Shown here: positions 1 through 64,000 of the stretch, piece after piece
Layout of the letters: the number at the start of each line of letters is the position of its first letter
How positions within the stretch are numbered: position 1 is the first letter of the stretch
Source: an uncultured delta proteobacterium
GTDB lineage: Bacteria > Desulfobacterota > Desulfobacteria > Desulfobacterales > JAFDCJ01
Length of the DNA stretch: 64,000 nt
Reading direction: 5' to 3'
NCBI GenBank assembly: GCA_963769935.1
Contig: CAVYNY010000033.1
Location: 1 to 64,000 of the forward strand
Made by a program: the position numbers and the translations under genes
Notes under the pieces: model-generated
What the model saw: the letters and a program-made list of their open reading frames with translations, nothing else
Told to the model about the DNA's origin: nothing
The model's database searches: none

Positions 1-3000
1 CCAAAAGGCACTACAAACGCCGGGTTGCTGTCTGCGATAATATTGCCGAAAGCATCGTAATCTAATTTTCTTTACCACATTACCGGAAGAATCTGCAACC
101 ACTCTTAGAGATCCGACCTGGTCATAGGTCAGATAGTAGGTGACGCCTTCGGTTGTCATCGCCGGCGGCATGCGATCGTCGGCATATTCAAAGCGCATCA
201 ACAGGTTGTCGGCACCGTCATAAACCGCCAAAAGACGCGTTAATCCCTGCCAGAGGTATTTTTCGACGATAACGCCGTCGATCTTCTTGGCGATTCGCCT
301 GCTTAATGGGTCGTGAAGGTACTCGATAAATCGGCCGTCCGGCAAATCGACGCTTAGCAGCTCTCCGCGGGAGGAGTATGTGTAGCCGGTTATGTCACTG
401 CCGTCGGTTTTGGTGGTTAAAAAGCCGTCCAGATCATAGACGTACGTCACCGATCCGGCCGACAGCAGATGATCTTCATCGGAGTAGCTATAGGTTCTTC
501 CGGCAATCCCCCGCAGGGAGTTCATCTCATAGGTTCGGGTACCGTTTAAGTCATAGTGGTATTCTTCCACGAGGATGCTGTCTTTGGTTACCGTCAGCAG
601 GCGCCCCATGGTGTCATAGGTGTATCCATAATCGGAAGTCGTTCCGGCCACGGTCTCCGTCTTGTCGGTAATTCGGCCGTTATCGTCCCGGATCAACGAC
701 CAGGAGGCAACATTTTGGCTGTTGACGTTAATGGTTTGAGAATCCACCTCGCCATAGCCGTTGAAGGTGCGGGCAAGGTTCAATGCACCGCCGCTCACGG
801 ATTCGGGCAGCCCGTTATCCGCATTACGGGCGATGGTGAAGCTCCCCGCTCCCGCCAAAAGGCCATCATTGTCATAGCTATAGTTGACGGCAGCGCCTGC
901 GTAAGTGAAACCCGACACGTCAAAGTCGTGGTTGTAGGTGTAGCCCAACGACTGATTAAGGGTCCCGGTCTGCGTTTCGGATGTGACCAGTTTGCCGTCA
1001 TAGCCGTAAGTGATGGATTCGGACCCCTTGGTGATTGAATCAACCTTCTTGCTGCACAGATAGGTAAAATCGATATTGCCTTCCGGGGTTCTGATCTGCC
1101 GGAGTTTTGATTTGTCTTCCGGATTTGCCGGATCGGCATAGTCATTGATAATGGTTTTGCCCGAAGGAAAGTTGGTCTGAATCAATCGCCGGTCCCGGTC
1201 GTAAATGTAGCTGTAGCTGCCGCTCAATGGCGTCTGGTAGGAGCTGTTCAGATTTACATTATTAAATCCGAAACCATGGCTGACATCCAACGGATTGGTC
1301 AACACGGTCATGTTGCCGTTTTTATCATAGGCAAATCCGACAGACCCGCCATCCGGACGGCTGATGCCAATCACCCGCCCCACCGCATCGTAGCTGTAGG
1401 TGGTGGTTTGATTCTCCGGGTCGGTGACGGATTCAAGGAAGCCCTGCGCATTGTAGGTAGCCGTTGTTTGCCGGGTATTGGCTGTGATGGATGTCAGCCT
1501 TCCCCGGAGATCATACCCATAAACAGTATCAAAAAAGCCCGGCAGGCTGACGCGTTCGGTCAAAAGCGTATCGGGGTTATAGAGCGTTGTTATGGTGCGG
1601 CCCTCCGGAGAAGAAACGGTTATTTGGGATTGCAAGGTGTTCTTAGCAAATGTTGTGGTCTTGTTGTTGACTCTGACGGTTTCGGTGATCAGATCCGGTA
1701 TATCATCCGAGTCGGTATCCTGGTACGTCTTATTCAGCTGGACCACCTTGTGCAACCCGGATGGGGTGCTTTCGGTCATATCGCTTAACGTCTTGAACTT
1801 ATATTCCGGATCGACATCATAGATATATTCAATATCCATGCCGCAGGCCAGCGACTGATTGACCGTTAATCCGTCGCCGGATCTGCTGAACACACTTTGG
1901 CCGCCGGCAGAATCCGTAACATTGGACGTGTAGACACCGGAAAAATCCGTATTATCAACATAGGAAATGACATTATTTTCCGCCGTGGTCATTTCAACGC
2001 GGACATCCCCATTTTCATCCACTGTCCGGGTATAGTTCCAATGGCCGTCTTCGTCATCGCTCACATCGGTTAACCGGCCCCGGTCATCAAAGGCATGCAC
2101 AAACCGGTTTCCTTCCGGCTCGATCTCCAATGTCATCAGGCCGTCTGGCAGTGTACTCAAATTCATAGTAGCTCTGGTCGGCATAGGTTACCCGGGTGAG
2201 GCGGTTATGGGCATCGATGGTCAGCTCGGTTCGAATCCCATCCGCGGAAATCACTGCCGTCGGTACCCCATTGCCGTCACGCTCAATAGTAATAGGATTA
2301 CCGAATTGGTCGGTGATGGAGATCAGGTTGTTCTGTTCATCGTACCCGAACTCATAAAGCGCAATGCCGCTATCGATATCAATGGTTTTTTTATGAAGCC
2401 CGGTACTGGACATGATATAGCCGACCCCGCTCTCTTCCGCAAAGGCAATGTCTGCCGTATCCATGGCTTGTTGTATTACGGCGGCTGCCGGGTTAACCTT
2501 ACGGACGCGGTGGTAGTATAAATCCGCGATAAAAAGATTGCCGTCCGGATCCACCAGAACATCTTGAGGGCGGCCCATTCTGGCGTTGGTTGCAGCACCG
2601 CCATCGCCGGCATACCCATCACTATCGCTGGGGATACCCGCTACCGTGGTGATGATCCCATTGGGATCCACCTTGCGAACGCACCGTTTCCACCAATCAG
2701 CAAGGTAAAGGTTGCCTTCGGAGTCCAGGGTCACGGCGAATATGGAATTGAGATATGCCTGCGTTGCAAGGCTACCGTCTTCTGGTTCCAGATTCGACCC
2801 CCCGCCGGCAACCGTTGTTATGACGCCTGCCGGGTCTACCTTGCGGACTCGCCCCTGCTCTCCGATATACAAGTTACCCTCATCGTCTACAAAGACATCC
2901 TCAGGCTGATTCAATTGCGCGGCAATCGCAAGCCCTCCATCCCCTGCCGAGCCGTGTGAACCGTTTCCGGCTACTATCGTCACCAATCCGGATGGATCCC

Positions 3001-6000
3001 TTTTGACAACCTGATTACGTTCACTAATCGCAGCATAGATGTTACCTTGATTATCTACATGAATACCATTGTATAGTATTCCTCCCACCCCACATGTGCC
3101 TATCACATCGCTCTGAATTCCCTCAGGGGTTATCTTTTTTACGCAGCCACCATCACCGCTGACCAGAGATAGGTATCCGCTGTAATAAAGATTACCCTCC
3201 GTATCCGTGGCTAAATAACCGCCGTACATGTTCCTTGTGTAGAAGAGGTCTGCAAATTCGGTTACGGTTCCGCTGGGAGCCACCTTAAGAATGTAAGACC
3301 GCCAATATTGAAAACTTACCAGGTGGGAGCTGTAGATATACAGGTTTCCTTGAGAATCCATGGCCAACGCGCTTGGGGTCGGTATTTGCGCCTGAGTTGC
3401 AGGGCCCCCCATTCCTCCATAGTATGAGGAGTTACTGCCATTACCGGCATAGGTATCAATAACGGCGACATTATTTCTCGTAATGGTACCGTCTCCTTTG
3501 AAAAGAACGGAGGTATCCGTGGGACTGAGCCAATGATGAGAAGAAATCGACCAGCCCTCGGCCAGGGTCCCTTCACCCCGGGTAACGCTTACTTCTGAAT
3601 CTTGCCAGAGAACTACCGGCTGCCGGGCCGGAATCGTCAGCATGGCGGTTCCGGTTAACCCAAAGGCACGAGCCACATTGGGAGGAACCGTATAAAATCC
3701 GTTATAAACAAAACCGATTCGTATATGGCCTATCACCGTACCGGCTACGGGATTGCCCCAGTTATCCAGTCCATCCCATTCAATTTCTGCAATTTGGTTT
3801 GCTTCGGCCGGCAATTCAACCTCATAATTTTTCCCTGCGACATTGAGTTGGACGATTATTTTTACGAGGGTCTCAGGTACCGTATCCCCGCTGGCAGGTA
3901 TGGTGAAGACGCCGGGTTTATACCCCGCCACGCGATTGCTGGCATAATGAAGGGTCATCTCCGTCCCGGGAATATTAATGTCCTCGTGAAAAATACGACC
4001 GCGCTGCTCGATAAAAGACCCAAACTGACGTTTATCGCAAGGGCTGTCTCCGGCGGCCTGTCCGCCGCTTCCTGAACCCGTGCTCGCGGAGGAAGACTGG
4101 TCAGCAATGGCATTTCCTTTGGGATTCGGAGGACTCGATGGTTGCTCGGCTCTTGCTGAATAATTCCAGTCGCTCGGGGTAAAATGGGTAGTTGCAGCTC
4201 TCCAGAAAGTTGCTCCGGGTGCATATCGCTGGCTGTCGCTCAGCCCCTGCACTTCGTCGCTGTAGGACTGATCCCCGTTAAGGTCATCGGGCTGGCCGTT
4301 TCCATCGGCATCCAGAGCATCCACCGTTCCATCGGCGTCGGTATCTAAAAGCTGCACTACCAGGCCGTTGTCATCCGGTACCCAGACGCCTTTATCGCGG
4401 TCGTAGTATCCCACCGGTACAATCAAACCCACCGGCAACTCCAGAAAATTATCCACCCAGGCAATCACAGGTTTTTCAAACCGCACCCGCTCGGCCCCAT
4501 CCACACGAAGCTCCGTACAAAAGGTAAACGCTGATGTCGGCGGCAGCTTGGCCGGCATGGATTCCGGGGTGGTGTATTCGGTTGCCCTGATGGTGATAGT
4601 GTTTAATTGTTGGACATCGTTGCCGTTTTCATCGACCAGATAAGCCTGGTTGTCACCGGTAAGGACCATGGTAACCGCACGGGCTCCTGATGCATCGGCT
4701 ACTTCCGTGCTCTTGGCCGTGATCACGGTATCCGGGTTGCCGTCAAAAGTCATGGTGGTAGAAACCGGATCCTGGGCGATCATGACGACAGTGTCGACCA
4801 CAGCGGAGTCGTTCCATGGGACATACACCTTTCGATGGATGGGAATGAGTCCTTCCTTTTGGAAATTAACTGTCAGGCTTCCGCCGCCTTCGACGGGTAT
4901 GGAGTATTTTCCTTGCTCGTCTGTAACCACGGTACCATATTCCGGATGGCTGTGGATTGTAATTGATACCTCAGCAAGCGCAGCCCCAGCCGAATCACGC
5001 ACTTTGCCGGTAATTAACGCAAACCGTTTGGGGTCGTACTGGTCTACCGTAGCGTCCTGAGGCACCAGGTCTTCGTAGTTTTCACCGAATGATCCTTCCG
5101 GCTGAGGCTCCACAATGCCAAGAACGGATATTGTTACAGTTTTGCCGGTCGATCCCCCCGGGCCTGTAACCGTGAGGGTATAGGTGGTAGTGTGCACCGG
5201 GGTGACAGTAATCGAATCGTTCAAGGCCACACTGCCGATCCCGTTGTCAATGTGAGCACTTTGGCCGCCCGTGGTTGTCCAGGATAAATCCGTTGCCTGT
5301 CCTTCGTTAATGGTTGTTGATCCGGCATTGAAGTATACAACCGGTGGTGAGACAGGTCCGAGGGAGATGACCAGATCCACCGCAGAACCCTCTATCACAG
5401 ACGAACCTCCAGTTGGACTTTGGCTGATTACATGGTCGGAAAGTACGACGTCGCTGTCTGCAGTGCTGATATTGCCGACTGCCAGATCAGTCTCCAGAAT
5501 GGCAGATTGGGCCAAACTCAGATCCAGATTGACAACATCCGGAACCTTTACCTGACGTGGCAATGCGGTTATTTTTACCATATCAGGTTTGCTGTCCAGA
5601 CTGCCGTCATTAACAATCAGTTCAATCTCATAGACTCCGCTAGGATCTGCAATAAAAGTCGGCGCCGCTTGTGAAGGATCCGACAGCACGGCTGTGCTCC
5701 CCTCGGGGGCCGACTTCAAGGACCACTGAAAGCTCAGGGTATCGTTGTCCACATCGCCGGACCCACTGCCATTCAAGACAACTCGATCCAGTCGGGAAAC
5801 GGTCTGATCCGATCCGGCATCGGCGATGGGCGCATCGTTGACGGCAATGATGAAAAGGCTGATCGTTGCCGGGCTGCTGGTTAAAAGACCGTCGCCGGCG
5901 GTGAAGGAAAACGTGTCGGGACCGTGGTAATTTTGCTCCGGGGTGTAAATGAGATCCGGAGCACTGCCGCTGAGAGTCCCGTGAGAAGGTCCTGCATTGA

Positions 6001-7547
6001 TCTGATAAATCAATGGATCATTGTCCACATCCTGGGCGGTCAAGACTATGGAAATGGGTTCATCTTCAGCCAGCTCCCGGCTCTGAGGCCCGGCGACGGG
6101 TGCATCATTGATTGAAGCGATGGTAATCGTCACCAATCCGGTGTCAAAGCCGCCGTTTCCATCGCTGACCGTATAGCTGAAGCTGTCATGGCCATGATAG
6201 TTTAAAAACGGTATGTAGGTAAGCATACCTTCGCCGTTGTGCTCCACTATTCCCATCGATGCCTGTGTAAAATCGGAGATAGATAATACATCCCCATCGA
6301 CATCATCGTCGTTTGCCAGCACGTTGATTTCTGCTGAGCTATCTTCGCCGATAACGGCCGAGTCTGCCGTGGCCGTCGGCGCATCATTCATTGGAGCTAC
6401 GACGAAGGTGACGATCGCAGGCTGCGAGTCCCATGTTCCGTCATTGACCCGGAACTCCAGGGCGTCGATGCCGTTGTAATTGGGTGCCGGGGTGTAGGTC
6501 ACATCGGGAGGATCGCCGTCGAGGATGCCATGAGCGGGTTGTAATGTAACTTGATAAACTAAGGTATCCCCATCCACATCAGCGGCGCCCAGCACAACGG
6601 ATAGGGATGCATCCTCGTTCAGATTCACCGTTTGCGCTTCGGCGATCGGCGCATCATTCACCGGGAGTTACCGTGATGGCAACCAGGGCCGGCTCGGAGT
6701 CAGCTTTTCCGTCATTGGCTATAAATTCGAAAGAATCGGTCTGGTCGAAGTTTTCATTAGGGGTGTAGGTGAGATGCGGAGCCTCTCCGGCAAGCGTGCC
6801 GTATAATGGCTGGGAGTAGACTTCAAAGCTCAGCAGATCGTTATCGGCGTCTGAACCTGATAGAACAATGGAAGTCGCCGTATCTTCAGAGGTGGTCAGC
6901 TCCTGGGGGACCGCCACCGGAGCACTGTTTTCAATGGCAATGGCAACGGTGGCGGTGACGGTTTGCCCGTCATTGCCGGCTGTAAGGGTGTAGGTGGTGG
7001 GAGTCATCGGGTCTACGGTTGTTGAACCAACAGGGTCCACACTTCCGATGTCCGGTGTAATCTCACAGGTTTCCGCATTTTGGGTCTGCCAAGTCAGCGT
7101 GCTGGATTGGCCGATTTTAATCAGCGGCGGTGTGGCGGTAAAGGATATGATTTCCGGTGCAAGGCTGCCCTTGTGTTTGATCGCCAGGGTGATCGAAGCC
7201 CCGGGGGTGCCTCTTGCAAAAACCAATATGTGATTGGTCGATTTCAGGTGGACATCTTTTTCAAACGTCAGCTCATCTCCGATTAAAAAGCGCCGCAGAC
7301 TGATAAGGTCCTGATTGAAAAAAATGAAGCCGCCTCTGATTTCCTGCTGCGGGGTATTTTTCGAAATTTCAATAACCCCGTCACCGCCGCTTTCCAGAGC
7401 AAAGGTGTGCCGGCTCAGATGAGTGTGCCACCGGCTGATGGTAAAATCCTGCGGGCCAAAAACTGTTGCCCCGTAACCGTCGGCAACCAGGGAAAAAAGG
7501 GCAATAACTAAAATGAAGGTGAATACGGCAGTGTGTTTTCCCGGCAT
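1..7547 (-). CDS. Giant secreted teneurin-like YD/RHS-repeat protein (signal peptide, tandem Ig/cadherin-like repeats, PKD, PASTA, carboxypeptidase-regulatory-like domain, NHL propeller, YD shell, RHS core); split by frameshifts, 3' end outside window
   Basis: ORFs 6654-7571 and 2087-6661 join by removing one C at ~6662 (ITVTPVNDAP). A further shift at ~2150 continues PDGLMTLEIEPEGNRF... to the window edge, where YYLTYDQVGSLRVVADSSGNVVKK and, after one more indel, YDAFGN..PFG form an RHS core. Repeated NDAP.A..Q motifs, VKVPDVV (PASTA) and NHL repeats (GNLYIAD). ATG 7547 follows GGAGGAGG. Confidence 0.85.
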
Positions 7548-8048
7548 GACGATTCCTCCTCCTCCAAGCACTTGGTTTCATTGATCAATAGCAGCAATTC
7601 GCCTTCACGGACAGCACACCAATCGCTGACGACAATCACCGACCGGATATTGCCTCAGCGGGCATATTAGCATGCAAAAATTTCAGGTCAACACAAAATT
7701 TGACTGTTTTTACAATAGTTTACATTATTTTACAGCATTTGACATTTAGCGGGTAAATTCGGAATTTGTCTTGGAAAAATCAAGTCGGATGTTATTCAGC
7801 AGCGGCGTGAAGGACTGGGATGCGGAAAATGTTCGCTTGATTCGCACCGAAAAAGCAATATTTTATCTTTTAAATAGTATGGCGCCGGCATCGATTTCGT
7901 ATGTCTGGGCGACGGAATAGATCGCGGCGCAAGGCCGCGGCCTGCGAAAAAATGCGGCCACGGCGATTTCCCATAACACCATCCGCGAACCGGTCGATCA
8001 CGATCGGCGGAGCGCGCAATCCTTATCAAACTGTGATTGGAGGAACAA

Positions 8049-8729
8049 ATGCCGATATCCATTCAATATATTACTTCACGGACTGTGTGCCTTGGCTTTG
8101 TCGTTCTCGCCCTGGCCTTTTCATCTGCCGCTGCCGGTGCAGACAACCCGCTGGTCGGACAGTGGGAGCCTGCGGCGAGTCAGCCGAACCAAGACGTCGC
8201 CCGCAATGTCGCACAACTCGGTCGAATGGAAATAACGACCACCCACTTGGCGGTCTTTGGAGAATCTCCCGTGGAATACGGGTATGAGCAGGACGGCCAG
8301 ATATTTCATATCAAAGTGAATGAGCCGAATGCCCAACCGATCGATTTAGTTCTGCGCGACCCAAACACCCTGTTGATGCGTTTGCCGAACAAGGTGGATA
8401 TCCTGTGGCAGCGCGCAGCGGCTGCCGCCGCGCAGGAACCGGCGGCCGAATCGCCTGCGAAGAACGAGTCAATCGGGTCGTCGGTGGCGCAAATGGGGTT
8501 CGAGATGATGGCGGGGATGATGCCGCATTCCGTGCCCACGCGCTACGAGGCGCTTAATGAGAGTCTGGAAGCGCTGCTCAATAACGGCTGGGCAATCACC
8601 CAAGCCTCCGGCGCCGGCAATGCCATGGCGCTGGTGCTGCGGCACGAAAAGCAGCATGTGGTCTGTTTTCTCATCGGGAATCCTCAGGACAGCCAGACCG
8701 GCAGGAGCGACTGTCGCCGAATAAACTGA
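8049..8729 (+). CDS. Hypothetical exported protein
   Basis: GGAGG RBS before ATG 8049; hydrophobic signal peptide ending AAAGA; two domains separated by an Ala/Glu/Pro linker. Confidence 0.65.
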   Translation: MPISIQYITSRTVCLGFVVLALAFSSAAAGADNPLVGQWEPAASQPNQDVARNVAQLGRMEITTTHLAVFGESPVEYGYEQDGQIFHIKVNEPNAQPIDLVLRDPNTLLMRLPNKVDILWQRAAAAAAQEPAAESPAKNESIGSSVAQMGFEMMAGMMPHSVPTRYEALNESLEALLNNGWAITQASGAGNAMALVLRHEKQHVVCFLIGNPQDSQTGRSDCRRIN

Positions 8730-8792
8730 CCCGGCGGCTATGCTCCGAATAAGGGAGTATAAGAACTGAAATGCACCAATTTGACCAACATT

Positions 8793-9578
8793 TTATTTCC
8801 GGCTGGTCCGGCTTAGGATTTGTTCGATAGCGCGCGATTCTACCCAGCCCCTTTTGCTGGGCGAAATCCGAATCAGTGACCAGCCGTCTTCAGTTCTCTC
8901 CCGATGGACCGTGGTGCCCTCGTGGAGTTTAAAGAGTACGGTGTCTTTAGCTTCCGGACCGGCCAGCACGTCGACGACCGGCGTCAGGATCACGGCACGC
9001 TGATCGGCTTTGAGCTGGTGCCATTTCACCCCCAGTGATGATCCGACCACCAGCCAGAAAATCAGCAGAACGATAAAGACATAGTAGGTCCACTCCGGCC
9101 GGTGGAAAATTCGCAGCACCAGAATACCCCAGAAAATAACATTCAGCAGCGCGAACGCCCACAGCAGCTCACGCAGCGTCATTGCATCCAGCCAGAAAAA
9201 AGCCTGATTGAGAAAATTCTGTGATGGAGAAACGGCATCCTGGGTTTGGTCGAGGGCGAAGCGCAGGTTAAAATTCAGATCGGCATCCCGTGGTATCAGC
9301 ACCTGCGCTCTTTTGTAGTTTAAGATTGCCTGTCCAAGCCGGCCCGAGCGCAAGTAGGCATTCGCAAGATTATAGTACAGATGTCCGTTGGCGAAGCCGT
9401 TTGCTATCAGCTGCTGATAGCTGTCGATGGCATTCTGATAACGGCCGTCTTTATAGGCCCGATTGGCTTCGAAAAAAAGCTCTTCAGCGGAGGGCGTTTC
9501 GGCAGCGAAACAACTTCCATTAAAAAAAAGAGTTGGAAGTATTAATATCGCTAAAATCAGAAAAACAGTAGTTCTCAT
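8793..9578 (-). CDS. batE: BatE-like TPR + TM + SH3 protein
   Basis: Signal peptide, TPR (ANRAYKDGRYQNA..LYYNLANAY), TM helices, SH3-like C-terminus (LFKLHEGTTV..GWV); last gene of the bat-type operon. Confidence 0.8.
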   Translation of the reverse strand: MRTTVFLILAILILPTLFFNGSCFAAETPSAEELFFEANRAYKDGRYQNAIDSYQQLIANGFANGHLYYNLANAYLRSGRLGQAILNYKRAQVLIPRDADLNFNLRFALDQTQDAVSPSQNFLNQAFFWLDAMTLRELLWAFALLNVIFWGILVLRIFHRPEWTYYVFIVLLIFWLVVGSSLGVKWHQLKADQRAVILTPVVDVLAGPEAKDTVLFKLHEGTTVHRERTEDGWSLIRISPSKRGWVESRAIEQILSRTSRK

Positions 9579-9669
9579 AATTTTGTTCGATATGCCCGGG
9601 ATTGTGTCGTAATCAGTGACGTCTTCTCATTCATCCGGTATCCGGTCTCTCGTAAGTTATATAGCTTCT

Positions 9670-11437
9670 TCACCGGCTCTCCTTTTCTATTTTTTTTACC
9701 AGCTGCACAAGATCTTCTTTAATAGAAACGACCTCATTTCCTTTGCCGCTGTATACGGCATTTTCGCAGCGCTGCAGACAGTCCTGCAACTTTTCCGCCG
9801 TGTCGGCGCCGACCCCGCCGGCCGTTAAAATCATGACGGCCTCCGCCGGTGTCAGCGAGCCGTAGGATAAACCGAAACGGTTGTTTAAATAATCTCTGAC
9901 TAATTCAAGCAGTTCGCCGGCGGCAAGACGGCCCCGGCCGTATTGCCGGTAGAATCGGCGGGCCGCCTTTTTGGCATTGATATCCGCCTGCCCGGCAGCG
10001 TTCGGCCGGCGCAGTTTAAACCCGCAAAGTGTCCCCAAGTAGATGATAAAGGGCAGGGCGAACATGGTCGTCAATAGCCAGCCCTCCAGTCGACGCCGTT
10101 TGGTTGACCTGAAATCCTGCATGACCGCATGGATGGGAAAAATATCACGCCCCAGCTCCTTGACGGCATGCTTGCCGGCACCCTCACCGGTGGTTGCGGC
10201 AGCGTCTGCTGCGGCAACCTCAATTTTTTCTTCTTTGCCGCGCAGGACGGCCAGGGTGTATCCGGATGATTTTAAAGTCTTATAGGCCTGCTTTTGGGTA
10301 TCAAAATAGCTGACGACGACCGGCGGGACTTCCAGACGGCCTTCTACTTCGGGTACCAGCGCCCACTTCATGGTTTTGGTGCCCCGCAATCCTTCAGAAT
10401 CCTGGGTCGATTCCAGAACCGGTTGGTCGGCATAGACTTTAATGTGATCCAATTCGGGGATTTTCAGATCCGGGATCCGGTTGACATTGCCCTGCCCGCT
10501 CACCGAAACGGTTAAGGTGGCCGACTCTCCTGTTTTTAAGCTGACCGGATCCAGTTTGGACCACATTTTAAAGCTTCCCACCAGGCCGCTGAAGTCCGGC
10601 GGTTTACCTGCTTCGGGCAGGGGGCGTACATCCAGCTGCAGCGCTGAACCGGCAACCGTCAGCGGCCGACCGGTTGTGAATGAGGAAAAGGGATCCTCAA
10701 AAAACGGGTTGCCCGAAAAACCGCGGCCGGATCGGCTGTGCGGTTCCAAAACGGTCATGCTCATCCTGGCCGGTTCGACCGCATAGGCACCCGGTTTGGA
10801 CGGCACAACGGCGTAGCGGACTTCCAGCACGTTGTATTCCCTGCCGCTTGCGGCTGCTGCGGTATTCCGCCGGTTTGGCGAGCTGCTTGAAAGAAAGGTT
10901 CTCGTTCTCGGGCATGTCCAGCCTGATGTCTCTCACGTTTTTGCGCAGATACAGCTTTAAGGTGTAAATGGCCTGCTCTTCCACATATATGGATGGTGTT
11001 GAAAGCTCGGCTTCCAGGAAGATGGGGCTGCCATCGTCGCCTTGATCCCCTGCGGGCCGGACAACCTGCAAGGTTGAGCGATTGCTGGTGTAGGTTTTAC
11101 CCCCTATCTGTACGCTGGCCGGACCGATTGTATAATTTCCGACTTTCTGCGGTTGAATAAAATAGGTGTATTCGGTCCCGGAACTCATTCGGCCGTTGAT
11201 GAATTCTATTCGACTGGAAGTCCCGCCCGGGCTGACGGCAAAATTTTCCAACCCTTGAATAACGGGTTCTGATTCTCTGTCGCGGCTGCCGGCCACACTG
11301 ACAACCAGCTGCACCGAATCCGTCAACCCGGCCTGCGGTCGATCCAATTTTAAACTCACCGAAATCTCGGCGTAGGCAAAACACGGTATTGTTAGAACAG
11401 AAAAAAGAAATATCAAGCAGAGGAAAATTTTTCTCAT
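9670..11437 (-). CDS. batD: BatD family protein (one frameshift near 10840)
   Basis: ORFs 10697-11437 and 9670-10830 overlap in different frames; BatD-type motifs (SSRIEFING, FSGLVGSF, SGQGN), C-terminal TM; operon position. Confidence 0.8.
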
Positions 11438-11599
11438 AGCTATTTTTATCTCCTCTGATTATTTTGCGAATTTTTATTTGAATCCATCAGAAAATTTCAA
11501 AAATTTTTATTAAATTTTTTTTGTCTAAAGTTAAACACCGTCAAATACAACCTACTTCGTTTTCACCCGGCAGCAGCGAAAGGGAAATCAAAAAAAAAA

Positions 11600-13502
11600 T
11601 TACCAGTCCTTGCCGGAAGCAACCCCCTGTCGCTGCTTCTTGGGAGGTTTGCAGCTGCATCAGGAGCGAGCGATCTTCCTGGATATTGTCCAGCAGCGCT
11701 TCAGCCTTTTTCTTTTCCATGGCGGACAGCGCCGTTGGCGATGTTTGTTCGTCCCCCTTTTCCGGTTGCAGGCCCTCGCGCGGTTTGAGTTCGCCGGCCA
11801 GCTCCTTCCGGTCTGCCGGCCCGGATTGCTGCTTGGCCCGGGATTGGTTGTTCCGGGTATCTTCAGCCGTCTTATTTTCTGCGCTTTTTGTCTCGGCCGA
11901 GTCGCTTGCCTTCTGCCGGTCGGAAGCCGGTTTGTTTTCAGCAGATTTATTCTCAGGCTGCGGGCTCTGATCTTTCTGTTTTTTATCGCCGGCCGATTTT
12001 TCCTGCGGCTGTCCGGTGTCCGATTGCTGTTGGTCGCCGGATTGCTTTTGGTCTCCCGATTGCCCCTTTTGCCGAGCCTTTTGTTTTTCCAGCTCCCGCA
12101 GGCCAAGCTCCAGATTATAGCGTGCGTCCTGGCTGGAAGAATCCAGCGCCAGCGCCTGTTTGTAGTTTCGGACGGCGGTTTGATAATCACCCTGTTGGTA
12201 GGCCGCGTTGCCCAGATTATAGGCCGCTTTGAAGCGGATCGCATTGTCTGTCGTGCGCCGCAACACACTGGCAAAGGCGGACGCCGCGGCCTGATAGTCA
12301 CCGTTTTGATAGGCAGCGCAGCCCCGATTGTAGCGATAGCGCAGGTCCTTGGGATGGTCCATGTCCGACTGCGCATAGGCCTTTTCGGCTTCGGTGAACC
12401 GCCCTTTGCGGTACAGCTCATCGGGCGGCTCCGCGGCAAACGTCCGTGCGGCAGCCGTCAGGCAGAGCGCCACAGCTGCCAGCATCAATAAGCCGGTGCC
12501 GGCCCTTGATCGAATTTTTTCATCGATAAATCCCTCTATCAGCAGGAACATGAATGCTGCCAGTACGAAGAAGGTAAAGCGTTCTTCATACACTTTGATC
12601 TTACCGCTTTTAAGCTCCCGGGCCCGGGTATGGGATTTGATGCCGTCAAAATAGAGGATATCCAGGTCCAGGTCACCGGCGACCGAACGCACGTAGGTCC
12701 CGCCGGTCAAAGAAGCGATCTGCTGTAATCCCTGCTCATTCAGCTTGGACAATATCAACTTGCCGGCGCTGTCTTTCTTAAAGCCGCCCTGCCCGCCGAT
12801 TTCAGGAACCGGCCCGCCGCCGGCATCGCCGATTCCAAAAACATAAATTTTGACGCCCTTGGCCGCCGCTTGACGGGCAGCTTCGAGACCGCGGTTTTCG
12901 TTATCCTCCCCGTCGGTGATCAGCAAAATGACTTTATCGGTGGCCTCTTTTTCATCAAAAGCGGACAGGCCCATTTCGATGGCCGCCCCCAGATCCGTGC
13001 CCGGCACCGGAATCAGATCGGGCTGAATCGCATTTAAAAACATTTCCAAAGCGGCGTAATCAAGGGTCAGCGGACACTGGATAAACGCCGCACCGGCAAA
13101 GGCCACCAGACCCACCCGGTCTCCCTGGACAATTTTTAAAAAATCCAGGATCTCGCGCCGGGCTCTCTCCAGCCGATTCGGGGCAATGTCTGCGACCAGC
13201 ATGCTGGGCGATACATCCACTAGAGCCATGATATCCACGCCCTTTTGGCTGACCTCTTCGTAATGGCTGCCCCACCGGGGACCGGCCAGTGCAAACAGCA
13301 GCAGGCCCAGCGCCATGAGCAGCAGCAAGGCTTTAAAAAATTTCCGCCCGCGGCTTTCGCCGGCCGTAAGCCGCACCAGCAGGTGGGCGTCGGCAAACCT
13401 CTCCAGCGCCCTTTTCTTTTTGCGGCTGGCAAAAATCAATGCCACGGCCGCCAGGGGCAGCAGCCAGAGCAGGTTCAGCATCCAGAGATGGGACAATATC
13501 AT
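11600..13502 (-). CDS. batB: BatB-BatC fusion: vWA domain + TPR + Gln/Lys-rich tail
   Basis: ALAGPRWG, MIDAS DVSPSM, LITDGED, then TPRs (AAYNLGNAAYQQGDY) and a Q/K/S-rich linker. The alternative frame ends SGKDW* at 11600, the usual BatC-type end, implying a late frameshift. Confidence 0.8.
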
Positions 13503-14494
13503 GGTACGGTTCTCAAAACGGTTGTTTTCAATAAGATTTCCAGTCCGAGCAGGATCAGGGCCGGTATCAGAAAATACGGATAGAGCTCACGGAAATGGAA
13601 AAAGTCTTTGACTTTGACCTCGGTTTTTTCTGCATGATCGATGATATCGTAGATTTCCTCAAGGCCCGCGGTATCCGTAGCCCGGAAGTATTTGCCGCCG
13701 CCGATGGCGGCGATCTTTTTTAACGTGGCTTCATCCAGATCCACCTGGCGATGAACAATCTGCGTTCCGAACAGCGATTGAACCTGAAAAGGCGCCGGCC
13801 CCCGGCCGCCGACGCCGATGGTGTATATTTTGACTCCCAGGGCCCGCACCGCTTCGGCCGCCTGTTCGGGTGTCAAGTCTCCGGCATTGTGCCGGCCGTC
13901 GGTCAGCAGGATCAAAATTTTGGACGGCGCCTTTAAATCCTTCAAGCGCTTGCCGCCGATCGCCAGCGCAGAGCCGATGGCGGTGCGGTCGCCGGCCATG
14001 CCGATGGTCATCTTTTCCACCAGACCCAGCAGCAGACCCTTGTCCAATGTCAGCGGCGCCTGGGTAAAGGCTTCTTCACCGAATACCACCAGGCCGATCC
14101 GGTCGACTTCTCTTTTTTTTATGAATTCGCTGACGACTTTTTTAACCGCTGTCAGCCGGGACACCGGCTTGCCATTCAGTTTAAAATCAAGGGCCTGCAT
14201 CGAACCGGAGGTATCCAGGCACATGATAATGTCCACCCCGGGGGATCGGATTTCATGCGCAACATTGTAAAGCTGCGGCCGCGCAGCCGTTAGGATCAAC
14301 AAAATGAGACAGCCTGCCCGCACCGCCGGCAGGATGTACTGCCGCCTGCCGCTGCTCCTGCCGGCCAGCTCGGCCAGTCGGGCGGTTATGGAATGGGTGA
14401 TGCCGGCCGGTTTTTTCCAGAACGTATAAAGCACCCAGCCGACCACCCCGGTCAGCAGGACAAAAAATACCGGGTAGGCGAAGCGGAACATCAT
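13499..14494 (-). CDS. batA: BatA family vWA protein
   Basis: AARPQ, MIDAS DTSGSM, TAIGSAL, LLTDG, IYTIGVG, C-terminal TM. Confidence 0.88.
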   Translation of the reverse strand: MMFRFAYPVFFVLLTGVVGWVLYTFWKKPAGITHSITARLAELAGRSSGRRQYILPAVRAGCLILLILTAARPQLYNVAHEIRSPGVDIIMCLDTSGSMQALDFKLNGKPVSRLTAVKKVVSEFIKKREVDRIGLVVFGEEAFTQAPLTLDKGLLLGLVEKMTIGMAGDRTAIGSALAIGGKRLKDLKAPSKILILLTDGRHNAGDLTPEQAAEAVRALGVKIYTIGVGGRGPAPFQVQSLFGTQIVHRQVDLDEATLKKIAAIGGGKYFRATDTAGLEEIYDIIDHAEKTEVKVKDFFHFRELYPYFLIPALILLGLEILLKTTVLRTVP

Positions 14495-15453
14495 GGCTGC
14501 ACCTCCGGGCGGCGCCCGTCGGCCGGCACGCTTTCCAACGCCGGACCGGTTTCCCGGATGTAGGCCAGCGCGGCTTGGATATCTTCTTCTTTGCGGGTGG
14601 GGGTCGGCACGGCGTCCGCAAACTTCACCAGGTCGGCCCGCTGCAGGAGGGGCAAAAGTTGGCGGTCCTGCTCCGATCGAATGTGCTGCGCAATTTCTTC
14701 GGTCGTGTACTCAGCCGCCGGAAAATGGCGAATCGATTCCAGGTAGCGCCTTAAAATCTCGGAAAAAACAAAATAATACTTTTTTACCATGCCTTTTTCA
14801 AAATATCCTTGGGTTTCCAGCTGCTCGATGGCGCGGCGGGCCCACTCCTGGGGCGCCTCCCCGGCCGCCGGTGCAATTGCCGCCGACCGTCTTTTTTTGT
14901 ACCACCGGAACAGGCCGAGTCCGATCAGAGCAACGGCCGCCAGTATCGCCGCCCACAACAGAAAGCTGCGCCACATTGACTTGGCGGCCATAATATCTGA
15001 GATGGGGCGCAGCCGGGCCGCTTCCGGTTTTGGGCCGAGATTGGATTCGACCTGCAGTGCGACCGGATCGGCCGTCAGAACCTGGGGGCGGTCTTCTGAA
15101 TCCAGATATTCCAAGCGAATGGGCTCCGATCGCCACGGACCCACCTGATCCACCAGCAACTGGATCCGGATCTGCCGGGGGTTTATGATCTGCTTTAAAA
15201 CGGTCAGACCATCCAGCCCTTTGACGGCCGGTTTTTCCGGCAGACGGCCGCCCTCCGGCAGACGGTAGTCCAGGGCGAGCCAGACAACCCCGCCGACCGG
15301 AACCGATGCCTGATCCAAGCTGGCGGCCAGGGAACCGCCTTTTTTAATCGTTTCGGATGCTCCCGACATTCCATAACTGATGAGCAGAAACAGCAATATC
15401 AAAGTCGGAATGCAATTTAATTTAAGCTTTTTATTTTTCGTATGAAAATTCAT
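14491..15453 (-). CDS. bat-operon membrane protein (exported Ig-like domain, TM helix, helical C-terminus)
   Basis: Signal peptide, TM, then YYFVFSEILRRYLE..TTEEI..ADLVKFA, typical of the gene between DUF58 and batA. Confidence 0.7.
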   Translation of the reverse strand: MNFHTKNKKLKLNCIPTLILLFLLISYGMSGASETIKKGGSLAASLDQASVPVGGVVWLALDYRLPEGGRLPEKPAVKGLDGLTVLKQIINPRQIRIQLLVDQVGPWRSEPIRLEYLDSEDRPQVLTADPVALQVESNLGPKPEAARLRPISDIMAAKSMWRSFLLWAAILAAVALIGLGLFRWYKKRRSAAIAPAAGEAPQEWARRAIEQLETQGYFEKGMVKKYYFVFSEILRRYLESIRHFPAAEYTTEEIAQHIRSEQDRQLLPLLQRADLVKFADAVPTPTRKEEDIQAALAYIRETGPALESVPADGRRPEVQP

Positions 15454-15489
15454 CTGATCGATGGTTGTTTTTAAGTTGAAGTTCGCACC

Positions 15490-15566
15490 TTGTGGGAGTG
15501 GTTTCCAACCACGATTTTAGATGGCGGCCCATCCGAGTTCATCGCGGTTGGAAACCGCTCCCACAA
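15490..15566. repeat. REP/REPIN-like inverted pair (GTGGGAG type)
   Basis: TTGTGGGAGTGGTTTCCAACCACGAT ... ATCGCGGTTGGAAACCGCTCCCACAA, a near-perfect inverted repeat in an intergenic position. Confidence 0.75.
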
Positions 15567-15639
15567 TATCTTTAAATGATGTTTAGGTACCTTTTTACTA
15601 TTCGCTATGAGCTGCGAGCTTTATTTCCGACTACCGATT

Positions 15640-16515
15640 TCATTTCTTTTTCCTCCGGCGATCGAAAAGTCGCGTCAAAGGCTCAACCACGGAACCGTTG
15701 GTATAGATGGGCACCAAATCCACCCCGGCCTTGCGCAGGAGCACGCTCAATTCAGCCGTGTGCTGCCCGTGATAATCCGACCATTTTTGCCTCAGTGTTT
15801 TGCGGCGCGTGTTAAACGTGACGAGTCGCCCGGTCTCCGGGTCCTGCAGGGTCATCAATCCCAGATCGGGCAGATCGTCTTCGGCCGGGTCACAAATGCG
15901 AATCACGGTAAGGTCGTGTTTTCGGGCGGTCAGATTCAAGGAGCGGTCAAAATCCGTATCCATGCAGTCTGAGATTAAAAAGACGATCGCATGCCGCTTG
16001 ACGATTCGATTGAGGTAATTGAGCGCCCCGTCGATATTGGTGGTCAACTTTTGGGGCTCATAGGTAAAGATTTCTTTGATCAGCCGCCAGACATGGGAGG
16101 CACCCTTGCGGGGCGGGATGTATTTTTCGACCTGGGAGCTGAATAAGATGGCACCCACTTTATCATTGGTGCGGATGGCCAAAAATGCCAGCATCCCGGC
16201 AATTTCAGCCAGAAGTTCTCTTTTGAATTTGCTTTTGGTGCCGAATAGATGCGAGCCGGACAAATCCAGCAAAAGCATCACGGTAAGCTCCCTTTCCTCG
16301 TGAAAAACCTTCACAAAAGGATGCCCGAAGCGCGCCGAAACGTTCCAGTCGATGCTGCGGATATCATCGCCGGGTTGGTATTCGCGCACTTCAGCAAATT
16401 CCATCCCCCGGCCTTTGAAGGCACTTTCATACTGGCCGGCAAACAGGTCGCTGGCCAGGTATCGAGTCCTGAAATGAAATCCCTGAATTTTTTTATACAG
16501 TTCCTCGGAAAGCAT
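15640..16515 (-). CDS. DUF58 domain protein
   Basis: GMEFAEVREYQPGDDIRSIDWNVSAR, LLDLSGS, FLISD. Confidence 0.9.
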   Translation of the reverse strand: MLSEELYKKIQGFHFRTRYLASDLFAGQYESAFKGRGMEFAEVREYQPGDDIRSIDWNVSARFGHPFVKVFHEERELTVMLLLDLSGSHLFGTKSKFKRELLAEIAGMLAFLAIRTNDKVGAILFSSQVEKYIPPRKGASHVWRLIKEIFTYEPQKLTTNIDGALNYLNRIVKRHAIVFLISDCMDTDFDRSLNLTARKHDLTVIRICDPAEDDLPDLGLMTLQDPETGRLVTFNTRRKTLRQKWSDYHGQHTAELSVLLRKAGVDLVPIYTNGSVVEPLTRLFDRRRKKK

Positions 16516-16519
16516 CCTT

Positions 16520-17500
16520 TTACGGTACCTCAATCCGCTCCAATATTACGGCAATCAGATCATCGGTGGTTTTGCCTTCGGCCTCGGCTTCATAGCTCAG
16601 GATGATCCGATGCCGCATCACATCCGGCGCCATGGATTTTACATCCTGGGGTGTGACATACCCGCGGCCATTCAGGAAGGCATGGGCCCGGGCCGCCATT
16701 CCCAGCCAGATGGAGGCCCGGGGTGACGCACCGTAGCTGATCAGGGAGCCGATTTTCAGCCCGAAATTGTCAGGATTGCGGGTGGCAGCCGTCAGCCGTA
16801 CAATATAATCCAGGATTTTTTCTTCCATGTGAATGGTGCGCATAACCGCTTTGGCGGATTCGATATCGGAAATTCCCACCACCCCCGAAATTTTATCGGC
16901 CGCGGCGGCGTAAACCCGCTGCATGATTTCTTTTTCCTCCTCGGCGGTCGGATAATCGACTTTAATCTTCAGCATAAACCGGTCGATCTGAGCTTCGGGC
17001 AGGGGGTAGGTGCCTTCCTGCTCAATTGGATTCTGAGTGGCCAGCACCAGAAACGGATTTGCCAGGAAAAAGGTCTCCTCGCCGATGGTTACCTGGCGCT
17101 CCTGCATCGCTTCCAGAAGAGCGCTTTGAACCTTGGCCGGCGCCCGGTTGATTTCATCGGCCAGGATGATATTGTGAAAGATAGGGCCTTTTTTGATCTC
17201 AAAGGCACCGTTGTGCGGCCGGTAAATTTGGGTGCCGAGTATATCCGCCGGCAGGAGATCCGGCGTAAACTGGATCCGTTGAAATGATGTCCGAATGGCG
17301 GTGGCCAGGGTTTTGACCGCTGTGGTTTTGGCCAGTCCGGGCAGTCCTTCCAGCAGCAGATGCCCGTCGCAAAGAAGCCCGATCAGCATGCGATCCAACA
17401 GTGTTCTCTGACCAACAATGATTTTTTCGACTTCGGCCATGATCTGACGCAACACCAGGCCTTCTTTTTCAATATTGCGCGTGATTTCCTGGATATCCAT
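16520..17500 (-). CDS. moxR: MoxR family AAA+ ATPase
   Basis: [68 protein letters not shown]. Confidence 0.95.
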   Translation of the reverse strand: MDIQEITRNIEKEGLVLRQIMAEVEKIIVGQRTLLDRMLIGLLCDGHLLLEGLPGLAKTTAVKTLATAIRTSFQRIQFTPDLLPADILGTQIYRPHNGAFEIKKGPIFHNIILADEINRAPAKVQSALLEAMQERQVTIGEETFFLANPFLVLATQNPIEQEGTYPLPEAQIDRFMLKIKVDYPTAEEEKEIMQRVYAAAADKISGVVGISDIESAKAVMRTIHMEEKILDYIVRLTAATRNPDNFGLKIGSLISYGASPRASIWLGMAARAHAFLNGRGYVTPQDVKSMAPDVMRHRIILSYEAEAEGKTTDDLIAVILERIEVP

Positions 17501-17559
17501 AGATTGCGATTCTCCGATATTTAATGGTTAAAATTTCGGGTGTCGGCGTTGCGGGTTGC

Positions 17560-17848
17560 CGGATACTCGATACTGGATACTGGATACTGGATGCCGGCAG
17601 GCCTGAAGGCTGGGAAGCTGGGAAGCCGGGAGGTTGGGAAGTTGAGAAGTTGGGAGGTTGAGATTGTGCCTCCAACCTCTAACCTCAAACCTCCTACATC
17701 AGTTCCGCGCTCCGTGAGCCCAACACCCAATGCCTTGCGCCTTCCGCCGTGAGCCTTTGCCCTTTTTCCTTTAAGCTTCAGCCTTTTTCCTTTAGCCTTT
17801 AACCTACCACTTTTCAAGCCTACCAGCTTTCCAGCATCCAGTATCGTA
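17560..17848. repeat. Nested inverted 7/8-mer microsatellite element, copy 1
   Basis: (GATACTG)n and (GGGAAGCT/GAGAAGTT)n on the left, complementary (CCTTTT..)n and CCAGCATCCAGTATCG on the right; core GTGCCTCCAACCTCTAACCTC is shared with 20740-20830 (reverse) and 23500-23620. Confidence 0.75.
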
Positions 17849-17850
17849 TA

Positions 17851-17930
17851 ATTGTAAAAAATCTCGCTAGGATGTCAAGCACTGTCTGATGGTGAAGCTG
17901 CTTGCCAATTTCCTGGCCCAGTATTATCCT
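17851..17930. promoter_or_regulatory. Back-to-back sigma70-type promoters for the two MoxR operons
   Basis: Minus strand TTGACA(17878-17873)-16 nt-TACAAT(17856-17851); plus strand TTGCCA(17902-17907)-17 nt-TATCCT(17925-17930), 6 nt before ATG 17937. Confidence 0.5.
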
Positions 17931-17936
17931 GTCATT

Positions 17937-19877
17937 ATGAAACGTTGGCCCAGAAATACATTTTTAGTTCTGGCGCTGACGGTCGCCGGCCTCCCGTCGC
18001 CCGCCGCGTCGGCGGTATTTTCGCTGGATTGTACGGTGGGGTTTAACGGACATTACCAGCTTAAACACTGGTCGCCCTTGAGCGTTGTGGTTGAAAACAG
18101 AGGCCCGGCGGTGCGCGGGAAATTAGAGGTGGTCGCAACCTCCGGCAGTGAGTACCTGGGGGACGTATACCAGTCGGTCTATGCAACGGATGCCGACCTG
18201 CCGCCCGATTCAGTGAAACGGTATCAGTTTACGGTCACAATCAAATCATTTACCCATGATTTGGTCATTCGGATTCGGCAAAACAACAAGATCATTTTTT
18301 CCAAATCAGTGAATCTCCGATCCCATTTTACCGAAAAAAGCCTGGCGGTTGTCGTGGATGATTTTGTTGCGCCGGACATCCTGTCGGTGTTGCCGGATCA
18401 GCTGCAGCCGGTCAATGTCCGCCCGAAATTCCTGCCGGAAACCTGGTACGGCTACGACAGCGTAAAATTGCTCATTATGGGGGCCGGCCCTATCCGGCAG
18501 CTGACAGAAAAACAGTTTCAGGCCTTGCGCCGCTGGTTGCAGCAGGGTGGCTACCTGGTTATTGCGAGCGGTCTCAACTACGGTTCACTGAGTGAAAAAA
18601 GGATACAGGCTATACTGCCGATCAGGGTAAACGGCTATCAACGGCTGTTTGACCTGAAATCGCTGGAGCATTTCTGCAGCCGGCCCCTTACCGCCGTCGA
18701 ACCGTTTCTCGTTTTGGATGCCGGAATTGCCGATTCCACCATCCTGCTGAAAGAAAATGACATTCCCATCATTACCCGCAAAAACCTTGGTTCCGGCCGG
18801 ATCGTTTTTCTGTCATTTGACGTCAATGCTCCGCCGTTCAGTCAATGGGAAGGCCGGCCGGTGTTCTGGGACAAAATCCTGTCGCTGGGATCGGTGACCG
18901 CCGGACCGGTGCTGGAACTGGACGATCAAAAGATATTGGATTCCATGCTGGCGGGCATGCCGCTCAAATTCCCGGATTTTAAATGGGGGCTAATTTTTAT
19001 AGCCGGCTATCTCATTTTCCTGAGGGTTTTGCTGAAGAAAATCGGCAAACCCGGCCGGCAGCGGTGGCGCTACAGCCTTGGCCTGCTGGCGATGATCATC
19101 CTTTTTGCTGTAATCGGTTATCGGGGCTTTTATTCCCCCAACCTGAGCCAAAAGCTGACCTACAGCACGTTTTGCCAATTAGAGGTGTCCGGCGCAGATG
19201 TCCCGGCCTATGCCGGCGTTATCATCGGTGTTTATGCACTGCAAAAATCAGCGTACGCACTAAATTTCGGGTCGGAGGCCGATCCCGTCCGCCCCCTTTT
19301 ATCTCAACACTCGCGGACCAAAGTACCGAACCCGTATGTATTGCAGGGGGATGACCGCGGCCAGCAGATTACCGGCTCCCTTGACCGCTGGTCGCACAAT
19401 TTCTATCGGCTTAAGCTCAATTTTGATTCTCCTCTGACAGGCTACGCCCGGCAGGATAATTCATTTCTGACGTTGAAGGTGGAAAATAGCCTGCCCGACA
19501 ATTTGGTCGACTGCCTGGTCTACTATAAACGGCGTTTTGTATTTGTCGACGATATTTTGGCCAATACGCAGCAGGTATTAAAACTGAGCCTGGGGGAATT
19601 GAAGGCAACGGAATTTTTCAACGACCAGGAAGTGGAAAAGATGGCACGGCAGTTGGACGAGCGGGACGGCAGCGCCTTTCTCAGATCAGCCCGAACGAAT
19701 CTCGTAAGAGACCTCATGCTTGAAATTCATAAAAAATACCGCTCGAAGGCCGGCAGCATGATTCTGATCGGGTGGATGCCGGCCGGTTTGATCCAACCGG
19801 AATTCGTTCCGTCCGGTCCGCGGGGCGCCGGCCTTACGCTGGTCTGCTGGCAGGTGCCGGTGGAGACGGCTTCATGA
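17937..19877 (+). CDS. Exported/membrane protein with probable glutamine-amidotransferase-like domain
   Basis: Signal peptide, WSPLSVVVEN, ALRRWLQQGGYLVI, LGSGRIVFL, two central TM helices; first gene of the second MoxR operon. Confidence 0.65.
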   Translation: MKRWPRNTFLVLALTVAGLPSPAASAVFSLDCTVGFNGHYQLKHWSPLSVVVENRGPAVRGKLEVVATSGSEYLGDVYQSVYATDADLPPDSVKRYQFTVTIKSFTHDLVIRIRQNNKIIFSKSVNLRSHFTEKSLAVVVDDFVAPDILSVLPDQLQPVNVRPKFLPETWYGYDSVKLLIMGAGPIRQLTEKQFQALRRWLQQGGYLVIASGLNYGSLSEKRIQAILPIRVNGYQRLFDLKSLEHFCSRPLTAVEPFLVLDAGIADSTILLKENDIPIITRKNLGSGRIVFLSFDVNAPPFSQWEGRPVFWDKILSLGSVTAGPVLELDDQKILDSMLAGMPLKFPDFKWGLIFIAGYLIFLRVLLKKIGKPGRQRWRYSLGLLAMIILFAVIGYRGFYSPNLSQKLTYSTFCQLEVSGADVPAYAGVIIGVYALQKSAYALNFGSEADPVRPLLSQHSRTKVPNPYVLQGDDRGQQITGSLDRWSHNFYRLKLNFDSPLTGYARQDNSFLTLKVENSLPDNLVDCLVYYKRRFVFVDDILANTQQVLKLSLGELKATEFFNDQEVEKMARQLDERDGSAFLRSARTNLVRDLMLEIHKKYRSKAGSMILIGWMPAGLIQPEFVPSGPRGAGLTLVCWQVPVETAS

Positions 19878-20644
19878 AGTATTATTTTTTAACAGACGAG
19901 TCGGAAAGATCCCTGGCGCCATTTTTTTCACAGCAAGTGCTTTCCGCCGGCCTGGCCGGCGCTGTAATTGTCGGGATTATTTTGCTTATCTACTGGCCCC
20001 GCCAACCGCTTTCCGACATCATGCTGACCGGCAGTGAGCCTGCCGTATTCTTTCTTGTTTTTGCGGCAGCCCTGACCGTAAACGCCTATATCAATCTTTG
20101 CTGCGGTGCCGGGGATATGGTTCGAAAAGGCTCCTACATCATAAATTATGGAACCGATCAACCCACCTATGAGCAGCAAATCGGCTTTTATCGCTACGGC
20201 CTGATCGAATTTTTATTGCATGCCCTCGTGCTGCTGCAGCTTTTTATGCCGCTGCTGGCCCTGGCGGCTTTCATTTCAGCCGTTTCCTGGACGGCGTTTT
20301 TAATGGCGGTCGCCATCGTGTACAGTGCCTCCCTGTTTTGTCGATTATCCGGATTCATGGTGTACTTATTTTGGGGCAGGTCCAGCACCCTCGGTTATCT
20401 TGCCGCCAGGGCGACAATGATATTTTTCGTCTTCATAACGGTTATATTTGCCCCGCGGGTCAATCCGCTGTATCTTCTATACCGGTTGAATCAAAGCACC
20501 GACGGCACCGCCCACCTCTTTGCTTATTATATGACGGTTGTGACGTCGGCGATGCTTGTGCTTATAATCGTCAATAACGCTTTGGTCAGGCATTATATAA
20601 ACAAGAGCAGGGTTCAGGGTTTAAGGTTAAAGGTGGAAGGATAA
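19874..20644 (+). CDS. Polytopic membrane protein
   Basis: About six hydrophobic helices; ATGA overlap with the upstream stop. Confidence 0.65.
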   Translation: MKYYFLTDESERSLAPFFSQQVLSAGLAGAVIVGIILLIYWPRQPLSDIMLTGSEPAVFFLVFAAALTVNAYINLCCGAGDMVRKGSYIINYGTDQPTYEQQIGFYRYGLIEFLLHALVLLQLFMPLLALAAFISAVSWTAFLMAVAIVYSASLFCRLSGFMVYLFWGRSSTLGYLAARATMIFFVFITVIFAPRVNPLYLLYRLNQSTDGTAHLFAYYMTVVTSAMLVLIIVNNALVRHYINKSRVQGLRLKVEG

Positions 20645-20870
20645 AAGCTCATAGCTCATAGCTGATAGTTGATAGGTTAAAGGAGATCGCGCCAGGCCAA
20701 AGGCTAAAGGTAAAAGGACAAAGGTTTACGGAACACGGTATTGATGTTGAAGGTTGGAGGTTAGAGGTTGGAGGCACCATCTCAATCTCCCAACTTCTCA
20801 ACTTCTCAACTTCCCAGCTTCCCAGCCTTCTGGCCTCCCAGCTTCCGTGCACGATAACCCTGAACCTTTC
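20605..20870. repeat. Nested inverted microsatellite element, copy 2 (reverse orientation)
   Basis: Reverse complement of 20740-20830 matches 17606-17700; outer arms CAGGGTTCAGGGTTTA and AACCCTGAACC. Confidence 0.7.
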
Positions 20871-20893
20871 AAACCCCTTCGGGAGACCATGAC

Positions 20894-22392
20894 GTGAATG
20901 CCGAAATCGCGTTTATCAGTCAGATCGCAAAAGTAAAGCGGCGGGTGGCCGTCACGGCCGCCCACGACCTGCTGCTGAATGCCGCGTTGATATTTCTGGC
21001 CCTCCAGCTTATTGCATTGATTGCCGCAATGATCGGCTTAACGGATGCAGGGGCGCAGGGCGCTTGGTTTATGGTTTCAATCGGCATCTCCTTATCGGCA
21101 GCCGGTTTAATCGTTTTTGCGACGAGAAGAAATTTTTTGCATGTTCTGGTCGACATCGACCGGCGCTTAAAACTGCAGGACCGACTCAGCACGGCTTATG
21201 AGTATCTCAGGTTTAAAAAAGATGCCGAATTTGCGGAGTTATTGATGCTGGATGCCGCCGCCGCACTGCGCCGGCTGAATGGCAGGCAGCTGCTGCCGGC
21301 TGGATTCTCGTGGCGGCATTTAACTTTTATCATTTTGCTGCCGGCCGCCACGGCGCTTTATATGACGGATTATCCGGTATCACGTTTAAAATCAGCGCAC
21401 TTAGAACCAAAAGCAATCGAGCAGGCCCGCGCATTGCTGCAAAATTACACCTTCAGTCGCATTGAAAACCAGGCCGGTCCCCAAACCGGACGCCCGGCGG
21501 CATTTTCCAGGAAATTGGAACAACTCGGCAACCAGCTTGATGACCGGTCCCTGACCTCCGAACAGCGCTTGGCGGCCCTGGCCGACACCTTAAACGAAGT
21601 TCAGGCCGAACGGAAACGTCTGGCAGAGGCGCTTGAAACCAGACTGAAGGCGGCCGGCATCCAAGGGCTGCCCGTCAAGCAAATTCCCGCACCGGAAAAT
21701 TTGCCGCCGGACCAGGCGGCGAAGTTCAAAGCGCTTTTGAACAGGGCCTTGAACAGCCGGATCCCCGATGCCGTTAACGAGGATATTGGATCCCTTGAAA
21801 ACCTGGAAAGCATTGCCAAGGTTCTTTCACGCCTCAAGGATGATACCCGGAAAGACCGGTCTGAAATTGCCGAATCGGCGGCACCCGCCGACAATGAGAT
21901 TCAGACGTCGCAATCCGCCGGCGGGCCGGACAAGGACCGCGGTGATCTCCTGCGGTCGATACCGGACGGGCACCATGCCGGTCCCGACCGCAGCAGCCCG
22001 GACCGGACCGGAAAGCCGGGTTCCGGTCGGCCGCAGGAAAATGACGGGGCACTTCGGGATGCGGCGGGGCAGCGGGAAGGTTTTTCTGCTTCCGCCGGCC
22101 GCGGCGAATCAGAGGGCGAAGATAAATCGAGCGCTGAAATCGAAAAATCGGCCGGGCCGGCAATGCAGGATAAAATGGCGTCATCACCGGTGAACAGTTA
22201 TCTCATCCATATTCGCGCCTTGACGGACATCAGGCGAGGCCCGCTTGAAAGAAGAAGATATTGTCCGAACATATCGCCGGGAGGTCGAAAGCATTCTCCG
22301 GAAAGAAGATATTCCCGCTAAATTATCGCGAGTATATAAAAAATTACTTTATGTCGATCGGAGTTAAATACGGAAAAGGAAAATGCCCATGA
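20894..22392 (+). CDS. Membrane-anchored coiled-coil protein associated with MoxR (frameshifts near the 3' end)
   Basis: N-terminal TMs, IDRRLKLQDRLSTA, coiled coil, Gly/Ser-rich linker; shifted frames give EDIP..NYREYIKNYF near 22310-22350. Confidence 0.65.
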
Positions 22393-23418
22393 ATTTAAAT
22401 GAAGAAGTCGAAGCCATCCGGAAAAAATTTCGAGCTGGTTGCCGGCTGAGCTGGCAAAAATCATTGTCGGGTCAGGAAATATTAATCAAACATCTTTTCA
22501 TTTGCCTGCTTTGCGGCGGCCATGCCTTGATCGAAGGCGTGCCGGGACTGGGCAAAACATTGATTGTCCGATCATTGAGCAAAATTTTGGATCTCAAGTA
22601 TTCCCGCATCCAATTTACGCCGGATCTGATGCCGGCGGATATCCTCGGCACGAACATCGTCAAGGAGGATGGTGCAGGGCAGCCGCTATTTTGAATTTTA
22701 CAAAGGGCCGATATTCGGCCAACTCATCCTGGCCGATGAAATTAACCGGGCCAGTCCCAAAACCCAGTCGGCCCTGCTGGAGGCGATGCAGGAGGAAAGC
22801 GTCACGGTATTCGGCGCGCAATATCATCTGGAGCCGCCGTTCATGGTGCTGGCAACGCAAAACCCGATCGAAATGGAAGGCACCTATCCGCTGCCCGAGG
22901 CCCAGATTGATCGATTTTTTTTCAAGCTTAAAATCAATTATCCCGATCAGAATGAACTGCGGCAAATTTTGGATAAGACCACCGAAGATTATCAATACGA
23001 ATTGAAGCGGGTCATTCGGAGCGGATTCGATTCTCAAGATGAAATCCCTGGTCAAAAAGGTGCCGATCGCCTCCCACGTAAAGGATTACGCCATCCGGCT
23101 GGTATTGGCCAGCCATCCCGACAATGCGCATGCCCCTGAGGGAATTAAGCAAATACGTCTTATGCGGTGCAAGCCCCCGAGGCGTGCAGAGCTTGATCCT
23201 GGCCGGCAAGGTATCGGCCTTGATAGACGGACGCTACAATGTCTCGAGTGGAAGACATCCGGCAGGTCGCCAGACCCGCCCTGAGGCATCGCATTGCGCT
23301 GAATATCAGAGGCGAGACCGAAGGCCTGGATGCGGATGAACTGGTGGAGGAAATAATCGGAATGACGAATGACGAAATGATGAATGGACAAAAGCTACGG
23401 ATTAGGCTGCGTAGCTGA
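22383..23418 (+). CDS. moxR: Second MoxR family AAA+ ATPase (several frameshifts)
   Basis: Fragments in alternating frames: [68 protein letters not shown]. Confidence 0.85.
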
Positions 23419-23419
23419 T

Positions 23420-23670
23420 AGGTGATAGGCTGCGAGTAAGTGCTTAAGGAAAAAGGTTAAAGGATAAAGGTCAAAGGTCAAAGGAGAAAGGCTGGAAAGC
23501 TTGAAGGCTGGGAAGTGAAAGGCTGAGAGGTTGAGAGGTGCCTCCAACCTCTGACCTCAAACCTCCAACATCAATAAGGTTCTTCGTGAGCCTAACCCCG
23601 AATGCCTTGCGCCGTGCGCCTTTTCGTTTTATTCCGCAACACGCAACACTCGGAACCTGAAACCTAATTT
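23420..23670. repeat. Nested inverted microsatellite element, copy 3
   Basis: (AAAGGT.)n, GAAGGCTGGGAAG, GTGCCTCCAACCTCTGACCTCAAACCTCC..CGTGAGCC..AATGCCTTGCGCC, colinear with 17606-17745. Confidence 0.7.
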
Positions 23671-23697
23671 TGACGATGAAACACCCGGAGCAAACCC

Positions 23698-24593
23698 ATG
23701 CCCGACCCGTCCGACATCATTCATCGACGATGAGTTTTTGAAAAAGCTGGAGAAACTTAAGACTGGTAACCCGCAAAAGTGCGCGCACTCCCCGCCGGGG
23801 CGAGTATCGCTCATGGCAAAGCGGCGAGGGCCTTGAGTTTCTGGATTACAGAAAATACCAGCCCGGCGATGATCTGCGCTACGTGGATTGGAGTGTCTAC
23901 GGCCGCCTGGATAAACTTTTTATCAAGCTGTTTCACGCTGAAAAAGGGCAGACCGCCCACATCCTGCTGGACATCAGCCGGTCAATGGACAGCGGCACAT
24001 CCATCCAAGGATATGACGGCTAAAAAGATTGCGGCCGCCTTAAGTTATATCTGTTTAGCCAATCTGGACAAGACCGGCTTGATGGCCTTTAACAGCACAA
24101 CAACTGAAATCAAGGCGCCGGCCCGGGGCAAAAAGCAGTACCCGGATGTGCTGAAATTTTTTCTGTCACTCCAACCTTCCGGGCAAACCAATTTAAACGG
24201 CTGCCTGGCGGAGTATGCCGCCGGTCTGCAAAAATCCGGGAATTGCCATTGTCATCAGCGACCTTTTTGACCCGCAGGGTTATGAAGACGGACTGAAGGC
24301 GCTGGCGTACAGGGATTTCGACATCAACCTGATTCAGGTGTTGAACCATGAAGAACTCTTCTGGTCGGAGACCGGCAATCTCCTGCTCACCGACTGTGAA
24401 ACCGGAGAGAAAAAGGCAATTTTTATCGACCGGCATTTACGGGAGATTTACCGCCAAAAGATCACCGCATTTATCGCCGGCATTAAACGCTATTGCGGAC
24501 ACTACGGTATCGAACTACTATCTGTGCGACACGAGCATACCCTTTGAAGATCTCTTAACGGATTACTTGTCAAGAGGAGCGCTTTTTCGATGA
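23698..24593 (+). CDS. Second DUF58 domain protein (several frameshifts)
   Basis: FLKKLEKL, LEFLDYRKYQPGDDLRYVDWSVYGR, LLDISRSM, IVISDLFD found across frames. Confidence 0.8.
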
Positions 24594-24651
24594 AACAAAT
24601 CCAGATACTAGTTATGCAGACAGTCGGCGAAAGACCACTATGAAGAGAAGT

Positions 24652-24783
24652 AAATTTCAAATTACAAAGCTCAAATTCCAAATAAATCTCAAATAACAAT
24701 GAATCAAATCCAAAACGTTTGGGGAATTGATGATTGGAATTTCGGTATTGTTTGTTATTTGTAAATTGGTGCTTGGAATTTTT
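24652..24783. repeat. AT-rich inverted heptamer-repeat hairpin
   Basis: AAATTTCAAATTACAAAGCTCAAATTCCAAATAAA ... TTTGTTATTTGTAAATTGGTGCTTGGAATTT, imperfect inverted arms between operon genes. Confidence 0.6.
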
Positions 24784-24860
24784 CTTGATTCCGGAACTCA
24801 ACTATAAATTTAACCCCACAAGGCTTTTATGCAAAATTTGTGGATCACTATTATATCCTC

Positions 24861-26709
24861 ATGCATTTTCTAAACCCCTACATGCTGCTAACATTAGGCG
24901 TCATCCCCATCCTGATCCTGATCCACACCTTAAAGTCTAAACCCCGGCCGGTTGCGGTCACCAGTCTTTTTTTCTGGCAGGAGGCTTTGAAAGAAAGAAA
25001 CAGCCGGGCGACGTTTGCGCGCTTGATAAAAAATCTGCCGCTTTTATTACAGATCCTGATCGTTCTGCTGGCCGCTCTGGCCCTGGCCGAACCGACCTGG
25101 ACGCATCTGAGCACCCAAACAGGCAATATGATTCTGGTCATCGATACAAGTGCCAGCATGCAAACCCGGGTCTGGATCCGGCACCCGCTTTGACCTGGCC
25201 AGAGAAAAAGCCTTTGAATTGATCGAACAGCGTGATCCGCAGCAAAAAATCCTGATCGTGGAAGCCGGCCGCCGGGCTGAGCTTAAAACCGGCTTTCTGG
25301 ACAGTTCGCGGCAGGCCGAAGACCTTGTACAAAAGCTTGTCCCCTCCGACGCCGCCGCCGGATTGGAGCCGGCCGTCCTTCTGGCTCTTTCATTCGTCGA
25401 TCCTGCCGCCGAGGATTTGATCTACCTGATTACCGACGGCGCCGGCACCGATGTCTCCGCCCTGCTGAAAAATCATCCCAAAATCAGACCGATTGTCGTC
25501 GGCAGTGGGGGGCACAATGTTGGAATTACCAGGTTTGAATTCCGGCAGCAAATCGATCGCCATGATCAATATGAATTCATGCTGGAGGTAAAAAATTTCA
25601 ACCCCTCCCCGGCGGCATGTTCCATCCGCCTGTCGCTTGACAATGTCACCTTGTTTGATCAGCCTGCCAAGTTCGAGGCGCGTGAAAAAAAACTGCTGAT
25701 CCTGCCCTACGCGGGACTGATTGCGGGAATTGCCAAAGCAACGCTTGATATTGACGATGATTTTGCCGTCGACAACCAGGCCTATCTGTCTTTGAATACC
25801 GCTAAGGAAATCTGGGTATTACTGGTTTCGCAGGGCAATCCCTTTTTGGAAAAACTCCTGGCGGCGTATCCGAACTTTCGCGTCAATTCAGTTAAAGAAA
25901 TCATGCCTTCCGCCTGGCAGGATCAGACCGCACGGCATGATATCGTCATTGTCGACCGTCAGGATTTTCCGGCAACGGACCGGGGCAATTTTCTTCTGAT
26001 AGACTCTTATTCGCCAGCCCTACCGGTATTAAAAACCGGCAACGCGCACCCGCCCCGCAATCCGGTCTGGGACCGCACCAGCCCTTTGATGGCCGATGTG
26101 GATCTAAGCGGCCTTATCGTGGAACAAAGCACCCGGCTTAAGGCGGATAAGCGGCTGAAACCGGTGGTTACCTCCGACCATACCGGATTGATGTACACGT
26201 TTGAAGAAGGCGGCCTGCGTGCGGTTCTGCTGAGCTTTGACATCACCCGCTCCGACCTTCCCTTGAAAGTTGCCTTCCCGGTGATGATGAGCAATATCTT
26301 CAACTGGCTCAATCCGCAAAAGCTTGAATTTTCAATACTGCAGGCACGGGCCGGCGAGCCTTTTGACATCTTTCTGAGTCCGCAAACCGATACATTCTAC
26401 ACCCGTGCCCCGAATGAAAAATGGCAGAAACAGCACGCTGGGGTCAATCCTTTCAGATATACCGACACCGGCAAAATCGGCATTTATACGGTATCCGAAA
26501 ACAATCGGCAGCGTTACTTTACGGTAAACCTGGCCGATGAATCCGAGTCCGACATTACGCCGCAATCCATGGCCCAGGTATCCGACCGGCCCGCGGCATC
26601 TTCGGTTTCAGAACAAATCGCCGTTCAGCGGCCCTTGTGGGCGGCATTAATTTTAGCGGTCTGCGCGCTGCTGATGTTTGAGTGGTATTCATGGCTGAAA
26701 TTAAGATGA
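24861..26709 (+). CDS. BatA-N-terminal-domain / vWA protein (frameshift near 25170)
   Basis: IPILILIHTLKSKPRPVAVTSLFFWQ, ALAEP, MIDAS DTSASM, ITDG, DDDFAVDN, C-terminal TM ending FEWY. Confidence 0.8.
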
Positions 26710-26841
26710 ATGTTGTCTGTTGCAAGTGGCATGTTGAATCAGAGAATGCCACCATGTCTTCTCTAATGACAACGAATTGCAAACCACTAACAAAAAACAA
26801 CTTACAACATGCAATAAGCACTTTTACTCATAAAAGGGAAA

Positions 26842-29415
26842 ATGTTCCTAACATTAGATAAACCGATTTTTTTGAGTATCTGCCTTCTGATACCTTTCAT
26901 CTGGCATATGATGAGACGATCATCCGTCCGGAATGGTTTATCCGGACAAAAAATAGTTATCGGCGTTCTCAGATCGTTTCTGGTAGTAGTTTTGGCTCTG
27001 GCCTTATCGGATCCAAAGCTTTTGAGACATTCCGATCAGGTCAATATTTTTTTCTGTTTGGACGGATCGGAAAGTATTCTCAAAGCGCAGAGACCGGCAG
27101 CGGAGGCCTTTATCAAAAAGGCGGCCGGCGCAATGCAGAACGGCGACCAGGCAGGGCTCATCGTATTCGGGGAAAGTCCTTCGCTGGAGATATCTCTGTC
27201 AAAAAAGATTGATTCGCTGAACATAAGGTCTGAGGTGAATCCAAACTTCACCAATCTCCATGATGCCCTGCAGCTGGCAATCGGAAAACTTCCGCAGCAG
27301 GGCAGGAATAAAATCGTCCTCTTCAGCGACGGCAATGAAACCATCGGCCACGCTTTGGACACGGCCTATCTGGCAAAATCCCTTGGAATCGAAATTTACC
27401 CGGTACCGCTGGGTACCTGGTTTGGTAAAAACGAGGCTTTTGTCAAAGAATTGGCCACGCCGGCAACGGTTGCATTGGAAACGCCGTTCGCGGTCAGGCT
27501 GGTCGTCATCAGCTCAAAAAAAAATCAGGGTGAACTTGCTTTGGTCAGAAACGGAAACCTGCTGGTTCAGCAGTCCCTGGCGCTGAAGGCCGGAATAAAT
27601 GTGTTCACATTCAGCGACCGGCTCACAGAACCGGGTCTTTATCTATATAAAGCCGTGGTAAATTTTGCTGAAGATACTTTTCCCCAGAATAATGAAGGAC
27701 TTTCCTTCACCCAGGGGGCCCAAAAAGCAAGAATCTTGTATCTGGCCGACAACGATGGAATTTCGAAACCATTGGCCCAATCTTTAAAAGTACAGGGTTT
27801 AGACATCGACCGCAAACCCCTTAACGATATCCCGGGTGCCATCCATGGGTTGGTTGATTATAACGCCGTCATTCTTGACAATGTTTCGGGACGCGCCATC
27901 TCCTTTGCGACCATGGAACAAATCGAGAAATACGTAAAGGATACGGGCGGCGGCCTGGTAATGATCGGCGGCGATAAAAGCTTCGGCGCGGGGCATTACA
28001 AAGATACACCTGTGGAGAAAGCACTGCCGGTGTATATGGATGTTCCCGCGGATATCCGCTTACCGGAGTTATATCTGGTTTTCGTGATCGATAAATCCTC
28101 CAGTATGACATCCAGTTATAAAGACAAGAGCAAACTCGAAATGGCAAAAATCGCGGCCTTTTCCTCCATCGAGATGTTAAACCCCGTCGACAGGGTCGGC
28201 ATCGTGGCGTTCGATACCCAATTTGAATGGGTTGTTCCGCTGACCGCCGCCGGGGAGAGACGGGATATAGCCGCAAAACTGTCACAGGTAGCGGTAGGCG
28301 GCGGCACCGACCTGTATCCCGCATTAAAGGAAGTCCAACGGGTTTTCACAGGAATACCTTCCGGCAGAAAGCACGTGATTGTGCTATCCGACGGGGAAAC
28401 CGAGGCGGCTGATTTTCAATCGCTGGTTCAGTCCATGAGTGCCGCCGATATTTCGATTTCAACCGTGTCAATCGGGCAGGGGGCCAATGTCGCGTTAATG
28501 AAATCCATTGCCGCTTGGGGCCAAGGCCGCGCTTATTACACCGATGATCCCGGAAATATCCCCCAAATTTTTGCCGGTGAAACCAAAATTATCAGCAAAA
28601 AGACCATCACTGAAATGGCCATGCAGCCGCGTATAAAAAAGTCCGGAGAAATCCTGCAGGGTTTTGACAACGTCAGGCTCCCGTTAATTTACGGCCAGGT
28701 CGTAACCTATGCCAAGCCCGGCGCCGACCTGTTGGTTGAAACCGAGCAGGGGCCGCTGCTGGCTGCCTGGCAATACGGGCTGGGGCGCAGCGTGGCCTTC
28801 ACATCCGATCTTGCAAATCGCTGGGACGAAGACTGGGTCAAATGGGAAAATTACGGCCGGTTCACCTCTCAAATGGTAAAATGGGCAGAGCGCAAAGAGA
28901 CGGACCAACATTTTTCCGCCGCCATGGAGCGCCGGGGAGATAAAGGTACATTCATCGTGGATATTACCACGGCTCAAAATCGGTTTGTCAATCATCTGGA
29001 TTTAAAGACCAACGTTTTGCTGCCGTCCGGCCAGGACCAAACCTTTGGGATGCAGCAAATCGCACCGGGTAGATATGCCGGCCAATTTCCGGCGGCCGAA
29101 ATCGGTGCTTACTTTTTCAGCGTTTACGGCAGCTCGAACACCTATTCCGAACCGCCCCGGGCCTTCGGTTTCGGCATTCCCTATACCGAGGAATTCAACG
29201 CCGCGAAGGTGAATGAGAAATTGCTGGCGGATCTGGCCGCTACGACCAACGGCCGCGTGCTGTCCATCAACGATGTTCCCCCCGATCTTTTCACGGATGC
29301 ATCCGATTCCAAAGAATCCAAAACGCCGCTTTGGCCCTATTGTATTCTGGTATTCCTGCTGATGCTGGTCGCCGATGTCGCTGCCAGAAAACTTCTCAAT
29401 CTTAGCGGTGGTTAG
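26842..29415 (+). CDS. Double-vWA + glutamine-amidotransferase-like membrane protein
   Basis: DGSES..FSDGNE, GGGLVMIGGDKSFGAG, DKSSSM..GGGTD..LSDGET, WQYGLGRSVAFTSD, terminal TMs. Confidence 0.85.
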   Translation: MFLTLDKPIFLSICLLIPFIWHMMRRSSVRNGLSGQKIVIGVLRSFLVVVLALALSDPKLLRHSDQVNIFFCLDGSESILKAQRPAAEAFIKKAAGAMQNGDQAGLIVFGESPSLEISLSKKIDSLNIRSEVNPNFTNLHDALQLAIGKLPQQGRNKIVLFSDGNETIGHALDTAYLAKSLGIEIYPVPLGTWFGKNEAFVKELATPATVALETPFAVRLVVISSKKNQGELALVRNGNLLVQQSLALKAGINVFTFSDRLTEPGLYLYKAVVNFAEDTFPQNNEGLSFTQGAQKARILYLADNDGISKPLAQSLKVQGLDIDRKPLNDIPGAIHGLVDYNAVILDNVSGRAISFATMEQIEKYVKDTGGGLVMIGGDKSFGAGHYKDTPVEKALPVYMDVPADIRLPELYLVFVIDKSSSMTSSYKDKSKLEMAKIAAFSSIEMLNPVDRVGIVAFDTQFEWVVPLTAAGERRDIAAKLSQVAVGGGTDLYPALKEVQRVFTGIPSGRKHVIVLSDGETEAADFQSLVQSMSAADISISTVSIGQGANVALMKSIAAWGQGRAYYTDDPGNIPQIFAGETKIISKKTITEMAMQPRIKKSGEILQGFDNVRLPLIYGQVVTYAKPGADLLVETEQGPLLAAWQYGLGRSVAFTSDLANRWDEDWVKWENYGRFTSQMVKWAERKETDQHFSAAMERRGDKGTFIVDITTAQNRFVNHLDLKTNVLLPSGQDQTFGMQQIAPGRYAGQFPAAEIGAYFFSVYGSSNTYSEPPRAFGFGIPYTEEFNAAKVNEKLLADLAATTNGRVLSINDVPPDLFTDASDSKESKTPLWPYCILVFLLMLVADVAARKLLNLSGG

Positions 29416-29438
29416 ATATTTAAGGCAAAAAAAGATAA

Positions 29439-29471
29439 ACCGGGGTTGACGGACCTAACGTCAACCCCGGT
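29439..29471. terminator. Hairpin between convergent genes (probable terminator)
   Basis: ACCGGGGTTGACG-GACCTAA-CGTCAACCCCGGT, perfect 13-bp stem. Confidence 0.65.
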
Positions 29472-29507
29472 CAAATTAATCCAACGCTGTCTGAGGGGTT
29501 TGCAGGA

Positions 29508-29790
29508 TTAATTTTGAATATTAATGGATTGAATGACGCTGTTTTTGTCATATTGAACCGTTACCTCATCCCCTTTTTGCAAAGTTTTAAGATCCTGCTC
29601 CGGGGAAGCGGTTAACATGACGGTTTTGCCGGCCTCATCAACGACCGCCACCTGGCCTGAGTTCGGGTCAACCGAAACAACCTGTCCCTTGACGATCATG
29701 GCGGAATCATCAGCCAGGGATATGGTTGTCGAGGCCAAAAAAAAGGCCAGCAGAACAAGTGCCAATAGCGGGAACTGTTTTTTTCTACAT
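29508..29790 (-). CDS. Small exported OB-fold-like protein (start uncertain)
   Basis: Signal peptide, VKGQVVSVD..LQKGDEVTVQY; no clean ATG in frame. Confidence 0.55.
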
Positions 29791-30273
29791 ATCGAGTTTG
29801 AGCAAATCGGCCGCCTTTTCTAACATGCCGGATTTGAACATATTTTCGGCGTATCCTATTTTATACCCCTGTTCAGGGCCGATAGTCCTGGCTGTATCGC
29901 CGGTATGATTTAAAATACGCAATAATTTTTAGAGCTTCTTCGGATTTCGCTAAAGTCGGACAAATATCGATAGCTATTTTTGATATTCACCGCTATAATA
30001 TTGACGGATTGTGGTCTATCCAATAAATTGTAAAGTAGTCCCCGCCTGCGGTCCTGTGCACCGTCGCCGTACTGCTTGTGCGCAGGTTGGATAAGAACAA
30101 CAATATCTATATCTTTTTTTGGAGGGCAGTTTCTGGAAGAACCGGCCGAGATCCTGCCGGGAGTGTTTGTAGCTTATTTTCGCGGAGCGGAAACAGAAGT
30201 GTGCGAAATGCGGGGATTTGCGTAATTTGACTTGCTGTCCGGACAGAAATTTCCGGAGCCGCAGTTCATCGGG

Positions 30274-31146
30274 TCAACCCACAAAAAGCGATGTCGGCAG
30301 TCCGGTTAAGCCGGGTTTGCAGGAGAAAAGGCCACCTGCCAAGGGGAATTGGCGCACCTTTTCTGCGCTGAGCAAGTAGCGGGCGGTAGTGATGTATAGC
30401 GTATCCAGTTCAGACCCTGCGAATGTACAGCTGGTAATGTTGGGAACCGGCATCGATATGACTTCCAATACCTCGCCGTCCGGTGAATAGCGCGAAATTC
30501 TTGCGCCGCCGAAATGACACAGCCAGATGCAACTTTCACTGTCAACAGTCATTCCATCGGGATAACCTTCCTCCTCGGCTTCCAATTGCACGAACACGCG
30601 CTTGTTGCTGATTGCACCTGTCTCGCTGACATCAAACGCGTAAATGGTGCGTTTGGCGGTGTCGGTATGATACAGTGTCTTGCCGTCTGCGCTGAAGGTG
30701 GGGCCATTGGTGATGACGTAGTTATCGTCCTCCTTGTGTAGCGACAGGTCGCCGTCTAGACGGTAGAGGCTGCCGGATGCCAGTTTTTCGCTTTCGTCCA
30801 TGCTGCCGGCCCAGTAACGGCCTTTTCAATCCACCTTGCCGTCATTAAACCGGTTTCCCGGTATATCCTCCTCCGGCATCACGATCGGCTCTACAGTACC
30901 CGTTTCCGGGTCGATAAATGCAAATCCATCTCGCACCGTGCCCACAAAGCCGCCCCGCTTCCGCACTGCCAGACTCGTCACTTCCGTCTCAAAAGTCCAC
31001 GTGCGCCGTCCCTCATCCGTCAGTCCATAGCGGTGCAATTTCTTGCCGACAATATCCACCCAGTAAACCGCATTCTCCCGTGCAACCCACAACGGCCCTT
31101 CCCCCAGGATTGCCGGCTCATTCCAAACGCATTTTAAATCAATCAT
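30274..31146 (-). CDS. SMP-30/gluconolactonase family protein (in-frame TGA at 30826-30828)
   Basis: LGEGPLW, NRFNDGKVD*KGRYWAGSM, ITNGPTFS, GYPDGMTVD; the two ORFs lie in the same frame. Confidence 0.88.
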
Positions 31147-31613
31147 GGTCCTCTCCTGAAAACAGCCGCTCGAATAGCCGAAAAATCAACGCGCCGGTCA
31201 AAAAGCTGAACGCCCATTAACCTGCCAATTGTCTGGAATTTAAATCGAAAATCACTTTTACCCGGACAAATATTTCAGATTATCGCCATGTATGTCAAGA
31301 ACAATGAATCTGCAACACCCTTGCAAGGAAACCGGCCTGAGAAAAACTCGGTTCAATAGTACGTCTCGGACCCCGGATTGAAATGCAAGTTTCCCTTGAC
31401 ATGAAAAATACTAAATGTTACGGGCTGTAACAACTGAGCATACAAAGCTCATCTGAGCATGCTGGAAAAAGCTGTGACAGATCTGGTCATAACTCAGCAC
31501 CCTTCTTTCCCAATCCTGAATGCCCGACCCCCATGGACCGGGATTCTTTACCGGATTTATTCTCTTGAAAACTAGGCGCCTTTCATAAAGCCGCACCCGG
31601 ACAATCAACCATC

Positions 31614-33161
31614 ATGACCAACGACACAAGGGATCTGCTTCAGATTCAAAACCTCTGCAAGGCATTTCCTGGGGTGAAAGCTCTGGATAAAGTCAATCTG
31701 GAGCTGGCCCAAGGTGAGGTTCATGGGTTGATGGGCGAAAACGGGGCCGGTAAAAGTACCCTGATGAAGATTTTATGCGGTGTGTATCGCAGGGACAGCG
31801 GCCGCATTGTCTACCTGGGTCGGGAAATAGAATTCAGCCGCTCTCACAATGCCCAGGTGGCCGGGATCATACCGGTATACCAGGAACTCAGCCTTTGTGA
31901 GAATATGAACATTGCCGAAAATATTTTCATTCATCGCCAGCCGTCAAAATATTTTTTCGGTGCAATCCATTGGAAACGATTGTACCAGGACACCAATGAT
32001 CTGCTCGGGCTCTTCAACCTGTATATTTCCCCGTCAACCCTTGTGGCGGATTTGTCAGTTTCCGTTCGTCAGCAGGTCGAAATTCTAAAAGCCCTGTCCT
32101 TAAAACCGAGGGTACTGGTATTGGATGAGCCGACATCATCGCTGGGGCGGGTTGAATCGGAACTGCTCTTTAAAATTCTCCATAGACTAAAAAATGAAGG
32201 GGTGGGCATTATTTATATTGCCCACAATGTGGAGGAAGTCATTGAAATTTCGGATCGTATCAGTGTTTTGCGCGATGGTCGTTATGTGGGGACTGTGCCT
32301 GCGCAGAACGCCACCCGGGCAGACCTGATCCAGATGATGGTGGGCAGAACAATCAGCAACCTTTACCCCGAATCGGGCCGAGTAACGGAAAAACCGATTT
32401 TTGAAGTAAGAGGTTTGGCCGGCGAGAAAGCGGAAAGTGATATTTCGTTTAAGGTTTTTAGCGGTGAAATTGTTGGAATAGCCGGACTGGTGGGATCGGG
32501 ACGCTCTAAAATGGCCAGAATGATTTTTGGTCTGGAATCCAGAAACAGGGGCGAATTTTTTATCAACGGCGGAAAAGTCACATTGACCTCCCACCGGGAT
32601 GCGATTCGTCGAGGTATCGCCTATGTACCCAAGGACCGTAAAGCTCAGGGGCTTTTCCTGGAAATGGCATTGTCACGCAATATCGTCGCTGCCCGGCTGG
32701 ACCGTTTCAGCTCGCACGGTTTTATGAACGCCAAGCTGGAACTGCAAGAAACAGAAAAGTTTGTAAACCTGCTAAAGATTAAGACTGCGGGTTATTTTCA
32801 GGAAGTAAACGCTTTAAGCGGGGGAAACCAGCAAAAGGTTCTGCTGGCCAAATGGCTCTCCGTCAACCCCAAGGTGCTGCTGATCGATGAGCCCACCCGC
32901 GGGATCGATGTCGCCACCAAAAGTGAGATTCACCAACTGATTCGGCGCCTGGCCGACCAGGGGGTCGCCATTATTATGATCAGTTCGGAATTGCCCGAGA
33001 TCCTCGGAATGAGCGACCGAATCCTTGTGATGCACGAGGGGCGGATTGTCGGCGAATTCCGCAATCAGGAAGCCGGACAGAAAATCATCATGGAGTGCAT
33101 TTCGCAGGCAATTGCCGACAGGCAAAAGGTTGATTATGGAATTCATTCGGAAAGCGATTAG
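31614..33161 (+). CDS. Monosaccharide ABC transporter ATP-binding protein (RbsA/MglA type)
   Basis: GENGAGKST, LDEPT, LSGGNQQKV, IDEPTRGIDV; tandem NBD. Confidence 0.95.
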   Translation: MTNDTRDLLQIQNLCKAFPGVKALDKVNLELAQGEVHGLMGENGAGKSTLMKILCGVYRRDSGRIVYLGREIEFSRSHNAQVAGIIPVYQELSLCENMNIAENIFIHRQPSKYFFGAIHWKRLYQDTNDLLGLFNLYISPSTLVADLSVSVRQQVEILKALSLKPRVLVLDEPTSSLGRVESELLFKILHRLKNEGVGIIYIAHNVEEVIEISDRISVLRDGRYVGTVPAQNATRADLIQMMVGRTISNLYPESGRVTEKPIFEVRGLAGEKAESDISFKVFSGEIVGIAGLVGSGRSKMARMIFGLESRNRGEFFINGGKVTLTSHRDAIRRGIAYVPKDRKAQGLFLEMALSRNIVAARLDRFSSHGFMNAKLELQETEKFVNLLKIKTAGYFQEVNALSGGNQQKVLLAKWLSVNPKVLLIDEPTRGIDVATKSEIHQLIRRLADQGVAIIMISSELPEILGMSDRILVMHEGRIVGEFRNQEAGQKIIMECISQAIADRQKVDYGIHSESD

Positions 33162-34083
33162 GATCAGAGAGTTTGTATTGTTGATGGTGATACTGGTGTT
33201 GTCGGTTTTTTTCTCCTTTACTTCTCCTTATTTTCTCACTTTGGGAAATTGGGAAGCAATTGCTTTCGGTATGCTCAGCGATTGCATTATCGCCGTCGGC
33301 ATGGTTGTCGTGATCGTTGGCGGCGGATTCGATCTTTCCGTGGGTGCCACCCTGGCGCTGTGCGGTATTGTCGTCGCCAAACTCCTGAATGCGGACATAC
33401 CCATCTGGTTGGCGATTTCGATCGGTGGGATTCTTCTGGGCGCCGGTATCGGACTTTTCAACGGTTTTTTGATTACCAAGGCCAGGATCAATCCGTTTGT
33501 CGTCACCCTGGGCATGATGAGCATCGGACGCGGGACCGGCCTGGCCATTACTCAGGGGCGCCCATTGGCCGGCCTTCCGGAGGCATTTGATTTCATCGGG
33601 CAGGGATATATTTTCGGGTTTCCGTTTGCCATCGCTTTAATGATCGTCATCGTCGTCGTCGGAGATTATTTGATGCGTCAAACCCGCTGGCTGCGACAAG
33701 TGTATTATGTCGGCGGAAACGAGGAAGCCGCCCGCTTTTCCGGCATCAATGTGGACCGTGTCAGAACCGCATCATATGTGCTGATAGGCATCCTGGCCGG
33801 CGTCGCCGGGGTGGTTACGACATCGCGCATGTCTTCTATTATGGCCACCGCCGGGCTCGGAACGGAGCTGCGTGCCATTGCGGCCGTGGTTATCGGCGGC
33901 GGTAGTCTTTCAGGGGGCAAGGGAAGTGTTTTCGGGGCATTTTTAGGCACACTGTTGCTGGGCATCATCACTGATATTCTAATTCTTTACCGAGTGTCGG
34001 TGTACTATCAGCAAGTGGTCAGCGGTGCCATCCTCATCCTGGTCGTGGCCATTGATACATTACCCCGCCTTCGGAAAGCCTGA
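33136..34083 (+). CDS. Monosaccharide ABC transporter permease
   Basis: GGFDLSVG, PFVVTLG, GGNEEAARFSGI, ELRAIAAVVIGGGSLSGG. Confidence 0.93.
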   Translation: MEFIRKAIRIREFVLLMVILVLSVFFSFTSPYFLTLGNWEAIAFGMLSDCIIAVGMVVVIVGGGFDLSVGATLALCGIVVAKLLNADIPIWLAISIGGILLGAGIGLFNGFLITKARINPFVVTLGMMSIGRGTGLAITQGRPLAGLPEAFDFIGQGYIFGFPFAIALMIVIVVVGDYLMRQTRWLRQVYYVGGNEEAARFSGINVDRVRTASYVLIGILAGVAGVVTTSRMSSIMATAGLGTELRAIAAVVIGGGSLSGGKGSVFGAFLGTLLLGIITDILILYRVSVYYQQVVSGAILILVVAIDTLPRLRKA

Positions 34084-34283
34084 GCGCACGGGCTCTAAAA
34101 CTTATTGATTTGACGGGCAAAAGTAAACAGGCGTTATTCGAATTCCATATTCGCGATTTGCTCATGGAAACGAAAAATCCCTATGGATCAAACACTTCCG
34201 GTCTTTATGGTATGCGGATTTTTGAACGGTTGGAATACTTCAGCAAGAGATCTTCATTTCTAAACGATTTCAGAAAGGGGAGA

Positions 34284-35266
34284 ATGAGAATGGGAAAAAG
34301 ATGGTTGGTTCTTTTATTTCTAGGGAGTTTTTTTTTGGCTGGAATGACGCCTGTCTTTAGCGGCTGATCAACAGGAATATTACCTGATCGGACCGCACAT
34401 CGGACTTGAATATTGGCAGGATCACAAAAGAGGTTTGGAGGCCGCCGGTAAGGAGTTGGGTGTGAAAACCATCTTTACCGGTGCCCATGGCAACGTCATT
34501 GAAGAACAGGTCAAGATTCTGGATATGGCCCTGGCGACGAAGCCAGCCGGAATCTTGATTGGCCCCCTGAATCCGGATGCACTAAAACCGGGTATTAACC
34601 GGGCAATTAAAATGGGTATTCCTGTCATCACGGTTGATACGGATGCCGCCACCAGCAATCGGCTGTGCTATATCGGCACCAATGGCTACGAGGCCGGCCG
34701 CAAGGCAGCCGATATCATGGCGGAATTGCTCGGGGGAAAGGGAAAAGTCGGTATATCCAATTTAGTCGGCTTTTCGACCTGTGAGGAAAGGGCCCAGGGA
34801 TTTCAGGATCGCGTCAAAGAAAAGTATCCCGATATGGAGGTTGTGGCGGTGGTCGATGATCAGGGCGATTACGACGTGGCTACCAAGGTGAATACCGAAA
34901 TGCTGGTCGGTCATCCCGATATTGTCGGCATATTCGGCGTCGACGCCGCCAGTGCCGTGGGAATGGGAGCGGCCGTTAAAAGTGTCAATAAGGTCGAGAA
35001 AATCAAGATCGTGGCATTTGATAAGGATGCGCCTACCCTGGAATTAGTGCGGGACGGCGTGGTTCAGGCCGTCTATGGTACAACGAACTTTTACCATGTC
35101 CTATTATGGGTTGAAAATGTTATACGATTATGCCAACGCCAGGTTATCACTGGTTAAGGGCAAAGACTGGGCCGAAGCGCAGAAGCTTGGCGTCTCGCCA
35201 TTACCCGAAAGGGTGGATACCGGCATTATGGTCTGTACCAAGGAAAATATCCAGGTGTTCGAATAA
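34284..35266 (+). CDS. Sugar ABC substrate-binding protein (frameshifts near 34360 and 35075)
   Basis: Signal peptide MGKRWLVLL.., GIPVITVDTD, YIGTNGYEAG, IVAFD, VDTG. Confidence 0.85.
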
Positions 35267-35470
35267 AGTATTCAAAATATCCGTACAGGTCGAAAATTTT
35301 CAAACCACGTGATCTCTTGCTGAAGAATTCAACTGGATGAAATTACAAGGTAGGGTTTTGCACCAATATTCCACCATTCCATGCGGCTTAACAAGGGAAT
35401 CGCCGAAAAAAGCACCATGATTCTAATAAAATGTAAAAGTTCTCACTCATAAATAAAGGTAAGATAACCA

Positions 35471-36508
35471 ATGAAAGCAATCAGAGTCCATGGGCCGAAA
35501 GACGCACGCTACGAGGATGTTCCGGAGCCGCAGGCGGGTCCCGATGATGTGCTTATTCGCGTCAAGGCGGCGGCATTGTGCGGCACGGATTTAGAGTTTT
35601 ATGACGGCACGATGTTTTACATAACCAGCGGAATGACGGAATTGCCGCTGATTCCGGGTCATGAATGGGCGGGCGAAGTGGTGGAGATCGGTTCGAATGT
35701 CCATGAATTTGATCCCGGTGATCGTGTCACCGGAGAATGCACGGTGAGCTGCCGGTCATGCGCCAATTGTATCCGGGGATGGTATAACCAGTGTCAGTTT
35801 CGAACGGAAACCGGCTTGTTAAAACGGGACGGAGGGTTTGCGGAGTATATTGTCTTTCCGAAATATTTTCTGCATAAGTGCAACCGCATGGCTTTTGAGG
35901 AGGCGTCTTTTATCGAGCCGACGGGAATTGCGCTTTATCCCACCAAACTGGCCCAGGTCTGCCCGGAAGATTATGTGGCGGTCATGGGGCCGGGTCCCAT
36001 CGGTCTGTTTGCGGTTCAGACGGCAAAGGCATATGGCGCGCGCAAGGTCATACTTGTCGGGACCCGCGATGACCGCCTGGATATCGGCCGGCAGGTCGGA
36101 GCCGATGCTGACGGTTAACGTAAAGAAAGAAGATCTGGTTGAAAAAGTGCGGGCAGCCACCGACGGGCATATGGTTGACGTGGTGATCGAAGCGGTCGGC
36201 AAAGCGGCCGTGTGGGATGATATCGTTTCGATTCATAGCGCCCCGGGCGCGGGTCGCCATGACAGGCCTTTTTGCCGGACAAAAATGTACAGTGGACTTT
36301 GATCCTCTGGTGATAAATAACATCACAATTTTGGGTTGTCTGGGCGGACCCAGCGTCTGGGATGAAGCCATCTACCTGCATGAATCCGGCAAAGTCACGG
36401 CAAAGCCCATCATTACCCACCGGCTGCCGTTAAAGGATTTCGTGCAGGGGTATTGAAATGATGCGCCATCGCACGGATAATGCCGTCAAAGTCGTATTGA
36501 AGCCATGA
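35471..36508 (+). CDS. Zn-dependent medium-chain (sugar/polyol-type) dehydrogenase (frameshifted)
   Basis: CGTD, PGHEWAG, CRSCANC..C, GPGPIG; the tail IITHRLPL..AVKVVLKP is in shifted frames. Confidence 0.88.
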
Positions 36509-36581
36509 CGGCAATATCTGCCGCTGCAATCTCGGTCTGCCTCCAGCTCCATTTCTCCTTGTCGGAGAAGGCAAAACAGCC

Positions 36582-37454
36582 TTGGCAGCGTTGCGTTCCA
36601 TTTCAGGCGGGGCGATGTGGGTTTTGCTGGCCCCTTTGTTTTATGCCGGCATGAGTGTGTCCTCCAAATTAGCCGCGACTTACCTGAGCGTCTGGCAGAT
36701 CGGGGTGGGCCGATTCATTTTCGGGCTGCTGGTGGTGCCGATCATCGTCAGATCATTGAAGCTCGACCTCTGGGGGCGGCGGCGTTTTCTGCTGACGCTG
36801 CGAGGTTTCTGCGGTTCGGTGGCGTTTCTGCTGCTGGTGGCATCCTTTCAGCAGATACCGCTTTCGCTGGCGATGGTGCTGTTCTACCTCTACCCGGCCT
36901 TTACGACCCTGCTGTCGCCCTGGATTACCGGAGAGCCGCCCCCTAAAATCGCCTGGTTTTTTATCGGCTGCGCCTTTATCGGCACCAGCCTGATTCTCTG
37001 GCCCCACGAAGCTTCCGGTACGTTGAATGCGGGACATCTATATGCTGTGATCGCCTCGATCCTGTGCGCCATCACCTTGCTGCTGGTGCGCAGACTAGGC
37101 AAAGACAACAACATCTACACCTTATTTTTCTATCTGTGTATAACCGGGACCCTTGCCGGTCTGGGACCTTTAATTATACAGAAAAACGCACTGCTGCCCC
37201 AATCGGCAGCTGCCTGGACCGGCGTTGCGGCGGTGGCTGTTTTCTCGCTAGCTGCCCAACTTACCATCAATCAGGCCCTGGTCCGCATACCGGCCGCTGC
37301 CGTCAGCATTATGATGACAATCGAAGTCCCGCTGGTAGCCGCCTTTGGTGTGCTGTATCTGGGCGAACCGGCCGGCTGGCGCCTGATTGCCGGTGCCTTC
37401 TTCATTTTCGGATCCAGCATCGGTCTCAATCTGCTGCCGGCGAAATTAAATTAA
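36582..37454 (+). CDS. DMT/EamA family transporter
   Basis: About ten TM helices, LFYLYPAF..GE and EVPLVAAFGVLYLGE. Confidence 0.88.
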   Translation: MAALRSISGGAMWVLLAPLFYAGMSVSSKLAATYLSVWQIGVGRFIFGLLVVPIIVRSLKLDLWGRRRFLLTLRGFCGSVAFLLLVASFQQIPLSLAMVLFYLYPAFTTLLSPWITGEPPPKIAWFFIGCAFIGTSLILWPHEASGTLNAGHLYAVIASILCAITLLLVRRLGKDNNIYTLFFYLCITGTLAGLGPLIIQKNALLPQSAAAWTGVAAVAVFSLAAQLTINQALVRIPAAAVSIMMTIEVPLVAAFGVLYLGEPAGWRLIAGAFFIFGSSIGLNLLPAKLN

Positions 37455-37686
37455 AACCCTGGCCGATTTGCCCGGTCTTTTAGAGTCCTGATAGGGTCAT
37501 TTTAAGTGAAAATCGCTGATTTAAGTCTCGGCAGATCGTAATAATCGGCGGGGAATTTAATAATTAAAAAACCTACTTGAACCCGGTGGTTGAAGAGGGG
37601 CATCAATGCTTGCCTCTTATTATTTCCTGCCAGTTTATTCTCACAGCGTTTGACATGCCGAGCGGGTTCGGGTATACCAGGCTTTC

Positions 37687-37875
37687 ATGGACTGTATGAT
37701 TTGTGGCCAGGAATGTAAAAGAAGGTCAAAGGTGTTCGCAAACGGTAAAAAACTGTTTGCCTGCCGCGAATGCGTGCTCAAATTGCGGACGCATGAGCTG
37801 TCCTACTGCCTAAGCTGCAGGAAATACCATTTTGAAAGAAAACGGCCGCCTGAGGGAATGAATAACCGGCGGTAA
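37687..37875 (+). CDS. Small basic protein with three CxxC pairs
   Basis: CMIC, CREC, CLSC in 62 aa; directly preceded by TTGACA-17 nt-TATACC (37650-37678). Confidence 0.45.
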   Translation: MDCMICGQECKRRSKVFANGKKLFACRECVLKLRTHELSYCLSCRKYHFERKRPPEGMNNRR

Positions 37876-37941
37876 ACGATCGCACTACCGCCAAACTCAG
37901 GCAATCAAATTATCGAGACCCCGCCGCTAAGCGCTAAGCGT

Positions 37942-38631
37942 TTAGTACACCTGAACTCCGGGCCTATTGTTTTCCATATATTTTAATTCACGGCTGACGT
38001 CCCTGTATTGCGTATCCAGATTTTTCAATTCGGCTCGAACTTCGCTCCTCTTTTCGTCACTCAGATTCGCCTCATACAGCTCTTTCTCTTTTCCATTAAT
38101 TTTTCTTTCGATGTAATTCAGTTGTCTCTGAAGGGACGCGACTTTGGCCTCATATTGGTAAAGGTCTCTTCCATTATCGTAGCCGATGCGAAAATTCGCC
38201 TCAGATTCGGGCGGGCACACATTGCGGAAAGCTTGACCTTGACGCCCCAATTCAAAGCCTTTCTGCTCAGAGCAGAAGGTTTGCAGACCTTTATTGTAAC
38301 CGGCCCGAAAATTCGGCTCCAGCTGCAGAGGACACACAGCATTGTAGGGAATACCCTGCTGTCCCAGTTCGATACCCTTCTGCTCGGTGCAGTAATAATT
38401 CAAGCCCTGGTCATGCCCATCGTAGTAAGCCTGGCGGTCCGCGCTGATGCCATGCTCCAGGCAGGCCTTGGCGCGCCCCTGAAATGCAGTCCGCGGCTTC
38501 CCCTGTCTGCCGTCCATGCGGCCGATTTCATACCAGTCGGTCAGCAGGCAGTCCTCCTTGGACACCGAGGCACAGCCGGCAACTATAAGCATAACTGCCG
38601 CCAGCGAGATGATTCCCATTGAATGTTTCAT
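37942..38631 (-). CDS. DUF2799-like lipoprotein with internal repeat
   Basis: Lipobox VAGC, CLLTDWYEIGRMDG, duplicated C.EQKG.ELG.QG.....VCP unit, C-terminal coiled coil. Confidence 0.8.
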   Translation of the reverse strand: MKHSMGIISLAAVMLIVAGCASVSKEDCLLTDWYEIGRMDGRQGKPRTAFQGRAKACLEHGISADRQAYYDGHDQGLNYYCTEQKGIELGQQGIPYNAVCPLQLEPNFRAGYNKGLQTFCSEQKGFELGRQGQAFRNVCPPESEANFRIGYDNGRDLYQYEAKVASLQRQLNYIERKINGKEKELYEANLSDEKRSEVRAELKNLDTQYRDVSRELKYMENNRPGVQVY

Positions 38632-38775
38632 TGTTCTGTCCTCATATTGAGCATAATTTGAGCGATGGTCTCGATCTTATCCGCCATACCGGACGGATAG
38701 CCGCAGATTCAAGGTTCGAATCGATCAATTATGGTAATAATCGGCCAAAACGCAGATAACTTTAGTGGCTGTAAA

Positions 38776-39798
38776 TCAGGTATGCCCCAGCACCGGGTGC
38801 GGCTTGTAGGGCTCATTGAGGAGTTGAATTTCCTCCGGGCTGAGCTTGACCTGGACGGCCGCCGCCGCCTCCTCGATATGAGCGACCTTGCTGGCGCCGA
38901 CGATGGGCGCTGCCAATCCGGGCTGATGCAGCAGCCAGGCGTAGCCGAGCCTGGCATTGCTCTCGCCGCGCCGGGCGGCCAGCTCGCTGAGGCGGTTTAC
39001 CACGGCGAAATCATCTTCGCGATAGTAGAGCTTGAAGGCATATTCATCGCTTTTGGCGCGCGGGGTACGGCCGGCCGTGATGTCGTCCGGCGTGCGGTTG
39101 CCCGCTAAAAAACCTCTGGCCAGCGAGCTCCACGGTATCAGAGCGACCCCCAGATCGCGGCAAAGCGGAATCATCTCACGTTCCTCCTCCCGATAGATCA
39201 GGTTGTAGTGGTTCTGCATGGATACGAACCGCACCCACCCGTTCGATCGAGCCGTAAACTGCGCCTTGGCAAATTGCCAGGCCCACATGCTGGACGCCCC
39301 GATATAACGCACTTTGCCCGATTTGACGAGATCGTGCAAGGCTTCCATGGTTTCCTCGATGGGTGTTGTGTAATCCCAGCGATGGATTTGATACAGGTCG
39401 ATGTAATCGACCCCCAGACGCTTGAGCGAAGCCTCGACCGCCGCAAAGATATGCTTGCGAGACAATCCGTGTGTGTTCGGCGGCTGGGGTGTCGAACCGG
39501 CAAATCCGCCCTGAAAGGCAAGATCCACCGGAAAGAACACTTTGGTGGCCAGCACCACTTCGTCCCGGCGGGTAAACTCCCGCAGGAACTTGCCGGTCAG
39601 TTCCTCCGATGCACCGCCGGAATACATGTCGGCGGTATCGAAAAAGTTCACACCCAGCTCGACGGCGCGCTGCACGATGGGGCGCGCATCGGCCTCATCG
39701 AGTACCCACGGCCGCCATTGCGAAGTTCCGTAGGTCATCATGCCCAAGCAGATACGTGATACCTTGAGACCGGTTTGGCCTAAATTGATATAGTCCAT
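38776..39798 (-). CDS. Aldo/keto reductase
   Basis: LGQTGLKVSRICLG, FFDTADMY, LATK, DLYQIHRWD, GKVRYIGAS, QNHYNL. Confidence 0.95.
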   Translation of the reverse strand: MDYINLGQTGLKVSRICLGMMTYGTSQWRPWVLDEADARPIVQRAVELGVNFFDTADMYSGGASEELTGKFLREFTRRDEVVLATKVFFPVDLAFQGGFAGSTPQPPNTHGLSRKHIFAAVEASLKRLGVDYIDLYQIHRWDYTTPIEETMEALHDLVKSGKVRYIGASSMWAWQFAKAQFTARSNGWVRFVSMQNHYNLIYREEEREMIPLCRDLGVALIPWSSLARGFLAGNRTPDDITAGRTPRAKSDEYAFKLYYREDDFAVVNRLSELAARRGESNARLGYAWLLHQPGLAAPIVGASKVAHIEEAAAAVQVKLSPEEIQLLNEPYKPHPVLGHT

Positions 39799-40228
39799 GT
39801 TGTCCTCCTTTGCCAAGTAAAGAGTCCTTGCCCCGAAAACGAGGCTTTGTATTCACTCCAGAGAGTGGTTTGGCCGTCTGAAAAACCATGGAGTGATGGA
39901 GTGGTGGAGCACTGGAATATTGCTGATCAATGACGGATGATGGTCTATTTTTATGTTACGCCTTGTACCATTCAAATAAAAACAGATCTAATTCCACCAA
40001 ACCCAATACTCCAACACTTTATTATTCCCTGGCCCAGACCGTTTTTACATAAATCGAATTTTAGCTATTTTTATCTAAACAGCACAGACCTGATTTAAAT
40101 TCTCAGTACGCCGCGCCAGGGTGGGCCATTACCCCTTGGTATTCATTTACGGCAAAGTCAGTCTTTTTTGCCCTGGCCCCGAGGACCAGGCTTTCAATGC
40201 CATAGTACACCGGCGCCCGTTTGCCCAT

Positions 40229-42175
40229 TTATTTCTTGCCACAGGTTTCACGGTAAGGTTCGCTGCCCAGGTATTCACGCCATTCGTCCCGGGTAAGATT
40301 CCGGTTCAGCTGCGAGCAGGCTTTGGCAACCGGGTCCGCAGGCCAAATCTCCGTAACCTCGACCAGACGTCTGTCCCAGCCGTCGTCGCCGCAGGTCGCA
40401 ATAAACCGGCTGTCGGGGCTGACCGCCACGGCTGTGAGGTACCTCAGATAGGGCAGGCGCTTGATCTCACGGCCGCCCTCGAATTGCCATACCCGGGCGG
40501 TCTCGTCCGCGTCGATTGTGACCAGGTATTTGCCGTTCGGGCTCAATGCCAGAGCCAGTACGAAACTCCCGTCCGAGTTAGCAAACAATTCGGTTTTTTT
40601 CCGGACATCCCACCAGCTCAGTTTGCCTTCTGTATCGCCGATAACCAGCACCTGTCCGTTCGGGGCAAATACAGCACCCGCGTCTCCCTCGCTGGAATTC
40701 GGCAATTGCCATAATCTTGCGCCGGTTTTAAGGTCCCAAACCGTGGTGACGGTGTCGCCACCGAATGTGACCAGTTCGGTTTCATGCGGGTCGAAGCGCA
40801 TCCCCTCGACGATACCGTCGTGGCGCAGGCGGGCCACCTGCCGTCCCGTGGCCAGTTCCCATACACGCACACTCTTGTCCAGACTGGCGCTGGCCACAAA
40901 TTTGCCGGACGCCGAAACAGCGACCGTGTACGCGGCATCATCCTGGGGCAGCCGCCTGACCTCAAGGCCGGACTGTGAATCCCAGACGTGCACCGTCCCC
41001 AGCTCGGTGGTTGAAACCAGGAGGCCGCCGGTGGGCGCAAAGCGAACCGCATTAACGGGTGCGGCATGTTCCAGGCGGTGCAATTCGCGGCCGGTTGTTG
41101 GTTCCCACAGACGCACGGTGTTGTCCGGTCCGGCGGTTGCCAGAATCGGTTGATTCGGGCTGAAGTCGAGCACCTGTCTCCCTCGGAAGTTGACGTGATT
41201 TCCGCGCTTGTCCTTCCAGTGCGTGCGGCCGCCTATTCCGCCGTGGGAAATCCGCGCCGTAATTTCGCCCGTTGTCAGATCCCAAACAAAAGTCCCGTCT
41301 TTTCCGCCTCCGGCCGCCAGCAGGCGGCCGTCATAACTGAACGCCAGATCGCTCACGATGTTTTCAAAATCGATTGGGAAATTCTTGTCCGACCAGGGCA
41401 GCAAGGCCAGACCGTCTCGCAGGGAACGCTCCGCATGCGGCGTCGGGCTCCGCTTCATCGCCTCTGCGGCCAGGAGCACGCTGAGCTCGAGCCGCTCCAA
41501 TCGTTTGCTGTCCTGCAATAAAAGCGCCCACCATACTTTGGATTTTTGGTCTTCATCCGTCGCGAGCACCTGTTGCCGCAGCTCATCCGCACGGGACGCG
41601 AGTCGTTCCACCAGCTGTTCGGTCGCCTGCTTTTGACTGTAAGCCCGATAGCCATACCAGACCAGTACCGCCGTCAACATTACGAGGGCCGCTGCCAACC
41701 CTCTGCGCAGCAAACGCCGCCGGTGATGACCGCGGCGCCGCGCCTCCCTTTCCTGCAACTCCTTCGAGCTGGCTGCCACTCCCTGGGAATGGACCCGCTG
41801 GATATCTTCCATGAGCTTTAAAAACAGCGGCGAGGTTGCGGCGCCGTTCCAGTCGGAAAAGTCCACGGTCTCCGTCTGCCGGAAGGGCAGGGGCGGCTCG
41901 CATTCTTGAACCTGCAACGGCACCAGGATGCCCCGCTGCCAACCCTCAGTCGCCTCCGCGCAAACCCAGTCGGAATCCACCGAGCGCGGCGACCATACGA
42001 CCAGAACGCAGCGGCTGTGGGTCACGGCATCCTGGATCTCACGCGGAAAACGCTCCCCGCTGCGCAGCCGCTGGTCCCACCAGACCGACCAGCCGCGAGC
42101 GGCCGTGAAGGCCTCCGCCAGCCGCTTGACTTGGGGCTTGTCTTCCCGGGCATAACTGATGAATACGTCATACAT
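40229..42175 (-). CDS. TIR domain - TM helix - WD40 propeller protein
   Basis: YDVFISYARED..WWD..VVWS..SVDSDWVCAEA (TIR), Arg-rich patch then a TM helix, WD40 repeats (SASLDKSVRVWE), C-terminal AC....RNLT..EW..Y...PY..TC. Confidence 0.88.
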   Translation of the reverse strand: MYDVFISYAREDKPQVKRLAEAFTAARGWSVWWDQRLRSGERFPREIQDAVTHSRCVLVVWSPRSVDSDWVCAEATEGWQRGILVPLQVQECEPPLPFRQTETVDFSDWNGAATSPLFLKLMEDIQRVHSQGVAASSKELQEREARRRGHHRRRLLRRGLAAALVMLTAVLVWYGYRAYSQKQATEQLVERLASRADELRQQVLATDEDQKSKVWWALLLQDSKRLERLELSVLLAAEAMKRSPTPHAERSLRDGLALLPWSDKNFPIDFENIVSDLAFSYDGRLLAAGGGKDGTFVWDLTTGEITARISHGGIGGRTHWKDKRGNHVNFRGRQVLDFSPNQPILATAGPDNTVRLWEPTTGRELHRLEHAAPVNAVRFAPTGGLLVSTTELGTVHVWDSQSGLEVRRLPQDDAAYTVAVSASGKFVASASLDKSVRVWELATGRQVARLRHDGIVEGMRFDPHETELVTFGGDTVTTVWDLKTGARLWQLPNSSEGDAGAVFAPNGQVLVIGDTEGKLSWWDVRKKTELFANSDGSFVLALALSPNGKYLVTIDADETARVWQFEGGREIKRLPYLRYLTAVAVSPDSRFIATCGDDGWDRRLVEVTEIWPADPVAKACSQLNRNLTRDEWREYLGSEPYRETCGKK

Positions 42176-42287
42176 ACTCGGTAAGTAAAAAATCCTAACC
42201 TGGAGCACCAGGTTTTGAATGTTGGAATAAAAGCACTCTCTTTGGGAGGAGGTTCCCCCCGGCTCCCAAACGGGCGAAGCCCGCCGC

Positions 42288-42449
42288 TAAGGGTTCACGG
42301 ATAAATTAATTCACAGTTTTAGGCGTTGAGGCGTTCTTCCAGCAAGGTGCGAAAACGCAGGAATATCTTGATATTCCGAGCTTTCGCAACGCAGCGGGAA
42401 GAGATGCAGCGGCGTATAAAATGTGAAGTTATTTTTTCGTGAGCCCTAA
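42288..42449. mobile_element. MITE-like palindromic element
   Basis: Imperfect ~35-bp terminal inverted repeats TAAGGGTTCACGGATAAATTAATTCACA / TGTGAAGTTATTTTTTCGTGAGCCCTA, with a central hairpin GGAATATC-TT-GATATTCC. Confidence 0.6.
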
Positions 42450-42463
42450 GGTCTGTGGTCCGG

Positions 42464-42877
42464 TTACAATGCCTGGTATCCTCTATAATTCTTCTGAAAC
42501 TTTGCTTTACCGGTGCGGAGGAAGTCGGCAAAGTTCCATTCGGACGGTTCGAGATGATCCCGGAACTGCGGTTTCACCACATAAGCGGCGGCGGGCAGGG
42601 TCGCTCCATCGTTTAGTTCAATCCGAACATGCCGGCGGGCGTACATTTCGCCTTCGAATCGGTCCAGGCGGTCCCAGGCCGAATCAGGCACGTTCCTGAA
42701 GACAACACCCTCGACGCGGCCTTCATTATCCGGCAGAAGCCCGGGAAAATACTCGCTTTTGACGGACCGCCGACTATAGCCCTTCAGGATTCCAGGCACA
42801 TGGGACAGACGGCAGCCCGAGACTTCCTGCATGATGTCGTCGCACATCAGGGTTCCGTATGCAAAGAGATTCAACAT
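42464..42877 (-). CDS. Gamma-glutamylcyclotransferase (AIG2-like) family protein
   Basis: LFAYGTLM, VEGVV, LDRFEG.MY. Confidence 0.88.
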   Translation of the reverse strand: MLNLFAYGTLMCDDIMQEVSGCRLSHVPGILKGYSRRSVKSEYFPGLLPDNEGRVEGVVFRNVPDSAWDRLDRFEGEMYARRHVRIELNDGATLPAAAYVVKPQFRDHLEPSEWNFADFLRTGKAKFQKNYRGYQAL

Positions 42878-45012
42878 TTCCGCACCTCGCAGAGCAGTGA
42901 TTTAAAGCCCGGGAATCCCGAAATCGGGTCCCGGTAGTCGGGGTCGATCAGGGTGTTGACATCCGCTTCCGGCCGCCCGTGGTAGATGTTGACCACGCCC
43001 GGCATAACCGTTTCGGTCAGATTGGCCCGCACGCGCACATCCCCCCGGCGGGTCGACAGCAGGACCCAATCCCCTTGGTTCAAGCCGCGCAGCCGGGCAT
43101 CGGCCGGGTTCAAGTCGGCCATGGGATCCGGTTGGAATCTGAGCAGCTGAGGAATCCGGTAGGCCCGGGAATGAATGAAAAAAGGCAGCCTGGCGCCGGT
43201 GGTCAAAATGAGCGGAAAATCTTTTGCCTCTTCGGGGGCCGACACCGGACTCAGCAAGGGTTCCCGGTACACAGGCAGCGAGTCCAAACCGTGTTCCGCC
43301 AAAACCAGGGAGGTAAATTCCATCTTGCCCGAAGGCGTTTGAAAGCCCCCGTTCTCATATTTGCGGTAGGGGGGAGTCGAAATATTTTCGACAACGAGGC
43401 CGCGGGGATATTTTTCCAGATCGGCCACTTTAAAGCCGGAAGGCTGCAGCATCCAGTCGACGGCTGCTGCATGCCCCGCCCGCAGCAGGTCGTCGTCCGG
43501 CGCCAGGGTCCGGGCCAGATCGAAAATGATATCGGCATCCGCGCGGGATTGGCCCAGCGGTTCGATGGCCGGCCGGGTCCACAGAATCCTTTTTTCGGGA
43601 TAAAATTTCAGTTCGCTTCTTTCATAGGAAGTACAGGCCGGCAGGATGACATCGGCCAGCCTGGCGGTATCCGTCATAAACAGATCCACGTCCACCAGAA
43701 AGTCCAGTTTTTTGAAGCTCTCCAGGGCAAAATCAGATCCGGGCCACATCCGAAAGTTGAGGCCGAAAGCCAGCATGGCCCGAACGGGATAAGGCTGTTG
43801 ACTGCGGATCTGAAAGGGCACCATCATGGAATGGGCCTCGGGAATGAAGCGGCACCAGACCGGGTGTTTATCTTCCCCGACACGCGGGGCCATTTCGTGC
43901 CAGGGGCGCGGCTGCTTGAACTCCGCTTCGCGGGTCTGGATGCCGTTGGCAATATAAAGATAGTCGGAGGGAAAAACATGGTTGCCTCCCGGCATGTCGA
44001 AGTTGCCCGTCAATCCGATCAGGGCGGTGATGGCCCGCTGATTCTGGAGTCCGTTGGTATGGTGGACCGTCGGACTTGCGCCGGTCATGACGGCCGCCGG
44101 CTTTGAGCCGGCAAAAAGCCTGGCAGCCCGCAAGATCAGTTCGGCCGGAACGCCGGTGATTTTTTGGGCCGCATCAGGCGCAAAGCCGCGCGCCAGGTTT
44201 CGATATTCATCAAATCCCAAGGTCCAGCGGTCGACGAAATCCCGGTCGAAAAGACCCTCCTCAATGATGACGTGGGCCAGCGCCAGGGCCAGGGCCCCCG
44301 AGGTCCCGGGCCGCAGCCTGAGGTGAATGTCGGCGTAACGGGTCAGCGGGGTGACCAGCGGGCCGACCTCGATGATTTTGAGGCCTTTTTTGCGGGCGGC
44401 CGGCAGTCCTTTGGAGCGCGGCGGGTTCGAGTAAAAGGGGTTGCGGCTCCAGACAAGCAGACATTTGGCGCGGCCCACTTCGGGCGCGGCTTCGGCTCCG
44501 TAATTTAAAATGGCAGCCAGTTTGACCGCCGTATGACAAGTGCTCGATTCGGAGGCAAAGTTGGGTGAGCCGAAACTGTGGGCCAGGCGCTTTAAGAACG
44601 GCCGCATCCATTTGGGATAGCCGGCATAGAAAACCACCGACTCAGGGCCGGTTTCGGCTTTGATTTCGTTTAGCCGCCCGGCAACAATATTAAGAGCTTC
44701 CTGCCAGGAGACCGGTTCGAACCGCCCCGCACCCCTCGCGCCTGTTCTGACAAGCGGCGTTTTAAGGCGGTCGGGATGATAGACGTATTGAAGCCCGGCG
44801 GCCCCTTTGGCGCATAGGGTCCCGGCGTTGTGGAACTCCGGACTCCCCTTCAGCTTGATGATCCGTCCGTTTCTGACATAGGCATCCACGCCGCAATGGG
44901 AGCCGGGATTGCATATGGAGCAAATGGTCGGCCGGACCTCGATGCCGGTGGAGGGACCGGTCGCCTTTTGGTTCGGCCGGGGCATCACTGTTTGCGGAAA
45001 CCGTTCCTTCAT
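42871..45012 (-). CDS. Molybdopterin (bis-MGD) oxidoreductase catalytic subunit
   Basis: CSIC..SHC..LCAKG Fe-S motif, RLKTPL, LRPGTSGALAL, TARLADVILPA, PLILTTG; no twin-arginine signal seen. Confidence 0.92.
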   Translation of the reverse strand: MKERFPQTVMPRPNQKATGPSTGIEVRPTICSICNPGSHCGVDAYVRNGRIIKLKGSPEFHNAGTLCAKGAAGLQYVYHPDRLKTPLVRTGARGAGRFEPVSWQEALNIVAGRLNEIKAETGPESVVFYAGYPKWMRPFLKRLAHSFGSPNFASESSTCHTAVKLAAILNYGAEAAPEVGRAKCLLVWSRNPFYSNPPRSKGLPAARKKGLKIIEVGPLVTPLTRYADIHLRLRPGTSGALALALAHVIIEEGLFDRDFVDRWTLGFDEYRNLARGFAPDAAQKITGVPAELILRAARLFAGSKPAAVMTGASPTVHHTNGLQNQRAITALIGLTGNFDMPGGNHVFPSDYLYIANGIQTREAEFKQPRPWHEMAPRVGEDKHPVWCRFIPEAHSMMVPFQIRSQQPYPVRAMLAFGLNFRMWPGSDFALESFKKLDFLVDVDLFMTDTARLADVILPACTSYERSELKFYPEKRILWTRPAIEPLGQSRADADIIFDLARTLAPDDDLLRAGHAAAVDWMLQPSGFKVADLEKYPRGLVVENISTPPYRKYENGGFQTPSGKMEFTSLVLAEHGLDSLPVYREPLLSPVSAPEEAKDFPLILTTGARLPFFIHSRAYRIPQLLRFQPDPMADLNPADARLRGLNQGDWVLLSTRRGDVRVRANLTETVMPGVVNIYHGRPEADVNTLIDPDYRDPISGFPGFKSLLCEVRKC

Positions 45013-45350
45013 AATTCACCCCGCACTTTATTTAAACATTAGAGCAATGAATCAAAACCCCGCAACTGCCGGCCCCATCTTGTGATAGAGCGGACAACCG
45101 CTCAATAGGGCAGATGTGTGTAGTATGTGCATCATAGAAAAAGCGTTCATATCCGTCAAGCATCTTCAAATTACCCTTTGATTTTCCCGGCTTCGGTGTC
45201 ATTTTCTTTAAACCCTTTACCGCCGGATTTTTTCTTGGTAATGAAGGTGTCTAAGCATGATGCCATACGATCACGGGCTGCTGCTTATTGAAATCCGGGA
45301 TGAATTGCGCCGGGGAGCATATTGCCGCAGCGAATCGACTCATCCCATGA

Positions 45351-45797
45351 TCAATTATAGGCCAGCCGGGTTTGCTCATCTGCATATGTCGGTTCAATGA
45401 TGTCCTGCCACTCAGGATCAGCCCACGTTTTCAATTGATCGTGCATTTCCATATACTTTTGCGGGATCGGGTGAGTACCATAAACGACTTCAAGGCCGTA
45501 TTTTTTTGTGATGTAATCATGAAAATACCTGATGTGCGGGCATGGGGGATATCCGACCACGAGTCCGGTGGCGAGATGGATCACTTCGGCGCCGTTTTTT
45601 TTCATTTCATCCACCGTGTACTCTACATTGCCGCCGGGGCATCCATCGCAGGAGGTGTAGCCGACCAGGTCTACATCCAGACCTTTATAGCGGCTGAAGG
45701 CCCCCTCCCGATTTTGCAATGATCTGAAACACTTTCCACCGGCGCACGTTCGGTACCGGTTACATATGATGATTCCGATTTTGGTCTTTTTCCCCAT
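45351..45797 (-). CDS. CGGC domain protein
   Basis: IGIIIC..CAGGKC, CDGCPG, IHLATG..PPCP, VVYGTH. Confidence 0.85.
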   Translation of the reverse strand: MGKKTKIGIIICNRYRTCAGGKCFRSLQNREGAFSRYKGLDVDLVGYTSCDGCPGGNVEYTVDEMKKNGAEVIHLATGLVVGYPPCPHIRYFHDYITKKYGLEVVYGTHPIPQKYMEMHDQLKTWADPEWQDIIEPTYADEQTRLAYN

Positions 45798-45964
45798 GAT
45801 ACCTCCTACTTGAAAAAAAATTGTTTGGGATCCCATCCGCGCTGCCGAAATAGCCGGGCTGCAAACCCGTGGACGGCATTGGCCGCAGTGTGGGCAGAAA
45901 CTCTACCGGCCCGGCGGTTTCACACAGCGGTCAAATCTTCATTTAACCATCAGGACGAAGAAGG

Positions 45965-46200
45965 CTATGATAGCAACTCCAGCGCGATCCGGCAATAGGA
46001 TTCAAGACCCAAAGCCAGAACCTCTTCATTGAAATCAAATTTGGAATTGTGAACCGGGGCGCCTCCTTCCCGTCCGACCCCCAGGAAGAAAAAACAGCCC
46101 TTGGCTTTTTCCAGAAAAAAGGACAAGTCCTTTACATCCATGGTCGACTCAGGCTCTGCGACTCTGTCTTCACCCACCACCTGCCGGGCGCATTTGCAGG
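45965..46200 (-). pseudogene. C-terminal fragment of an M20 amidohydrolase
   Basis: DLSFFLEKAKGCFFFLGVG..VHNSKFDFNEEVL; the N-terminal ~300 codons are absent and the TIR-EEP gene lies in their place. Confidence 0.75.
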
Positions 46201-46229
46201 GAACAACATCCTGATTTATTCCGCCTGAT

Positions 46230-47711
46230 TTATTCCGCGGCCTCAGACTCGGGAAACTTCAGCTCCATCCACAGGGGCAGGTGGTCGGACAGTTGCTCGG
46301 TGCGCCAACGCTTGAAAGTTTCCGCCTGCCGTTTGCCGTCGCCCGGGACGGCGTGGGCATAGGCCTCGGTGTCGGGCTCGCGCAGCACGTGTTCGAAGGG
46401 CAGAAACGATCCGGAGCGACCGATGGTGACTGCCCCGGACGCATTGACCAGCAATCCGATCAGGTCGTAGAAGCCGTCCGGACGAAAAGCGCTGGTGGGG
46501 TGGATATGTTCAGGCGGTGCGGCGAAACCCTCGCGGCGGAAGGCCTGCACGGCGGGAGAGTCGGCGCTGCGAATGTTGAAGTTGCCGGCCAGTATGATGT
46601 TTTCCCCATCGCGCCCGGCAACGCGCTTCAAAAAGCGCGCCAGGGTCTCGCACTCGCGGATCCCGGGCTTGGGATCTCCGCTGCCGAAGTGGATATGCGC
46701 GGCACACATCCTGAAACGAAAATCGCCGGCGCGGAAGCCTGCGAGCAGCGGCTTGCGTGCGAACTGCCGCCCGTCGATCAACAGGTTGTCCGGCAGCACG
46801 ACCTCGCCGCTGATGTGCTCAAAGGACACCCGCGGCTGGTAGTACAGGATCGCAAAGCGTTCGTTGCTGCCCAGGGTGCCTTCGGTGATGTCGGTGATGA
46901 AGTAGCCCCACTCCGGTCCCATGATCTCCAGCAGGGCACGCAGGGACGCGAGGTGCCGGTCGATCTTTTGCAGGGAGATCACGTCGAAGGCCGACAGGAT
47001 CTGCGCCATGTAGAACAGAGCCTCACCCCAGGGAGCACGCCGACCGAACTTGTTCAGGCACCAGTTGGCTACCAGCAGGTTGTCCTTGAGGCGCCGGGGA
47101 ATATCGTTTACAAGCGCCGGGCGCAGGCGTGCCAAGCCGGACAGGGTGCGGGCACGTTCGGGCGGATCGAGGCTTACCAGCTCAGCGTCGGTGAAATAGT
47201 GGGGCGCCGGGTCGAAGGCACCGCCGCATTCCAGCAGAAGGCCCAGGGCCGCCCGCCGGATGCCGGCCACCACGTCGTCCATAGCGCGCAGCGGGTCGTC
47301 CCAGTCGGTGATCGGCCTGGCTTTGTAAGGCAGGCTCTCGAACCGCGCCAGGGGCAGATCCTCGAACTCCGGGACCTCCTCCACGAGCACCGGTACGGGC
47401 ACCGAGACTCGCATTTCGTGCAGCTCCAGGGCCAGGCGCATCTCCACTTCGGCGATGTAGCGCGACGCAAGAAAGGCCTTGCTGACGAGCAGCACGACGA
47501 TGTCCGCGCCGCGCAGGTTTTCATCGATCACATCCGACCACTCGGTACCGGGAACGATGGCCCCGTCGTACCATGTGATCACCAGCCCTTCTCTTTCCAG
47601 GATGTCCAGGTGACGGTCCAACGCCTGGCGGGTATCTGCATTTTCGTGGGCGTAGCAGAAAAACAACTTCAGCGGTCGGCGCTTGACAGGGCGCTCCGGA
47701 GGCGAATTCAT
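46230..47711 (-). CDS. TIR domain fused to an endonuclease/exonuclease/phosphatase (EEP, DNase I-like) domain
   Basis: TIR: LFFCYAHEN..WYD..PGTEW..ADIVVLLVS..FLAS.Y..EVEM. EEP: LLVANW, FDVISLQK, ERFAILY, HIHFG, IILAGNFNI, YD, SDHLPLW. Confidence 0.82.
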   Translation of the reverse strand: MNSPPERPVKRRPLKLFFCYAHENADTRQALDRHLDILEREGLVITWYDGAIVPGTEWSDVIDENLRGADIVVLLVSKAFLASRYIAEVEMRLALELHEMRVSVPVPVLVEEVPEFEDLPLARFESLPYKARPITDWDDPLRAMDDVVAGIRRAALGLLLECGGAFDPAPHYFTDAELVSLDPPERARTLSGLARLRPALVNDIPRRLKDNLLVANWCLNKFGRRAPWGEALFYMAQILSAFDVISLQKIDRHLASLRALLEIMGPEWGYFITDITEGTLGSNERFAILYYQPRVSFEHISGEVVLPDNLLIDGRQFARKPLLAGFRAGDFRFRMCAAHIHFGSGDPKPGIRECETLARFLKRVAGRDGENIILAGNFNIRSADSPAVQAFRREGFAAPPEHIHPTSAFRPDGFYDLIGLLVNASGAVTIGRSGSFLPFEHVLREPDTEAYAHAVPGDGKRQAETFKRWRTEQLSDHLPLWMELKFPESEAAE

Positions 47712-48003
47712 GGCCGTTCTCCTTGGCAAAAGGATAGTGTGTTGCAAAGGTTCAGGGTCCCAAATCTTTATCCGTGATCTAATATTTGGAAGCAGTCATT
47801 CGTCAAATATCATTGACATCATAAAATCTCAAATGATAATCGATAGTCTTGATTGATCCAATCGGATGCCAGGGGGGCAACTTTTAATTACGCCGGCCTG
47901 AAAAATAGCAACACCAGGTTTTGATAAGGATTGTCGTCCAATTGTGCCTGATGAGAATGCTTTATGTTGCTCAGGCGTGCGGTGAAATAAGAGAGGCGTT
48001 CTT

Positions 48004-49221
48004 ATGAAAGAAACCACGTTTGAAGCCCATGGCTATCGCTGGATAGTACTTCTGGTCTACTGCATAATCCAGGCGGTGATGCAGATGCTCTGGATTTCTT
48101 TTGCTCCGATTACCGGTGAGGCCGCCGGGTTTTATCATGTCAGCCCGCTCCAGGTGGGCTTCCTTGCCATGAGTTTTATGATCGTTTATATCTTTGTGTC
48201 CTTTCCCGCTTCATGGACAATCGACACTTTCGGTATCCGCAAAGGGGTTGGATTTGGGGTTGTCCTGACGGGAATCTTCGGTTTAACCCGCGGGCTTTTC
48301 GGCAGCGACTACACCTATGTCCTGATTTCCATGATCGGGCTTGCGATCGCTCAGCCGTTTATCCTGAACTCCATTACCAGTTTGACTGCCAGATGGTTTC
48401 CTTTGGAGCAGCGGGCAACTGCAGCCGGCTTGGCGGTAATGTCTCAGTTCATCGGTATTGTAATTGGAATGGCCGCCACCCCCTTTCTGGCAATCAAATT
48501 CGGCATCCCGGGAATGCTCCAAATTTATGGCGCCGTTGCCGTCGCCGGTGCCGTCTGTTTTATCATATTCATAAAGCCGGCGCCGCCGGCACCTGCCGGT
48601 GAAGTCCCGCAGCGTGAAGGTTTCCTTGAAGGGCTGAAGAACCTTTTTAAAATCCGGATTATGATCATTCTGATCACTATTTTCTTTATCGGTTTGGGAT
48701 TATTCAATGCCATAACCACCTGGATCGAACAGGTCATTGCCCCGCGGGGATTCAATGCCATACAGGCCGGAACACTCGGAGCCGTGCTGATGGTCAGCGG
48801 TATTACCGGCTGTTTAATTGTTCCGCCGCTTTCCGATAAATATCGCCAAAGAAAACTATTCATTGTCATTTGCATTATTTTCAGTGCGCCCGGGCTTATC
48901 GGGCTCACCTTTGCAACCGCCTACTGGCTCCTGCTCATTTCCGGTATTTTCCTCGGATTTTTTCTGCTCAGCGCCGCTCCCGTCATTTTTCAGTATGCCG
49001 CAGAAGCCAGCTATCCAACTCCGGAAGCAACCTCTCAGGGAGTGCTGATGTTGTCCGGCCAAATCGCCGGCATCATCTTTATCCTGGGCATGGACTATTT
49101 CAGGACCGAATCAGGTTCGATGACTCCCTTTCTGATCGTTCTTATCGGTCTCTCTCTTGTTGACATTTTACTGTCTCTCATGCTCAAGGAGTCCAAAATG
49201 ATTGAGTCTGTCGCAAAGTGA
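48004..49221 (+). CDS. MFS transporter
   Basis: About twelve TMs, IDTFGIRKG, ARWFPLEQRATA, LSDKYRQRK. Confidence 0.9.
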   Translation: MKETTFEAHGYRWIVLLVYCIIQAVMQMLWISFAPITGEAAGFYHVSPLQVGFLAMSFMIVYIFVSFPASWTIDTFGIRKGVGFGVVLTGIFGLTRGLFGSDYTYVLISMIGLAIAQPFILNSITSLTARWFPLEQRATAAGLAVMSQFIGIVIGMAATPFLAIKFGIPGMLQIYGAVAVAGAVCFIIFIKPAPPAPAGEVPQREGFLEGLKNLFKIRIMIILITIFFIGLGLFNAITTWIEQVIAPRGFNAIQAGTLGAVLMVSGITGCLIVPPLSDKYRQRKLFIVICIIFSAPGLIGLTFATAYWLLLISGIFLGFFLLSAAPVIFQYAAEASYPTPEATSQGVLMLSGQIAGIIFILGMDYFRTESGSMTPFLIVLIGLSLVDILLSLMLKESKMIESVAK

Positions 49222-49240
49222 GACCTTAGATGTCCATTTC

Positions 49241-50227
49241 CTACTTCCACACGCCCACAATCGGTTTCGCACCCCCGTCTCCCTCTCCCAGGGCACACAG
49301 ACCGAAATTTTCCTCGATGGTACGCAGCACATTGTAGTGGTTGTAGTTGCTTTTTGCTTCCTTATTGGGTTTCACCATCCCGCCCAGAAAGACCGTGTAG
49401 ATGTGATTATCGGATCCCGGCGACTCGTCGCGCGATTCGTCGAAGGTCACGACAATTAGAGTTTTTTTCATGAAAGCTTCATCGTTAAGCAGTGGATCCA
49501 AAAAACCCTTTAACCATGTCGATGCAAACTTCAGGCTCGTGTCGTGTCCGTCGTTATCCAAGTCGGGCGAGTAAAACGAATAGGCCGGCAAATTCTTTCG
49601 GTCTAAATCGAATTGGTCGGCAGCCACGATGTGGCTGCATTTTTCCTCGTCGTCCTGGATCGAAGAAAAGCTCATGAACGGCACGTGCTTTCTCGCATAT
49701 CTGCCTCTGCGATCATTTGTATAGCAGCGGTTGGGGTATGGGTTCAGTTCATCTGGCTCCGGATACCCTTGAGCATAATTCTTCCAGTCCAGCCCCTTGG
49801 AAACCAATAAATCAGCGATAGAGCAGACGTCTTTCAAATCAACCTGCCTATCGAAATGGGTGACGATATCCTTGCCGGCCACCATTGCCAGGTAATTTGA
49901 ATAGGAGGGATGGAAGCGGCCGTGAAAATTGCTGAAGCAGGCCCCCTCCCGCGCAAGCTGATGAAGGTAGTCGTCAGTGATTGCTTCCTGGTAGTCGCGA
50001 TTTTCCAGAACGATGATGAGAACACGCTCGAAGCGATTCGTCGCCTTAAACGTGGTGGGACACCGGCAGTTCGATTGACTGTTGGGGTAGGTCCGCGAGG
50101 TCTCCTCCACCGTGGTGCTTTCGAAATTACAGCCGGCGAGGATACTGCACCCGCTGATTAAAATCACGCAAATGCCAAGCCAGGCAAAGCAGACATATAG
50201 TCTATGCCGGCAACTCGCAACCATCAT
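49241..50227 (-). CDS. Exported phosphoesterase (acid phosphatase/phospholipase C-like family)
   Basis: IIVLEN, HPSYSNYLAMVAG, YARKHVPF, NDGHD, VVTFDE, YNHYNVLRTIE; N-terminal lipoprotein-like signal. Confidence 0.85.
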   Translation of the reverse strand: MMVASCRHRLYVCFAWLGICVILISGCSILAGCNFESTTVEETSRTYPNSQSNCRCPTTFKATNRFERVLIIVLENRDYQEAITDDYLHQLAREGACFSNFHGRFHPSYSNYLAMVAGKDIVTHFDRQVDLKDVCSIADLLVSKGLDWKNYAQGYPEPDELNPYPNRCYTNDRRGRYARKHVPFMSFSSIQDDEEKCSHIVAADQFDLDRKNLPAYSFYSPDLDNDGHDTSLKFASTWLKGFLDPLLNDEAFMKKTLIVVTFDESRDESPGSDNHIYTVFLGGMVKPNKEAKSNYNHYNVLRTIEENFGLCALGEGDGGAKPIVGVWK

Positions 50228-50582
50228 ATTTCCTTCCTGCGCCCTGTGAAGCCGGGCAGGTCCTTCTAAAGCTTTTATTCTAAATGATTCCGAGACTTGG
50301 GAAAGTTAGACGAACGCGGCAATAGCAAATTAGACTTAGTTTCAAATCATAAAGTTGTCAATTTATTATTTATTGGGATCTGTTTTTGCCCTCCGACGAA
50401 CACAGAGTTTAGCCGATAATAAGGTGCCTTTCTTCATAAAATACATGATTTACCCTATTTAAATCAGAATGAAATTGGCTAATTTTGGACAGTTGATTAC
50501 GTTGTTGGAAAGACCGGTCCTTAGGCCGGGGGTGTTCACTAAGCTCAACGAAAACCGATTTAAAGACAAAGGAGGCATTAAC

Positions 50583-51080
50583 ATGCAGTCATTACTTCAC
50601 AATAACAAATTGGTTGCAATCCTGGTAGCATGCGGATTTGTTTATTTCCTTGGAATTTCGCAGGCCCTGGCACAGTCGGATACCTCGGCAGAGAAGACGC
50701 TGATTCAAGGTGTTGATCAGATGATGGCCGGCAAACAAATGTTGATCAATGCTCTGCAGAAACAGATGTTGGATAAAGACCCTAAGTTAGAAAATGGAAT
50801 AAATTTGCTTAACGACGGTGAGAAACTGGCCATGACGGGCAAGAATCTGATGAAGGAGAAAGCCGAAAGCGGAAAAATAAAAGGCAAAGAGGAAATTATG
50901 AGCGGGACCTCCAAAATGATGGAAGGCAAGGATGATATCATGAACGAGTTGAAGGCCAGGGGGATGATGAAGGAAGGCAACCTCAAGGAGGCTGAAGTAG
51001 ACCTTAAAAACGGAGATAATACGATGATGGATGGAAAGAACAGGATGATGGATGGTTTCAAAAATATCGATTGGGACTGA
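50583..51080 (+). CDS. Met/Lys/Gly-rich exported helical-repeat protein
   Basis: AAGGAGG RBS, signal peptide (ALA), repeated G...MM.GK..MM units. Confidence 0.7.
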   Translation: MQSLLHNNKLVAILVACGFVYFLGISQALAQSDTSAEKTLIQGVDQMMAGKQMLINALQKQMLDKDPKLENGINLLNDGEKLAMTGKNLMKEKAESGKIKGKEEIMSGTSKMMEGKDDIMNELKARGMMKEGNLKEAEVDLKNGDNTMMDGKNRMMDGFKNIDWD

Positions 51081-51165
51081 AGCACGGCTTTCCTTCAGAT
51101 TTGACAGGCCGCACAGGGGCGGTGCATATAGGCCACGTCAATCCATCGCCATCGGAATGGGTTAC

Positions 51166-51208
51166 AGGGGCTGGAAGCGCCCGAAACGGTTTCCAGCCCC
51201 TTTTATTT
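51166..51208 (+). terminator. Rho-independent terminator
   Basis: AGGGGCTGGAA ... TTCCAGCCCCT followed by TTTATTT. Confidence 0.65.
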
Positions 51209-51340
51209 CCGGAAGCCGGCATGGCAAATTTTTATCCGTGATTTATCGGTTTTCTCAGGCACCAAATCAAGATACGATACCCATGTTCTTTGCGTAAAAC
51301 CGCTGTCTTAAAGCCGTTGCTCCATGCATTGGAGCAATTT

Positions 51341-51760
51341 TCATTTTGTCCGCCCCAGGTTGTCGGTAAAATAATCCGGGTATAACTGCCTGGCACAATC
51401 AGGACAAATGCTATGGGAAAATCGGGCCAGAGAATGCTTGCTGATGTAGTTTTCCATTTCCTCCCATTGGTCTTTGGCGTTCCTGATTTTTTTACAGTTG
51501 GCACAAATCGGTATGAAACCCTCTAAGATCCTAATCCGCTTATATAATTTCTTAAGCAATCTGATTTGAAGTACCATTACAATTAGAAAAATTGATAGTT
51601 CAATTATAATTTCACCGATTCTTTGTGAATATGACGTGGGGGCATCATTAAATATATAATGAGGAATGTCTATAATTTCATTTCCCACTGTTAAACACAA
51701 AAAGAGTACAACCACAACAAGCTGCGTGATGGCCAACATTCGGGCTGTTTTATTTTTCAT
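51341..51760 (-). CDS. Two-TM protein with C-terminal Cys/His zinc-ribbon domain
   Basis: LEGFIPICANCKKIR..WEEMENYI..FSHSICPDC, a motif commonly found at the C-terminus of deltaproteobacterial signalling proteins. Confidence 0.75.
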   Translation of the reverse strand: MKNKTARMLAITQLVVVVLFLCLTVGNEIIDIPHYIFNDAPTSYSQRIGEIIIELSIFLIVMVLQIRLLKKLYKRIRILEGFIPICANCKKIRNAKDQWEEMENYISKHSLARFSHSICPDCARQLYPDYFTDNLGRTK

Positions 51761-52038
51761 GTTAAAGCCTCTCCAGATTAGCGGTCGACTGTGCCGGTAT
51801 CTTATTGCCGGCTGCTCATCTCGCCTGCGCTTTTTCTTTATCACTCCTGAACACAGGCCTTCACCGGCTTCATCCGCCGCCGCAGGATTCGCAAATAGGG
51901 TGACTTTCCTCCTAAAATATATGAGCGAACCTGTTTAAATCGGCAAAGAATCGAATAGCTTCCGGGCTGTTAAAAAATTGAGGTGCCCAAAAGGCCAGTG
52001 TAATTCTAACTAAAATTGATTGAAAAACAAGGGACCAC

Positions 52039-52167
52039 GAGGAAAATATTAGCGGGATCTCCCGGATGATGGCGGGCAAGGATGAGACTATGAATGAATT
52101 GAAGCCCGCAGGCATGATACAGGAGGGCAACCTCAAGCCGGCTGAAGCAGACCTGAAACAAGGGTAA
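52039..52167 (+). pseudogene. Diverged partial copy of the Met-rich gene at 50583-51080
   Basis: EENISGISRMMAGKDETMNELKPAGMIQEGNLKPAEADLKQG* aligns with EEIMSGTSKMMEGKDDIMNELKARGMMKEGNLKEAEVDLKNG; in-frame stop upstream at 52021. Confidence 0.7.
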
Positions 52168-52183
52168 GGTACAGGCACTAAAT

Positions 52184-52547
52184 TTATCCGGCGCGTGTGC
52201 CATTCGGCAGCGGGATTTCAGGCATCGCTAAAACCGGCGTTAATCCGTCAGCGTATCCGATGTCAAACAACATCCCTTCGGAGATTTCGCCCATCATCTT
52301 TTTGGGTGCCAGATTGACGACGAATAAAGCTTGTTTGCCCTCGATTTCTCTCGGGTCCTGCCTTTCCTGCTTCATTCCAGCCAAAATTTTTCTTTTGTGA
52401 TCACCGAAATCAACAATCAGCCGTACCAATTTCTCAGCGCCTTGGACATCCTCAACCAATTCAATTGTCCCTGACGCGAATATCAATTTTTTCAAGAATG
52501 TCAAAGGAAATAGCCGGTTTTATGGGAGCAACTTCTATTGTTTTCAT
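52184..52547 (-). CDS. tRNA-binding OB-fold protein (CsaA/Trbp111-like; frameshift near 52475)
   Basis: APIKPAISFDILEKIDIRV / GTIELVEDV..KL..VDFG..VVNLAPKKMMGEISEGML; GAGGTG RBS. Confidence 0.82.
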
Positions 52548-52579
52548 ATGATCATCACCTCTTTGAACTGTTTATATTC

Positions 52580-52646
52580 GCTTGACGCTTGGCGTTGCCG
52601 ACGCGCGGCGGTCTATCGCGCGTCAGTGTAACTGTCTGGGTTGGCG
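52580..52646 (-). mobile_element. attC-like site (degenerate R' GTCAAGC)
   Basis: Minus strand CGCCAAC...TGACGCGCG-ATAGACCGC-CGCGCGTCGG...GTCAAGC, located between a stop codon and the next RBS. Confidence 0.5.
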
Positions 52647-52653
52647 ACGTTTT

Positions 52654-52764
52654 TTATTTTATTGAAAAACGTATTGCAACGTTGCGAAACGATTCACGGA
52701 TGATACGTGCAAGAATATCAAGATCATCCAAGGTTGCTTCTCGAATCATAGCAAATTGGTTCAT
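52654..52764 (-). pseudogene. Truncated GNAT-like cassette ORF (36 aa)
   Basis: MNQFAMIREATLDDLDILARIIRESFRNVAIRFSIK* resembles a GNAT N-terminus; bounded by GTTGGCA and CGCCAAC. Confidence 0.55.
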
Positions 52765-52772
52765 AGCAATAC

Positions 52773-52844
52773 TGCCAACGATAGCCGTCAGCCGCTCACG
52801 TGAAGCGCCGCTGGACGCGAGTCGGCTGGGCGCCTGTGTTGGGC
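52773..52844 (-). mobile_element. attC-like site
   Basis: Minus strand GCCCAAC...CAGCCG...CGGCTG...GTTGGCA, a 72-bp imperfect palindrome with AAC/GTT ends. Confidence 0.65.
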
Positions 52845-52859
52845 GGCAATCAGTAATTC

Positions 52860-53095
52860 CAAACGTTTTTTAAGTTGCGATTTGCTTTTCCGGTACATCC
52901 ATTGAGCGTTGTCAGCGGGGTATAAGCAGGCCGGCACCCAGCCGCAACAAGTTCCAGACACCGAAGTCGCGCTCGAAATCCCAACCCATTGCCTCAGCGA
53001 TTACCTTAAAATCCTGGGCGAGCACTTTGAGGTGCCCAAAACGAAAGGCCGCTCCCCAATGAGCCTTGTTTTTGATAAAGGAAAGTTTGTCGAGT
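52860..53095 (-). pseudogene. C-terminal fragment of an EVE-domain protein
   Basis: Manual translation LDKLSFIKNKAHWGAAFRFGHLKVLAQDFKVIAEAMG matches the EVE (UPF0310-type) C-terminus; no N-terminus or start. Confidence 0.6.
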
Positions 53096-53101
53096 CAAGA
53101 A

Positions 53102-53533
53102 TCACGTTTCCGACACTGCCAACCCAACGAGCGATTTTATTACATCAGGAAAGTCAGAAGAAACCGCTGGTCCGACCTCGTCGCAACCGGGTCCGGTTGC
53201 CTCCACGGCATAGGTCACCTTAGTGCGATGTGCGCTCAGGCGTTCGATCCGATGGGCGACAACAATAACCAACTCGCCGACCCGTGTCTCATCGACAAAT
53301 AGCTCATTCTCGCGAACTTCAATCAACCGTGTCAACAAAGGTTCCTGCCCGGGCGGAGTCATCGTAAACTCAGTTCCCACAGCAAACGGCCCTCTCATCT
53401 CAATCTGCTCGATGCCCGCATTCCACTTTTTCCATCCAGGCACATCAACGAAAAGGCGCCAAATTTCCTCCGGCGATGCCGAAGTCTCGATGCTGTATTC
53501 ATAACACCACTTGTCTTGTTGATGTAGTTTCAT
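53102..53533 (-). CDS. SRPBCC/polyketide cyclase family protein
   Basis: SIETSASPEEIWRLFVDVPGWKKWN, GPFAVGTEF. Confidence 0.85.
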   Translation of the reverse strand: MKLHQQDKWCYEYSIETSASPEEIWRLFVDVPGWKKWNAGIEQIEMRGPFAVGTEFTMTPPGQEPLLTRLIEVRENELFVDETRVGELVIVVAHRIERLSAHRTKVTYAVEATGPGCDEVGPAVSSDFPDVIKSLVGLAVSET

Positions 53534-53614
53534 ATTGATTTCTCCATTTATGAAAATCTAACCCGTTATGATGAATCATGTTATTCGGAGCTCTTTTCTC
53601 TTCTTTATGAAATC

Positions 53615-54087
53615 TTGGGGACGGGCATTGATTTATTGGCATAAATTACCCCATCAATCTAAGTTCCTTTTCTTTTACAATCTTTTCGTCCCGTTTTACC
53701 GACTGGCTGGCCGTAGTAGCTTGTGAAATGCCAAGCTTTTAGGTTCGTCTCCTTTAATCCGGTCTTTGCCACCACGCACTGCTTTGCCCGCCCGCCAACC
53801 GCCAATGCTGCGAATTAGACACCCTCCAACCAATTCAGGCCTTTTACCGCCTCTAACGGCATTATTTACAAAGGAATCACAATCTTCATGGTCCAAAAAA
53901 TATTTTCCGGCGTTCGATTCCGCGAATTATAATATGGTGTAGCGCACGCGCAGCATCAATTCTGGTTTTTCGTGGCATGTCTGTTCAAATATCCGCCTGC
54001 TTCCATCTGTCAATCAATAAATCAATACCCGTCCCTAATATTCCCCTAATATTCCCTATAAATCAATACCCGTCCCTAATATTCCCT
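53615..54087 (-). mobile_element. Internally deleted Y1/HUH (RAYT/IS200-like) transposase remnant with inverted ends
   Basis: From ATG 53978: MPRKTRIDAARALHHIIIRGIERRKIF..DCDSFV joined directly to GKRPELVGG.LIRSIGGW..RIKGDE. 24-bp inverted ends at 53615-53638 and 54015-54038, with a second right-end copy near 54059-54080. Confidence 0.7.
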
Positions 54088-54258
54088 TGGGCTTCAAACC
54101 CACTCCACATATGGAACTTTTGGGACGCCCATAAAATTATAACATTAGTGGCAATCACAAAGAGAAACTTATAATTTAATGTCCTTGATATTTCTTGTTG
54201 TGCAAACTTGAAAGGCCTTTCAGCCCGCTGGCTATCCACAAACGTTCAATCAAAGAAA

Positions 54259-54623
54259 TGATGAAGATGAAAAAGCGACTCCGTAAGAAAAAGCACCTTG
54301 GTGAGTTTGCTGAGTGGGGACGGCAATTCGTCATCACGAGAAATCGCAAAGACGGATTCGACGAATTCCTTGGCGCTTTCATCAAGGAAGCCATTGAATC
54401 TAACGGATGTTACTGCGGCGGTGGCGGAAAGGAAGACAAGCTGATTATGGTAGTGGAGCTTGGCCGCCGCTCGAACGATCCTGAAGCCATAATGAAAAAG
54501 ATTACTGCATGGCTCGATGCTCGATCTGATATAGAGAACTGGAGGATGGGCGAGGAGTTTGATCTCTGGCACGGGAACTTGCAGGATATCGAAGACGAGA
54601 TCGAACAGCAGGATTCAGCCTGA
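54259..54623 (+). CDS. YggL/DUF469 family protein (cassette-borne)
   Basis: KKRLRKKKHLGEFAEWG, FIKEAIESNG..GGGG, ending DLWHG. Confidence 0.8.
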
Positions 54624-54707
54624 CACCAAAAGCCGGCGCGATTTAGAGCCCAAATCGAAACGCCTGTGCAGGCAGGCTTTTTGTGCAGCTGGTCCTGGAC
54701 GTTCTAC
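54600..54707 (+). mobile_element. attC-like site
   Basis: ATCGAAC-AGCAGGATTCAGC..CACCAAAAGCC ... GGCTTTTTGTG-CAGCTGGTCCTG-GACGTTCTAC; overlaps the upstream gene's stop. Confidence 0.65.
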
Positions 54708-54717
54708 TTCTTGAATC

Positions 54718-54759
54718 TTGACAAAATTATTGTTTGTTGTACAATTGTCACATTGTCAA
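54718..54759 (+). promoter_or_regulatory. Promoter/operator of the toxin-antitoxin pair
   Basis: TTGACA-16 nt-TACAAT overlapped by the palindrome TTGTACAA and tandem ATTGTCA repeats. Confidence 0.55.
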
Positions 54760-54775
54760 ATTCGGGAGGCAAAAC

Positions 54776-55168
54776 ATGGATATTGTAATTGACACATCTG
54801 CATTAATTTCGGTGATTGTCGGTGAGCCTGAACGTAAAAGGATCATCGAAGTTACAACAGGGAACACACTTATTGGACCTGGCTCTATTCCCTGGGAAAT
54901 TGGTAACGCCTTCTCAGCGATGTTCAAACAAAAAAGGTTGACCCTTGAGGAAGCTAAAAAGGGGTTTTCAATTTTTAAAAGCATCCCCCTCCGCTATATC
55001 GATCCAGATTTTGCTAATTCCTTAAAATTGTCTAAACAGGCTAATATTTATGCATACGATGCTTATTTTTTAGATTGTGCTATCAGACATAAGGCACCTT
55101 TATTGACGTTGGATCGAAAGTTGAAGGACTCTGCTCAAATTCTCAAAGTTGAAACTATGGAGGTTTAA
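54776..55168 (+). CDS. vapC: PIN-domain toxin (VapC family)
   Basis: IVIDTSAL, WEIGNA, YAYDAYFL, LLTLD. Confidence 0.9.
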   Translation: MDIVIDTSALISVIVGEPERKRIIEVTTGNTLIGPGSIPWEIGNAFSAMFKQKRLTLEEAKKGFSIFKSIPLRYIDPDFANSLKLSKQANIYAYDAYFLDCAIRHKAPLLTLDRKLKDSAQILKVETMEV

Positions 55169-55169
55169 A

Positions 55170-55388
55170 ATGCAAATTTACACATATTCAGAAGCCCGGC
55201 AAAAACTCGCTATGGTTCTTGAAAAAGCGGAAAGCACGGGGAAAGTACTAATCCGCAGAAAGGACGGTAGGACCTTTGCATTGGTTCCAGAAAAAATTTC
55301 TTCTTCTCCCTTAGACGTTCCAACCATTAAGGCGAATATTACAACACAAGAAATAGTGGATATTGTTAGAGAGGGAAGAGAAAGGTAG
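55170..55388 (+). CDS. Phd/YefM-type antitoxin
   Basis: YTYSEARQKLAMVLEKA..GKVLIRRKDG; immediately downstream of the toxin. Confidence 0.88.
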   Translation: MQIYTYSEARQKLAMVLEKAESTGKVLIRRKDGRTFALVPEKISSSPLDVPTIKANITTQEIVDIVREGRER

Positions 55389-55456
55389 AACGAGGGCATG
55401 CAGATGGATTTTGAAAAGCCAGCGCTTTTCAAAACCACTTATGCCCGGCATTAGCA
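55385..55456 (+). mobile_element. attC-like site (R' mutated to ATTAGCA)
   Basis: GTAGAAC-GAGGGCATG..TTTTGAAAAGC-CAGC-GCTTTTCAAAA..TATGCCC; GTAGAAC is the exact reverse complement of GTTCTAC at 54701. Confidence 0.65.
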
Positions 55457-55634
55457 CCATACTATTTATAAATTTCGTAAGGGATAAAATCTTTCGGCTA
55501 ATCGTTGACAAACCCTTAATTGAAACCTTCCCAGCTGATTTAAGATGGGTAGATTCATAAAAACTCACTGCTGCTCGCAGCCTGGAAGGGTTCAACTTTG
55601 GGGAGATCCGAATTTTTTAAAGGAATTAGTCGAC

Positions 55635-56465
55635 TTGAAAAAGCAAAAATCCTCCATCAAGAACGACAAAGTTCACAGCCCGCACCTGGTCGAGCGAAAT
55701 GTCACGTCCTGGGAAGACTTTGTCCGGCTCGTTTCCGTTAAGCCCCTCAGAGATTGGGCTTTTCGCGGACAAAGCGAGGCCGGATGGCAGCTGTGGCCCA
55801 AGATCAGCCGCGAGCTCCGCAACCGGCGGGTAGCGCCCCGATACTGGAAGGAACAGGAGCACAGACTCATCTGGATTTTCCAGCGCAAGGCGATTCACTT
55901 TCTGGACAAAGTTCCCGATGTCGGAGACACACCGCAGTGGATGGCACTCATGCAGCACCATGGTGCTCCGACACGCCTGCTGGACTTTACCTGGTCCCCC
56001 TATGTAGCCGCTTTTTTTGCTCTCGAATCCAGCGTTTCAGACGCTGCCGTCTGGGCCATCAACGCCCCGCAGATCGGCACATTCGCTTACGGGCCTCACT
56101 TCAAGATCGCCCAGCGGCCGCCAAGTCCGGAACAGGCACTCAGCGAAGTTGGAATTAAGGAATTGGATGCCGTCGCCATCGGAGAACCCTATTTCAAAAA
56201 CCGGCGTGTTATTGCCCAATCCGGAACCTTCGCCTTCCCCTTTGACATTAAACGGCCCATCGACGCGATACTTTCAAGATCCGAAGGCGTCATAGAAAAG
56301 TTAGTGCTTCGCGGACCGGGACTCCGCAAAAAGGGTCTCGGCGAACTTTATCGGATGAATATCACCTACGCCACACTCTTTCCTGATCTGGACGGCCTCG
56401 CCCGTTCGCTTGCTTTCGAACTGGAGCACCATTATGCTTTCGATCCTACAGAGAAGGAGACCTAG
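55635..56465 (+). CDS. FRG domain protein
   Basis: WAFRGQS, MQHHGAPTRLLDFT..VAAFFA, NRRVIAQSG.F, LFPDLDG; probable TTG start after AAGGA. Confidence 0.88.
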   Translation: MKKQKSSIKNDKVHSPHLVERNVTSWEDFVRLVSVKPLRDWAFRGQSEAGWQLWPKISRELRNRRVAPRYWKEQEHRLIWIFQRKAIHFLDKVPDVGDTPQWMALMQHHGAPTRLLDFTWSPYVAAFFALESSVSDAAVWAINAPQIGTFAYGPHFKIAQRPPSPEQALSEVGIKELDAVAIGEPYFKNRRVIAQSGTFAFPFDIKRPIDAILSRSEGVIEKLVLRGPGLRKKGLGELYRMNITYATLFPDLDGLARSLAFELEHHYAFDPTEKET

Positions 56466-56678
56466 AAAAGCCGTGAGATAATTGGGAGACAAAAGAGAAG
56501 GAGGAAGCCTGCCTCAACCTGCCGGAGCCAAATGGTGGCACGAAATTATTAGAGTCTTAATTTGTCCTTTTTAGTTCCGGCTTGTCCGGGTTAAGGCAGA
56601 TTCCGTGAAGCTCAATGATAATAGCTACTGGCTCCGGGGATGCGCGATGATAAAGGCGTCGGCGGCGGGAGAAGAAAA

Positions 56679-57167
56679 ATGATTCGTCAGTGTCAGGAAT
56701 CGGATTTCAATACCATACTCGAGATCATTAATGATGCAGCCCAGGCGTACAAGGACGTCATACCCGCCGACCGGTGGCATGTGCCTTACATGTCTTTGGA
56801 AGAGCTTCGTCATGAAATTGAAGACAATGTGGTTTTCTGGGGCTTTGAGCTGGAAGGCGACCTGGCGGGTGTGATGGGCATTCAGGATAAAGGCGATGTC
56901 ACCCTGATTCGACATGCGTATGTTCGGACGCGCATGCGGCAGCAGGGTATCGGCGCCAGGCTGCTCAATCACCTGGAAAGCACGACCCGCAAACCGATCC
57001 TGATAGGAACCTGGAAGGCGGCAACCTGGGCAATCTCATTTTATGAAAAGAACGGCTACACGTCCGTTTCGGAAATAGAAAAGAATCGGCTTCTGCGCAG
57101 GTATTGGTCTATTCCCGAGCGGCAGATCGAAACTTCCGTTGTCCTGGTGAAGAAAGAAAACGCGTGA
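56679..57167 (+). CDS. GNAT family acetyltransferase
   Basis: AYVRTRMRQQGIGARLL, AISFYEKNGY. Confidence 0.9.
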   Translation: MIRQCQESDFNTILEIINDAAQAYKDVIPADRWHVPYMSLEELRHEIEDNVVFWGFELEGDLAGVMGIQDKGDVTLIRHAYVRTRMRQQGIGARLLNHLESTTRKPILIGTWKAATWAISFYEKNGYTSVSEIEKNRLLRRYWSIPERQIETSVVLVKKENA

Positions 57168-57184
57168 TAGAAAGAAGTAGCTCC

Positions 57185-57921
57185 TGCAGGGGCAGTTTTT
57201 AAACACAGATTCCGTGATACAAATGCCTAAATTGCCTGAAATGTCTAAAATGCCTAAAATTAAGCCTTGCCGGAGAGGAATATGAACATTATTGAATCTC
57301 CCTCATCCCATTTCCGACAGGGGCGGCGGTCGGATATCGATACGATTGTTGTTCATTATATCAGTGCGGTTGATATCAGCCCGGACGATCCGTTTAATCT
57401 GGAACAAATTTTGGACTTGCTGCGAAAACCCATCGAATATGCAGCGGATGGCGGACAGCTCAAATCGGTGAGAGTTTCTGCGCATTATCTGATTACCAGG
57501 CAGGGTGATATTCACAAACTTGTCGATGAACAAAATGTGGCCTGGCATGCTGGCCTTAGTTCTCTCAGGGGGCGTCAGATAGGCAACAGCTGCAATGAAT
57601 TCAGCATTGGAATCGAACTGATGGGCGGGAAGAATTTTGACTACACCGATGAAGAATACCAGGCCTTGATTGAATTAATCCGGGATATTCGAACCCGGTA
57701 TAAAATAGCCGAAGAAAATATTGTGGGCCATGATTTTATCGCGCCGGGCAGAAAAGAAGATCCCGGGCCGCATTTCGATTGGGACAAGGTTCTGGCAGGG
57801 GTTTGAGTGAAGAGCCTTCTTCTGAGACCGAGTTTGGAAGGAGTGGCCTTTGCAGGGGCAGTTATTATATAAAGATCCCATGATACCAATGCCTAAATTG
57901 CCTAAAATGCCTAAAATTAAG
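57185..57921 (+). repeat. ~75-bp direct repeats flanking the amidase (57185-57264 and 57851-57921)
   Basis: Both read TGCAGGGGCAGTT...AGAT.CC.TGATAC.AATGCCTAAATTGCCT..AAATGCCTAAAATTAAG. Confidence 0.75.
57282..57806 (+). CDS. N-acetylmuramoyl-L-alanine amidase (Amidase_2/AmpD-like)
   Basis: IVVHY, VSAHYLI, AWHAG, NEFSIGIEL, IVGH..IAPGRKEDPG..FDW. Confidence 0.92.
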   Translation: MNIIESPSSHFRQGRRSDIDTIVVHYISAVDISPDDPFNLEQILDLLRKPIEYAADGGQLKSVRVSAHYLITRQGDIHKLVDEQNVAWHAGLSSLRGRQIGNSCNEFSIGIELMGGKNFDYTDEEYQALIELIRDIRTRYKIAEENIVGHDFIAPGRKEDPGPHFDWDKVLAGV

Positions 57922-58085
57922 GTATTCTGTCTATTTGAAGCGATAGTCCACAGGCGGGTTTGCTCATTCTTGTCCGCCAGTTTTTAGGCGGGTTAGTCAT
58001 TTTCAATTTTCGTACATTCATAAAAATAAAATACAACCACTTAATTACCACCGACAACAAATTATCGATGGTGATTGAAAAACAT

Positions 58086-58787
58086 CTAAGAACCTGATTT
58101 CCTGATGTCTGCTTTCCTTTCTCTTCGATTCGAACTTTTTCTACGGTCGCTGCGCAACCTTCTATCAAACTTTACCCCGATTCCGTTGGGGCTCAAACGC
58201 ACCACCCACCCCTTTATATTGACATCTTTACACGATTGATCCCCTTGAATATAAAGATTGATCATTTGTCCCAGAGACATTTTGGTTTTGGTCTGGATAA
58301 ATGCGCCGCCGCGGCTGATATCAGTTACCAACCCCTTGTATTCGGTGTCTTTTGTGATGAATACAATCTCTTTGCGGTAAAGTTCCCTCAGGTGCGCGCG
58401 GGGTTCGTTTTTAAATTTTGCGTGATTGTCCTGGATATTCTGTCCGATCAATTTGCTTTTATCTATGGATTTAACAAGAGGATTGACGGACTCCTGAAAC
58501 TTTGCGCCATAGCCGTATCGGTAGGCAGAATTCTGTAGATTTTGGCGCCATTTTATTTCAACCCGGCTGCAATCTTCAGAATTGATGCCGGTGAGCCCGG
58601 GGTTCTTATGGGCTATATAAATTTCCTCGCCCTCATAGAGGGTTTGGTCGGATTCAAAATAAAGCCCGCTCCTGCTGATATTAAAAATTCTCGCCGCATA
58701 AAAACGGTCAGGCAATACATTGTCATGCCAGATAACCGCCTCGTATTTGAGACGCTTTTTTTCTCTTTGATCGTTTTTGATTTCCAC
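58086..58787 (-). CDS. Tandem PilZ domain protein
   Basis: QREKKR..NISRSG and PRAHLR..DISRGG (RxxxR plus D/NxSxxG, twice). Confidence 0.85.
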   Translation of the reverse strand: MEIKNDQREKKRLKYEAVIWHDNVLPDRFYAARIFNISRSGLYFESDQTLYEGEEIYIAHKNPGLTGINSEDCSRVEIKWRQNLQNSAYRYGYGAKFQESVNPLVKSIDKSKLIGQNIQDNHAKFKNEPRAHLRELYRKEIVFITKDTEYKGLVTDISRGGAFIQTKTKMSLGQMINLYIQGDQSCKDVNIKGWVVRLSPNGIGVKFDRRLRSDRRKSSNRRERKADIRKSGS

Positions 58788-58856
58788 GATTGCCTCAACT
58801 GTCCGCAGTTCGCTGCGGCCATCCGGAGAGTGTATGCCAGACCAGCAAACCGTCGC

Positions 58857-59519
58857 TCACCCGGGCTGTTTTGCAGGAAAGGTCCCGCTAAGCTCGTTTT
58901 TTCGCAAGCGATCCAATTCACTTTTGCCAAGCTTAAATATTTCTATGATCGAAGCATCTACCGTGCGAACAACTTCAGGCTTCGCTCCTGCCCGGGGCGG
59001 CGCTTTCTGGGCCCTGATCTTGCGCAGTTTCCTGAGATTATTTTCCGAGAGCAGTTCAAATCCGGGCGGCGCGTTTAGTATCGCGTTCAATAACAGTTGA
59101 TTGCCGCCTTTTAAAAGGGACGCGCCAAAATGGGACAAAATCTGGGCTTCAGTCATTCCAAAGAGCCGGTCTCGAATCTCCCTTTCACGCATGAATTGCA
59201 ATATCGGGTTTTCATCCCGTTCATAAGGTTGCGACACCGCTTCGTCTGACGCCTCAGTCAGAGTTGAATAGTTGCTTTTATCTTTTAAAACTTCAAGTTT
59301 GCGCCCTGCCTTTTCCAGGACCTCTCTTCTGGCATTGCTTTTGGCGTCGGCGTTCAGCTTGGCATTCCCCTTTATGCGGTCCATTTCCTGGTTGAGCAAA
59401 TCGTTAAGATTTTCAATGCTGACGCAAACTTTTTCAATAACGTCCGCCGATTCAACCGGCAGGCGCCGCTGGGCATCCCTTAAAATTTGATTGGCCCTTG
59501 ATATGACAGCCTTTAACAT
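58857..59519 (-). CDS. Hypothetical helical protein
   Basis: 220-codon ORF with plausible composition; no motif recognised. Confidence 0.55.
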   Translation of the reverse strand: MLKAVISRANQILRDAQRRLPVESADVIEKVCVSIENLNDLLNQEMDRIKGNAKLNADAKSNARREVLEKAGRKLEVLKDKSNYSTLTEASDEAVSQPYERDENPILQFMREREIRDRLFGMTEAQILSHFGASLLKGGNQLLLNAILNAPPGFELLSENNLRKLRKIRAQKAPPRAGAKPEVVRTVDASIIEIFKLGKSELDRLRKNELSGTFPAKQPG

Positions 59520-59696
59520 GGTCCCGGATCCTCTTGCTGAAGATCAAATGAATAACATTGGCAACATTAGAACTGAATATATCGATTATCGGCAATTATT
59601 CACAAAACTTAATACAAACTTGCAATATTTAATCCGGGTCTTAATCTGAAATAATTGCATTCTGAAAATTCAGATTCAAACAAAGGAGAAGCTAAA

Positions 59697-60017
59697 ATGA
59701 CAGAGCCCATTCGAATATCGGCAGAGGAAGCCCGTCAAAAAGTAAGTGCCGGGTCGGCCCTGCTTGTCTGTGCCTATGCGGATGCAGAAAAATTTAAAAA
59801 AAATCATCTGCAGGGCGCAATTTCACTGGACGATTTCAAGGCCCAACTCCCATCATTAAAAAAAGAACAGGAGATCATATTTTACTGAGGGTGAGACAAG
59901 GATGTAAGTGCTGTCGGTCAGGCAGAAAAACTATTAAAGGACGGATACCTAAATGTCGTGGCTCTGAGGGGCGGCGTCGCCGCCTGGAAAAATGCGGGGT
60001 ATCCGCTGGTAGGATAA
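59697..60017 (+). CDS. Rhodanese-like protein with two in-frame TGA codons (candidate double selenoprotein)
   Basis: AAGGAG RBS; ..HLQGAISL..EIIFY-TGA-G-TGA-DKDVSAVGQAEKLLKDGYLNVVALRGGVAAWKNAGYPLVG* in a single frame. Confidence 0.8.
59911..59925 (+). promoter_or_regulatory. Bacterial SECIS-like hairpin
   Basis: CTGTC-GGTCA-GGCAG; the loop starts 21 nt after the second TGA and has a GGT(C) apex like the E. coli fdhF SECIS. Confidence 0.6.
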
Positions 60018-60308
60018 ACTGTTGTGCCGAACATGGGGGCAAAACTTCAGTTAGGAGCTTCGCCCGGGAGGGAAGCTACTTGGGATTTGTATATGACCAG
60101 GAAAATGTGTTATGGCCATTTAAAACCCACCATTCCAACATTCCACCATTCTATTCCGGGTCAAAGGCAAACTCCGCCCCTGCGCGGTGAAGTCCTTCCT
60201 ATATCCAGAATCAAGTATCGAGCATCCAGCGTCGACCGAATAAGAACGCCGGTCTTGCGCTCACCCCTTCTTAAATATTTATGCGGGCTTATGCAACTTC
60301 AAGATCAA

Positions 60309-60848
60309 CTATATTTTGCGGCTGAGAATAAAATCGTTTTGAACATCCCTGCCGACGATAAATTTTTGCCAACCGACGGCTTTAAACTGCCATCGTTTAT
60401 AAAATGCGTTCGCGCGATGGTTTAACTCCCAGGAACTCAGCCAGATCGATTGATAACCGCGGGATCGTGATTGATCGATACTGATTTGCATTAAGGCATC
60501 ACCCACCGCCCGGCCGTAATACTGTTTTCGAAGATAAAGTCGAACCAGCTGGATCGCCCCTTTCTCCTTTATGCAGTCCGGTGTGCTACTCGGGTAGGAA
60601 TAGGCATAACCGGCGGGAACAGAATCAATTTCAGCGATAAAGAACAACGAGCGTTCATCTTTTATCTGGTTTTGGATTTGCGTCTTGGTAAAGGCGGATT
60701 TCAGATAGTCCGCCATATCATCCGAGGCCATAACTTCGGAAAAGGCCTCCTTAAACGCTTTTATTCCAAATTTCGTGAGCAGATCTGCATCTGAGGCCGT
60801 CGCCGGTCTTACGGTACCATCAAATTTTTTTCCAACTTTTCTGGCCAT
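60309..60848 (-). CDS. GNAT acetyltransferase (PaiA-like)
   Basis: LVRLYLRKQYYGRAVGDALM, IWLSSWELNHRANAFYKRWQF. Confidence 0.88.
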   Translation of the reverse strand: MARKVGKKFDGTVRPATASDADLLTKFGIKAFKEAFSEVMASDDMADYLKSAFTKTQIQNQIKDERSLFFIAEIDSVPAGYAYSYPSSTPDCIKEKGAIQLVRLYLRKQYYGRAVGDALMQISIDQSRSRGYQSIWLSSWELNHRANAFYKRWQFKAVGWQKFIVGRDVQNDFILSRKI

Positions 60849-60870
60849 ACTTAGTGAAGTTTCTTGAATG

Positions 60871-61275
60871 TTATATTGCCGGAACATGATTGGTCGTCAC
60901 TTCCGCCAGGAGCTTGCCCTTGTCGCCTGTGACCAGAGTCCTGACCACCGACACCCGCTTGCCCTGGCGGACAAAACGAGCCTCGGCCCGAATCTCTCCG
61001 CCGCGCTGGTTGCCGAGCAGATTGGCGTTTAAATTAATGGCCAGTGGAAATCCCTGGCCTTTCTCACCGATTTGGGTGCTGCCGATGGCGAGCACCGTGG
61101 CGGTAACATCGGCCAGCCAGAGCATGGCACCGGCGTGAATGGTGCCAAAGGGATTGAGAGCCCCTTTGGATATCGGCATTCGGCTGACCACACAATCCTC
61201 GCTGCGCTCTTCGATAAAAAATTCGATCTCGCCGGTACGTCTGGCTTCTTTGATATCTTCGTGGATGTCATTCAT
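60871..61275 (-). CDS. PaaI family thioesterase
   Basis: NPFGTIHAGAMLWLAD, hotdog-fold strands. Confidence 0.9.
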   Translation of the reverse strand: MNDIHEDIKEARRTGEIEFFIEERSEDCVVSRMPISKGALNPFGTIHAGAMLWLADVTATVLAIGSTQIGEKGQGFPLAINLNANLLGNQRGGEIRAEARFVRQGKRVSVVRTLVTGDKGKLLAEVTTNHVPAI

Positions 61276-61295
61276 TTTAAAATTTCTCCGTATTT

Positions 61296-62246
61296 TTATA
61301 ACACTGTTTTCAAGGTTTCAAGGCTGATATTGGCGCCGCACAGAACAACGACCACATTTTTGCCGGCCAAACGACGGCCCATTTTGACGCAGGCGGCTAT
61401 GGCCACGGCGGCCGCCCCCTCAATCAGCATGTGATGAATTTCTAAGAATCGCCGCAGACTGGCTTTGATTTCATCTTCCGTGACGACTTCATAATCATCC
61501 ACCAGGTCCCGGCATAAATCAAACGTGACGGAGCCCGGTTCCACGCCGCCGGCGGTGCCGTCCGAAATTGTCGGCTGAGACGGCAAATCCAGTATTTTTC
61601 CGGCCCGTATTGATTGAATCATTACCTGGGAATTTTGCGGGGAGCAGCCGATAATTGCAGCAGCCGGATGAATTGATTTGAGATACCCGGCAATACCTGA
61701 AATCAGTCCACCGCCGCCCAGGGCGACGAAAACCGCATCGATCCGGTCCAGCTGCCGGGCCAGTTCGACGGCGATGGTGCCCTGGCCGGCGATGACCTGC
61801 AGATCATTGTAAGGCGGGATATAGGTCAACCCATGATCAAGGGCATACCGGCGGGCATGGGCTTCGGTAACGGCCGTATCGTCGCCGAAACAGCGGACCT
61901 CGGCCCCCAGCCTTTCGATCGCCTGAACCTTGGCGGCGGAAGCGTTATCCGGCACGAACACGATACCGGTGCCGCCGAGTTTCGCGAGACTGAAAGCCGT
62001 CGCAGCGCCATGATTGCCGGTTGAGGCGGTCACGACACCCCGTTCCCGCTCGGACGCGGTCAGGGACAGCACCTTATTCATCGCACCCCTGGCCTTAAAC
62101 GACCCGGTATGCTGCAGGTTCTCGAGCTTGAAGTAAATGTCGGCCCCGGCAAGTGCGCTGTAATAGGGGGAATAATCAAGCCGCGTTTCGCGAATATGGG
62201 GACGGATTCGTTTTTCGGCTGCTATGATTTCTTGCGTGATATCCAT
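61296..62246 (-). CDS. PLP-dependent threonine/serine dehydratase family enzyme
   Basis: KLENLQHTGSFKARGA, ASTGNHG, GGGGLISG, CGAN. Confidence 0.92.
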   Translation of the reverse strand: MDITQEIIAAEKRIRPHIRETRLDYSPYYSALAGADIYFKLENLQHTGSFKARGAMNKVLSLTASERERGVVTASTGNHGAATAFSLAKLGGTGIVFVPDNASAAKVQAIERLGAEVRCFGDDTAVTEAHARRYALDHGLTYIPPYNDLQVIAGQGTIAVELARQLDRIDAVFVALGGGGLISGIAGYLKSIHPAAAIIGCSPQNSQVMIQSIRAGKILDLPSQPTISDGTAGGVEPGSVTFDLCRDLVDDYEVVTEDEIKASLRRFLEIHHMLIEGAAAVAIAACVKMGRRLAGKNVVVVLCGANISLETLKTVL

Positions 62247-62397
62247 GTTTTTAGTTTATTGGGTTGATTGGGTTGATTGAGTTGATTAAGCTTATTTAGT
62301 TGAGAGGGTTGACTATGTTGATTGGTTGATTAAGTGCGGTGGAGTTAAATGCCGAACTATAAATAGTACTGACACTCAACCACTCAAACCGCTCAAC

Positions 62398-63318
62398 TCA
62401 ATCAACATAGTCAACTAAATATTCGACAGGCGTCGTCCAGCGCTCCTCGTCATGCGCCTCCCAATAGCGTTTCTGAATCAGAGTGGTGATTTTGCCGGGT
62501 TTGCCGTCACCGATGACTTTGCCGTTGACGGTGGTTACCGGCATTACACCGCCGGCGGTGCTGGTGATGAAAACTTCTTCAGCCTTCTCCACCACACTGG
62601 CGCTGAACATGGTCTGTTTTACCGCAATGTTCTGCTCTGCGGCCAATTCGAGGACTGTCTGGCGCGTAATACCCTTCAGCACACCCCTGGCGGGTGTCAA
62701 CAGCGTATCTTCGTGGTATACATAAATATTGAATCCCGGGCCTTCGGTGATATTCCCCTCGGCATCGGGTAGAACGGCCGTGTAGCCGCCCCGGTCATAA
62801 GCTTCATAAACTCCGCGTATCAGGTCGCCCCAGTGAAAGTTTTTAACCGTGGGATCGACGGCTTCGGACGGTATTCGAATGGTCTTTTCAGCAATCACCA
62901 GATGGATCCCGACCTTCTGGTTGTCCGGACTGACGATCCAACTATAAGGCGTGGCGTAAGCATAAAAGAGGTTGCGAAAACGCCGGGGGTCGCGCACGCC
63001 GTCTTCGTCGACCCCGCGCGACAGGATCATTTTGACATAGGCATTGCGCAGGCCGGAGCGGCGAACGCATTCGAACAGGATTGACCGCATCTCTTCGGTC
63101 GTTAATGCGGGTGTCATCCGCAGCCGTCTCCAACCGTTTTCGAAGCGGTTCAGATGATCATCGAGACGGAAAAATTTTCCATTCCAGACCGCAACCACGT
63201 CGTAGGTCAGGTCTGAGCGTGTGAATCCTGTATCAAGGATGGGGATGCTTGCCTCGGCGATCGGAAAATATTTTCCGTCGATATAGGCGCAACCATTCTT
63301 AAACGAGCTTGTCTGCAT
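62398..63318 (-). CDS. Fold-type IV aminotransferase, (R)-amine transaminase-like
   Basis: GFTRSDLTYDV, FFRLDDHL.R, DPTVKNFHWGDL, TEGPGFN, GVLKGITR, TSTAGG. Confidence 0.88.
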   Translation of the reverse strand: MQTSSFKNGCAYIDGKYFPIAEASIPILDTGFTRSDLTYDVVAVWNGKFFRLDDHLNRFENGWRRLRMTPALTTEEMRSILFECVRRSGLRNAYVKMILSRGVDEDGVRDPRRFRNLFYAYATPYSWIVSPDNQKVGIHLVIAEKTIRIPSEAVDPTVKNFHWGDLIRGVYEAYDRGGYTAVLPDAEGNITEGPGFNIYVYHEDTLLTPARGVLKGITRQTVLELAAEQNIAVKQTMFSASVVEKAEEVFITSTAGGVMPVTTVNGKVIGDGKPGKITTLIQKRYWEAHDEERWTTPVEYLVDYVD

Positions 63319-63341
63319 GGTGAACTCCTATTTATGCAACA

Positions 63342-63878
63342 TTAAGGTGTTTGTAGCCGGGAATCGTCGAGCCCAAATCGCGGCCTGCCCGGTTCCGTCG
63401 CTTGTATTGCAGCGTGGATTTTCGCACCATATTTCCAGATCTCATCACTGTATCTGGCAAATTGCTTAAGTGCCAGATGGTATTGGGTATATTGCCGATT
63501 ATCGATCATTCGGCGGTACAGCAGAAAGTTCAGCATCATCAGGGAGTTGAAAAACGGTCTTTGGGCGCTTTTCATGGCCATAAGAATTTTCTTGTCTTCC
63601 GAAATTAGCGGCAGGCCGAAATGCAAGGCACATTCAACCAGTTTTTGATCGTTTGATAAAGTTTTTCCAGTATGGGCAAGCGGTTTGATGTTGTCTGAGA
63701 CGGGACCCGCCTCAGAAAGTATTTCGTGAATTGAAAATAATCTTAGCGTGCTGGTGAGCCTTTTCAAAAAATGCGCCTTGTTGGCATAAATAATCGATGA
63801 CGCATCGATCAGGGCTTTATCCAGTTGATTGAATTGGCTGAATATGTCCTGCGGTAATGTTTTGTTTTTGCCCACCAT
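63342..63878 (-). CDS. Hypothetical PIN-like domain protein
   Basis: ALIDASSII, ILSE, SNDQKLV, LISEDKKIL give a PIN-type acidic pattern. Confidence 0.6.
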   Translation of the reverse strand: MVGKNKTLPQDIFSQFNQLDKALIDASSIIYANKAHFLKRLTSTLRLFSIHEILSEAGPVSDNIKPLAHTGKTLSNDQKLVECALHFGLPLISEDKKILMAMKSAQRPFFNSLMMLNFLLYRRMIDNRQYTQYHLALKQFARYSDEIWKYGAKIHAAIQATEPGRPRFGLDDSRLQTP

Positions 63879-64000
63879 TGTTATCTGTACGCTCCGAACA
63901 ACCCCAAACCGCACCGGCGCAGTTTATTTACACCGTGCAGCCCAATCACAACGGGTGTCTTGAAAGCAGGCTTGCAGGAAGACTTAATATAGAGATGACA

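Follow-up and report, generated by a model that had tools for sequence, protein, structure and literature searches.

The window analysed here, a stretch of 64,000 nucleotides from an uncultured delta proteobacterium, carries on its minus strand a gene (P0001, 46230..47711) that joins a TIR domain to a DNase I-like (EEP) domain predicted to be inactive. The gene is intact: it is a single open frame of 493 aa that ends in a TAA stop codon. An alternative start at an upstream TTG (47747) would give 505 aa. An initial protein search returned 47 matches, mostly full-length TIR-EEP fusions of 38-93% identity. A promoter scan upstream of the gene, on its own strand, found no sigma-70-like promoter. 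Related genes are partly covered by metatranscriptome contigs (three runs, one study), which show neither strand nor level and may hold DNA. In contigs of two metatranscriptome runs, again from one study, 1285 bases of the gene (46410-47694) are skipped at a 7-base microhomology; this skip is likely, though on weak grounds, a deletion allele in related strains, its short side being only 30 letters at a likeness cut-off of 85%. An antisense ORF of 498 aa (46281-47777, plus strand) overlaps the gene and most likely arises as a shadow of its high-GC codon usage.

Residues 13-155 (47247..47675, minus strand) form the TIR domain. Pfam TIR_2 matches residues 17-124 at 9.5e-13 (49 bits against a cut-off of 28), and profile matches include Cat1, which is the best solved structure (6.8e-9), TIR-STING (6.3e-5) and the TIRs of TLRs. 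Conservation agrees with this assignment: W47, D49, G55, W58, S83, E90, A94, W137 and D139 are invariant in 36/36 relatives, and C/S19 and Y20 are also kept. In the profile alignment, E90, S83 and D49 are aligned with E74, S68 and D33 of Cat1. According to the available text on Cat1, D33, S68 and E74 line the NADase site between stacked TIRs, and alanine mutants are non-toxic (PMC12162218). An earlier, sequence-only reading of this DNA had located the catalytic glutamate within the motif YIAEVEM (residues 85-91). The glutamate is indeed kept, and we can now assign it to the second Glu of the motif, E90 (codon GAG, 47442..47444, minus strand), which is aligned with the Glu of both Cat1 and TIR-STING; E88 is variable (27/36 relatives). 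At the level of sequence the TIR motifs are intact, and the domain is predicted to cleave NAD+. A structure prediction of the TIR alone was of low confidence (pLDDT 60). A transmembrane helix is not evident in the protein.

The TIR is followed by a family-specific linker and helix, residues 163-210 (47082..47225, minus strand), recognized by conservation of the pattern GG[PA]F[ED]xxxHxFx[ED]AEL...R186 and lying in part in a predicted dimer interface. The EEP domain then extends over residues 211-485 (46257..47081, minus strand). The EEP of the window protein escapes detection by Pfam, and its identity comes from its fold: in an AlphaFold model of the 493-aa protein (pLDDT 84) its best structural match is DNase I (Foldseek 1.2e-14; Z 24.1, rmsd 2.5 Å over 233 residues).

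Catalytic residues of the EEP domain

Alignment to human DNase I places Cys218 (47058..47060, minus strand; motif ANWCL, 215-219) at the position of Asn7, Lys249 (46965..46967, minus strand; SLQKI, 246-250) at the position of Glu39, the Glu of VQEV, and Asn377 (46581..46583, minus strand; LAGNFNI, 374-380) at the position of Asp168, the Asp of GDFN. Ser475-Asp476-His477 (46281..46289, minus strand; LSDHLP, 474-479) preserves a pocket motif. The window protein keeps five of the eight residues of the canonical N-E-H-D-N-D-D-H set and falls short of an active EEP. Every motif quoted in the sequence-only reading was found again, namely the changes WN to WC, QE to QK and GDFN to GNFN, the retained SDH and the intact frame.

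Beyond the fusions, a profile search across 1.84 billion representatives recovered a large family of sister EEPs that stand alone; these are 30-40% identical to the fused EEP, N-terminal helix included, and sit mostly among housekeeping genes. We regard this stand-alone bacterial family (PF03372) as the direct source of the fused domain. The host genome has a stand-alone paralogue of its own (L002, 1432-2865, minus strand) with canonical motifs and a ~120-aa insertion mid-domain, and one genome, G401, carries both fused and stand-alone forms. A further protein, P0137, lacks a TIR; its EEP is degenerate and preceded by an N-terminal hydrophobic helix, and the protein is a long-branch sister of the fused clade.

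We counted the catalytic residues in domains that cover most of the profile (60/69 fused, 149/186 others); removal of near-duplicates left 48 fused EEPs and 136 others, the latter including a few fusions other than the soluble TIR type. All eight residues are kept in 0/48 fused EEPs vs 125/136 sister EEPs. Five are kept in 20/48 fused domains, six in 21/48 and seven in 1/48 (L097), where only the Asn7-equivalent is missing. This Asn is absent from 48/48 fused EEPs and present in 134/136 others, the two exceptions being truncated members of the fused clade, and position 218 uses several different codons. The other changes are lineage-specific: Asp168 is replaced by Asn in 24/48 (Asp in 21/48), Asn170 by Gln in 20/48 and Glu39 by Lys in 5/48 (Glu in 37/48), with the Asp168- and Asn170-equivalents both retained in only 3/48. 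The Ser, Asp and His of the pocket motif are kept in 48/48, 45/48 and 46/48. Recurrence of the same substitutions in homologues, which the sequence-only reading had asked about, thus holds throughout for the loss of Asn but not for the Glu-to-Lys and Asp-to-Asn changes, and 20/48 altered the neighbouring Asn to Gln instead.

The fused proteins form one clade on EEP-only trees (support 0.98; 97*), and these trees show a single origin of the soluble TIR-EEP fusion. For two unsaturated pairs, dN/dS in TIR and EEP was 0.195 and 0.201 (window protein vs L088) and 0.167 and 0.163 (L086 vs L101); over 92 pairs, mostly saturated, the medians were 0.31 and 0.35. Both domains are under purifying selection, a point that the sequence-only reading had proposed to check. 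From the family-wide residue loss, the single clade and the dN/dS values, we conclude that the EEP of the fused family is an old, maintained pseudo-enzyme and predict that it is inactive. The domain had been described as apparently dead from one gene, and that description can now be extended to the family.

It could be argued that the substitutions are sequencing errors or the recent decay of a fusion that was once active. A frameshifted copy is present at L098, and the likely deletion allele described above would fit decay as well. However, relatives as distant as ~40% identity share these substitutions, position 218 is reached through several codons, and dN/dS is ~0.2. Homologues that keep N, E and D, which had been named as a sign of error or decay, were not seen among the 48. 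We therefore reject this explanation for the family, and consider it hardly credible for the gene itself.

We take the residues of APE1 to map onto those of DNase I. In the available text of one study of APE1, activity falls ~100-fold in N68A, ~20-fold in E96A, 10,000-fold on loss of D210 and 7,000-fold on loss of N212 (10.64898/2026.05.11.724140). In that of another, the E96Q/D210N enzyme is dead and retains substrate binding (PMC9474862).

The same EEP family occurs in other fusions. A second TIR-EEP architecture, TIR-TM-EEP (~560 aa, 18 proteins: P0167, P0156, P0177 and P0197-P0211), has another type of TIR and a hydrophobic helix near residue 188. It keeps the TIR Glu in 18/18 and the full EEP set in 15/18. 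These proteins arose independently, with a receptor-like layout in which the EEP and the TIR would lie on opposite sides of the membrane. Nested within their clade is P0178, in which an EEP with a degenerate site is joined to a caspase (Peptidase_C14) domain, and P0190 (877 aa) joins an EEP to a reverse transcriptase. Thus, the EEP family has repeatedly been joined to immune-type enzymes. As TIR-TM-EEP mostly keeps its active site, fusion to a TIR does not by itself force inactivation of the EEP; inactivation is specific to the soluble TIR-EEP family.

This comparison bears on the possibility that the EEP still has phosphoesterase activity, be it slow or altered, for instance to erase a nucleotide signal or to act as the effector, with the TIR regulating it. 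TIR-TM-EEP demonstrates that the pairing of a TIR with an active EEP does exist, L097 lacks a single residue of the set, and most fused members keep the Glu. Against this are the three simultaneous changes in the window protein and the rarity with which Asp168 and Asn170 are retained together, each of them worth ~10^4-fold in APE1. We consider residual activity quite improbable.

The retained pocket and the predicted dimer

Inner and pocket residues of the EEP (Q248, E284, R285, R319, H339, S475, D476 and H477) are each kept in 45-48 of 48 fused domains. Constraint has been relaxed at outer positions that the active family conserves, among them Arg at 227, 350 and 220, Gln417 and Tyr415. The conservation of Arg drops from 0.99 in the sisters to 0.10 in the fused EEPs at position 227, and from 0.96 to 0.42 at position 350. 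The fused family has also gained invariant residues of its own, which lie in the linker (G163, G164, F173, A176, E177, R186, L193, L196 and R206 in 36 relatives) and at N211, P266, Y291, R294 and P405. Nor is the fused EEP any more basic by net charge, with a median of -0.72 per 100 aa against -0.26 in the sisters, and a basic DNA-binding surface is thus unsupported by net charge. From the retained inner pocket, the loss of outer arginines and the lack of any gain in basic charge, we infer that a small phosphorylated ligand or a nucleic-acid or strand end fits the pocket better than duplex DNA. The proposal that the EEP binds nucleic acid or a nucleotide therefore needs to be narrowed: polymeric nucleic acid is not favoured, whereas a small ligand or an end may be. 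In P0026 and P0028, all eight residues are gone, including SDH and the His pair, and the TIR Glu90 is kept, so the pocket is dispensable in one lineage.

These surface data are also relevant to an integrated decoy. Here, the dead EEP would mimic the active sister nuclease of the host and bind a phage protein (a DNA mimic or inhibitor) aimed at that nuclease, whereupon the TIR fires. The host does encode a canonical sister, G401 has both forms, and the fold is conserved even in P0026 and P0028, where every pocket residue has gone. However, most members keep the inner pocket and lose the outer surface residues of the active family, which would make them poor mimics, and the sister EEPs, mostly found among housekeeping genes, bear no sign of phage targeting. 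A decoy is thus unlikely, although not far-fetched.

A two-copy model of the protein scored 0.50 vs 0.00 for the best control, with runs agreeing on at least 84% of contacts and a pLDDT of at least 82; the mark for this score was reached by 20/30 solved pairs and 1/23 single chains, counts that hold only roughly here. In the model, EEP edge strands 269-274 contact 299-305, 316 and 320, TIR residues 37-42 lie on 265-267 of the partner, and TIR residue 141 lies on the partner's linker at 179. Conservation is slightly higher at the interface than elsewhere (0.68 vs 0.61, p 0.04; polar residues only, p 0.02). The model supports a homodimer in which the edge strands of the two EEPs pair and each TIR docks on the EEP and linker of its partner. 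We infer that this dimer is the resting or off state.

Such an interface raises the question of whether the EEP is only a scaffold for dimerization and auto-inhibition, with the TIR itself recognizing a phage protein, a role that has been suggested for the TIRs of some single-gene systems. The family-specific invariants A176, R186 and P266, as well as G265, D139 and R40, do lie in the predicted interface and not in the pocket, and the available text of one report describes single-protein TIR systems that are triggered by portal or tail proteins (PMC11350192). On the other hand, R319, H339 and the S-D-H motif are kept in 45-48/48 while neighbouring metal ligands drift. A bound ligand explains this more easily, a structural role being possible, and we doubt that the EEP is a scaffold only.

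Distribution and genomic neighbourhood

The soluble fusion is rare. In our genome collection it accounts for only 2/72 loci; in the same collection, so that the two counts are not additive, the full-length fusion was found in 2/22 genomes of the same genus and 0/38 other relatives. Among genomes of the phylum it was found in 0/400. A DNA pattern specific for the linker retrieved 25 metagenome loci; family members are encoded at 24/25, in some cases the same protein again. Named members include one Desulfobacteraceae and one Planctomycetota protein. No TIR-EEP fusion was found in viral contigs or phages, and a plasmid search gave no fusion, with 0/25 matches reaching 80% coverage of the protein. 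A comparison with empty sites was uninformative, as gene order is fluid within the genus.

In the window, the neighbours of the gene are mostly metabolic and include a CGGC gene, an MFS transporter and a phosphoesterase. A TIR-WD40 gene lies 4.0 kb away (40229-42208, minus strand); its TIR, hydrophobic helix and WD40 repeats have the layout of a Toll-like receptor, and similar TIR-WD40 genes flank the fusion at loci L079 and L087. An FRG-domain gene 7.8 kb away (55545-56465, plus strand) matches PADLOC PDC-S15 at 7.7e-45, and beside it is what we take, by motif, to be a probable PIN-domain gene (54734-55168, plus strand). The host genome (G000, 8.0 Mb) has 24 TIR_2 matches, 22 of them over the cut-off and several paired. 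With so many in the genome, the TIR-WD40 neighbour is weak evidence. The window itself is not a clear defence island.

We examined the neighbours of the fusion at 19 loci. Pfam was run on 61/106 candidate ORFs and PADLOC on 29 proteins; alternative frames, ORFs further away and housekeeping-like genes (for example at L006) were passed over. Most fusion loci look like housekeeping regions without defence neighbours (for instance L006, L085, L094 and L098). Two are different. In L079 (cluster 318-11329), a TIR-WD40 gene is directly upstream of the fusion, and TPR-S, patatin and ThsB-TIR genes are downstream. In L087 (cluster 8184-15718), a TPR-S gene, two SLATT-type genes and then the fusion follow each other on one strand, together with TIR, TIR-WD40 and PLD genes. 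The two clusters jointly hold TPR-S/MAP3K_TRAF_bd, SLATT_1 and DUF4231 genes. TPR-S systems are reportedly from Burroughs and Aravind 2020. Elsewhere, a broken ThsB-like gene is just upstream of the fusion at L099, the fusion at L089 adjoins a PADLOC PDC-S08 match with a CHAT gene near, L091 has a cyclase-NB-ARC-TPR gene near, and at L007 the fusion follows an IS200-like transposase, with HipA near.

For comparison, we scanned 203 ORFs around stand-alone EEPs, at 31/41 loci with flanks of at least 3.5 kb (10 near-kin were dropped). At E<=1e-9, TIR, SLATT, TPR-S and patatin genes were found at 0/31 of these loci, a few of which had HNH, methylase or IS genes. By the same cut, defence clusters are present at 2/19 fusion loci vs 0/31 controls (p 0.14); for 2/7 longer loci, a hand selection made with the data already in view, p is 0.03. 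The enrichment of defence genes near the fusions is thus weak and no more than suggestive. Across the 19 loci there is no recurring partner gene. Cyclase and Cas genes were absent from the 61/106 neighbour ORFs scanned with Pfam and the 29 proteins scanned with PADLOC, many of the contigs being short, and no neighbour scanned matched pAgo.

The proposal of a single-gene defence sensor thus stands in part. The gene has no recurring partner. Its neighbours in the window are mostly metabolic, and the case for a defence role draws on analogy, on patchy distribution and on a minority of loci. An alternative is that the protein has nothing to do with phage and is a cytoplasmic node of a large TIR repertoire, one that links TIR-TIR signalling or programmed death to a metabolite or a product of DNA damage and has its partners encoded elsewhere. 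The TIR_2 matches of the host, the loci without defence neighbours and the occurrence of the same EEP family in receptor-like TIR-TM-EEP and caspase-EEP proteins are all consistent with this. However, the rarity of the fusion, its shifting genomic position and, more weakly, the likely deletion allele fit a gene in conflict better than a core signalling gene, and we consider this alternative unlikely.

Known systems and a proposed mechanism

The short pAgos lack catalytic residues, and TIR-STING and TIR-SAVED are typically encoded with a cyclase. Among known proteins, Cat1 (TIR-CARF, type III CRISPR; PMC12162218) resembles the fusion in its N-terminal TIR, in the equivalents of S7, D33, S68 and E74 and in having a C-terminal domain in the sensor position. 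It differs in that, by the available text, this domain is a CARF and not a DNase I-fold pseudo-enzyme; no CRISPR or cyclase gene was seen among the scanned neighbours of the fusion, and we identified no equivalents of Cat1 K121 and Y122 in it. SPARTA (TIR-APAZ with short pAgo), as far as the available text describes it, likewise uses a nucleic-acid-binding protein to gate a TIR NAD(P)ase through oligomerization (PMC9097488), but it consists of two guide-dependent proteins with an Argonaute fold, whereas the fusion is a single EEP-fold chain without a guide partner; its C-terminal domain is not APAZ. TIR-STING and TIR-SAVED also pair a TIR with a nucleotide-binding module, and their matches to the fusion are confined to the TIR (the PADLOC SAVED-TIR match is at 4.2e-5); their sensor folds are different, and no cyclase was seen by the fusion. 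Thoeris ThsB (PADLOC PDLC00420) matches the TIR at 2.2e-27, but only over model positions 4-142 of 319; the fusion has a C-terminal EEP instead, and in the window it is not in an operon with an adjacent effector gene. The available text on ARMADA type II describes in YprA a predicted inactivated EEP inside a defence protein, there appended to a helicase-nuclease without a TIR (PMC12458937). By analogy, the fusion would resemble Cat1, TIR-STING, TIR-SAVED or SPARTA in its working, and it is a member of none of them.

Searches for a named system gave the same picture. PADLOC matches only the TIR, NCBIfam returned 0 families, and the ESM Atlas returned only plain EEP clusters (0.76). We found no TIR-EEP fusion in the literature searched; Burroughs and Aravind 2020, or the figures and supplements of the Thoeris preprint, could list the architecture. 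The available text of PMC11350192 and of 10.64898/2025.12.03.692087 mentions neither EEP nor exonuclease; 'EEP' in PMC11232893 is the name of a phage and not the domain, and PMC13692257, by its available text, is unrelated. One systematic survey of TIR genes, in the text available, discarded stand-alone TIR genes (10.64898/2025.12.03.692087), and the family may have been overlooked for that reason. The view that this is not a recognized system thus agrees with PADLOC, NCBIfam and the literature searched, and the TIR-pseudo-EEP proteins are a real and apparently undescribed family.

We propose a tentative model, to which we give slightly less than an even chance, in which a single gene couples a TIR to an inactive DNase I-fold domain that serves as a ligand-binding gate in an immune response. 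The resting state would be the homodimer. During infection, a phosphorylated ligand (the likeliest being a nucleic-acid end or a small nucleotide) would accumulate and be trapped in the retained pocket (Q248, E284, R319, H339, S475, D476 and H477), where it could no longer be cleaved. Binding of the ligand may then release or stack the TIRs so that they form composite active sites, which would use up NAD+ or produce an ADP-ribose signal, leading to cell arrest.

A more specific form of this model seems to us possible but rather doubtful. It holds that a housekeeping enzyme of the DNase I family was turned, once, into a substrate-trap receptor that senses what infection leaves behind, either a nucleic-acid end or a nucleotide by-product, and directly fires the fused TIR NADase without a cyclase, a guide or a partner.

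The family offers natural material for testing these ideas: a small, soluble, single gene, a paralogue in the same genome that looks active, members that keep from seven to none of the eight residues, and a TIR-TM-EEP family whose active site is mostly intact. The sensors known to gate TIR domains are few, namely CARF, STING, SAVED, Argonaute and STAND/TPR. If our model is correct, the DNase I-fold pseudo-enzyme would join them as a new fold, and its ligand could be a new infection signal; in the more specific form of the model, bacterial immunity would probably gain a new danger signal as well.

Follow-up and report, generated by a model that had tools for sequence, protein, structure and literature searches.

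A rhodanese gene with two in-frame UGA codons and a single predicted SECIS hairpin in an uncultured delta proteobacterium: a very likely double selenoprotein of the UxU type

A short gene on the forward strand of the 64,000-nucleotide stretch of uncultured delta proteobacterial DNA analysed here (the window) is real and intact, and very likely encodes a double selenoprotein. Its predicted product is a rhodanese of the CxU family, whose members carry a selenocysteine (Sec) at the second position after the catalytic cysteine, and two of its codons, 64 and 66, are in-frame TGA codons. It is highly probable, in our assessment, that both are read as Sec by means of one hairpin; the resulting U-G-U loop would carry sulfane sulfur. 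A UxU 'rhodanese-related sulfurtransferase' selenoprotein was already predicted in 2007 from one metagenome (Zhang and Gladyshev, PMC1976440, Fig. 3A); the window gene belongs to the same U-x-U rhodanese selenoprotein type and is a further example of it. The present analysis adds three points: the gene apparently arose recently from within a group of CxU relatives, the catalytic position has switched repeatedly, and the first UGA lies far from the hairpin.

The open reading frame predicted with genetic code table 11 closes at the first TGA (59888), and the initial annotation proposed that this truncation hides a complete 106-amino-acid rhodanese. Frame, domain match and fold all agree with this proposal. 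When both TGA codons are read through, the frame extends from the ATG at 59697 to a TAG at 60015-60017 (Table 1), and its product matches the Pfam Rhodanese domain over residues 9-100 (PF00581; Bitscore: 41.7, gathering cut-off: 22.2; e-value: 1.6e-10). The fold predicted with Cys substituted for Sec has a mean pLDDT of 86.8, and its top Foldseek matches are all rhodanese domains. GlpE (1gmx; TM 0.79) and BH2092 (3nhv, 3o3w; TM 0.78) share this fold and the catalytic position, but are Cys enzymes without Sec, the loop of BH2092 reading C-W-G-P-A-C. In the alignment with solved rhodaneses, codon 64 falls in the column of the catalytic Cys, precisely as had been claimed for the first TGA, and alignment, predicted fold and Foldseek search concur on a rhodanese fold in which a Cys or Sec opens the active loop, here U-G-U-D-K-D-V-S. 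The protein consists of the single domain, has no N-terminal signal-like extension and is likely cytoplasmic, while its gene stands alone between opposite-strand genes in the window. Members of a well-supported clade of 83 rows carry Cys25 in place of the Asp of the D-x-R motif, a possible third redox residue.

Table 1. Positions of the rhodanese gene and its sequence features in the window
Feature	Position	Strand	Evidence
AGGAG resembling a Shine-Dalgarno site, 8 nt ahead of the start codon	59684..59688	+	Sequence
Single-domain rhodanese gene, 106 aa, two TGA codons	59697..60017	+	Pfam, predicted fold, Foldseek, homologues
Cys25 of the subfamily motif LLVCAY, at the Asp of the usual rhodanese D-x-R	59769..59771	+	Clade of 83 rows, SH-aLRT 99
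TGA at codon 64 (the first), in place of the catalytic Cys; likely Sec, derived from TGY in this lineage	59886..59888	+	Homologues, tree
Second TGA, codon 66, conserved Sec of the CxU family	59892..59894	+	TGA in 119 of 144 homologues
SECIS hairpin, 5-bp stem (one G-U pair), GGUCA loop	59911..59925	+	Covariation, comparative; lower synonymous divergence

The best NCBIfam match is NF041203 (rhodanese_LYCAU; e-value: 2.5e-15), with a Bitscore of 56.2 that lies below the cut-off of 115; four other LLVCAY/LLVCSY proteins score 51 to 67 bits, L031 87 and L022 133 bits. A table in PMC13188914 lists NF041203 as a predicted rhodanese-like domain protein 'form 3' with a CxU motif and one Sec, and a COG0607 'form 2', likewise CxU, is among the predictions of PMC9312934. 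This CxU form has the same fold, Sec at +2 from the catalytic Cys and the hairpin at the same position, but is listed with one Sec only, whereas the window protein falls in a separate LLVCAY clade with Cys25 and without a signal-like extension. A pair of neighbouring in-frame UGA codons within a single redox motif is likewise predicted for TsoB (NF045694; UxxxxU, rhodanese), for a Prx-like family with UxxU, and for NF041115 and FmdB UxxU (PMC13188914; PMC2398784, which reports the Prx-like UxxU). These differ in the wider spacing of their Sec residues and in their folds or fusions, and against the TsoB model the window protein scores 17.5 bits versus 805. No experiment on two UGA codons under one bacterial SECIS was found in the literature searched, subscription papers being mostly outside the search. 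As regards annotation, the databases hold such genes as fragments of 63 to 65 amino acids (104 of the 120 listed), one of them under the name 'ArsR family transcriptional regulator', and the table of a 2026 review gives the rhodanese family one Sec only.

The genes nearest to the window gene, which derive from the same genus and share 69-77% identity with it, encode C-A-U, with TGY at codon 64 and TGA at codon 66. Among the best 82 matches from a scan of 401 genomes of the phylum, 64 are CxU, eight UxU (including the window gene) and three CxC, while seven have another residue at position 66; three lower-ranked two-TGA matches, all UxU, were added on purpose and brought one CxU paralogue with them, giving 86 rows. 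Of 144 distinct homologues taken from genomes and not gapped at position 64, 119 have TGA as codon 66, and codon 64 of these 119 is TGC (54), TGT (53) or TGA (12), and nothing else. Each TGA of the window gene thus stands opposite Cys codons in relatives, namely TGY64 in 107 CxU genes and Cys66 in five CxC genes. The search for CxC, CxU and UxU homologues suggested in the initial annotation has recovered all three, with TGA or Cys at position 66. U-x-C forms are absent from the 25 homologues lacking TGA66, all of which have Cys64 (Fisher p 0.13, not significant). A metagenome scan for TGA-N3-TGA yielded, among the 120 matches listed, 114 in-frame UxU rhodaneses and six chance matches; because part of the hairpin is prescribed by the search pattern, which also disallows AGY at one codon, these rows give no frequency and were excluded from the covariation test described below. 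UxU is furthermore encountered in D-x-R subfamilies with signal-like N-termini. Where the 2007 prediction concerned one metagenome, the predicted UxU form turns out to be widespread in environmental DNA and not to form a single clade.

Some individual homologues diverge from this pattern. A close homologue in a genome of the same genus (L017:1504-1665; G020) has CGA (Arg) at the position of TGA66, an intact hairpin and an unmatched N-terminal half, and is likely decaying. Paralogous UxU and CxU genes are arranged in tandem, approximately 500 nt apart, in L250 (G364:C6:1399-2230), while the rhodanese encoded in L018:1480-1803 (G034) has a TGA at loop position +5 (C-M-G-E-R-U), another possible Sec position.

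To trace the history of codon 64, a careful tree was built from 41 rows of LLVCAY type, all genome-derived, after masking of the motif columns. In it, the window gene groups with the CxU gene L010 as its sister (support 100/85); both fall within a clade (100/99) whose three CxU genes come from the same genus, and the window gene sits on a branch of 0.24 compared to 0.055 for its sister. The seven UxU rows in this tree need five changes, two of which are forced by starred branches, and UxU monophyly is rejected (AU p 0.019). A quick tree of 177 rows, which is rough (approximately 100-104 columns, 86 of 174 forks open), requires 26 changes, nine of them forced. As the trees are unrooted, change counts cannot in general tell gain from loss; for the window gene, the simplest reading is that Sec64 would be a recent gain from TGY. 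The initial annotation treated both TGA codons as Sec codons, and both are indeed likely to encode Sec, but their roles have to be revised: judged from the homologues, codon 66 is the old, conserved Sec codon of the CxU family and the first TGA the new, derived one. Purifying selection acts on both sides of the TGA codons, with dN/dS values of 0.15 before and 0.12 after the TGA codons in 37 disjoint UxU pairs, and of 0.20 before and 0.16 after the TGA region in nine CxU pairs. The low values beyond the TGA codons indicate that the half of the gene downstream of these stops is translated.

In our proposal, SelB docked on the GGUCA loop would bring Sec-tRNA first to UGA64 and then, two codons further on, to UGA66, before the stem is unwound by the ribosome. 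With the hairpin pre-existing for UGA66, a single TGY-to-TGA change would be enough to create Sec64, and such a single-step gain would explain repeated gains. In the protein, Sec64 would accept one sulfur atom, with a persulfide, polysulfide or thiosulfate as the donor; its release or onward transfer would fall to Sec66, possibly via a transient Se-Se bond that is reset by a thiol reductant. This sulfane-sulfur carrier chemistry, with Sec64 taking and Sec66 resolving, possibly as a diselenide, is drawn from the fold and from general rhodanese chemistry, and we give it roughly even chances of being correct. The fuller scenario, in which Cys64 was converted to Sec many separate times, most recently here, one pre-existing SECIS, borrowed at a spacing longer than that found elsewhere in the genome, supports two successive SelB deliveries on a single ribosome and the U-x-U motif forms a working diselenide, is put forward tentatively and falls somewhat short of an even chance. 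A conserved neighbourhood or a hint at the substrate was not found over 96 loci, the largest cluster with UxU rows comprising five loci.

Both residues could also be Sec and serve a different chemistry, where U-x-U, with or without Cys25, constitutes a redox switch, a reductant of peroxide or selenium oxyanions, or a soft-metal(loid) site. This alternative shares the translation claim with the sulfur-carrier reading and differs from it in chemistry only. To our knowledge, classic sulfur transfer needs no two chalcogen residues one apart, which counts in favour of such a function, as do an active loop two residues longer than those of 6mxv and 1yt8 and a peroxiredoxin-like gene, named by eye, which adjoins the CxU gene in five of the 96 loci. 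The exclusively rhodanese character of the top Foldseek matches, on the other hand, speaks against such a function. Cdc25-type phosphatases and arsenate reductases have a C-x5-R loop, and the arginine of this loop is missing from U-G-U-D-K-D-V-S, while no recurrent arsenic or metal gene cluster is present among the neighbours of the 96 loci. A redox or metal-binding role is regarded as less likely than not.

For the translation of both codons, the hairpin is central. It is formed by CTGTC (59911-59915) and GGCAG (59921-59925) around the loop GGTCA (59916-59920). The initial annotation located it 21 and 27 nt after the TGA codons; the sequence is as it described, but these figures are the distances of the loop from the second and the first UGA, respectively, whereas the stem starts 16 and 22 nt downstream. 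The bSECIS description in PMC13188914 (loop of 3-9 nt with G in the first two places, stem of 4-16 bp, spacing of 16-37 nt; for background on the Escherichia coli SECIS see PMC8659212) accommodates the GGUCA loop, the five base pairs and both spacings. With an energy of approximately -6.1 to -7.5 kcal/mol, the hairpin is weak: 60-nt stretches starting at the first and second UGA fold with about -6.2 and -7.5 kcal/mol and 100 nt with -30.1 kcal/mol, relative to a bSECIS threshold of ≤ -7.5 and with stretches chosen here. Taken alone, the window hairpin is no better than shuffled sequences over the four stretches compared (z +0.82, +0.57, -1.21 and -0.64), and its support is as such comparative.

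This support comes from 111 dereplicated, genome-derived CxU and UxU genes aligned without gaps, where 96.9% of the 555 stem cells are paired and 83 double-sided changes are observed. None of 500 shuffles reached as high a covariation and slid controls pair in 24-55%, with the caveat that kin are not independent and that the helix was chosen from the same sequences. No consensus helix other than the 5-bp stem was found in this set. A stem of at least 5 bp occurs in 10 of 12 UxU and 95 of 106 CxU genes, and in one of 15 genes lacking TGA66. Synonymous divergence is furthermore lower within the hairpin (pS 0.20) than on either side of it (0.35 and 0.40) in the 37 disjoint UxU pairs. The hairpin occupies an identical position in CxU and UxU genes, and a second hairpin of at least 5 bp for the first UGA was found in only 1/12 and 2/103 UxU genes and in 3/106 CxU genes, so that both codons would have to depend on a single element. 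With both codons reproduced in contigs, the Sec genes present in the genome and TGA or Cys at position 66 of homologues, one SECIS for two UGA codons, as originally proposed, remains the best reading. In many genes (L237, L030 and others), the GGUCA loop has an alternative pairing partner in the UGACC that includes the second TGA codon, and the mean probability of this fold is approximately 0.3 in the UxU sets and 0.15 in CxU; this pairing is impossible in the window gene and may elsewhere follow from a conserved Pro.

The long spacing of 27 nt at the first UGA constitutes the weakest step in the double-Sec reading. In the other recognizable single-UGA selenoprotein genes of the genome, hand-picked from 35 candidates and judged by our own reading, the loop lies 16-23 nt from the UGA, a range that includes the second UGA of the window gene but not the first. 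UGA66 could accordingly encode Sec while UGA64, too far from the hairpin, is poorly read, acting mostly as a stop or being misread as Cys or Trp, and providing a selenium-dependent throttle on output. Besides the spacing, this possibility is favoured by the unmoved hairpin in the UxU genes and by the frequent C64/U64 switching on the tree, which suggests that residue 64 is not critical. Stems in the LLVCAY clade average 6.0 bp in UxU and 5.5 bp in CxU genes (p 0.02), a difference that is also counted towards it and that involves dependent kin and pattern-selected UxU rows. The spacing of 27 nt nevertheless lies inside the published range of 16-37 nt, and beyond the TGA codons UxU genes show dN/dS values no higher than those of CxU genes, which argues for a full-length product under selection. 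Whole clades moreover retain UxU, as in one fork of the 177-row tree where 16 of 17 rows are UxU, and the genome shows one tRNA with a UCA anticodon and one selB, with no dedicated system for inserting Cys at UGA seen. Poor reading of UGA64 is on balance improbable. CxU and UxU genes sharing 77% identity and the same hairpin provide a natural pair in which to ask whether one SECIS can serve two UGA codons six bases apart, and what Sec changes at the catalytic site of a rhodanese. Should the double-Sec reading hold, the CxU/UxU series would readily allow the limits of SECIS spacing and the origin of Sec codons to be tested.

Both TGA codons were further compared in eight sequencing runs, all as contigs with a depth below 5 or close to it rather than raw reads. 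The contig of X1, possibly the source sample, covers 59820-60150 with no differences and retains both codons, while X12, which belongs to another study, yields a contig over 59681-60018 that differs at 26 letters, is free of gaps and leaves both TGA codons unchanged. One X6 contig has 22 other letters, none listed at the TGA codons. The initial annotation called for confirmation of both codons in reads; these three contigs reproduce them, albeit at low depth. The X2 contig agrees as well, but includes just 25 letters before the first TGA and was left out as bridging; the X11 pieces start too close to count, and X8, X9 and X13 do not cover the codons, the contig of X13, the sole RNA run, spanning 59897-60017, beyond both. 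In contigs from two studies (X6 and X11), 205 nt are deleted (59669-59873), and with them the start of the gene and the greater part of its N-terminal half, suggesting that relatives can lose the gene.

These comparisons bear on the possibility that the first TGA arose by nonsense mutation or through erroneous sequencing, which would make this copy a young pseudogene of a CxU gene. Such an origin would fit the CxU identity of the nearest relatives, the indel-type breaks in the assembly (selA and EF-Tu-like matches in pieces), the deletion allele in relatives and the long terminal branch of the window gene. It is countered by the preservation of TGA-GGG-TGA in an unbroken frame in the X12 strain, 26 letters away, and of the codons in the X6 contig, 22 letters away. 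The window gene moreover shows dN/dS values of 0.10-0.15 relative to its four nearest CxU genes (L010, L011, L012 and L024), with synonymous sites near saturation, and codon 64 is never a stop or sense codon other than TGY or TGA in the 119 homologues with TGA66. The pseudogene or error reading is largely refuted and retains a very small probability.

The genome was searched for the Sec machinery, as the initial annotation had advised, and selB, tRNA-Sec and two selD genes were found over cut-off, together with a selA that is split in two pieces by one frameshift in the assembly, so that selA, selB, selC and selD are all represented. A single selB over cut-off and, with default settings, a single tRNA with a UCA anticodon are present; ARAGORN run with a relaxed threshold produced many false tRNAs, which were disregarded. 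The selA frameshift is located near 678985 (G000:C22:678107-679262; L001, L002) and is likely an assembly indel, given that EF-Tu-like matches on the same contig are likewise in pieces. Each selD gene (G000:C20:157619-158545 and C7:116160-117080; L005, L006) has one in-frame TGA. Four of five other UxU genomes tested also have selB and tRNA-Sec; in the fifth (G301; 660 contigs), neither was detected at the thresholds used. The notion of a genome-wide reading of UGA as Trp or Gly, with a loop such as W-G-W, could draw on C-x-W at the motif in 15 of 120 listed database proteins (P0002-P0015, P0050), which are likely gene calls made with TGA as Trp, but has a negligible probability, being refuted for the window genome by its stop codon use, with TGA closing 1069 of 2740 long ORFs as a normal stop, and opposed by position 66, which among the 144 DNA loci is TGA in 119 and Cys in five, and never Trp.

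In a paralogue screen of the genome, 35 of 275 candidates showed a TGA aligned with Cys; these include genes which we take, by eye, to be FdhA, HdrA, MvhD, MsrA, AhpD, a peroxiredoxin and other rhodanese-like genes. Another candidate selenoprotein, on the reverse strand near 293497 of G000:C9, has TGA opposite Cys in the motif LPGAN-U-GGCG, presumably RnfB-like, with a hairpin 16 nt downstream of the TGA. A paralogous C-S-U rhodanese (G000:C28:109143-109289) shares the hairpin (GTGCC CGTGT GGCAC) and its spacing. No convincing second double-UGA gene was recovered by a genome screen that misses short genes: six of 137 candidates have a hairpin, one being the window gene and the other five not protein-like. 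In G000:C11:285724-286876, a tRNA-Pyl (CUA) adjoins a match over cut-off to the C-terminal part of pylS (336 bits), and the genome thus likely encodes pyrrolysine besides selenocysteine.
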